A stretch of 32,000 nucleotides of DNA from Candidatus Methanoperedens sp. (GTDB lineage Archaea; Halobacteriota; Methanosarcinia; Methanosarcinales; Methanoperedenaceae). The translations under genes and the position numbers were made by a program. This document shows, piece by piece, positions 1 to 32,000 of this stretch (within the stretch, counting starts at the first letter, position 1; each line of letters begins with the position of its first letter). The stretch spans positions 60,001-92,000 of the forward strand of contig JBGQBI010000003.1 in the NCBI GenBank assembly GCA_041494705.1, read 5' to 3'. Under the pieces are notes generated by a model that was not told where the DNA came from, did no database searches, and was given only the letters and a program-made list of their open reading frames with translations.

Positions 1-706
1 GCGCTGCGGAGTTGTCGCCAGATATCCTTTCAGCAAGGAATACGGCTTTATCGAGGGATATGTTCTCAAACAGTTTTTCCACGCCTTTATGCGTATAGAA
101 ATGCCGTATCTCAAGATTAATAATGGGCTCGCCTGCAACGCTGAACCTGAAATGTCCGGGTTCTATTACACCTGCATGCACGGGTCCTACCGGAATTTCA
201 TAGACGCCTTCACCCTCAACGCGCCTGTACACATATTCACCCTCAACGCGCGACGGTTTTGTCCTTATATCAAAATCCTTCCGCAGCGGGTAAACCCCAT
301 CTGGCCAGTCCTCAAAATGCACAAGCCGCCTCGGGTCTGGATGACCGACAGGAACCAGGCCGAACATATCCTGTATCTCTCGCTCATACCAGTTGGCTGC
401 TGCAATCTTATGTGTAATGGAATTGTATCTGGGGGATTTTTCATCGACATTTATTTTTATTATAATGAACGCATCGCCTTTGTCGATGGAAAACACATAA
501 TGGACTTTGAAACAGCCTTCCTTTTTTCTCTCATCGGTTGCGAAAATTGAAACAAGCGGTATATCCAGGTGGTGGTAAATATGGTCGCAAATCTTCACAT
601 TTGCTTCTTTTTTTACGGTGAGATATGTTTCATTACGCGAGGTTATTTCATCAAGAATAGTATTCCCAAATTCCTTTTTTAAAGCCTCTATGAATTCCCT
701 GTTCAT
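1..706 (-). CDS. Group-4 hydrogenase-type large subunit homologue (HycE/HyfG-like NuoC+NuoD fusion), first 235 codons; continues past the window start
   Basis: Absent from the ORF track because there is no stop in the window. I hand-translated the reverse complement from the ATG (cat at 704-706), and the frame stays open to position 2. It reads MNREFIEALKKEFGNTILDEITSRNETYLTVKKEANVKICDHIYHHLDIPLVSIFATDERKKEGCFKVHYVFSIDKGDAF...GVYEIPVGPVHAGVIEPGHFRFSVAGEPIINLEIRHFYTHKGVEKLFENISLDKAVFLAERISGDNSAA. The ATDER and GPVHAGxIEPGHFRF blocks are typical of NuoC-like and NuoD-like/hydrogenase large subunits. ATGA start/stop overlap with the upstream gene. Confidence 0.85.
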   Translation of the reverse strand, partial: MNREFIEALKKEFGNTILDEITSRNETYLTVKKEANVKICDHIYHHLDIPLVSIFATDERKKEGCFKVHYVFSIDKGDAFIIIKINVDEKSPRYNSITHKIAAANWYEREIQDMFGLVPVGHPDPRRLVHFEDWPDGVYPLRKDFDIRTKPSRVEGEYVYRRVEGEGVYEIPVGPVHAGVIEPGHFRFSVAGEPIINLEIRHFYTHKGVEKLFENISLDKAVFLAERISGDNSAA

Positions 707-2169
707 CACCTGACAACCTCCACGACTTTCATTATCATATCATAAAAGAACGGAGGAATATAAACGCCAAGCACAATGACAAATACAATCAGAATCGACA
801 TTGCTGCAAGCGTCCACCTGCTCACTTCCCCTTTTGTTATTCCGGGTTTAGGCGTCCCGAACACCATCTTGCTTATGTTGTTGAAAAAACCTGCAAATAT
901 CATAATCAGGAATAGCAGGAATAATACCGATGAAACATAATGACCCTGCAGGAACCCGGCTGCAAGTATTGTAAATTCGCTCAGGAATATGCTGAATGGC
1001 GGTGAACCAGTGATTGCAAGCGCGCCGATGATTAGCATAGGTCCTGTTACCGGCATTGATTTCACTATCCCGCTGACTTTATCTATCTCTTTTGTTTCAT
1101 ATTTTAATAGGACATTTCCGGCTCCGAAGAACATGAGGGATTTTGTCATCGCATGGTTGAACATGTGAAGAATGGCTCCGAATATCCCGTAAACGCCGCC
1201 AAAACCGATACCGAGCGCAACTATTCCCATGTGTTCAACGCTGCTGTAGGCAAGAAGCCGTTTATAGTCTTCCTGCAAAATGATAAAAGGAACTGCGATA
1301 CCGAGAGACAGAAGCCCGAATATTATCAGGAGATTGCTTGTAAACCCGACACCGACGGATTTTGTCGCAATCGCATAAAATCTGATGATGCCGTACATGG
1401 CGCAGTTAAGAAGCACGCCTGAAAGAAGCGCGCTGACAGGCGTGGGAGCCTCGCTGTGGGCATCCGGCAGCCAGGTATGCATGGGGGCAAGCCCGGCTTT
1501 CGTGCCGTACCCTATGAGGATAAAAATGAATGCAAGTTTCATTATGGTCGGGTCGAACCGGTCTGCCACAGCTATAAGCGATGTCCAGTTAAGCGCATCT
1601 CCGGATTCTCCCAGTATCTTCACCGCCGCATAATACGTCAGAATGGTGCCAAAAAGCGCAAACGTGATGCCTACCGTGCATATTATCATGTATTTCCAGG
1701 CAGCCTCAACCGAGGATTTCCTGGAATAGAGAATCATCAGGAGCGCGGAGACAAGGGTAGTCATCTCGATGGCTATCCAGAGACCGAGGTTGTTCGTGAC
1801 ACCGACGAGAAGCATTGTGAACATGAAGAGATGGAAAAGAACGTAATACATTCTCAATCTTCTTATATCCATTATGTTGTGGTCAAATTCATGCCCCATG
1901 TAACCGATAGAGTAAAAAGACGCAACAAAACCCACAATGGATACGATAAGGACAATAAATGCGCTGAATGCGTCCGCAAACAGGGCATTTTGCCATGTGA
2001 CTATAGTACCGTATTTGAAAACATCATTTACCAGCACCAATCCAAGGGCAAGAGTAGCTATTGACCCGATAACACTTACAGTCTCGACCTGTTTTCGGGT
2101 TTTTGTAAAGAAGCATAATATGCTTGTAAGGATAGGGGCTAGAAGCAGGTATTCAATCATGGCGCTCAT
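706..2169 (-). CDS. hyfF: Hydrogenase-4 subunit F-like / NuoM-NuoN-type antiporter-like membrane subunit
   Basis: 487-aa polytopic ORF with the proton-pumping subunit signature HTWLPDAHSEAPTPVSALLSGVLLN. 4-nt overlap with the upstream gene and 1-nt overlap with the downstream gene. Confidence 0.8.
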   Translation of the reverse strand: MSAMIEYLLLAPILTSILCFFTKTRKQVETVSVIGSIATLALGLVLVNDVFKYGTIVTWQNALFADAFSAFIVLIVSIVGFVASFYSIGYMGHEFDHNIMDIRRLRMYYVLFHLFMFTMLLVGVTNNLGLWIAIEMTTLVSALLMILYSRKSSVEAAWKYMIICTVGITFALFGTILTYYAAVKILGESGDALNWTSLIAVADRFDPTIMKLAFIFILIGYGTKAGLAPMHTWLPDAHSEAPTPVSALLSGVLLNCAMYGIIRFYAIATKSVGVGFTSNLLIIFGLLSLGIAVPFIILQEDYKRLLAYSSVEHMGIVALGIGFGGVYGIFGAILHMFNHAMTKSLMFFGAGNVLLKYETKEIDKVSGIVKSMPVTGPMLIIGALAITGSPPFSIFLSEFTILAAGFLQGHYVSSVLFLLFLIMIFAGFFNNISKMVFGTPKPGITKGEVSRWTLAAMSILIVFVIVLGVYIPPFFYDMIMKVVEVVR

Positions 2170-2834
2170 CCTATCAATGTTTTAAGCATATCGGTATCGA
2201 TGCTCTCGAATGTCTTGTTTATCCTGAATATCAGGATTCCCATAATAAGAACGCCTATCAGGACATCGAAGAATATCCCGAGTTCAACAAGCAGGGGCAT
2301 ACCGTATGTCAGGGATATGGCGCCCAGGAAAAGCCCGTTCTCCATTATCAGTATTCCGAGCATCTGCATTATGGCTTTCTTACGGCTTATCATTACGAAA
2401 AGCCCGATTGAGACAAGCGACATGGATGCTGAAAGGGCAAAACTTGAAAGCCCGGATAAGATATTTATTGACCTGATAAGATAATATGAAATTACGACCA
2501 GCACCCCGCCAATAATTAGCGAAGGTGAGACATTCACATACAGTTCCACTTCCCTTTTCACCTTGATTTCACGGATTATATAGATGAAAATATAGGGAAT
2601 CACTGCGGCTTTTATGACAAGCGTGAGGAGAGCCACGATATAGATATCATTTTTTCCTGTGGAATATGCCACAATACCGGCCACGCACGCAAGCAGGAAC
2701 GATTGTATCCCGAAAGCCCTGACGCATGAATAGAGCCTCGTGGAACCGAGAATCAGGAAGGTCGAAACAAGTATCAATGCAATAATCAATTGCACCATTT
2801 TAGAGCCTAAAATAATTTCTGACATATTATCCAC
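2166..2834 (-). CDS. hyfE: Hydrogenase-4 subunit E-like small membrane subunit (NuoK-related)
   Basis: 222-aa all-helical membrane ORF. Its size and its position between the HyfC-like and HyfF-like genes match E. coli hyfE. Overlaps both neighbours. Confidence 0.6.
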   Translation of the reverse strand: MDNMSEIILGSKMVQLIIALILVSTFLILGSTRLYSCVRAFGIQSFLLACVAGIVAYSTGKNDIYIVALLTLVIKAAVIPYIFIYIIREIKVKREVELYVNVSPSLIIGGVLVVISYYLIRSINILSGLSSFALSASMSLVSIGLFVMISRKKAIMQMLGILIMENGLFLGAISLTYGMPLLVELGIFFDVLIGVLIMGILIFRINKTFESIDTDMLKTLIG

Positions 2835-3777
2835 CTTTTACAATAATAAATGAAACAAGGGAAAGGAATGAAAACATGAGCGATATCGAAAGCAGCTCCG
2901 GTAACCTGAACAATCTCCATTTTGCAGTTGAAGTTTCAACCATCGCCATAACAGCGCCCAGAACCACAATCTTAACGAAATAAACGAGCAATGCTATTAT
3001 AATCGGCGCTGCGCTTACCCCCGATGCAATTCCCCATGGGAAGAAGATGTTGGCAAGGAGTGAGAATACGAGCAATTGTTTTATCATTGCCCCGAGTTCC
3101 ACTATTGCAAGTTGTTTCCCCGAATACTCAAGTATCATTGCTTCATGAATCATGGTAAGTTCAAGGTGCGTTGCAGGATTATCCACTGGTATCCGTCCCG
3201 TTTCAGCAATAGCGATGATGAACAGGGCAACGAATGCAAGTATCTGGTATGGTGAGACTGCATCAATACCCATAGCTGATACCGTTTGCGAGATGTAGCT
3301 CAAATTCGTGGAACCTACATTGAGGGCTATGGCGAATATGGAAAGCATCAGCGCGGGCTCAACAAGGGATGCCACGAACATCTCGCGGCTCCCGCCCATC
3401 CCGCCAAAAGAGCTTCCGGCATCAAGCGAAGCAAGGGCGGTAAAGAACCGCGCCAGCGCAAAAAGATACACCACAGCTATCAGGTCGCCGGCAAAACCGA
3501 AAGGCAATTCCGTAATAAAAATGGGAATCAAAAGACCTGCCGTTAGCACAGCAACAAAAGAAACAATCGGTGCTGCATGGAAGAGCCATGAAACGTTTTG
3601 TGATACTACGGAATCCTTCTGCAAAAGTTTTGCAATATCATAATACGGCTGGAAAATGCTTGGGCCTTTGCGTACCTGGAAGAAAGCTTTTATTTTTTTG
3701 ATGATGCCACTAAGAAGCGGGGCCAGGCCGATGACGGCCAGAAGCTGAAGAATTACAAGTACAATCTGCGTAATCAT
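2827..3777 (-). CDS. hyfC: Formate hydrogenlyase subunit 4 / HyfC-HycD-NuoH-like membrane subunit
   Basis: 316-aa membrane ORF containing RIPVDNPATHLELTMIHEAMILEYSG (NuoH/HycD-type loop). Its start abuts the stop of the upstream gene (3777/3778). Confidence 0.8.
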   Translation of the reverse strand: MITQIVLVILQLLAVIGLAPLLSGIIKKIKAFFQVRKGPSIFQPYYDIAKLLQKDSVVSQNVSWLFHAAPIVSFVAVLTAGLLIPIFITELPFGFAGDLIAVVYLFALARFFTALASLDAGSSFGGMGGSREMFVASLVEPALMLSIFAIALNVGSTNLSYISQTVSAMGIDAVSPYQILAFVALFIIAIAETGRIPVDNPATHLELTMIHEAMILEYSGKQLAIVELGAMIKQLLVFSLLANIFFPWGIASGVSAAPIIIALLVYFVKIVVLGAVMAMVETSTAKWRLFRLPELLSISLMFSFLSLVSFIIVKGG

Positions 3778-5802
3778 TTAGCTGCCCCCTGCTATTACGA
3801 ACATGAAAAGAATGACGAGCGTTCCAAAAATATAAGAAAGGTATGCATGTATACTGCCTGTTTGAATGACCTTGGCACTTTGCGACTTTGCCAGAACGAA
3901 CCCTACTACTGGATTATAGATATATTCTTCGAATACCAGTTCTATCCTGGATTCAAACCTGAAGGATTCCTTGAGGAACGGAGAAGCTGAATACGTAGCT
4001 TCGGTTTGCCTTGCAGGGCGGTATAAGTTCTTAAACCACATCTCTACAGGTTTTGAGAAAGCATGGGCTGTGTATTCGTTTCTTGATGTGGATTCGGGCT
4101 GGCCGCATCCCCATGTCTCATAAATTGCCCGTGATTTCTTGATGTTATATAAAAGCAAAAACGGTATCAAGAGGAGAATAAACATCAACACAAAAAGAAT
4201 CGGGGTGGACAGGGAAATATTTGCTGGCAATACAATCGTCCCCAAAGTGCTTAATGAAAATGATTGGCTAAATGCACTTACGCCGATGAATGTCCGGGCG
4301 ACCTTATCCAGCAAGGGCAGGATGTAGAATGGTAAAATACCCAGCAGTATTGATAATACTGCAAAGAGTCCCATTCCAAGAAGCATCGGGGTGTTTGCCT
4401 CGGTTGCATGTTCCGCGTGCTCGCTTCTCGGGAGGGCTAAGAATCCTATGCCAAATGTTTTCAGGAAACAGAATGCGGCAAGCGCCCCTGTGAGGGCGAG
4501 AACGGCTGCGCTGATGGACAGCACTATCATAGTAAATGTATTAAAATTAAAACCCAGAAGTAGTGACTGGAAGGTTAGCCATTCGCTCACAAAACCGCTA
4601 AATGGCGGTAATGCAGAAATGGACAGTACCCCGACAAGGATAAGAACCGAGCTTACCGGCATTTTCTTTATGAGACCTCCGAGGTTTTCGATGTTCTTTG
4701 TATGTGTTGAAAAAATTATGGAGCCTGCGCCCATGAACAATAATCCTTTGAATACCGAATGATTGAGCAGGTGATAAAGCGCCGCTATTGCCGCAATCGC
4801 TGCAAGAGTTGGCCTTCCGCCTTCAAAAAATATCATTGAAGCGCCAATGCCAATCAAAATAATTCCCACGTTCTCAATGCTGCTGAAGGCAAGCATTCGC
4901 TTGATATCAGGCTCTACGACTGCGTATAATATGCCGATGATTGCCGAGAGCGTTCCCACGGCGAGCACAAGGTATCCCCACCATGCAAAACCGCCGCCCA
5001 AAAAATCAAAGAAAACCCGGATGAGCATAAAAATAGCGGTTTTAATCATCACTCCTGACATGAGCGCTGAAACGTTGCTCGGCGCGGCCGGGTGGGCGTA
5101 AGGAAGCCAGATGTGAAGCGGTACGATACCGGCTTTTGCCCCAAAACCAATAAGAGCGAATATGAATGCCATATCCCGCAACAGTGGAGGCATTAAAGTG
5201 CCTGCGGCGCGGAATGTTTCGAAGTTGAAGCTGCCGCTTGAACCTGCAAAAATAAGGAAGGACAGGATGATGAAGCCCGTTCCGATATGGGTCATCACGA
5301 TATAGATAAAACCGGCTTTCCTGGTTTCAGGTTTTTCATGCTCGTAAACTACAAGGAAATAAGATATCACAGACATCAATTCCCAGACTATCAGGAACAT
5401 GACCGCATTATTTGCAGTTACTACCAGTATCATTGAAATAATAAAGATGTTATATAGGAAACCAAGGTATCCGATATTCTTTTTGCCGAAATATTCTCTC
5501 ACGTACCCGATTGAATATACAGAGACTGCAAAGACTGCAATCGAGATTACAAGAATGAAAAATGCAGAAAGCGCATCCACAAAAATACCGAATTGCAGAA
5601 ATGAAGTGCCTGGAAGAGTTAATGAAAAAGTGCCGCCAAATATTACAGATAACGAGAAAACTATCCCGAAAATGGAACCAACGGCCGCGCTTATGAACGA
5701 TACAAAGGCGCAAACCCTGTCGTTTTTATTCAATAGCACAGATGATACGGCGCCAATAAGATAAAAGAGAACAAGTCCAAAAAATAAATATGTATCCATC
5801 AT
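3778..5802 (-). CDS. hyfB: Hydrogenase-4 subunit B / HycC / NuoL-like antiporter-like subunit, paralogue A
   Basis: 674 aa with LHIWLPYAHPAAPSNVSALMSGVMIKTAIF and a C-terminal extension ending in the ETWGCGQP block. Collinear with the upstream paralogue along its whole length. Confidence 0.85.
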   Translation of the reverse strand: MMDTYLFFGLVLFYLIGAVSSVLLNKNDRVCAFVSFISAAVGSIFGIVFSLSVIFGGTFSLTLPGTSFLQFGIFVDALSAFFILVISIAVFAVSVYSIGYVREYFGKKNIGYLGFLYNIFIISMILVVTANNAVMFLIVWELMSVISYFLVVYEHEKPETRKAGFIYIVMTHIGTGFIILSFLIFAGSSGSFNFETFRAAGTLMPPLLRDMAFIFALIGFGAKAGIVPLHIWLPYAHPAAPSNVSALMSGVMIKTAIFMLIRVFFDFLGGGFAWWGYLVLAVGTLSAIIGILYAVVEPDIKRMLAFSSIENVGIILIGIGASMIFFEGGRPTLAAIAAIAALYHLLNHSVFKGLLFMGAGSIIFSTHTKNIENLGGLIKKMPVSSVLILVGVLSISALPPFSGFVSEWLTFQSLLLGFNFNTFTMIVLSISAAVLALTGALAAFCFLKTFGIGFLALPRSEHAEHATEANTPMLLGMGLFAVLSILLGILPFYILPLLDKVARTFIGVSAFSQSFSLSTLGTIVLPANISLSTPILFVLMFILLLIPFLLLYNIKKSRAIYETWGCGQPESTSRNEYTAHAFSKPVEMWFKNLYRPARQTEATYSASPFLKESFRFESRIELVFEEYIYNPVVGFVLAKSQSAKVIQTGSIHAYLSYIFGTLVILFMFVIAGGS

Positions 5803-5920
5803 TTCACCGGAAAATTATCTTTTCTATCGGAAACGAACAAAAACAGTTGACGTAGTTTTAAGTATATTTTATCCCAGCTTTTTTCTATTTTTGATTTATG
5901 AACAACAGAACCACACTTTA

Positions 5921-5979
5921 CCTATGTTTCTGTATTTAAGATTTACCAGTGAAAGTATGTCGATTATTAGTGTAGGATT
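5921..5979 (-). promoter_or_regulatory. Conserved upstream element of hyfB paralogue A (candidate TATA box CTTAAATAC plus 5' leader)
   Basis: Plus strand cctatgtttctgtatttaagatttaccagtgaaagtatgtcgattattagtgtaggat aligns with 8102-8169. It lies about 120-175 nt upstream of the ATG at 5802. Confidence 0.4.
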
Positions 5980-5992
5980 GAATGGATTTTCT

Positions 5993-8023
5993 CTACGCCC
6001 CGCTTCCCACAAATATCAAAGCAATGACCAGCGTGATAAGTATGTAAAGCAGGTATGTCTGGATGTACCCCGTCTGGATAACTCTCATTAATCTCGACAC
6101 CGTAAGCACGACCCATGTGACGGGACTGTACAAATATCGCTCAAATACCGGCTCTATCTCTGACTCAAAAATCACCCTGTCCTTAAAGAACGGCGAATCC
6201 GAATAAGTGGTCTGTATCTCCCTGCGGGGACGGAATATACCGCCCAGCCACATGCGTATGGGTTTTGAGAAAGCCGTTGCAGTATATTCATTCCTGGAAG
6301 TCAAAACCGGCTGTCCGCATCCCCATGTTTCGTATTTCACCGTGTTCGTCCGGCTCATCAGCATATACATGATAACCGGAAGCGGGAGAACGACGAATAC
6401 CAGCAATGCAATCCATGTTGTGGAGATGCTTGCCGGGAACGAGGAAAGTGTCCCGATAGTCAGGTTAAAACTGATCCTGGAACTTATACTTGTTCCGACA
6501 AGCGGCGCTGATACCGAATCAAGTATGCCTACTACATAAAAGGGGAGGACGCCAAGAACAATGCACATCAAAGCAAGAACAGCCATTCCTGCAAGCATTG
6601 GCACAGGCACTTCTTTTGCGTGTTCTGCATGGGCGCTTCTTGGCAGCGCAAGAAAACTGATGCCGAACGCCTTAACAAAACACGCCGCTGCAAGAGCACC
6701 CGTTAAGGCAAGACCTGCGCCGCTAAAAAGCACTGCTATTTTCGTGATATTATCCGTGAGGTTAATGCTCAGCAACTGCGCCTGCAATGTAAGCCACTCG
6801 CTCACAAAACCATTAAAAGGCGGCAGCGCCGAGATGGATATCGCGCCTATCAGGAAAAAGAAAGCTGTCCAGGGCATTCTCTTTATCAGCCCTCCATATT
6901 CCTCGATATTTTTGGTGTGGGTTGAATATATCACCGAACCGGCGCCCATGAACAGGAGGGATTTGAACACAGCGTGGTTTATCGTGTGATAGAGGGCTGC
7001 TATCAATCCGAATGCCGCAAGATCGGGATGCCCGGATGACATGAATATCATGGAAACCCCGACTCCGATAAGGATTATCCCGATATTTTCAACGCTGTGG
7101 AAAGCAAGAAGGCGTTTCATATCGTGTTCCATTAATGCATACATCACACCGATAAGCGCGGAAACCGATGCTATAATCAACAGCAGCATACCCCACCACC
7201 AGACACCGCCGCCAAGGAAGTCAAAAGAAACCCGGATGAGCATGTAAATCGCGGTCTTAATCATTACACCCGACATCAGCGCAGATACGTTACTGGGCGC
7301 GGCCGGATGGGCGTATGGAAGCCAGATATGAAGCGGGACGATACCTGCTTTGGTTCCGAATCCGATAAGTGCGAAAAGGAAAGCCATGTCTTTTAAATGT
7401 GAAGGCATGGTCATGCCAGCGGTGCGGAATGTTTCGAAGCCGAAACTGCCGCTTGAACCTGCCATGATCAAAAACGATAAAATAATGAACCCGGTACCGA
7501 TATGGGTCATGACAATATAGATGAACCCCGCTTTCCTTGTTTCCTGTTTTTCATGCTCATAGACCACAAGAAAATATGATATTACCGACATCAGTTCCCA
7601 GACAATCAGGAACATGACGGCATTGTTCGCAGAGACAACCAGGATCATGGAGAGAATGAAAATGTTATAAAGGAAACAGAGATAGCCGATATTCTTTTTG
7701 CCGAAATATTCTTTCACGTACCCTGTTGAATATATCGAAACTGCAAAAGCTGTTATTGATATTGCAAAAATGAAGAATGCAGAGAGCTTATCTACAAAAA
7801 ATCCAAAATTCAGGATTGGCGAGCCTGAAAGAGTTAATGAGAAATCTTTGCCCGATAAAATGGAACCTGAGAATATTATCCCGAATATGGAAGCCATGGA
7901 GGCGCTCAAAAAAGATATGTAAGCGCATAAGCGGTCTTTCCTATTTAAAATAAAAGCTGAAATAGCTCCAATCAAATAAAAGAGAATCATCCCGAAAAAT
8001 AAATAGGTGTCCATCATAACCAC
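5993..8023 (-). CDS. hyfB: Hydrogenase-4 subunit B / HycC / NuoL-like antiporter-like subunit, paralogue B
   Basis: 676 aa with the same motifs (LHIWLPYAHPAAPSNVSALMSGVMIKTAIY, ETWGCGQP). By eye about two thirds identical to paralogue A. The start may be MMDTY at 8017. Confidence 0.85.
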   Translation of the reverse strand: MVMMDTYLFFGMILFYLIGAISAFILNRKDRLCAYISFLSASMASIFGIIFSGSILSGKDFSLTLSGSPILNFGFFVDKLSAFFIFAISITAFAVSIYSTGYVKEYFGKKNIGYLCFLYNIFILSMILVVSANNAVMFLIVWELMSVISYFLVVYEHEKQETRKAGFIYIVMTHIGTGFIILSFLIMAGSSGSFGFETFRTAGMTMPSHLKDMAFLFALIGFGTKAGIVPLHIWLPYAHPAAPSNVSALMSGVMIKTAIYMLIRVSFDFLGGGVWWWGMLLLIIASVSALIGVMYALMEHDMKRLLAFHSVENIGIILIGVGVSMIFMSSGHPDLAAFGLIAALYHTINHAVFKSLLFMGAGSVIYSTHTKNIEEYGGLIKRMPWTAFFFLIGAISISALPPFNGFVSEWLTLQAQLLSINLTDNITKIAVLFSGAGLALTGALAAACFVKAFGISFLALPRSAHAEHAKEVPVPMLAGMAVLALMCIVLGVLPFYVVGILDSVSAPLVGTSISSRISFNLTIGTLSSFPASISTTWIALLVFVVLPLPVIMYMLMSRTNTVKYETWGCGQPVLTSRNEYTATAFSKPIRMWLGGIFRPRREIQTTYSDSPFFKDRVIFESEIEPVFERYLYSPVTWVVLTVSRLMRVIQTGYIQTYLLYILITLVIALIFVGSGA

Positions 8024-8101
8024 CCTATCGGTTTGCTAACTCCTTATCAAATTGGAATAATCGACTCCAATTTTTTAGTTTTTGCATTAGAGCCAATGAA
8101 T

Positions 8102-8169
8102 ACCTGTGATTTGTATTTAAGATTTCCTGAAAAAGTAAGAAAATCCATATCGATTATTAATGTAAGATA
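8102..8169 (-). promoter_or_regulatory. Conserved upstream element of hyfB paralogue B (candidate TATA box CTTAAATAC plus 5' leader)
   Basis: Plus strand acctgtgatttgtatttaagatttcctgaaaaagtaagaaaatccatatcgattattaatgtaagatac is homologous to 5921-5979. It lies about 80-145 nt upstream of the ATG at 8023, in the divergent intergenic region shared with the ABC ATPase gene. Confidence 0.4.
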
Positions 8170-8216
8170 CTGGCAACTAAAGAAAGCTTATAGCCTTTAA
8201 TATCATTATTCTGTCC

Positions 8217-9131
8217 ATGCTTGCCGTTAAAGCCGAAGGTTTATTTAAATATTACAAAGATGGCGCACATGGAAAAAAAGAGGTATTAAAGAACGTTTCC
8301 ATCGATATAGAAGAAGGCGAGATTTTCGGCATACTTGGACCCAACGGCGCAGGCAAGACCACTCTCATATCAATCCTTTCCACGCTCACAATACCGGATA
8401 GCGGGAAAGTGGAAGTCTTTGGAATCGATGCGCTTTCTGACCCGAATAGCGTGAAATGTATCGTGAATGTAAGCAGCGGGAACCCGAATTTTCCCTGGAG
8501 CCTTACGGTTTATGAGAACCTCAAATATTTTTCACTGCTCTACGGCTTAGACAATCCGGCTATTGAAAGGGTTATTGATATGCTTGAACTTGAACCATTC
8601 AGGAATGTCAGGTTTGACTCGCTGTCCACCGGCACAAAGCAGCGCCTCTCACTTGCGAAAGCCCTTCTCAATGAGCCGCGCCTCCTGTTCCTGGATGAAC
8701 CGACGGTGGGTCTTGACCCGGATATGGCTATTAAAATCAGGAGACTGATAAAGCGGATACATGATGAAAAAGGGATTACAATTGTCCTGACAACCCATTA
8801 TATGAAAGAAGCCGAGCAGCTCTGCGAAAGGATTGCATTTATCAAGAAAGGCGAGATAATCGCCAATGCGGCGCCGGCTGAGTTAAAGAGACAGATGAAG
8901 CTTGGCGAGACTATAACGATAGAGTACAAAGGGAAGTTTGATGATTCCCGGTTAAAGGATATTCCCGGTATTCTTGATGTCCTGCACGAGGACGGGAAAA
9001 TAAAAATCGTGGCTGAGAATGTCGAATCCATTATCGATAATGTGATGAAGAAGTTCTGTGATGTTCATATCAAGAATATTGAGATTTCCCAGCCCAACCT
9101 TGAGGATGTGTTCCTGAAACTTGCTCATTAA
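8217..9131 (+). CDS. ABC transporter ATP-binding protein (ABC-2/DrrA-NatA type)
   Basis: Walker A GPNGAGKTT, signature LSTGTKQRL, Walker B LLFLDEPTVGLD, H-loop TTHYM. 304 aa with the extra C-terminal domain typical of ABC-2 ATPases. Confidence 0.9.
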   Translation: MLAVKAEGLFKYYKDGAHGKKEVLKNVSIDIEEGEIFGILGPNGAGKTTLISILSTLTIPDSGKVEVFGIDALSDPNSVKCIVNVSSGNPNFPWSLTVYENLKYFSLLYGLDNPAIERVIDMLELEPFRNVRFDSLSTGTKQRLSLAKALLNEPRLLFLDEPTVGLDPDMAIKIRRLIKRIHDEKGITIVLTTHYMKEAEQLCERIAFIKKGEIIANAAPAELKRQMKLGETITIEYKGKFDDSRLKDIPGILDVLHEDGKIKIVAENVESIIDNVMKKFCDVHIKNIEISQPNLEDVFLKLAH

Positions 9132-9165
9132 ATGTATATAATAAAAAAGCATAAAAGTGCACATT

Positions 9166-9855
9166 ATGAAAAGCTCCACCAAAATCAATCCCAAACAGGC
9201 TGCGGGCGAAAAAGCCGCACAGCTTGTGAAAAGCAACATGGTCGTAGGACTCGGCACAGGCTCAACAACCGCATACGCAATTAAAGAACTCGGAAAACGT
9301 GTGGCATCGGGCTTGAAAATACTGGGCGTGCCAACATCATACCAGTCAGCGTTCTTAGCAACAGAGAACGGCATACCGCTAACAACGCTTGATGAGCATC
9401 CCATACTTGATATCGCAATAGATGGAGCCGACCAGGTAGCCAATTTTGCGGCAATCAAAGGTGGCGGCGCCGCGCATACAAGGGAAAAAATCGTAGCGCT
9501 TTCGGCTAAAAAGTTTATCGTTGTGGTTGATGAATCCAAAGTCGCCGAAGTCCTGAACCATCCTGTGCCTCTGGAAGTCCTGCCTTTTGCACGAAAGCTG
9601 GTGGTAAAACAGGTTGCAAAATTAAGAGGAAAAGCTGTTGTGCGCATGGGAATTAATAAAGACGGTCCTGTTATTTCAGACAACGGGAACTTCATTCTGG
9701 ATGCAGATTTCGGGGAAATAGCCGATCCTGTTTCTCTCGACAAGGAGCTTTCACAGTGTACAGGCATCGTTGAGCATGGGATATTCACCAAAATGGATGT
9801 TGTTTATATCGGTAAAAAAGACGGCTCAGTGAAAATTATGGAATCTTCTGGTTGA
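9166..9855 (+). CDS. rpiA: Ribose-5-phosphate isomerase A
   Basis: [25 protein letters not shown] and [14 protein letters not shown] motifs are characteristic of RpiA. The track ORF starts at a GTG (9157); the first ATG is at 9166. Confidence 0.9.
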
Positions 9856-9907
9856 AAATATTTGGACATTATCTTTGCGTTCTTCGCGCCTTTGCGGTGA
9901 TTATAAC

Positions 9908-11083
9908 CTAAGAACCGTTTGTCTCATTCCCGAAATCCTTATTCACCAGAGTATCCTTTACCCTCGTTCCCTTTTTTGCAGTAACCTCAGGCCACAACCT
10001 GACGCCAGAATGAATCGTAACCCTGTCCTCGATTATTACCCTTGGGCCTATCACCGTGCCAGTCTCAAGTATGCACGAGTCGTATATCCTGGTGGCATTA
10101 TCAATAACAGCGCCTGAAATAGCACAGTCATCTCCGATATCCACATTATCAAAGATATACGAAGAAAGGATTCTTGAATTGCTGCCTATCGTGCAGTTTG
10201 AGCCGATAGAGGTATAGGGGCCAATCAGGACATTATCGCCAATTGAAGTGTTCTCTCCTATTACGATTGGTCCTACAGCCGCTGAGTTTGAACCGAAGGA
10301 AACATCGTGTCCGATGTCAATTGGTCCTGTAATTTTTGCATCCTTAATGTCAAGCCTCCCCGAAATCTTAGTGCCCGGCATCTGCTCAAGCATCCACCTG
10401 CATGCTTCCCTGTAAGCCTGGGGATTACCTATGTCAGTCCACCTTCCGCGTACAAGATAACCATTTATCGGTTTGCCTTTTTTCATGATATCCGGGAAAA
10501 GGTCTTTTGCAAAATCGTATTTTTTCTTTGGAATCCATTTCAGGATTTCAGGATCACAAACGTATATGCCCGTGCTTGCGAGGTTGCTGAAAATCTCACC
10601 GGGTCCAGGTTTTTCAAAGAACCTGTTTATCCTGTTATTGACATCCATATCCGCGATACCGTATTCGCGCGGGTCGTCTATCGGGATAAGACCGATGGTA
10701 ACGGGCGCATCGTTTTTCTCGTGGAAACGCACGAACTCCCGGAGCCCGAGGTTCATCACGTGGTCGCCGCCGACAACCATGAAGGGCTCGCCTTCAAAGA
10801 GAAGTTCAGCGTTTTTCACTCCCCCTGCTGTCCCCAGCTTCTCTTTCTCATGAACATATTCAACATGCACGCCGTACATACTGCCATCACCGAGCGCGGC
10901 TTCTATTTCACCGCCAAGATATCCCAGCGTGAGCACGATATCATTGAACCCCTCGATAGCAAGATGTTCAACGAGATGTACCAGCGATGGTTTATTCAAA
11001 AGCGGAATCATCGGTTTTGGCCTGTCAAAAGTCAGGGGGCGCAGTCTTGTCCCTTCCCCGCCGCACATGATGCATGTTTTCAT
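9908..11083 (-). CDS. Sugar-1-phosphate nucleotidylyltransferase with C-terminal left-handed beta-helix (archaeal GlmU/ST0452-like)
   Basis: N-terminus MCGGEGTRLRPLTFDRPKPMIPL (nucleotidyltransferase G-X-G-T-R-L loop). The C-terminal third is made of hexapeptide-like repeats (IGENTSIGDNVLIGPYTSIGSNCTIGSNS...). Confidence 0.85.
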   Translation of the reverse strand: MKTCIMCGGEGTRLRPLTFDRPKPMIPLLNKPSLVHLVEHLAIEGFNDIVLTLGYLGGEIEAALGDGSMYGVHVEYVHEKEKLGTAGGVKNAELLFEGEPFMVVGGDHVMNLGLREFVRFHEKNDAPVTIGLIPIDDPREYGIADMDVNNRINRFFEKPGPGEIFSNLASTGIYVCDPEILKWIPKKKYDFAKDLFPDIMKKGKPINGYLVRGRWTDIGNPQAYREACRWMLEQMPGTKISGRLDIKDAKITGPIDIGHDVSFGSNSAAVGPIVIGENTSIGDNVLIGPYTSIGSNCTIGSNSRILSSYIFDNVDIGDDCAISGAVIDNATRIYDSCILETGTVIGPRVIIEDRVTIHSGVRLWPEVTAKKGTRVKDTLVNKDFGNETNGS

Positions 11084-11110
11084 TTTAATACCTTGCTTGA
11101 AATTGGTCTG

Positions 11111-11129
11111 GCAGTATATAGATATAACG
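11111..11129 (-). promoter_or_regulatory. Candidate TATA box for the nucleotidyltransferase gene
   Basis: Minus strand reads CGTTATATCTATATACTGC, centred about 37 nt upstream of the ATG at 11083. Confidence 0.35.
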
Positions 11130-11149
11130 AAATGAAAATGAAATAAAGT

Positions 11150-11182
11150 GAAAAAAAAGCTAAAAAAAATATGAAAAAAAGC
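11150..11182 (-). terminator. Oligo-T terminator region downstream of the DGC-domain gene
   Basis: Three runs of 7-8 T on the minus strand (twice as TAGCTTTTTTT), starting about 27 nt after the TAA at 11209-11211. Archaeal termination typically uses oligo-T tracts. Confidence 0.45.
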
Positions 11183-11208
11183 TATTCAAGAAATCGATAG
11201 AAGTAATA

Positions 11209-11754
11209 TTAATTTCCACAACAACTTGATTTTTTGTTCCTGGATGAGCCACATATAGACTCTTTGGCAGATGCTTTACCGGCAGCACAATTTTTGACAT
11301 GCTCTGCCACTACAGTCTCAGCCACAGTACGGGCGCATTCCCTGAGTTCTTCCTCTGATACCTCATCTATCCCGAATGGGAGAGATGTTTCATAGAGCGT
11401 ATCTGCCTGGACTATTTCAGGGCACAGGTCGGGCAATACGCCTTTCATCATCCTTGAAGAGCAGGATATAAAGCATCCTTCTATGGCAATCGTTTTGTTC
11501 GCCCTTCTGACCAGATTTCTTTGCCCGGTATCCTTTGTAAAAGCGCCGCCGAGACAGATGCGTACTGTGTTTTCGCGGGCAAGCCGATAGGATACGAGGT
11601 TTGCTGCCAGTCGCGCAACCTCGCCTTTGGCGCATGCTCCCTCGCATGCCATAACTGCTATCCTGGGCGGGTTTGTGGAGTGCTTCTCTGCGTATTCTTC
11701 ACATGCGGGACAGGTTTTTTCTACTTTTTCGATCTTGATTGTTTCGTAATTCAT
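11209..11754 (-). CDS. DGC-domain (putative zinc/metalloid-binding) protein with Cys-rich termini
   Basis: IAVMACEGACAKGEVARLAANL...IAIEGCFISCSS fits the DGC-domain pattern. N-terminal CPACEE and C-terminal SSCCGN. The start is taken at MNYETIK (ATG 11754, preceded by GAGAGGT); the track ORF extends to 11778. Confidence 0.55.
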   Translation of the reverse strand: MNYETIKIEKVEKTCPACEEYAEKHSTNPPRIAVMACEGACAKGEVARLAANLVSYRLARENTVRICLGGAFTKDTGQRNLVRRANKTIAIEGCFISCSSRMMKGVLPDLCPEIVQADTLYETSLPFGIDEVSEEELRECARTVAETVVAEHVKNCAAGKASAKESICGSSRNKKSSCCGN

Positions 11755-11783
11755 ATTTCTTACCTCTCTTAGCGCCATTTTTA

Positions 11784-11803
11784 GGTTTCAAATCATATAA
11801 ACC
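11784..11803. promoter_or_regulatory. Inverted repeat GGTTT-N10-AAACC containing TTTCAAAT, in the DGC/arsR divergent intergenic region
   Basis: ggtttcaaatcatataaacc lies between the divergent starts at 11754 and 11873. It shares the (A/T)TTCAAA core with the sites at 12319 and 13045. Confidence 0.25.
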
Positions 11804-11872
11804 ATAAAACTGATTATCAAGATAAATTGAAATCGGGGAAAATATTTATCCTACAAAGACTCTCTGTTTTGC

Positions 11873-12235
11873 ATGCAAATAAGTAGGTGTTGCCCGGCAG
11901 ATTGTGCAATCAAAAGTGATTGGGAAACTGAACTTCAAGTGGAAAAGGATTTGTTGGAATCAAATAAATTTCATGAAACAAACACAATATTAAAACTTCT
12001 GGGTAATCCATCAAGATTAAAAATAACTCTTCTGCTTTTAAACAGGGACCACTGCGTTTGTGAAATAATTTATATTTTAAATGAAAGACAAAATCTGGTT
12101 TCATCTAATCTGGGTATATTAAAACGATTCAAAATAATAGACTCCTACTATCGTTCCAAGCATAAATATTATAAACTGAATGATAATGCAGTTAACATAA
12201 TCAGATTAATTAAGGAAAATTTGATTGGTAAATAA
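11873..12235 (+). CDS. arsR: ArsR/SmtB-family metalloregulator (AT-rich, divergent copy)
   Basis: LKLLGNPSRLKITLLLLNRDHCVCEI resembles the ArsR alpha1-alpha3 region with a CVC site. HTH RQNLVSSNLGILKRFKII. N-terminal RCCPADC. Confidence 0.7.
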   Translation: MQISRCCPADCAIKSDWETELQVEKDLLESNKFHETNTILKLLGNPSRLKITLLLLNRDHCVCEIIYILNERQNLVSSNLGILKRFKIIDSYYRSKHKYYKLNDNAVNIIRLIKENLIGK

Positions 12236-12318
12236 TATTTGCTTTTCATGATTCAGTTTTTCTTGATATCGGTGGTATATCCTTATACATTTAACTGACA
12301 GATTAAATTGCTGCAATA

Positions 12319-12328
12319 TTGAATTCAA
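12319..12328. promoter_or_regulatory. Perfect 10-bp palindrome TTGAATTCAA upstream of the small wHTH-like ORF
   Basis: Read directly; it ends 22 nt before the ATG at 12350. Confidence 0.2.
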
Positions 12329-12349
12329 ACTCCAGATTTAATGTAGAAA

Positions 12350-12643
12350 ATGTTTGTCAAACGAATCGAACAGGTGCTTCCCTGCCTTTCAGACCCATGG
12401 AAGCTCCGGATAATCGCTTATCTTGACAGTCCTCCTGACCTGAAAGAGCTTGCAGAAACACTGGGTGCACGTTATTCAGAAAGCCTTGGAGTGGTATTGG
12501 TGCGCCTTGGGAGGCGTGAGGTAAATTTTTTCGCAAGCGGTAAAGTTACTATTAGAGAAGTTAATGATATAGAAGAGGGCAAGAAACTTGTGAATTCCAT
12601 ACTTGCCATGTCTGCCCAAAAGCAGATACTTAAAGAATTATAA
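12350..12643 (+). CDS. Small hypothetical protein, possibly a truncated ArsR-like winged helix
   Basis: 97 aa. LSDPWKLRIIAYLDSPPDLKELAETLG looks like the start of an ArsR-type wHTH but has no metal-site cysteines. It sits between two arsR genes. Confidence 0.35.
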   Translation: MFVKRIEQVLPCLSDPWKLRIIAYLDSPPDLKELAETLGARYSESLGVVLVRLGRREVNFFASGKVTIREVNDIEEGKKLVNSILAMSAQKQILKEL

Positions 12644-12671
12644 CTAAGTAAAATAACTTAAATCAGGAACC

Positions 12672-13040
12672 ATGAAGAATAAATGTCCATGCGAATCCAA
12701 ACCGGCAGAACTATGCTGCCCGGGCGATGAAAAACTTCGAAAAGATTGGCTTTTGAGTCTTGAAAACGAACACGAACCATTAAGGAAGGTATCAAAGGAA
12801 ATTGCAAGGAAATTGAAACTCCTCTCAAATTCCGACCGGCTGGAAATCCTGTTGATGCTTGAGCAGCGGGAGCACTGTATGGATGAGATGGCGCGAAAAT
12901 TAAAATCAAAAAAACCGGCTATTTCCTATCACCTGTCACTCCTGAAAAAACACGGTATGATTTGCGTAAAAAAACGCTCGCGGTTCACCTTTTATTCACT
13001 TTCTCACAGCGGTAAGAAGGCTATCGCGGCTTTGAAATAA
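12672..13040 (+). CDS. arsR: ArsR/SmtB-family metalloregulator with N-terminal vicinal cysteines
   Basis: LKLLSNSDRLEILLMLEQREHCMDEMARKLKSKKPAISYHLSLLKKHGMI is a canonical ArsR wHTH. The N-terminus carries CPCESKPAELCCPG. Confidence 0.85.
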   Translation: MKNKCPCESKPAELCCPGDEKLRKDWLLSLENEHEPLRKVSKEIARKLKLLSNSDRLEILLMLEQREHCMDEMARKLKSKKPAISYHLSLLKKHGMICVKKRSRFTFYSLSHSGKKAIAALK

Positions 13041-13044
13041 TATA

Positions 13045-13062
13045 ATTCAAATTTTTTTGAAT
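13045..13062. promoter_or_regulatory. Perfect inverted repeat ATTCAAA-TTTT-TTTGAAT between arsR and acr3 (candidate operator or attenuator hairpin)
   Basis: Read directly. It starts 5 nt after the arsR stop codon (13038-13040) and ends 45 nt before the acr3 ATG (13107). Confidence 0.35.
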
Positions 13063-13106
13063 CCATTTATGGGGTTTTATTCACAAAGAATACATGAACT
13101 GGAATA

Positions 13107-14141
13107 ATGAATGAAAAACTTTCCTGGATTAGCAGATATTTGACTTTCTGGATTCTTCTCGCCATGGCTGGCGGTATAATCACCGGCGCTGCCTATCCGG
13201 AGATAGCCAACATACTTGACGCTGTCCGCATCGAGCAGGTATCGCTTCCTATCGCTATCGGGCTTATCTGGATGATGTATCCGCCTCTGGCAGGCGTGAA
13301 ATACGAGGAACTCTCAAAAATGAAGAGGCAGGGGAAAGCTTTGACCGCATCAATCATCCAGAACTGGGTCATTGGTCCTGTTCTCATGTTCGCTCTTGCA
13401 TGGCTCTTCCTGCCGGACATGCCCGAATACCGCATTGGGTTGATATTGATTGGTCTTGCCCGCTGTATCGCCATGGTGCTTGTCTGGAACCAGCTTGCAG
13501 GCGGGGATAACGACCTGTGCGCCGTGCTTGTGGCCATGAATTCCCTATTCCAGGTGGCGCTGTATTCGGTGCTCGCGTATGTATTTATCACCATATTATC
13601 CACATGGATAGGGGGCGCAGGGGCCGGTGCGATCGTAAATATATCCGTGTGGCAGGTAGCAAAGGCGGTTTTCATCTATCTTGGTATTCCATTCATTGCA
13701 GGCATAATAACGCGGTCAGTTCTGCTGAAAAAGAAAGGGAAAATATGGTATGATAATGTGTTTATGAAAAAGCTCGGCCCGACCGCGCTTATAGGACTGC
13801 TGTTTACCATTGTTGTTATGTTCTCATTAAAAGGCGAAAAACTCGTCGAGCTGCCGTTGGATGTGTTCAGGATAGCAATCCCGCTGCTGGCCTATTTCTC
13901 TATAATGTTCGCCTTGTCCTTTTTCATGTCATACAGGCTCGGATTTTCCTATGAGCAATCCACGACGCTTGCTTTCACGGCTGCAAGCAACAATTTTGAA
14001 CTTGCAATTGCGGTGGCTATCGCAGTGTTCGGGATTGGCTCAGGTGAGGCATTTGCTGCCGTCGTTGGGCCGCTAATTGAAGTGCCTGTGATGCTGGGAC
14101 TGGTGCATGTTGCAAGAAGAGCAAGGGTTATGTGGTTTTGA
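13107..14141 (+). CDS. acr3: ACR3-family arsenite efflux permease
   Basis: 344-aa 10-TM-type ORF: ISRYLTFWILLAM..., LIGLARCIAMVLVWN (conserved Cys in the R-C-I-A-M context) and FELAIAVAI near the C-terminus. Directly downstream of arsR. Confidence 0.9.
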   Translation: MNEKLSWISRYLTFWILLAMAGGIITGAAYPEIANILDAVRIEQVSLPIAIGLIWMMYPPLAGVKYEELSKMKRQGKALTASIIQNWVIGPVLMFALAWLFLPDMPEYRIGLILIGLARCIAMVLVWNQLAGGDNDLCAVLVAMNSLFQVALYSVLAYVFITILSTWIGGAGAGAIVNISVWQVAKAVFIYLGIPFIAGIITRSVLLKKKGKIWYDNVFMKKLGPTALIGLLFTIVVMFSLKGEKLVELPLDVFRIAIPLLAYFSIMFALSFFMSYRLGFSYEQSTTLAFTAASNNFELAIAVAIAVFGIGSGEAFAAVVGPLIEVPVMLGLVHVARRARVMWF

Positions 14142-14203
14142 AGCTTTGTATTAAGTCGCTGCTGTCAATGCGCCATAAACTGAAAGATGCTGTTCTTTGG
14201 TGT

Positions 14204-14563
14204 TCACTGCTTCTCTTTCTTTGGTATTGTAACTTGAGCACCACATTCCGAACATATAAAACCCGATGGAATCATTGCATTTTTGCAGCTTGGACAAACG
14301 GCTTGTGCAGACACATCTTTTAGAAAATGATGAACAACCCCTGCTGCTGACACACCAAAGACCCCATTAATTAAAACATAAAACGAAATTATACTGACCC
14401 AGGAGGGCGACAAAAATACAAAACCTAAAAATTGACCTCCCAATCCTATGCATGCAAAACTAAAAGATAACCGTGAAACACCATCAACAAGAAAACGAAA
14501 ATTAATCGACGGCAAAGGAAAACTCACTATTGCCACCTCAAAGTGGTTCCACAATGTGGACAA
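14204..14563 (-). CDS. Small membrane protein with C-terminal zinc ribbon
   Basis: Hydrophobic N-terminal two thirds, then CPSCKNAMIPSGFICSECG. There is no upstream in-frame ATG: the track start is TTG at 14563. A GTG at 14527 overlaps the TAG of the upstream gene by 1 nt (TAGTG) and may be the real start. Confidence 0.45.
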   Translation of the reverse strand: MSTLWNHFEVAIVSFPLPSINFRFLVDGVSRLSFSFACIGLGGQFLGFVFLSPSWVSIISFYVLINGVFGVSAAGVVHHFLKDVSAQAVCPSCKNAMIPSGFICSECGAQVTIPKKEKQ

Positions 14564-14715
14564 GAAGTAACTCCCTTTTTAACCTGTTGATGGCAGGTTG
14601 GGCAAGAGGCATTACCTGTTAACGCATCTATAATTGCTACTGCTATTAATCCACCCAAAACTCCCACAAGAATAGCCCCAAGAATTTCTCCTGCATCAGC
14701 TTTTCCATTTGACAT
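14527..14715 (-). CDS. Small membrane protein with C-terminal zinc ribbon
   Basis: 62 aa: one TM helix (ILGAILVGVLGGLIAVAII), then CPTCHQQVKKGVTSCPHCG. Confidence 0.5.
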   Translation of the reverse strand: MSNGKADAGEILGAILVGVLGGLIAVAIIDALTGNASCPTCHQQVKKGVTSCPHCGTTLRWQ

Positions 14716-14734
14716 ATTATACTATGGGGAACTG

Positions 14735-14746
14735 ATTAAATATAAA
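14735..14746 (-). promoter_or_regulatory. Candidate TATA box for the zinc-ribbon mini-protein pair
   Basis: Minus strand TTTATATTTAAT, centred about 25 nt upstream of the ATG at 14715. This would give a leaderless or near-leaderless transcript. Confidence 0.3.
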
Positions 14747-14824
14747 CCTATATGTTCGGAGTGAAGAACGTTTGAAGATTTGGCGAAAAGTCATGGGGTG
14801 TAGAATTTAATATAAATATTTGTA

Positions 14825-14961
14825 GTTGCAGCCCATAAGGGGTAATGGCTTGCAGAAAACAGCGGCATATTTTGATAAATAGGTTCCAATAGCGAAACCA
14901 GAGAATGCAAATCCAAATAATATTTTTATGATTTAGAGATTAATTCTTTAATTCTTGTCAT
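14825..14961 (-). pseudogene. Internally deleted remnant of a paralogue of the 19244-19963 membrane-protein gene
   Basis: 14825-14934 aligns by hand at roughly 85-90% identity with 19396-19505 (the 3' part of that gene). 14935-14961 aligns with its 5' end (19937-19963). The ~430 nt in between are missing. The reading frame gives MTRIKELISKS-stop. Confidence 0.7.
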
Positions 14962-14971
14962 AATTGCCTGC
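14935..14971 (-). repeat. Copy A of the shared 5' cassette (ATG + MTRIKELISK codons + upstream AATTGCCT)
   Basis: agagattaattctttaattcttgtcataattgcctgc. Compare 19937-19963 and 20417-20455. Confidence 0.7.
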
Positions 14972-14989
14972 TTAAAAAGTTAAAAACAT

Positions 14990-15013
14990 GCGGAGGATGG
15001 GATTTGAACCCAT
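14990..15013 (-). other. tRNA 3'-end fragment (T-arm plus 3' acceptor strand), a possible integration (att) scar
   Basis: Minus strand ATGGG-TTCAAAT-CCCAT-CCTCCGC is a 5-bp T-stem, a canonical TTCAAAT T-loop and a 7-nt acceptor strand, followed by A. No matching 5' acceptor strand (GCGGAGG), D-arm or anticodon arm lies upstream; the sequence runs straight into the ABC ATPase stop codon. Confidence 0.5.
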
Positions 15014-15020
15014 TTTTTTA

Positions 15021-15725
15021 TCATGTCCCCCGCTCTGCAAGTTCTCCGTCCTTGAGCCAGACTACCGTGCTCACATACTTCATATCATCGGGTTCATGCG
15101 TCACCATCAGGATCGTGAGTCCGGTCTCCCTATTTAATTTCTGAAATAGCTCAATTATCTGTTCTGAAGAGGCGCTGTCAAGATTTGCCGTCGGCTCATC
15201 TGCAAACAATATATCAGGTTTGTTTATCAGTGCTCTTGCAATCGCCACACGTTGCTGTTCTCCTCCCGACATCTCACGGGGACGGTGATGCAGCCTTGTG
15301 CCAAGTCCGACCTGTTCAAGTGCTTCAGTCCCGGCTTTCATATACTCTTCCTTCTTCCTGCCGAGCGCCATTGCAGGCAGATAAACATTTTCAAGTGCAG
15401 TAAGCTCGGGCAGAAGTGCATACTCCTGGAAGACGTAACCGAATTTCGACAGACGGAATTTCGCCTTCCGGGATTCCGGCAGTCCTGAAATGTTATTTCC
15501 ATGAAAAATAATCTCACCGGAGTTAGGCATATCGAGTAATCCGAGCTGGTGCAGCAGTGTTGATTTGCCGCTTCCGCTCTTACCCATAATAGCTACAAAT
15601 TCCCCTCGCGAAATTTCGAATGAGACTTTGTTCAGTGCCTTCACCTTCACCTCTCCCATGCCATAAATCCTGGAAAGTCCCTTTATTTCTAAAATGGGTT
15701 CGGTAACACCTGTCATTTTAATCAC
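15021..15725 (-). CDS. ABC transporter ATP-binding protein, MacB/LolD type
   Basis: Walker A GKSGSGKST, signature MSGGEQQRVAIARAL, Walker B ILFADEPTANLD, H-loop VTHEP. 8-nt overlap with the upstream permease gene. Confidence 0.9.
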   Translation of the reverse strand: MIKMTGVTEPILEIKGLSRIYGMGEVKVKALNKVSFEISRGEFVAIMGKSGSGKSTLLHQLGLLDMPNSGEIIFHGNNISGLPESRKAKFRLSKFGYVFQEYALLPELTALENVYLPAMALGRKKEEYMKAGTEALEQVGLGTRLHHRPREMSGGEQQRVAIARALINKPDILFADEPTANLDSASSEQIIELFQKLNRETGLTILMVTHEPDDMKYVSTVVWLKDGELAERGT

Positions 15726-16917
15726 CCCATATTGTATCTATTATCGTTTTACGGACTGCCATCCATGAAGGTATAAACCCGGCAGCAATCGCAGCTATTA
15801 TCAGGCTTATTACATTCATCGAAACTTTTTCAGGAAGAATCATTAATGAAGCGAGTCCGATAGGAAATTTCAATGGATGCTCGATGAAATATGGTTTTAT
15901 GGCAAAAAATATTATTATCAAGCCGATAAATATGCCGCAAACCACGATGAACAATGCCTGGAAGATATACGATTGTATTATTATGGATTCTTCTATTCCA
16001 ACAGCCCTCAAAATCCCTATCTGCCTTCGCTTGGTGATAGTACTGGTATAGACTATTATAAAAATAGTAATGACCGCGACAAACAAGCCGATTGCAGTTA
16101 TCATCATTGCTATCATGTCAAAGCTGTTTGTTATGTTTTTTACCATGCCGGCATAGACAGTCCATGGTTTTATTTTTTCTTTAATACCCATCTCTAAAAA
16201 CTGTTTTATGTACCAGTCTTCATTTCCATTATCTCTGGTCTTGACCAGTATTTGTGAAGCTTTGTCTTCCAGACCGACTACGGATTCCATCTCTTTCTGG
16301 CTGATGTATGCCATCGTATTGGTTTGTATGAAATTCGCATCAAAAATTCCCTTTACCCTGTAGCTCTTTTTAACTCCATTATCGAACAGCACATCTATGC
16401 TATCACCAACTTTAACTCCAAGTGAACTATAGTCAAGATCACCGCCATACCCTCCTGAAATCTCTTTTCCAAGTAAGATCTCGTTCTCGTCAAGCCTGCT
16501 CAGGTAATTGCCGGCGATCAGGTAATTATGATTTGTAGTCACTTTCATCTCGTCATCCGGATTAATGGAACGCAAAGTCCAGGTTCCATGTTTATCCTTA
16601 TAGGAAAGTGTAGCGCCCGTTACATATTGTGATGAGATGCCCACTACACCCGGAACGCCTTTTATCTTTTGTTCCAGGGAATAAACATCGCTTATATATT
16701 TTTCATCCTTTTTGGGTTCGAGCACTACATTGCTATACAGAGAGTTGATTACCTGTTTGTTGGTTGCCTCAGTCACTCCAAGAAAAATGGAACCTATGAA
16801 TACTAAATTTACAAAGATTAAGGACATTATAAAGATTATTAAAAGCAGAGTGCTTTTATTTCCTTTCATCATTGACCTGTATGCCAGAAACAACGATAGT
16901 TTAACGTTATTGAACAT
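15718..16917 (-). CDS. ABC transporter permease, FtsX/MacB-like (4 TM with a large extracytoplasmic domain)
   Basis: 399 aa: N-terminal TM, a ~230-aa soluble loop, then three C-terminal TM helices with KRRQIGILRAVGIE (FtsX-domain signature region). Confidence 0.8.
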   Translation of the reverse strand: MFNNVKLSLFLAYRSMMKGNKSTLLLIIFIMSLIFVNLVFIGSIFLGVTEATNKQVINSLYSNVVLEPKKDEKYISDVYSLEQKIKGVPGVVGISSQYVTGATLSYKDKHGTWTLRSINPDDEMKVTTNHNYLIAGNYLSRLDENEILLGKEISGGYGGDLDYSSLGVKVGDSIDVLFDNGVKKSYRVKGIFDANFIQTNTMAYISQKEMESVVGLEDKASQILVKTRDNGNEDWYIKQFLEMGIKEKIKPWTVYAGMVKNITNSFDMIAMMITAIGLFVAVITIFIIVYTSTITKRRQIGILRAVGIEESIIIQSYIFQALFIVVCGIFIGLIIIFFAIKPYFIEHPLKFPIGLASLMILPEKVSMNVISLIIAAIAAGFIPSWMAVRKTIIDTIWGD

Positions 16918-16926
16918 ATGTCCTCT

Positions 16927-18105
16927 TCATTTAGTATTATCTGATTTTTTCCTGCGGTGAAGATAATATACGCCCACCGCTATGAGCGGCAGAGTCACAA
17001 TAGCCGGTGCTGCCATGCCATTTTTATTCGGGCTGCGCACATAGAGGTTTAATGATTCGGTGACAGTCCGGACACCGAGATCATCTTCGAATTCGATATT
17101 GGCAGAATAAGGAATATCGCCACCCTTCTCTGCGTAGAAGGTAAAAACGCCTGGCGCATCATCATCGGGTTTGATCTTGCCAAGGAAAGCGGTTCTTGTC
17201 CCTTTAAATGGGACATCGAGGTTGACTTTCGCAGATTTCGCCTCACCGGTTCCTGAATTTTCAATGCGCATGTTCACAGTGACAAGGTCACCTTCAACCG
17301 GATTTTGCGGCTCGATTTTCAGGTCTGAAATCGCAAGTTCTGCCTTTCCAAGGACCCGGACGCCTGCGAAACTTTTCGAACTTATGTTATCCCCGTTCTC
17401 ATCCTTATAATCCATTTTGATAGGGATTGAGTACGATGAAATTTCGGTCTTGTCTTTAACCTGGATAGCGTAGCTCAATTGAATGGATTCCCCGGATTCA
17501 AGTCTCTTTATATTCTTTGTATCAGCATCCACAGATACGAAAGGCAGACCGTTCGTGACAGCGCTTACCTGTACTTCTCGTGCCGTACCGGTTCCATCAT
17601 TTGAGACTGAAAACGTAATATTAAATTTATCCTTCGGGCTTATGCGCCCAGGATTTACCGTGATGTTAGAAATCATGAGTTGAGGTGCTCCTCGTACCAT
17701 TACCTTGAAGGTTTTGTTGGTTTCACTCAACATGTCATTGCTAAACCATCGTGCCCTGAATTCAATATCGTATGAACCGGAAGTTGCGAGAGGATCGACA
17801 TGAAGCAGATAGGTTTCAGCTACAGCGCCATATTTGATAATCCTTCCCTCATCGATAATGCGGTCATTTTCATTTTTAAGTTTAATTGGCGAGTCAGGAA
17901 GAATCTCAAGCCTTACATTTTCTATATCGCTAAATTGATTATCAAGCCTGACTGACAGTGTTAAATCCTGACCCGGTTCAACTGGCTGGGGTGAGAGTTG
18001 ATCCAGTACGATTTCAAGTTCAGCGTTAGCAGGAGCAATCATGAATATGAGTGCAAACACTGCAACCATAGTTAGTATTCTCTGTTTATTCATTTTTTTC
18101 ACCAC
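16927..18105 (-). CDS. COG1361/CARDB-type surface protein (signal peptide, three Ig-like repeats, C-terminal TM anchor)
   Basis: Signal-like MVAVFALIFMIAPANA. Three repeats of the form L-x-I-S-x-(I/L)-x-(V/I)-x-P...N-x-G-T-G-x-A (for example ISNITVNPGRISPKDKFNITFSVSNDGTGTAREVQVS and ISDLKIEPQNPVEGDLVTVNMRIENSGTGEAKSAKVNL). C-terminal PAIVTLPLIAVGVYYLHRRKK. The start may be MNKQ at 18093. Confidence 0.7.
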   Translation of the reverse strand: MVKKMNKQRILTMVAVFALIFMIAPANAELEIVLDQLSPQPVEPGQDLTLSVRLDNQFSDIENVRLEILPDSPIKLKNENDRIIDEGRIIKYGAVAETYLLHVDPLATSGSYDIEFRARWFSNDMLSETNKTFKVMVRGAPQLMISNITVNPGRISPKDKFNITFSVSNDGTGTAREVQVSAVTNGLPFVSVDADTKNIKRLESGESIQLSYAIQVKDKTEISSYSIPIKMDYKDENGDNISSKSFAGVRVLGKAELAISDLKIEPQNPVEGDLVTVNMRIENSGTGEAKSAKVNLDVPFKGTRTAFLGKIKPDDDAPGVFTFYAEKGGDIPYSANIEFEDDLGVRTVTESLNLYVRSPNKNGMAAPAIVTLPLIAVGVYYLHRRKKSDNTK

Positions 18106-18325
18106 TTTTTTTAATGATCTTCTTCAACTCGAGACTTGATATGCCCAAGTCTATTACACCGAATTTGCCCGCGACCCTCAGGATTTCGCCTTCGACCATC
18201 GTAATCTCATCGGCTTCCAGGGTGCCTCCGAACTCAAATTCCTCCTTGTAGTCGCATCTGATTTTGAGGTCTTTTATCATGTTTGGCTTCAGGGTCACAT
18301 AGAATGCAAATTCGTGTCCGACCAT
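18086..18325 (-). CDS. Hypothetical 79-aa soluble protein, first gene of the COG1361/ABC operon
   Basis: Start taken at MVGHEF (ATG 18325, GGTGA 8-12 nt upstream). The track extension to 18424 runs through the duplicated promoter module and is not credible coding sequence. Confidence 0.5.
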   Translation of the reverse strand: MVGHEFAFYVTLKPNMIKDLKIRCDYKEEFEFGGTLEADEITMVEGEILRVAGKFGVIDLGISSLELKKIIKKSGEKNE

Positions 18326-18434
18326 TTTTTTTGTCACCAGGAGAAAAATGGATTTGGAAATGCTTAAATAAAATCTGGCACGAATATGGAGTAAGACAAC
18401 AGGCATGTAACAAAGGTTACACAAATGTAACGAG
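18323..18434 (-). promoter_or_regulatory. Promoter/operator module copy 1: triple TGTAAC/GTTACA half-sites, TATA-like TTTATTTAAG, GGTGA RBS
   Basis: About 112 nt that align by hand with 21486-21597 at about 100 identical positions. TGTAAC-N4-GTTACA-N4-TGTAAC lies at 18406-18431, the AT-rich box at 18362-18375 and tcacc (GGTGA) at 18334-18338. Confidence 0.6.
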
Positions 18435-18442
18435 GAAAAACA

Positions 18443-19192
18443 ATGAAAGTCTACGAGCTATTTACGGAACTGTCTTCAGAAAACAGGCTTGGAATACTCC
18501 AGACCCTTGATGAAAAACCGATGACCTTCACCAACCTGATCAAAGAAGTTGACATGAACTCGACAGAAGCATCAAGACAATTATCAAGATTAACAGAAGT
18601 CCGGCTAATTGAGAAAAAAGGGGACGGAAGATATCATAATACACTCTTCGGGAAACTGGTTTTATCCAGCATATCAGACCTGAACTTCATTTCGGAGAAA
18701 TCAGGATACTTCCTTGAACATGATACTGCACCGATTCCACTTGATATTCTAGGACAAATAGACGCTCTATCTAAAGGAGAAATCATAACAGGTGTCTATA
18801 ATATTTTAAATACCCATGAAAAATTGGGCGACGGTATAAAGAGCTACATGTGGTACATGTCCGATGATTTTCCCAGGCACCATCTGCCCGATATCGAAAA
18901 GAAATTGGAAGAGGGATTGGAAATAAGAGTAATACTTCCAAAATGCATGTGCCCTACTAAGCCATTTAGCGGGCCACTTAGCGAAAAAAACAGGAAAAAG
19001 CTAGAGATCAAAGTATTAGATGAGATCAAAATATCAGTAATCGTAAGCGATAACTTTTGCATGCTGGAACTACCTGGACCTGATGGAAAGATTGATCAAA
19101 ATACTGCCATCTTCGGCTATGACGACCGATTCAGAGAGTGGTGCAAAAAGCTCTTCCAGTACTACTGGACAAAATGTTATCCTTGTACTTGA
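18443..19192 (+). CDS. Archaeal wHTH transcriptional regulator with FilR1/DUF1724-type C-terminal domain
   Basis: N-terminal ArsR-like wHTH (SSENRLGILQTLDEKPMTFTNLIKEVDMNSTEASRQLSRLTEVRLIEKKGDGRYHNTLFG), followed by a ~170-aa domain beginning FLEHDTAPIPLDILGQI. This matches the architecture of FilR1-family regulators. It diverges from promoter module copy 1. Confidence 0.65.
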   Translation: MKVYELFTELSSENRLGILQTLDEKPMTFTNLIKEVDMNSTEASRQLSRLTEVRLIEKKGDGRYHNTLFGKLVLSSISDLNFISEKSGYFLEHDTAPIPLDILGQIDALSKGEIITGVYNILNTHEKLGDGIKSYMWYMSDDFPRHHLPDIEKKLEEGLEIRVILPKCMCPTKPFSGPLSEKNRKKLEIKVLDEIKISVIVSDNFCMLELPGPDGKIDQNTAIFGYDDRFREWCKKLFQYYWTKCYPCT

Positions 19193-19243
19193 TATTAATG
19201 ATTAAAAGAAAACAAAGCCGCAGCTCTTCAATTTTTAGTAAAA

Positions 19244-19963
19244 TTAAAACAGTATTTTTAAACGCATATAACCCCATACAATATGCCAAATCAGGTAATA
19301 CACAAGCCTGAATGAATACATCGAGATGAAATCATACCGCTTAAAAATGTATAACTGGGACAAATTAAATAAAAACAAATTAAGCAAAACAGTTGTTGCA
19401 GCCCATAAGGGGTAATGGCTTGAAGAAAACAGCGGTATAGTTTGAAAAACGGGCTCCAACAGCGAGACGATGATAATGCAAATCCAAATAATATTTTTAT
19501 GATTTGCCTTCTTAAAAATCGAAGTCAGGGAAATCAAGAGTATCGAAAGGGGCAATACATGAAAAAGGATTTCAACAAAAAATCCGATAGCCGGGTAAAA
19601 TAACAGGGATTCAGGAAACAAAACGTTCAAATCAGCAGGGAAAGGAACGTTAAGATCAACAACCAGGATTGTTATTAACGCAAATACCGCTGCAAAACTG
19701 GAACGGCGAAACAGCCCTTTAAGATTCTCCTTTTTATAAATTGCGAACCAACCTCTGGAAAGAAGAAAAGTTAAAGAAATAACGCCCAAGAAGAAAATAA
19801 AAAAGGAGGCTATTAAAGGATTTATTCCGCCGATAAATCGCTGAAAAAGAAGATTGTTAGAAAAATAAATTATTCCTGTCAGCACTACAACTCCAATGGA
19901 TAAGCCAGTAAAGACCAGGTATTGCGACCTTTCCTTTGAGATTAATTCTTTAATTTTTGTCAT
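19244..19963 (-). CDS. Polytopic membrane protein, weakly CPBP (CAAX-protease)-like
   Basis: Six or seven predicted TM segments. FFVEILFHVLPL and WHIVWG loosely resemble CPBP motifs. The start is taken at the conserved cassette ATG (MTKIKELISKE, 19963); the track ORF starts at 20005. Confidence 0.5.
   Translation of the reverse strand: MTKIKELISKERSQYLVFTGLSIGVVVLTGIIYFSNNLLFQRFIGGINPLIASFFIFFLGVISLTFLLSRGWFAIYKKENLKGLFRRSSFAAVFALITILVVDLNVPFPADLNVLFPESLLFYPAIGFFVEILFHVLPLSILLISLTSIFKKANHKNIIWICIIIVSLLEPVFQTIPLFSSSHYPLWAATTVLLNLFLFNLSQLYIFKRYDFISMYSFRLVYYLIWHIVWGYMRLKILF
19937..19963 (-). repeat. Copy B of the shared 5' cassette (MTKIKELISK codons)
   Basis: tgagattaattctttaatttttgtcat. Compare 14935-14961 and 20417-20444. 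Confidence 0.7.
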
Positions 19964-20012
19964 AGATAATTTGTTTAGTTTGGAGTTTGCATTACAATTG
20001 AGCATCCCTATA

Positions 20013-20444
20013 TCAAGGAGCGGCAGTATTGCTATCTTCTCGACTATAGGCTTTGAAAGTCAAAAGAACGCCTATTGCGAAAAGAACTATATCAAATATG
20101 TACACTCCGACCGTGGGAGTATTTTGAAGGCCCTGTTGTGCTTCTGGAGCGAACATCCGGAACAGACCACCGAGAAGGGCAAACCAGCCCACGAGCGTTA
20201 CCATCACAGGCCAGCCAGCCGTCCAGCGATTGTGGGCACGGACGATTGAAAGACCGGCAACAAACCATAAGATGCCAGCGAGATAAGTGATAGGAGCAAT
20301 ATTTACCGCCCAGATATGAAGATTCATCGCTTCGGATATAGCCATCGCAATAAGCGTGGGGCCGACCAACCCTGCAATTTGTTTTGAATTTGTCATTTTA
20401 ACCTCTTTATGTTCCTTAGAAATTAATTCTTTAATTTTTGTCAT
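20013..20444 (-). CDS. Small four-TM membrane protein of unknown function
   Basis: 143 aa. It begins with the cassette peptide MTKIKELISKE behind AAGGAGG. A second in-frame start MTNSKQIAGL (ATG 20396) has its own AGAGG. Confidence 0.55.
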   Translation of the reverse strand: MTKIKELISKEHKEVKMTNSKQIAGLVGPTLIAMAISEAMNLHIWAVNIAPITYLAGILWFVAGLSIVRAHNRWTAGWPVMVTLVGWFALLGGLFRMFAPEAQQGLQNTPTVGVYIFDIVLFAIGVLLTFKAYSREDSNTAAP

Positions 20445-20455
20445 AATTGCCTCCT
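20417..20455 (-). repeat. Copy C of the shared 5' cassette (AAGGAGG RBS + ATG + MTKIKELISK codons)
   Basis: tagaaattaattctttaatttttgtcataattgcctcct. The upstream aattgcct is shared with copy A. Confidence 0.7.
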
Positions 20456-20471
20456 TGTTTTTAATTGCCCA

Positions 20472-21488
20472 TCATACCAACGGCATTGCTTGTGTATCAG
20501 CCACAAGAAGGACTTTGCCTGCTGTCGGATTAACCCGATATAATTCAAGAGCTTCCCGCGCCGCTGACAACGGAAAACGTTTTTGAATAGTGGTCTGCAA
20601 CTCATTGGAAGCCATGCTTTGCGCCCGTCTCACATCCATTATCATTTGCATAATATTCTTTTTTTTAACCCAGTTTCCAAGAAAAAATCCGCCAATATTT
20701 TTTTCTTCATGCCACAATAGATGCGGATCTATTACTATTTTTTCTCCAGAGAGATTGGCGTACGCCAACAAGGTACTGCCATAAGGTGCGGCTTCCAGCA
20801 TCTGCCGGGCCAATTCGCCCCCCACCGCATCCAACAAAAGCGTCGCCTTCAGTTCATGTGCTAAATTACGGAAGTTATCTGCAAAATTTTGTTCGTCGCT
20901 CCGAATAATGAACTTGGCGCCTCTGGAATCTAATACTTTCTCTTGCTCATTTTTTCTCACGATATTTATAACCGGGATATGATATTTCATGCCCAACCGT
21001 AAAATCATTTGTCCCAGCGCACTGGCCGCAGCGGTATTCGCAATAGCGGTGTGTTTATCTTTCCTTGCGATATCAATGAATGCAAGGGCTGTTAAGGGAT
21101 TAACCAGCATGGTCGCTCCTTGTTCCATAGAAAGATTCTTTCGCAAAGGAATGCAAGATGCTGCTCGTGTTACCATATACTCTGCCCAAGTGCCGCCAGA
21201 TGTCGATGCGGAACAGATAACGCGTTTTCCCAAAAACAAACGCGGGAAAAAACCAGGCCCGGATGCGACCACCGTTCCACTGCCTTCTATGCCCGTTACA
21301 AAAGGAAACTGTTTAGGCACGTCATACTTTAAAAAACCCAAATCAGATGGGTTGATCGGCGCGGCTGCCATACGAACCAGAACCTCTCCCGGGCCGGGCT
21401 GTGGAACAGGAATTTGGCGAACCGTTGGCCATACGCTATTTTTTTCGAAAATAGCAGCTAGCATAGTTTTAGGAATAAATTGATTCAT
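20472..21488 (-). CDS. MDR-superfamily NAD(P)H-dependent oxidoreductase (quinone oxidoreductase / zeta-crystallin-like)
   Basis: PGPGEVLVRMAAAPINPSD, GIEGSGTVVASG and NTAAASALGQM (nucleotide-binding region) fit quinone-reductase-type MDRs that lack zinc ligands. The start is taken at MNQFIP (ATG 21488, GGTGA upstream). The track extension to 21575 lies inside promoter module copy 2. Confidence 0.75.
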   Translation of the reverse strand: MNQFIPKTMLAAIFEKNSVWPTVRQIPVPQPGPGEVLVRMAAAPINPSDLGFLKYDVPKQFPFVTGIEGSGTVVASGPGFFPRLFLGKRVICSASTSGGTWAEYMVTRAASCIPLRKNLSMEQGATMLVNPLTALAFIDIARKDKHTAIANTAAASALGQMILRLGMKYHIPVINIVRKNEQEKVLDSRGAKFIIRSDEQNFADNFRNLAHELKATLLLDAVGGELARQMLEAAPYGSTLLAYANLSGEKIVIDPHLLWHEEKNIGGFFLGNWVKKKNIMQMIMDVRRAQSMASNELQTTIQKRFPLSAAREALELYRVNPTAGKVLLVADTQAMPLV

Positions 21489-21597
21489 TTTTTTATCACC
21501 AGAAGAAAAATGGATTTGGAAATGCTTAAATAAAATCTGGCACGAGTGTGGAGTTAGGAAACAGGCCTGTAACAAAAGTTACACAAATGTAACAAAG
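21486..21597 (-). promoter_or_regulatory. Promoter/operator module copy 2: triple TGTAAC/GTTACA half-sites, TATA-like box, GGTGA RBS
   Basis: Aligns with 18323-18434. TGTAAC-N4-GTTACA-N4-TGTAAC at 21568-21593. The central 40 nt, aaaaatggatttggaaatgcttaaataaaatctggcacga, are identical in both copies. Confidence 0.6.
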
Positions 21598-21755
21598 GCA
21601 GTCTCATTACCTCTGATTATGATATCTTTGATTTTATTCATACCGAGCTTCCAACAAAACTCCCCTTAAAAGAATTCTTCAATAATCTCATATCTCACCA
21701 TGAAAGTTTCCAAACGGATAAAAAATGCATATAAGGATTATGAAATTATGATGGA

Positions 21756-21875
21756 ATGAAAATTGCAAGGCAAACGCAAAGGATTATAACCATGCGCGAC
21801 GGCAGGATTGTAGGTGATACAGCGATGCTAGAAAAATCTGATTACCCAAAATTGAGGGAGAAAAATGACTGGTAA
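21756..21875 (+). pseudogene. 3'-terminal remnant of a MacB/LolD-type ABC ATPase gene
   Basis: The 39-codon frame reads MKIARQTQRIITMRDGRIVGDTAMLEKSDYPKLREKNDW. (I)A..(T/A)(Q/D)R(I)I.(M/L).DG.IV is the usual C-terminal strand of these ATPases (compare VVWLKDGELAERG in the intact gene at 15021). A stop lies just upstream in frame, and no Walker motifs are present. Confidence 0.4.
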
Positions 21876-23370
21876 ATCAATTATTATCATCGGGGCTGGC
21901 CTCGCGGGTCTTTCCACAGGCTGCTACTCACAGATGAACGGTTATCAAACCCACATCTTCGAGCACCATACCACGCCGGGCGGAGTGGCCACCTGCTGGA
22001 AACGCAAAGGCTACATAATCGATGGCGGCATTCATTTCCTGATGTGTCACAAGCCAGGGCAGTCAATATATGAATTATACCGCGAACTGGGTACAGCTCA
22101 ATCCAATCGTTTCCTCGACATGACCTCCTACTGTCGTTTCATTGATGAAGCCAGCGGGCGAAGCGTTCATATCACCCGGGATTTAGACCTCCTGGCAAAG
22201 GAGTTAAAAGCTCTCTCGCCTACCGATTCACGAATCATCGATGACCTGGTCGCCGGCGCCCGGGCCATGCAGGGAACCGATATGGGGGATATGGGCATGA
22301 GCCAGCCCCAGGAGCTTTTGGGCTTCCTGGACAAGCTCAAGCAGATGTGGAAGATGCGCCGGTTTTTCAAATACTTCACCGGCAGATATGCCAGGTCCGC
22401 CGCAGATTACGGGAAAGCTATTCATGATCCCTGGCTGCGATATATCTTCGAAAACATGTTCCTGCCAGAGGTGCCTGTCTGGTTCATCCTTATGCTCCTT
22501 GGACTGCTGGCTGACGGGCAACTGGCGCTGCTGGAGGGGGGTTCGCTCAACTTTGTCCTTCCTATCGAGAAGCATTACAGGAACCTGGGCGGGCAGGTGA
22601 CTTACGGGGCTACTGTTGAGAAGATCCTTGTGGAAAACGGTAGGGCTGTGGGCGTGCGCCTTGCTGATGGCAGCGAGCACCGTGCAGATATCGTGGTCTC
22701 TGCCGCCGATGGATACAGCACAATATTTGAGATGCTGGAGGGACGCTATGTGGACGCGGAGATTGAGAAGCGTTACAAGAACTGGAAGCTAACCCGTCCC
22801 CTCGTTATGATAAGCTTCGGGGTTGCCCGTGAATTCAAAGGTGAATCAAGCCTGAATATCATAAAACTGGAGCAACCCTTCACAACAGGCAGAAAAGCTA
22901 TTGATGGAATTACGGTACGAATTTTTAACTACTCCGACGGGTTTGCTCCACCGGGCAAGACCGTGGTGCAGGTAATGTTCGAGACTGATTGGGACTGGTG
23001 GAACGAGCTGCAAAAGGATAGAAATAGCTACGAAGCTGAAAAAGAGCGAATTGCTAATCAAGTGCTGGAGCGGCTTGAGGCGCGCTATCCCGGCATCTCG
23101 TCGCAAGCGGAGATTATTGATGTTGCCACTCCTTACACGTGGTGGCGTTATACCCGCAATTATAAAGGAGCCTATGAGGGGTGGCTAATGTCTTCGGAAA
23201 TAATCAATGCCCGGATCAATAAGACCCTTCCCGGTCTTGTGAATTTTTATATGGCCGGCCAGTGGGCAACCCCCGGTGGGGGAGTCATATCAAGCTTATA
23301 CTCTGGTCGCCACGTAGTACAGATACTCTGCCAGAGGGATAAGAAGCCATTTTCGATTGTTGCGCCATGA
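21865..23370 (+). CDS. FAD-dependent oxidoreductase of the phytoene desaturase (CrtI)-related family
   Basis: N-terminal dinucleotide fold IIIIGAGLAGLSTGCY...FEHHTTPGG, length 501 aa, and C-terminal YMAGQWATPGGGV typical of CrtI/amine-oxidase-like enzymes. Confidence 0.75.
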   Translation: MTGKSIIIIGAGLAGLSTGCYSQMNGYQTHIFEHHTTPGGVATCWKRKGYIIDGGIHFLMCHKPGQSIYELYRELGTAQSNRFLDMTSYCRFIDEASGRSVHITRDLDLLAKELKALSPTDSRIIDDLVAGARAMQGTDMGDMGMSQPQELLGFLDKLKQMWKMRRFFKYFTGRYARSAADYGKAIHDPWLRYIFENMFLPEVPVWFILMLLGLLADGQLALLEGGSLNFVLPIEKHYRNLGGQVTYGATVEKILVENGRAVGVRLADGSEHRADIVVSAADGYSTIFEMLEGRYVDAEIEKRYKNWKLTRPLVMISFGVAREFKGESSLNIIKLEQPFTTGRKAIDGITVRIFNYSDGFAPPGKTVVQVMFETDWDWWNELQKDRNSYEAEKERIANQVLERLEARYPGISSQAEIIDVATPYTWWRYTRNYKGAYEGWLMSSEIINARINKTLPGLVNFYMAGQWATPGGGVISSLYSGRHVVQILCQRDKKPFSIVAP

Positions 23371-23549
23371 GCTGGATTGAATTGTGTCATAGAATTAATC
23401 AATCAATACTTGATGGACAAAAAATTGAAGTATCTGGAGGAATGTTCTTATAGATAAAAGAAAAACTACCGCTAACAGCAAGCAAGCATCATGGCACAAT
23501 TTATTGAAAACGTTAAGTGCAATATCGAGGCAAACAAAAGGTGATTGAA

Positions 23550-24320
23550 ATGAACGAATGGAATCCAGAACAGTATTTACAATTTAAATCAGAAAGGACT
23601 CAACCCGCTATTGATTTAGTCTCAAGAATTAATATTGCGCAACCCCAATCAATAATCGATATCGGTTGCGGACCTGGAAATAGTACACAAATATTAGTGA
23701 ATCGATGGCCAAACAGTGAGGTAGTCGGATTGGATAACTCAATCACAATGATTGAGAAAGCAAGACAAGATTATCCAAAACAAAAATGGATTCTTGATAA
23801 TGCAGAAAATATTGATTCAAATATTAAATATGACCTTATTTTTTCTAATGCAACACTTCAATGGATTCCTCATCATGAGACACTTTTGCCAAAATTATTT
23901 AATTGTGTAAATCCTGGAGGTGCTATTGCAGTACAGATACCCAAGTTTAAGAATATGCCAATTAATGTAGCAATTGAGACTGTAGCAAATAATTATAATT
24001 GGAAAAACTATTCAAAAGGCTGTGAAGAACTTTTTACTTTAAAAGATTTGGACTTTTATTATGATATAATCAGTAAATTAGCGACAAGAGTTGAATTATG
24101 GGAAAGTTCCTATTTCCACATTTTAAATTCCCAGGAATCTGTAATAGATTTTGTAAGAACTACAGGACTGAAGCCTTATCTTGATTGTTTGCCTTCTGAT
24201 GAAATGAAATCAGAATTTGAGCAGGAAGTATTAACTGAATGTAAAAAATATTATAAATTACAATCAAATGGTAAGGTTTTATTTCCATTTGATAGATTGT
24301 TCTTTATTGGATATAAGTAA
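23550..24320 (+). CDS. tam: Class I SAM-dependent methyltransferase, trans-aconitate 2-methyltransferase (Tam)-like
   Basis: WNPEQYLQFKSERTQPAIDL, IDIGCGPGNST and FSNATLQWIP match the Tam family pattern. The start is taken at the ATG at 23550 behind AGGTGA; the track starts at GTG 23517. Confidence 0.7.
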   Translation: MNEWNPEQYLQFKSERTQPAIDLVSRINIAQPQSIIDIGCGPGNSTQILVNRWPNSEVVGLDNSITMIEKARQDYPKQKWILDNAENIDSNIKYDLIFSNATLQWIPHHETLLPKLFNCVNPGGAIAVQIPKFKNMPINVAIETVANNYNWKNYSKGCEELFTLKDLDFYYDIISKLATRVELWESSYFHILNSQESVIDFVRTTGLKPYLDCLPSDEMKSEFEQEVLTECKKYYKLQSNGKVLFPFDRLFFIGYK

Positions 24321-24469
24321 TAATTTACAAATTTTGCATCCGCGAGTACGCTCCAGCAAAAACGTCTCATATATCGGAACCATTATACGCAATTCAAAAA
24401 ATATTTTTCTTCCTTGCGATTTTATCCATATTTGTTGGACGTCCTGATTTTATTTTAGTCATTTCATTT

Positions 24470-24751
24470 TTAACATGAACCTTCACACCCGCATGCAACC
24501 TCTTTCTGTCCCTTGACTGCAGCCAGCATCATTGCCGATGCACATCCAACGCCGCTGTCCACTTTTATTGCTTTTGTCGGGCAGTTAAGCTGGCAGGCTC
24601 CACATTCCATACATGCTTTTGGATTCACCAATTGTGCAATCTTTCCATTCGGACTGAATACACCGTGGGGACATACTGTACTGCACATCCCGCAGTTGAT
24701 ACACAATTTCGGATCGTATTTCAGAGTGGTTGAAGCATACGAATTAAACAT
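24470..24751 (-). CDS. hgcB: Mercury methylation ferredoxin HgcB
   Basis: Two CX2CX2CX3CP motifs (CINCGMCSTVCP, CMECGACQLNCP), then SGVGCASAMM and a Cys-rich tail ACGCEGSC. Immediately downstream of hgcA (1-nt gap), with GGAGG 7 nt before the ATG at 24751. The track start at 24790 would overlap hgcA. Confidence 0.85.
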   Translation of the reverse strand: MFNSYASTTLKYDPKLCINCGMCSTVCPHGVFSPNGKIAQLVNPKACMECGACQLNCPTKAIKVDSGVGCASAMMLAAVKGQKEVACGCEGSC

Positions 24752-24752
24752 A

Positions 24753-32000: not shown

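Follow-up and report, generated by a model that had tools for sequence, protein, structure and literature searches.

The minus strand of the 32-kb window, by which we mean the whole stretch of Candidatus Methanoperedens DNA that was analysed, carries the membrane-arm genes and the beginning of the large subunit gene of an operon of eight Hyf-type genes, all eight with intact reading frames (Table 1). The missing part of the locus was taken from a 72-kb JGI contig (L001), which overlaps the window by 12,104 nt and is identical to it throughout the overlap. On this contig, the gene of the large subunit (EhrL) is followed by genes for a HyfH-like 2x[4Fe-4S] subunit and a NuoB/HyfI-like small subunit, and by a translationally coupled Usp gene.

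Table 1. Features of the Ehr-type operon within the window.
Feature	Position	Strand	Evidence
EhrL, fused NuoC-like and NuoD/HycE-like large subunit, first 235 codons	1..706	-	Translation; Pfam Complex1_30kDa, E=2e-27
HyfF-like antiporter-type membrane subunit, 487 aa	706..2169	-	Proton_antipo_M, E=5e-54
HyfE-like small membrane subunit with NuoK-like C-terminal part, 219-222 aa	2166..2834	-	NCBIfam, Pfam
HyfC/HycD/NuoH-like membrane subunit, 316 aa	2827..3777	-	Pfam NADHdh, E=1e-44
HyfB-like antiporter-type subunit, copy 2, 674 aa	3778..5802	-	NCBIfam 'hydrogenase 4 subunit B', 704 bits (cut-off 667 bits)
Intergenic region between the hyfB copies, 190 nt	5803..5992	-	Promoter-like element: TACACTAATAATCGACAT at 5957-5974, TATA-like AAATCTTAAATACA at 5931-5944
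HyfB-like antiporter-type subunit, copy 1, 674-676 aa	5993..8023	-	NCBIfam 'hydrogenase 4 subunit B', 731 bits (cut-off 667 bits)
Operon upstream region	8024..8216	-	First promoter-like copy: TACATTAATAATCGATAT at 8147-8164, AAATCTTAAATACA at 8112-8125

The profile matches bear out a Hyf-like membrane arm with two HyfB and one each of HyfC, HyfE and HyfF, and in the window annotation hyfC and hyfE have no hyfD-like gene between them, both as originally predicted. The antiporter-type subunits, of which the complex has three (HyfB, HyfB' and HyfF) to four, match Proton_antipo_M with E-values of about 1e-54 to 1e-57, and the TM5 glutamate and TM7 lysine are visible in them, as also in the alignment of the HyfF-like subunit. 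The latter scores 570 bits against the NCBIfam model 'hydrogenase 4 subunit F', slightly below its 610-bit cut-off, and its best solved relative is MbhH (6cfw_H, E=2e-42). The HyfE-like subunit matches 'hydrogenase 4 membrane subunit' under the cut-off (E=5e-27) and Pfam Oxidored_q2 (E=9e-5), while the HyfC-like subunit, which is the joint of the peripheral and the membrane arm, aligns over its full length with HycD (7z0s_D, E=7e-51). Translational coupling had been proposed for the whole membrane arm. It holds from the second hyfB onwards, where the stop codon of hyfB abuts the hyfC start codon (TAAATG), the end of hyfE overlaps the start of hyfF (ATGA), and the hyfF stop overlaps the EhrL start codon (TGATG), but not between the two hyfB copies, which are separated by the 190-nt gap.

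The first hyfB is a lineage-specific tandem duplicate, 66% identical to the second. The duplication is restricted to the Methanoperedens subclade closest to the window; M. nitroreducens and BLZ2 have a single copy. An alignment of the two upstream regions indicates that a promoter-like element was doubled along with hyfB, and both the extra gene and the doubled element distinguish the window lineage from other Ehr. The 18-mer of this element occurs exactly twice in the window (0.02 occurrences expected). Its core 13-mer, TAATAATCGAYAT, also matches in other Methanoperedens loci, BLZ2 included, and lies approximately 145-170 nt upstream of the hyfB starts in L001, the only locus in which positions were checked. 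The element may act as an archaeal promoter or operator. A sigma-70 promoter and terminator scan of the window, with a model that is bacterial for a host that is archaeal, gave background-level counts, and scans for tRNAs and Rfam families returned nothing. The ABC/FtsX cassettes flanking the operon were considered as a possible repeat and dismissed, as they share only 28% identity.

The EhrL frame opens with an ATG at position 706, continues for 235 codons and exits at the window edge. Its translation includes GPVHAGVIEPGHFRF and has the terminal stretch FLAERISGDNSAA, exactly as translated by hand in the original prediction. The Complex1_30kDa match and the identical public contig confirm that this is a real gene. 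The remaining 287 codons (L001:11399-12967) complete a protein of 522 aa with six cysteines. In group 4 [NiFe] hydrogenases, two of the Ni-Fe cysteine ligands are supplied by the L1 motif R-x-C-G-x-C-x-x-x-H, and the other two by the L2 motif D-P-C-x-x-C-x-x-[RH]. EhrL aligns with HycE of E. coli (PDB 7z0s_E) over residues 3-521 (HMMER, E=4e-103), with 'flaerisgdnsaahaiaf' pairing with 'FLSDRVCGICGFAHSTAY'. At the L1 position (residues 226-236; the window cuts at residue 235), EhrL reads ERISGDNSAAH and HycE DRVCGICGFAH, so that the cysteines are replaced by Ser229 and Asn232, as had been read from the window, and the histidine is retained. At L2, SLSLSYSGNDM in EhrL stands against SLDPCYSCTDR in HycE, with Ser516 and Gly519 in place of the cysteines. 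The stop codon follows directly after the last motif residue, leaving no C-terminal extension. Two ways in which the protein might still have been a hydrogenase had been named in advance, a CxxC further downstream, or intact C-terminal ligands and protease site together with linked hyp genes. Neither was found: L1 lies inside the window, all 522 residues are free of CxxC and CxxxC motifs, the L2 ligands are Ser and Gly, and no extension and no nearby hyp genes are present.

The AlphaFold model of EhrL (pTM 0.83) has HycE (7z0s_E, TM 0.85) as its best Foldseek match, followed by fused NuoCD subunits of complex I. The model is usable for fold assignment only, since pLDDT falls below 50 at residues 156-208 and 518-523, at or beside the former metal site. 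The large subunit has thus the fold of HycE without the Ni-Fe cysteines or the maturation extension. Around the former metal site, the Ehr clade has its own polar and acidic replacements, namely Ser229, Asp231, Ser/Thr/Asn232, Asp282, Asp485, Ser516 and Gly519. Asp231, Asp282, Asp485, Glu182, His236, Ser229 and Ser516 would form a conserved carboxylate-rich pocket there.

The remainder of the peripheral arm retains its metal ligands. The HyfH-like subunit has eight cysteines for 2x[4Fe-4S] and aligns with HycF over residues 2-108, including both CxxCxxCxxxCP motifs (E=9e-26). The four cysteine ligands of the small subunit are present in alignments with HycG (E=1e-45) and MbhJ, and all twelve Fe-S cysteines of these two subunits are conserved in Methanoperedens. 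The Fe-S relay is therefore intact. The recovery of the rest of the gene and of its downstream neighbours, suggested as a check by the original prediction, thus yielded both the small and the HyfH-like subunit with complete Fe-S cysteines.

These features agree with a class that is already described. [quoted passage not shown] EhrL is group 4-like and all four Ni-Fe-binding cysteines are missing; a NuoB-like small subunit, the NuoH-like HyfC and antiporter-like subunits are co-encoded. Ehr is a known class, widespread across archaea and bacteria, with examples in Geobacter sulfurreducens (GSU0739-45; the likeness is by description), Nitrospira, ammonia-oxidising archaea and Margulisbacteria. 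Ehr-type operons were found in genomes of at least 581 species, ranging from Nitrospira to methanogens. The gene order B-C-E-F-G-(H)-I is common to archaea through Nitrospira in the 80 loci compared, and Nitrospira loci share with the window also the SGD and LSY[SA]GNDL motifs, at 49% identity. The family extends to Methanomassiliicoccales and Methanocella. In Methanoperedens, Methanosarcinales and Methanomassiliicoccales, the HyfH-like 2x[4Fe-4S] subunit is separate and fully liganded, and a Usp gene is linked, whereas in Nitrospira and Planctomycetota HyfH persists only as an N-terminal stub fused to the small subunit. In many bacterial members, this domain is fused, has lost its cysteines or is cut to such a stub, while the cluster ligands of the small subunit are still kept.

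For each peripheral and linker subunit, the best relative of solved structure comes from the E. coli Hyc/Hyf complexes (group 4a, PDB 7Z0S), which also share the fused NuoC-NuoD large subunit and the order hyfB-C-(D)-E-F-G-H-I. Compared with them, the window complex lacks the Ni-Fe cysteines, HyfA/HycB, FdhF, HyfD, HycH and HycI. Group 4a representatives also have 20-34 additional C-terminal residues, and EhrL has none. A neighbour-joining tree, whose tips are without the Geobacter EhrL and the HydDB sets, was built from 126 sequences (the longer 50%-identity cluster representatives and ten close homologues), 95 of which are Cys-less. Group 4a is the outgroup with 100% bootstrap, and EhrL falls inside a large Cys-less clade that also holds the Nitrospira-type sequences. 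A strictly monophyletic group of all Cys-less sequences had a bootstrap of only 2%, because a few of them branch within the Cys-bearing grade, and P0150, a CxxxC variant, among the Cys-less ones. The nearest Cys-bearing relatives, at 48-52% identity, are enzymes of Planctomycetota (Candidatus Wujingus californicus) and Desulfotomaculum sp. These have the length of EhrL, stop after L2 (F[EN]LCY[SA]C.DR*), and share with it the beta1-beta2 loop 'GPVHAGxIEPGHFRF', but keep all four cysteines and have hydrophobic or small residues at the positions of Asp231, Asp282 and Asp485. As they have no C-terminal extension, they are not Hyc/Hyf enzymes. They are probably members of HydDB group 4f, which was named as the hydrogenase group nearest to Ehr (PMC10284858). 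The Hyf/Hyc-likeness expected for the large subunit is thus correct insofar as HycE is the nearest solved structure, but its closest Cys-bearing relatives are found outside group 4a.

For M. nitroreducens MPEBLZ and BLZ2, earlier genome papers listed an 'Ech hydrogenase (echABCEF, missing echD)' (PMC4683180, PMC5690323). The seven genes of the locus L012 match ANME2D_02724-02718, which carry, in this order, the labels EchA, EchB, none, none, EchE, EchF and EchC. The identities between the ANME2D and the BLZ2 copy are 62/78/75/71/92%, against published values of 63/78/78/71/92%. Because gene order and identity values agree, we equate our locus with the published Ech hydrogenase lacking EchD. 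Like Ehr, the Ech of Methanosarcina (group 4e) is membrane-bound, presumed to be ferredoxin-linked, and has homologous EchA, B, C, E and F-type subunits. True Ech, however, is built from six subunits, among them a separate EchD and a single antiporter-type subunit, and its large subunit of approximately 360 aa ends in DPCxCCTDR. EhrL has 522 aa, a NuoC fusion and no ligand cysteines, and is combined with three to four antiporter-type subunits. By these sequence features, the Methanoperedens locus is an Ehr and not the Ech hydrogenase of the genome papers, and its 'missing EchD' is accounted for by the NuoC-like N-terminal domain fused into the large subunit.

A working energy-converting [NiFe] hydrogenase of the Ech or Hyf type, which would oxidise ferredoxin and evolve H2, is accordingly extremely improbable. 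Beyond the published listing, it could draw on the JGI name of homologues, 'Ni,Fe-hydrogenase III large subunit', and on a weak, partial match to Pfam NiFeSe_Hases (E=1e-8, residues 208-273). At the sequence level it is refuted by the replacement of all four metal-ligand cysteines, which is fixed family-wide, and the maturation peptide as well as nearby hyp and hycI genes are lacking. HydDB-based work on M. nitroreducens reported two group 3b hydrogenases only, with no group 4 entry (PMC5037454), and functional hydrogenases were stated to be absent from BLZ2-type strains (PMC13079737). Moreover, in Methanomassiliicoccales a true Ech operon (C-terminus DPCICCTDR) adjoins the Ehr operon, indicating that the two are not interchangeable.

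The loss of the catalytic ligands could also point to a decaying, functionless relic of a hydrogenase operon, and transcripts of the MPEBLZ locus were low in one bioreactor study (RPKM 52-80 versus 946-1396 for HdrDE; PMC4683180). This reading has practically as little chance as the hydrogenase. The dN/dS of 0.04-0.10 among Methanoperedens copies shows strong purifying selection on the cysteine-free EhrL. Conservation extends to the replacement residues: the motifs ER[IV]SGD... and ...LSY[SA]GND[LM]* were present in 120 of the 120 closest homologues (52-96% identity), and the replacement motifs were likewise found in the 80 related genome loci. All eight frames are intact, the operon genes in the window have overlapping or abutting junctions, and besides the wide spread in species genomes, at least 26 genome records whose titles name Methanoperedens or Methanoperedenaceae carry the operon, among the 80 loci listed. 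The replacement of all four cysteines, the family-wide conservation of the resulting motifs, the purifying selection and the fit to the published definition all support the Ehr-like nature that the original prediction had preferred over a hydrogenase. The locus very probably encodes a functional Ehr-type membrane complex of the Candidatus Methanoperedens chromosome, and not a [NiFe] hydrogenase.

Within approximately 41 kb (the 32-kb window and 9 kb beyond), we found no hyp, hycI, hycH or formate dehydrogenase (fdh) genes, and no genes for a HyfA/HycB-type polyferredoxin or NuoE/F-like proteins; beside the M. nitroreducens copy, hyp, hycI, hycH, hyfA and fdh were likewise not found. The sole conserved extra neighbour in archaea is the Usp gene, which in Methanoperedens is translationally coupled and in Methanomassiliicoccales and Methanocella lies beside the operon. 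Both this and the lack of a formate dehydrogenase, HyfA/HycB and NuoE/F in the 41 kb and beside the M. nitroreducens copy make a formate-dependent system (FDH-Ehr), with the complex as its membrane module, quite improbable. Such a system was proposed for Margulisbacteria (PMC6349859), Geobacter Ehr subunits were more abundant with formate (PMC7894505), and the subunit set is similar to that of formate hydrogenlyase-2.

Even less probable is a second complex-I-type dehydrogenase, a paralogue of Fqo, Fpo or Nuo using F420H2 or NADH. NCBI names homologues 'NADH-quinone oxidoreductase subunit C', fused NuoCD subunits are the next-best structures, and Asp282 aligns with Asp139 of Nqo4. However, this is the sole position of the complex I pocket with a counterpart in EhrL, while the quinone ligands His38 and Tyr87 of Nqo4 correspond to Ile181 and Gly230. 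The window and the gene annotation of L001 show no HyfA/HycB, FdhF, NuoEFG or FpoF modules, so that a NuoEFG or FpoF/FqoF input module is lacking, and NuoA and NuoJ genes are absent from the locus. None of the NCBIfam Nuo and Fpo models comes near its cut-off (e.g., 75 bits versus 1156), and among solved structures HycE, HycD, HycG and HycF are much the closest.

Complex I, Fpo and Fqo, as well as Mbx/Mbs (Pyrococcus furiosus, PDB 6U8Y), have lost the Ni-Fe site and kept the Fe-S relay and an ion-translocating arm, which makes them a precedent for group 4 descendants working with non-proton acceptors. They have another subunit inventory and are far more distant from EhrL than HycE is (Nqo4, E=1e-40; MbsL 6u8y_L, E=2e-30). 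An Mbx/Mbs identity of the locus was rejected on the latter value, compared with 4e-103 for HycE, and on the eight Hyf-type genes, compared with a 13-subunit, Mrp-linked operon.

For the Ehr-type complex of Methanoperedens, we tentatively propose as the most likely mechanism that ferredoxin feeds electrons into the complex, which passes them to an acceptor other than protons and translocates ions. Reduced ferredoxin would dock on the surface of HyfH and the large subunit, as in Ech and Mbh, and three [4Fe-4S] clusters would carry the electrons to the remodelled pocket, where the large subunit, the small subunit and HyfC meet. The acceptor reduced in this pocket would not be protons; the menaquinone pool is the most plausible candidate in Methanoperedens. 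The accompanying conformational and electrostatic change would drive the translocation of H+ or Na+ via the antiporter-type subunits. Two observations count against this mechanism: the quinone ligands of complex I are replaced in EhrL, and the transcript levels published for the MPEBLZ locus were low. Methanomassiliicoccales and Methanocella are not known to make quinones or methanophenazine. As they also have Ehr, a quinone acceptor cannot be the rule for the whole family. Furthermore, the loss or degradation of the HyfH-like domain in bacteria weakens the case for ferredoxin-type input as essential to the family. A literature search for an account of the orthologous Methanomassiliicoccus complex found none.

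In a different role, the complex would be an Mrp-like cation/proton antiporter without net electron transfer, and its peripheral arm, including the Fe-S clusters and the former active site rich in carboxylates, a redox or stress sensor which gates transport together with Usp. The progressive loss of the HyfH-type domain in bacteria, with the rest of the complex kept, is compatible with this, as are the Usp gene coupled or adjacent in the archaeal operons, the clade-specific Asp231, Asp282 and Asp485 where hydrophobic or small residues stood, and the different membrane electron carriers of the hosts. We regard such a sensor as unlikely, though less so than the formate-dependent system. The twelve Fe-S cysteines are conserved in Methanoperedens, and a wire of three clusters would be costly for sensing alone; the cluster ligands of the small subunit are kept even in bacterial members; and a demonstrated precedent is lacking.

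Methanoperedens archaea use nitrate or metal oxides to oxidise methane. They have no Rnf, and the route by which ferredoxin is re-oxidised was described as open (PMC4683180, PMC7327174). Early genome models closed this gap with the H2-producing 'Ech hydrogenase'. Because the locus is a cysteine-free Ehr, which is unable to hold a Ni-Fe centre, H2 evolution via this locus should be dropped from Methanoperedens models. Instead, the selection on EhrL, the full Fe-S relay and the three to four pump modules make Ehr a concrete candidate for a ferredoxin-dependent coupling site. Going one step further, the archaeal Ehr, with its input wire of three clusters and its carboxylate-rich pocket, might be the missing energy-conserving ferredoxin oxidase of Methanoperedens, which has neither Rnf nor a true Ech, passing electrons to menaquinone or another non-proton acceptor at a site unlike that of complex I; we consider this specific reading doubtful, only slightly less so than the sensor. 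For purification, the archaeal variant with its intact electron-input module is probably the one from which most can be learned. If the ferredoxin oxidase reading is true, Ehr would be a surviving transitional form between the group 4 hydrogenases and complex I, and would add a new coupling site to the anaerobic oxidation of methane.

A minus-strand frame of 235 open codons runs from an ATG at position 706 out of the window edge, containing GPVHAGVIEPGHFRF and ending FLAERISGDNSAA, exactly as in the hand translation of the original prediction. This had proposed the large subunit of an Ehr-like (energy-converting hydrogenase-related) complex, rather than of a hydrogenase. The five genes of the predicted Hyf-like membrane arm all lie upstream on the same strand (Table), with no hyfD-like gene between hyfC and hyfE, as claimed. 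The proposed translational coupling holds from the second hyfB onwards, where the junctions TGATG, ATGA and TAAATG mark overlapping or abutting genes, but not between the hyfB copies, which are 190 nt apart. An exact-protein look-up with HyfF retrieved L001, a 72-kb JGI metagenome contig. It is identical to the reverse complement of the window across the full 12,104-nt overlap, and is therefore its true continuation. L001 supplied the complete large subunit and the genes following it. A Pfam Complex1_30kDa (NuoC-type) match at residues 29-149 (E=2e-27) shows the large subunit to be a NuoC/NuoD fusion like HycE and HyfG.

Table. Genes and sequence elements of the Ehr operon and its surroundings (window positions unless marked L001)
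Feature	Location	Strand	Remark
hyfF	706-2169	minus	
hyfE	2166-2834	minus	
hyfC	2827-3777	minus	
hyfB, second copy in operon	3778-5802	minus	above NCBIfam cut-off 'hydrogenase 4 subunit B'
hyfB, first copy in operon	5993-8023	minus	above NCBIfam cut-off 'hydrogenase 4 subunit B'
TACAYTAATAATCGAYAT elements	5957-5974; 8147-8164	minus	upstream of both hyfB copies
TATA-like boxes AAATCTTAAATACA	5931-5944; 8112-8125		about 12-21 nt after TACAYTAATAATCGAYAT
Large subunit	L001:11399-12967		522 aa
HyfH-like protein	L001:12976-13314		112 aa, two CxxCxxCxxxCP motifs; after large subunit
NuoB-type small subunit	L001:13311-13799		162 aa
Usp-family (universal-stress-protein) gene	L001:13796-14230		144 aa; just past window position 1; start overlaps small-subunit stop codon
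ArsR-family regulator, then SBF/ACR3-type transporter	12672-14141	plus	
ABC-ATPase/FtsX-permease/surface-protein cassette	15021-18424	minus	
ABC-ATPase/FtsX-permease/surface-protein cassette	L001:15097-18181	minus	orientation opposite to window cassette
CdhD-like gene	24753-25853	minus	366 aa
Nitroreductase-family gene	25858-26433	minus	adjoins CdhD-like gene

The large subunit aligns with E. coli HycE (7z0s_E) over residues 3-521 (HMMER, E=4e-103). In L1, the N-terminal Ni-Fe cysteine motif, 'aerisgdnsaah' stands opposite 'SDRVCGICGFAH', and in the C-terminal motif L2, 'slslsysgnd' stands opposite 'SLDPCYSCTD'. The four Ni-Fe cysteines are therefore replaced by Ser229, Asn232, Ser516 and Gly519, which bears out the predicted exchange in L1 and extends it to L2. 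The alternative that a CxxC simply lies further downstream fails, as the complete 522-aa protein, with six cysteines in total, contains neither CxxC nor CxxxC. Its last residue, Met, aligns with the final L2 residue (Arg in HycE), and the protein thus has no protease-cleaved extension. Unlike these ligands, those for Fe-S clusters are complete. In the small subunit, the alignment to HycG (E=1e-45) and MbhJ covers SCNAC, GSCAC and PGCPP; in the 112-aa protein, both ferredoxin motifs are kept in the alignment to HycF residues 2-110. No hyp, hycI, hycH, hyfA/hycB or formate dehydrogenase genes were found in the 32-kb window and the 9 kb beyond it. These features agree with Ehr as defined in the literature, and thereby support the initial interpretation.

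Judging from its homologues, the loss of the Ni-Fe cysteines is a family trait and not a private accident. The motifs ER[IV]SGD[NST]..[AS][HN] and ...LSY[SA]G[NS]D[LMIN]-stop recur without exception in the top 120 database homologues, which range from 52-96% in identity and belong to Methanoperedens, ANME-2, Methanosarcinaceae, Methanomethylovorans and Methanomassiliicoccales. Among species-representative genomes, at least 581 carry a relative, both in archaea (Methanoperedens, including M. nitroreducens ANME-2d, BLZ2 and Mnv1, Methanosarcinales, Methanomassiliicoccales, Methanocella, Hydrothermarchaeota) and in bacteria (Nitrospira, Planctomycetota, Verrucomicrobiota, Omnitrophota, Fraserbacteria, Acetothermia, Acidobacteria, Clostridia). 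The C-terminus is cysteine-free in all of the best 80 loci apart from L045 and L062, in which the 3' end of the gene is cut short or read through. From archaea to Nitrospira, the genes keep the order B-C-E-F-G-(H)-I.

Searching the whole library with HMMER produced 1,241 cluster representatives at E<=1e-30. From the best 150, those with 480 residues or more were aligned together with ten close homologues (n=126): 95 were Cys-less, 21 had all cysteines and no extension, and ten were group-4a-like (DPCxxCxxR followed by 20-34 further residues). Neighbour-joining gave 100% bootstrap both to the split of the 4a group from the remainder and to the Methanosarcinales clade containing the query, while strict monophyly of all Cys-less sequences was unsupported (2%). 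The closest single representative, P0121 from Planctomycetota, has 52% identity, bears the cysteines and is named 'hydrogenase large subunit'; another cysteine-bearing close relative comes from Desulfotomaculum. Ehr is phylogenetically near group 4f (PMC10284858), and the extension-less cysteine-bearing relatives are probably group 4f. Intermediates also occur among the representatives (P0150, P0152, P0252, P0229, P0254, P0263). P0150, grouping among Cys-less sequences, has CxxC in L1 and a C-terminal CYSAC (CxxxC), and several others retain the first L1 cysteine only (ER.CGD...). They may be stages on the way to losing the Ni-Fe site, or cases of independent loss.

The large subunit is judged functional from the gene order above and from the dN/dS of its gene, 0.04-0.10 (pairwise, Methanoperedens genomes). 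Its replacement residues are conserved in their own right and specific to the clade. Ser229 (72/95 Cys-less sequences), Ser516 (82/95) and Gly519 (85/95) are cysteines in the cysteine-bearing relatives. Aspartate occupies positions 231 (75/95), 282 (70/95) and 485 (60/95), where these relatives have Val, Ala or Ile, Gly or a hydrophobic residue, and Ser or Ala, respectively. Residues inherited from hydrogenases are Glu182 of the beta1-beta2 loop (90/95), His236, Arg464 and Asp521. By homology, these positions would surround the former metal site, precisely where the AlphaFold model (pTM 0.83) is uncertain.

The complex combines an Fe-S relay of three clusters (Ech/Mbh/Hyc type), a NuoH-like linker subunit and three antiporter-type subunits with visible key charged residues; no dedicated dehydrogenase module was found at the locus. 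In the leading explanation, reduced ferredoxin would be the donor, its electrons would reach an acceptor other than the proton that binds near the re-modelled pocket, and this transfer would drive ion translocation. Given that Methanoperedens lacks Rnf and that its route of ferredoxin re-oxidation is called unresolved (PMC4683180, PMC7327174), menaquinone would be the obvious candidate acceptor there. We consider this ferredoxin-to-menaquinone mechanism possible, yet somewhat short of an even chance. Asp282 aligns with Asp139 of Thermus Nqo4, a residue of the complex-I quinone site, but the canonical quinone ligands are missing, as Nqo4 His38 and Tyr87 align with Ile181 and Gly230. Methanomassiliicoccales and Methanocella also have members of the family, yet are not known to possess a membrane quinone or phenazine. 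Further arguments against the proposed mechanism are the decayed or missing HyfH domain of many bacterial members and low reported transcript levels (PMC4683180). The main rival, which we regard as rather unlikely, is a non-catalytic antiporter gated by redox state or stress; in its favour are the decay of HyfH, the linkage to Usp and the new carboxylates.

The decay of the HyfH-like module was read across lineages from small-subunit genes (L045, L049, L051, L053, L057, L061, L065, L068, L069, L071, L080, L082). Methanoperedens and Methanomassiliicoccales encode the module separately, and Methanocella, Hydrothermarchaeota, Omnitrophota and Clostridia have it joined to the small subunit with both cluster motifs. 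In Fraserbacteria, Acetothermia, Verrucomicrobia and Acidobacteria the fused module has lost cysteines, and Nitrospira and Planctomycetota have just an N-terminal stub (MFRILKKSLKTG...). The Usp gene (loci L003-L074 besides L001) follows the operon in every long-enough Methanoperedens and Methanosarcinales locus, adjoins it convergently in Methanomassiliicoccales and Methanocella, and was not detected beside bacterial operons; Usp may act as a regulatory partner to the complex in archaea. In Methanomassiliicoccales loci (L035, L036, L039, L040, L047, L055, L060, L074), the Ehr operon directly adjoins a canonical Ech-type operon, whose large subunit of ~360 aa ends in DPCICCTDR with all L2 cysteines present. 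Nickel-free and nickel-containing complexes thus coexist side by side.

The hyfB copies (66% identical to each other) share the upstream 18-mer, which occurs exactly twice in the window versus 0.02 times expected. Its 13-nt core is also matched in other Methanoperedens loci, including BLZ2. From its sequence, the element looks like a duplicated archaeal promoter and operator, which, if true, would provide two entry points into the operon. The cassettes flanking the operon were rejected as a recent repeat; their permeases are only 28% identical and therefore old paralogues. The pairing of ArsR with SBF/ACR3 is typical of an arsenite-efflux cassette. The 366-aa protein matches the CO dehydrogenase/acetyl-CoA synthase delta subunit only partially (CdhD, residues 73-165), and its gene is distant from any cdh operon.

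The BLZ2 genome note lists 'echABCEF missing echD' (PMC5690323), repeating Arshad et al., in whose Supplementary Table 2 ANME2D_02724, 02723, 02720, 02719 and 02718 appear as EchA, B, E, F and C (PMC4683180). The M. nitroreducens ANME-2d locus (L012) consists of exactly seven genes, running hyfB, C, E, F, large subunit, hyfH and small subunit, which reproduces this numbering. Our ANME-2d versus BLZ2 identities (HyfB 62, HyfC 78, large 75, HyfH 71, small 92%) parallel those published for MPEBLZ (BLZ1) versus ANME2D (EchA 63, EchB 78, EchE 78, EchF 71, EchC 92%; PMC4683180), and both the ANME-2d and BLZ2 copies are cysteine-free. The 'Ech' of the Methanoperedens literature is therefore the Ehr locus; its 'missing EchD' is not absent but fused to the large subunit as the NuoC-like domain. 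In the HydDB paper, two group 3b enzymes are the only ones given for M. nitroreducens (PMC5037454), and later papers report group 1 and group 3 hydrogenases only, or functional hydrogenases as absent (including PMC13079737, PMC7327174). In the searchable literature, we found neither a re-labelling of the Methanoperedens locus as Ehr nor a discussion of its role. The finding is real, correctly interpreted and of a known class, and by itself no new kind of system. What is gained is a well-documented Ehr member and a correction of the published 'Ech' label, and the archaeal variant is a good target for solving the function of Ehr.

What the first reader, a model, noticed from the sequence alone, without database searches (positions are those of the whole stretch)
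18323..21597. Duplicated ~112-nt promoter/operator module wires two unrelated operons into one putative regulon with a FilR1-like regulator
18323-18434 and 21486-21597 align at about 100 of 112 positions, and a 40-nt core is identical. Each module ends at the ATG of a minus-strand operon. The first operon is the 79-aa protein, COG1361 surface protein and MacB-type ABC system. The second is the MDR oxidoreductase and two membrane proteins. Each module carries GGTGA, a TATA-like TTTATTTAAG and, further upstream, TGTAAC-N4-GTTACA-N4-TGTAAC, which forms two overlapping palindromes. In copy 1 the triple site sits 12-37 nt before the ATG of the divergent wHTH/DUF1724 regulator (18443), which is the geometry expected for autoregulation. 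Copy 2 has no divergent gene, only decayed sequence. Intergenic DNA is conserved this well while the flanking genes are unrelated, which argues for selection on, or recent copying of, a regulatory cassette.
Basis: partly seen in the sequence, partly recalled or inferred. Interest (0 to 1): 0.7.

Follow-up and report, generated by a model that had tools for sequence, protein, structure and literature searches.

The report
Reused archaeal promoter-operator cassette
The repeat is real: it is the two-way promoter and operator region of a regulator cassette conserved in Methanoperedens archaea, and an old second copy that lost its regulator now sits exactly at the start codon of a foreign oxidoreductase gene, which is an ordinary but clean case of promoter reuse.

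Summary
18326-18431 and 21488-21593 are 92% identical over 106 nt without gaps, with a 42-nt identical run.

The repeat is not a free-standing or MITE-like element. It is the whole divergent intergenic region between a conserved 79-aa gene (p79) and a wHTH/DUF1724 regulator (REG). I found it, always in the same orientation, in about 50 places in Candidatus Methanoperedens genomes and metagenomes. It is often in tandem arrays of 2-3 cassettes.

- **Conserved blocks:** the minus-strand TATA/BRE block, and the palindrome GTTACA-N4-TGTAAC 11 nt before the REG ATG.
- **Third hexamer:** It is probably REG's TATA region.
- **Deeper conservation:** the p79/REG pair and the layout of TATA/BRE block plus palindrome also occur in Methanolobus.
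- **Copy 2:** it is an old paralogue, not a recent copy of copy 1. Its regulator gene is deleted 5 nt past the palindrome. Its 5'UTR is joined exactly to the native ATG of an MDR gene unique to this genome, whose closest relatives are 65% identical.
- **Shared tail:** both units end in the same gene (mem253), which is decayed in unit 1. This points to a tandem duplication.

Co-regulation by REG is plausible but unproven. REG is an Msr/TrmBL2-like one-component factor, not a FilR1-type response regulator.

The parts
18326..18442 (.). Module copy 1: the complete divergent intergenic region between p79 (minus strand) and REG (plus strand)
   Evidence: It is homologous at 77-97% to the region upstream of REG orthologues in 25+ genome loci and 19 metagenome contigs.
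21489..21597 (.). Module copy 2: the same region without a regulator gene. Homology ends 5 nt after the palindrome.
   Evidence: 92% identical to copy 1. No REG remnant lies to the right.
18363..18380 (-). TATA/BRE-like block of the minus-strand promoter, copy 1 (TGCCAGATTTTATTTAAG on the minus strand)
   Evidence: Mean column identity is 0.95 across 40 copies. The metagenome copies were selected with this block, so that figure is biased upward. The block is recognisable in Methanolobus as CTTTAAAAAAATCTGGAA. The promoter role is inferred.
21525..21542 (-). TATA/BRE-like block, copy 2
   Evidence: It lies inside the 42-nt identical run.
18334..18338 (-). GGTGA Shine-Dalgarno, 7 nt before the p79 ATG at 18325
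   Evidence: Read from the sequence.
21496..21500 (-). GGTGA Shine-Dalgarno, 7 nt before the MDR ATG at 21488
   Evidence: Read from the sequence. Homologue N-termini show that this ATG is the native MDR start.
18416..18431 (.). Core operator, copy 1: palindrome GTTACAcaaaTGTAAC, 11 nt before the REG ATG
   Evidence: Hexamer column identity is 0.98-0.99. There are 28 exact and 6 one-mismatch sites, all inside modules, and none elsewhere in 520 kb.
21578..21593 (.). Core operator, copy 2, identical to copy 1
18406..18411 (.). First hexamer TGTAAC (copy 2: 21568-21573). It is TATAAC or TATTAC in most other copies. It is probably REG's TATA region or a weak half-site.
18443..19192 (+). REG: a 249-aa one-component regulator with a wHTH domain and a DUF1724 / PLD-like C-terminal domain
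   Evidence: Pfam HVO_A0261_N 1.6e-12 and FilR1_middle 2.6e-8. TrmBL2 by sequence at 5e-4 and by fold at E 4e-13 on a model with pLDDT 76.
15021..18325 (-). Operon 1: p79 (18086-18325), CARDB protein (16927-18105), FtsX permease (15718-16917), ABC ATPase (15021-15725)
   Evidence: Pfam. The same gene order occurs in L003, L009, L010, L014, L015, L018, L024 and L047.
19244..21488 (-). Operon 2: MDR quinone-reductase-like gene (20472-21488), mem143 (20013-20444), mem253 (19244-20005; likely start at 19963)
   Evidence: Pfam and NCBIfam. MDR has no close homologue in other Methanoperedens; the next best hit is 65% identical. mem253 is orthologous to the tail gene of the canonical operon in L014.
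14822..14973 (-). Decayed remnant of mem253 at the end of operon 1: start region plus codons about 167-204, with an early stop
   Evidence: blastn gives 88-89% to 19392-19505 and to 20406-20456. It is collinear with the intact ABC-mem253 junction of L014.
21756..21860 (+). C-terminal stub of an ABC ATPase gene left by the deletion that removed REG2
   Evidence: blastx gives 65% over 23 aa to the L021 ABC protein, E 6e-5.
21865..23370 (+). FAD amine-oxidase-family gene. It is now the first plus-strand gene facing module copy 2, 270 nt away, and is a possible rightward target.
   Evidence: Pfam. In L007 and L009 the orthologue lies downstream of REG on the same strand. Control by the module is inferred.

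Best explanation
The repeat is the bidirectional promoter/operator region of a conserved archaeal cassette. In this cassette a one-component wHTH/DUF1724 regulator (REG) is transcribed divergently from an operon that starts with the 79-aa protein p79.

**Left half.** It carries the minus-strand core promoter (BRE/TATA: CCAGATTTTATTTAAG) and a roughly 18-nt 5'UTR with GGTGA.

**Right half.** It carries REG's own promoter and a 16-bp palindrome, GTTACA-N4-TGTAAC, between a TATA-like T(A/G)TAACAAA and the REG ATG.

**Inferred mechanism.**
- A REG dimer binds the palindrome and represses its own promoter by occlusion.
- From the same position, about 45-55 bp upstream of the minus-strand TATA, it modulates the divergent operon, most likely by activating it.
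- An unknown ligand acts through the TrmB-type C-terminal domain.

**History in this genome (inferred).** The whole unit [mem253-ABC-FtsX-CARDB-p79-module-REG] was duplicated in tandem, at about the time of species-level divergence.
- Unit 1 kept the transporter operon and REG, and lost mem253.
- In unit 2 the transporter genes were replaced by a horizontally acquired MDR oxidoreductase, joined exactly at its native ATG to the module's 5'UTR. REG2 was deleted 5 nt beyond the palindrome.

**Consequence.** MDR-mem143-mem253 is therefore very probably transcribed from a captured copy of the p79 promoter. It carries an intact REG operator that only a regulator encoded elsewhere can occupy, with the neighbouring REG as the obvious candidate. 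That would make a small regulon.

**Shown:** the homology, the anatomy, the conservation pattern and the gene replacements.
**Inferred:** TSS positions, REG binding, the sign of regulation and co-regulation.
For: - **Repeat confirmed:**
- **Distribution:** the module lies upstream of REG orthologues and paralogues in every Methanoperedens locus retrieved. It is always in the same orientation and is nearly always followed by ATGAAAGTC, the REG start.
- **Tandem arrays:** 2-3 cassettes occur in L005, L006, L008 and L012.
- **The halves separate at about position 54-60.** Five loci keep only the operator half together with REG (L012_404, L013, L016, L017, L023). One locus keeps only the TATA half, in front of an ABC operon (L005_4973).
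- **Column conservation:** it peaks at the TATA/BRE block (0.95) and at hexamers 2 and 3 (0.98-0.99), against 0.76-0.82 in the spacers.
- **Specificity:** the palindrome is absent outside modules in 520 kb and in the rest of the window.
- **Deep conservation:** 8 of 9 REG homologues examined in Methanolobus and other Methanosarcinales (REG 40-47% aa identity) face a p79 homologue about 105 nt away. Most of these loci show an AAATCTGG TATA block, and several (L027, L028, L031) a GTAACA-N4-TGTTAC palindrome about 12 nt before the ATG.
- **Regulator fold:** REG has a TrmBL2-like fold. TrmBL1 represses when bound downstream of the TATA box and activates when bound upstream of BRE/TATA (PMC4706686). 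Msr-type HTH+DUF1724 factors activate or repress adjacent genes (PMC3419521; bioRxiv 10.1101/2021.03.04.434021).
- **MDR is foreign and joined at its native start:**
- **Ancestral ABC-mem253 order:** seen in L014.
- **Related precedent:** PMC11111574 reports tandem duplication that activates horizontally transferred genes.
Against: - No transcript, TSS or binding data exist.
- The operator is about 70-90 bp upstream of the predicted minus-strand TSS. That is too far for direct repression and farther than many archaeal activator sites.
- With 9 mismatches in 106 nt, an untouched 16-nt palindrome in copy 2 has a chance probability of about 0.23. Its intactness therefore does not prove selection.
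- Whole-module identity is no higher than synonymous-site identity within the genus.
- The first hexamer is not conserved as a half-site.
- I could not scan the rest of the source genome for further copies or for REG paralogues.
- The tandem-duplication history is a parsimony argument.
Confidence: 0.6

Rival explanations
1. Relic operator. Copy 2 supplies only a constitutive core promoter and 5'UTR to the captured MDR operon. The palindrome upstream is an inert leftover of the deleted REG2 promoter, so there is no regulon.
For: - The operator half travels with REG, not with the minus-strand promoter, in five loci. One ABC operon (L005_4973) keeps only the TATA half.
- The operator sits far upstream of the minus-strand TATA.
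- Intactness of the palindrome in copy 2 is not statistically significant (about 0.23).
- The other regulator-less copy (L039, M. nitroreducens) has a decayed operator, GTTACA to ATTACA.
Against: - The spacing between the TATA block and the palindrome is fixed across all full-length copies, and the overall layout persists to Methanolobus.
- Divergent regulator/target pairs normally share the operator.
- If REG binds copy 1 it must also bind the identical site in copy 2, so some occupancy is nearly unavoidable.
Confidence: 0.3
2. Recent copy or gene conversion. Copy 2 was copied from copy 1 a short time ago, and its similarity reflects youth rather than function.
For: - The two copies are only 3.2 kb apart and share a 42-nt identical run.
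- Copy 1 shares diagnostic bases with B-type modules of other genomes, which hints at some exchange among copies.
Against: - Copy 1 is 97% identical to L005_6416 but only 91.5% to copy 2.
- Copy 2 is equidistant from copy 1 and from orthologues in other species.
- The accompanying mem253 remnants are 88-89% identical.
Confidence: 0.05
3. Mobile non-regulatory repeat (MITE/REP-like) or a structured RNA element, rather than a protein operator and promoter.
For: Several copies occur per genome. The palindromes could form short hairpins (z = -2.6 for the 51-nt operator segment).
Against: - No terminal inverted repeats or target duplications.
- Single orientation and a fixed position relative to REG in about 50 copies.
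- The other 19-mer hits in metagenomes show no further homology to the module, or only a few extra bases.
- Whole-module folds are no better than shuffles on either strand (z from -0.5 to +0.1).
- No Rfam family matches.
Confidence: 0.03

Closest known systems
Promoter reuse / putative mobile promoters (Matus-Garcia, Nijveen & van Passel 2012; PMC3575422)
   Same: A highly similar upstream region (about 92% identity, over 100 nt) lies in front of unrelated first genes within one genome. That survey reports over 4000 such families with a mean identity of 92%.
   Different: Here the mechanism is visible. A whole cassette was duplicated in tandem and its cargo then replaced. The junction is exactly at the ATG, the captured gene is foreign, and the organism is an archaeon.
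Msr-type regulators of Methanosarcina (MsrA-H; HTH + DUF1724)
   Same: Same two-domain architecture and size. They are encoded next to the genes they activate or repress (PMC3419521; bioRxiv 10.1101/2021.03.04.434021).
   Different: Msr factors control corrinoid methyltransferase genes. Here the partners are p79 and CARDB/MacB-type ABC genes. I found no DNA motif for Msr factors in the papers searched, whereas this family has a clear predicted palindrome. Orthology to any named Msr was not tested.
TrmB family (TrmB, TrmBL1, TrmBL2) of Thermococcales
   Same: wHTH plus PLD-like C-terminal domain. TrmBL2 is the best fold match. TrmBL1 recognises a 6-N5-6 palindrome and represses or activates according to site position (PMC4706686).
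   Different: Only 15-17% sequence identity. There is no hit to the Pfam TrmB HTH model. The half-site (GTTACA) and the spacer (N4) differ. No sugar-binding subdomain is present.
FilR1 of Methanosaeta harundinacea
   Same: It shares the Pfam FilR1_middle (PF08350) region and an ArsR-related DNA-binding domain. FilR1 binds its own promoter (PMC3991700).
   Different: FilR1 is a 54-kDa response regulator phosphorylated by the kinase FilI. REG has 249 aa, no receiver domain and no kinase gene nearby.

Membership tests
FilR1-type two-component response regulator | N-terminal receiver (REC) domain phosphorylated by a cognate histidine kinase | tested here: not met
   Pfam finds only wHTH models and FilR1_middle in the 249-aa protein. 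FilR1 is 54 kDa with a receiver domain (PMC3991700). None of the 25 window ORFs scanned against Pfam has a kinase domain; about ten called genes in 24.4-32 kb were not scanned.
FilR1-type two-component response regulator | PF08350 (FilR1_middle / DUF1724) region | tested here: met
   34.4 bits against a cut-off of 27. Only profile positions 65-127 of 128 are matched.
Msr-type one-component regulators (HTH + DUF1724) | N-terminal ArsR-like wHTH followed by DUF1724, about 24-28 kDa, no receiver domain | tested here: met
   HVO_A0261_N, HTH_20 and HTH_5 at residues 5-80 and PF08350 at 181-243. The architecture is as described for MA4375 and MsrC (bioRxiv 10.1101/2021.03.04.434021; PMC11784639).
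Msr-type one-component regulators (HTH + DUF1724) | Genetic control of adjacent methyltransferase genes | not testable with these tools
   The adjacent genes here are p79, CARDB and ABC. In Methanolobus the p79 operon ends in a SAM methyltransferase, which is not a corrinoid type.
TrmB family | wHTH plus C-terminal PLD-like (TrmB effector-domain) fold | tested here: met
   Foldseek to TrmBL2 5bpd/5box at E 4e-13 over about 248 columns, and to the TrmB sugar domain 2f5t at E 1e-4, using a model with pLDDT 76. phmmer to TrmBL2 at 5e-4.
TrmB family | Match to the family sequence models at curated thresholds | tested here: not met
   NF041141 TrmBL2 scores 24 bits against a cut-off of 530. Pfam TrmB is not among the hits.
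Putative mobile promoter (promoter reuse) | At least 80% identity over at least 50 nt upstream of non-paralogous coding sequences in one genome | tested here: met
   92% over 106 nt. The first genes, p79 and MDR, are unrelated. Caveat: the operon tails are paralogous.
MITE / REP-like mobile repeat | Terminal inverted repeats, target-site duplications, and many dispersed copies in both orientations | tested here: not met
   No inverted-repeat pair involves the module ends. All of the roughly 50 copies are in one orientation next to REG or a REG stub.
Known structured RNA (riboswitch, leader, sRNA) | Match to an Rfam model, or folding clearly better than shuffled sequence | tested here: not met
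   No Rfam hit in the modules at E up to 1. Fold z-scores range from -0.5 to +0.1.

The most novel reading that the evidence does not exclude
The p79/REG intergenic module may work as a reusable 'plug-in' expression cassette in Methanoperedens. Its left half has been rejoined to at least four different kinds of cargo:
- the p79-CARDB-MacB-type transporter operon;
- a second MacB-type ABC system;
- a 2092-aa NACHT NTPase;
- here, a horizontally acquired quinone-reductase-like gene, joined at its ATG.

A family of near-identical regulators with the same recognition helix and the same operator would then place native and foreign genes under one still unknown signal. That signal could be metalloid or envelope stress, given the ars-type context of the MDR homologues and of this locus. 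p79, which has no known fold relative, would be an undescribed core component of this sensory system.
Probability: 0.15. Interest if true: 0.6.

Novelty: new member of a known kind. Interest (0 to 1): 0.35.

Why it matters
- **Operator prediction.** It gives a concrete, testable operator (GTTACA-N4-TGTAAC, with a GTAACA-N4-TGTTAC variant in Methanolobus) for the DUF1724/Msr-type family. These regulators are common in methanogens and methane-oxidising archaea. I found no binding motif for them in the papers searched.
- **Domestication of a foreign gene.** It documents base-by-base how a horizontally acquired gene can be brought under control in an archaeon: tandem duplication of a regulator/target cassette, then replacement of the cargo exactly at the start codon.
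- **Gene calls.** It corrects two public calls for the MDR start. JGI's 367-aa call runs through the module, and NCBI's 330-aa call skips the native start.
- **Limits.** Promoter reuse and divergent autoregulated cassettes are well known, so the conceptual gain is modest.

Tried and rejected
- **Artefact.** A first calculation suggested that p79 third codon positions were more conserved than positions 1 and 2, which hinted at a non-coding constraint. Anchors shifted by 1-2 nt caused this. With the correct frames the identities are 0.956, 0.965 and 0.869, typical of a protein under purifying selection.
- **Structured RNA.** Whole-module folds are no better than shuffles and there is no Rfam match.
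- **Metagenome scan with the 19-nt TATA/BRE pattern.** It returned 54 stretches. About 19 are true modules, all next to REG. The rest show no further homology to the module, or only a few extra bases. The source metagenome is not in that collection, so other copies in the source genome could not be counted.
- **p79.** No hit in Pfam, NCBIfam or PDB sequence searches, and no significant Foldseek match.
- **mem143 and mem253.** No family assignment.
- **REG remnant right of copy 2.** None found. There is only the C-terminal stub of an ABC ATPase gene.
- **13-nt match 15011-15023 = 21486-21498.** This is at chance level (E 0.27).
- **Promoter scan tool.** I did not use it, because it models sigma-70 promoters and the organism is an archaeon.

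Full report
**Observation**

The two stretches are real repeats. 18326-18431 and 21488-21593 align without gaps at 91.5-92% over 106 nt (blastn E 5e-38). The longest identical run is 42 nt (18342-18383).

Each copy abuts a minus-strand ATG (18325 and 21488), with GGTGA 7 nt upstream. CTTAAATAAA and the TGTAAC-N4-GTTACA-N4-TGTAAC string occur only in these two places in the window. The 16-bp palindrome with up to 2 mismatches hits only the modules, against 0.67 expected.

Pfam confirms the genes:
- CARDB, FtsX and ABC_tran for operon 1;
- ADH_N/ADH_zinc_N for the first gene of operon 2;
- wHTH (HVO_A0261_N, HTH_20, HTH_5) plus FilR1_middle for the 249-aa regulator (REG).

**Source and relatives**

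REG orthologues at 70-92% identity are all from Candidatus Methanoperedens (ANME-2d). An identical JGI contig exists.

A scan of species-representative genomes with a REG alignment gave 37 loci. In every Methanoperedens locus the module lies directly upstream of REG at 77-97% identity. It is always in the same orientation and almost always ends in the REG start ATGAAAGTC. A metagenome scan with the 19-nt TATA/BRE pattern added 19 more copies, all next to REG. The other hits to the pattern share little or nothing more with the module. So the repeat is not a dispersed MITE-like family. It is the complete divergent intergenic region of a cassette.

**Cassette types**

- **Type A (the window's copy 1):** ABC < FtsX < CARDB < (ABM-domain 135-aa protein in many genomes) < p79 < module, REG >.
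- **Type B:** MacB-type permease (about 790 aa) < ABC' (45-49% identity) < module, REG-B > (73-75% identity).
- **Tandem arrays:** 2-3 cassettes occur in L005, L006, L008 and L012.
- **Separable halves:** five loci keep only the right half (from about position 54) together with REG. One locus keeps only the left half, in front of an ABC operon.
- **Other cargo:** in L006 the TATA half faces a 2092-aa NACHT NTPase gene.
- **Reading:** the left half behaves as the promoter and 5'UTR of the minus-strand cargo. The right half behaves as REG's promoter and operator.

**Conservation pattern**

| Measure | Value |
|---|---|
| Module identity to the window, genus-wide mean | 0.88 |
| REG codon position 3 identity | 0.83 |
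| p79 codon position 3 identity | 0.87 |
| Column identity, TATA/BRE block (40 non-identical copies) | 0.95 |
| Column identity, hexamer 2 (GTTACA) | 0.99 |
| Column identity, hexamer 3 (TGTAAC) | 0.98 |
| Column identity, spacers | 0.76-0.82 |

Whole-module identity is about the same as synonymous-site identity. High identity by itself therefore does not prove selection. An earlier odd value for p79 was a frame artefact.

The distribution of changes is more informative. The TATA/BRE figure is partly biased, because the metagenome copies were selected with that pattern. The first hexamer is TGTAAC in 11 copies and TATAAC in 19, and TATTAC occurs in the oldest type-B copies. It is therefore better read as REG's TATA-like element (T(A/G)TAACAAA at -37 to -29 from the ATG) or as a weak half-site.

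In 520 kb of fetched DNA the palindrome occurs 28 times exactly and 6 times with one mismatch. All of these sites are inside modules.

**Deep conservation**

Nine REG homologues in Methanolobus and other Methanosarcinales (38-47% aa identity) were examined, and 8 of them (40-47% identity) face a p79 homologue across about 105 nt. Most show the block CTTTAAAAAAATCTGGAA. Several (L027, L028, L031) have a palindrome GTAACA-N4-TGTTAC about 12 nt before the ATG, and L030, L031 and L038 have an upstream GTTAC-N5-GTTACA repeat. In these cases the half-site has changed symmetrically. This is what a dimeric DNA-binding protein would impose. The recognition helix (S-T/P-E-A-S/T-R-Q-L-S/N-R-L) is nearly invariant.

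**The regulator**

REG has no receiver domain. FilR1 itself is a 54-kDa response regulator (PMC3991700). REG's architecture matches the Msr-type HTH+DUF1724 factors of Methanosarcina, which activate or repress neighbouring genes (PMC3419521; bioRxiv 10.1101/2021.03.04.434021; PMC11784639).

Its C-terminal half matches TrmBL2 by sequence (5e-4; NF041141 2e-5 but far below the cut-off). The AlphaFold model (pLDDT 76) matches TrmBL2 over its full length (Foldseek E 4e-13). It also matches PLD-fold proteins and the TrmB effector domain.

TrmBL1 binds a 6-N5-6 palindrome. It represses when bound downstream of the TATA box and activates when bound upstream of BRE/TATA (PMC4706686). This is a useful functional analogue.

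**Copy 2 and its history**

- **Right boundary.** Homology ends at 21597, 5 nt after the palindrome. To the right there is no REG remnant. There is only the last 23-30 codons of a plus-strand ABC ATPase gene, followed by an FAD amine-oxidase-family gene. The orthologues of that gene lie downstream of REG in L007 and L009. A deletion therefore removed REG2 and its neighbours.
- **Left boundary.** The module's 5'UTR meets the MDR gene exactly at its ATG. Homologues start MNQIIPNSM / MxxxIPKxM, so 21488 is the native start.
- **MDR is foreign.** It has no close homologue in other Methanoperedens. The next best hits are 65% identical, and the few named ones are bacterial. Two of the closest homologues lie in DGC-ArsR-SAM methyltransferase-MDR(-MFS-ArsA) clusters.
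- **Shared tail.** Operon 2 ends with mem253. L014 carries an 84%-identical mem253 directly after the ABC gene of the canonical type-A operon. The window holds a decayed mem253 remnant at exactly that place in unit 1 (14822-14973, 88-89% identical to unit 2).
- **Most economical history.** The unit [mem253...p79-module-REG] was duplicated in tandem. The two units then decayed in complementary ways, and the transporter genes of unit 2 were replaced by MDR (plus mem143).
- **Age.** The duplication is not recent. Copy 1 is 97% identical to L005's orthologous module but only 91.5% to copy 2. Copy 2 is equidistant from copy 1 and from other species' copies.

**Mechanism**

Shown:
- an identical core promoter, Shine-Dalgarno site and operator in front of both operons;
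- an operator position between REG's TATA-like element and its ATG;
- fixed spacing across copies.

Inferred:
- REG binds the palindrome as a dimer and autorepresses. A weaker upstream half-site pair (ACAACA-N4-T(A/G)TAAC, two helical turns away) may contribute.
- From about 45-55 bp upstream of the minus-strand TATA it modulates the divergent operon, most probably by activation.
- A ligand acts through the TrmB-type domain.

For copy 2, occupancy by REG is nearly automatic if REG binds copy 1, because the sites are identical. An effect on MDR transcription is less certain. The probability that the palindrome escaped 9 random substitutions is about 0.23. The only other regulator-less copy found (L039, M. 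nitroreducens) has a decayed operator. Copy 2's rightward promoter now faces the amine-oxidase-family gene 270 nt away, which may be a third transcription unit under the same control.

**Rivals and verdict**

| Reading | Weight | Main reason |
|---|---|---|
| Captured promoter, with co-regulation by REG as an unproven extension | 0.6 | Anatomy, conservation pattern and gene replacements are shown; co-regulation is my lower-confidence step (roughly even odds) |
| Relic operator, no regulon | 0.3 | Cannot be excluded; see Mechanism |
| Recent copy or gene conversion | 0.05 | Contradicted by the identity ranking |
| Mobile repeat or structured RNA | 0.03 | Contradicted by orientation and position, fold z-scores near 0 and no Rfam match |

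The finding belongs to the known class of promoter reuse. That class has over 4000 families with a mean identity of 92% (PMC3575422). It also resembles reported activation of transferred genes by tandem duplication (PMC11111574).

What is new is the instance:
- an archaeal Msr/TrmB-like cassette with a well-defined predicted operator;
- a base-precise capture of a foreign gene;
- p79, a conserved partner protein of unknown fold.

Interest is moderate to low (0.35).

Noticed in passing
window 11209-14141: An ars-like island lies next to unit 1: a DGC-domain protein, two ArsR-type HTH proteins, a 97-aa protein and an SBF/ACR3-type permease. Two of the closest homologues of the captured MDR gene lie in DGC-ArsR-methyltransferase-MDR(-MFS-ArsA) clusters. 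The MDR gene may therefore belong to metalloid detoxification.
   Followed up: partly
window 18086-18325 (-): p79 is a conserved 79-aa protein predicted as six beta strands plus a C-terminal helix. It has no hit in Pfam, NCBIfam, PDB or Foldseek. It is the conserved divergent partner of the regulator from Methanoperedens to Methanolobus, and may be a core part of the system.
   Followed up: partly
window 14989-15033 (-): A sub-threshold tRNA-like fragment (Rfam tRNA, 22 bits; ARAGORN finds no gene) lies between the ABC stop and the mem253 remnant. It is conserved at the same place in L014. It could be an old integration scar.
   Followed up: no
window 21756-21860 (+): The last 23-30 codons of an ABC ATPase gene (…RIITMRDGRIVGD…) lie directly upstream of the amine-oxidase-family gene. 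They are a relic of the deletion that removed the second regulator.
   Followed up: yes
window 20472-21575 (-): Public gene calls disagree on the MDR start. JGI aa from TTG at 21575, which runs through the promoter module. NCBI aa from Met9. Homologue N-termini and the GGTGA spacing support ATG 21488 (338 aa).
   Followed up: yes
window 19931-19964 vs 20412-20445: mem143 and mem253 share their ribosome-binding region and first 10 codons (MTKIKELISK, 94% nt identity) but are otherwise unrelated. The real mem253 start is probably 19963, not 20005. mem143 was found only in this genome.
   Followed up: partly
L011 and L039 (Ca. M. nitroreducens), about 7200-8060: A 720-bp segmental duplication (93.5% identity) carries a Gly/Met-rich secreted protein gene, p79, the module and the first 19 codons of the regulator. 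The regulator-less copy has two substitutions in the operator.
   Followed up: partly
L047 5851-7256: A 1.3-kb insertion carrying a 255-aa ORF interrupts a module and duplicates part of its right half. It may be an insertion sequence.
   Followed up: no
L006 1531-7908: The TATA half of a module faces a 2092-aa NACHT-domain NTPase gene with a different, longer leader. This is another example of cargo exchange on the left side of the module.
   Followed up: partly
window 706-8023 (-): Three paralogous Proton_antipo_M (complex I/Mrp-type antiporter) genes lie alongside NADHdh and 4L-type subunits. 4976-5802 and 7191-8017 are 77% identical.
   Followed up: no
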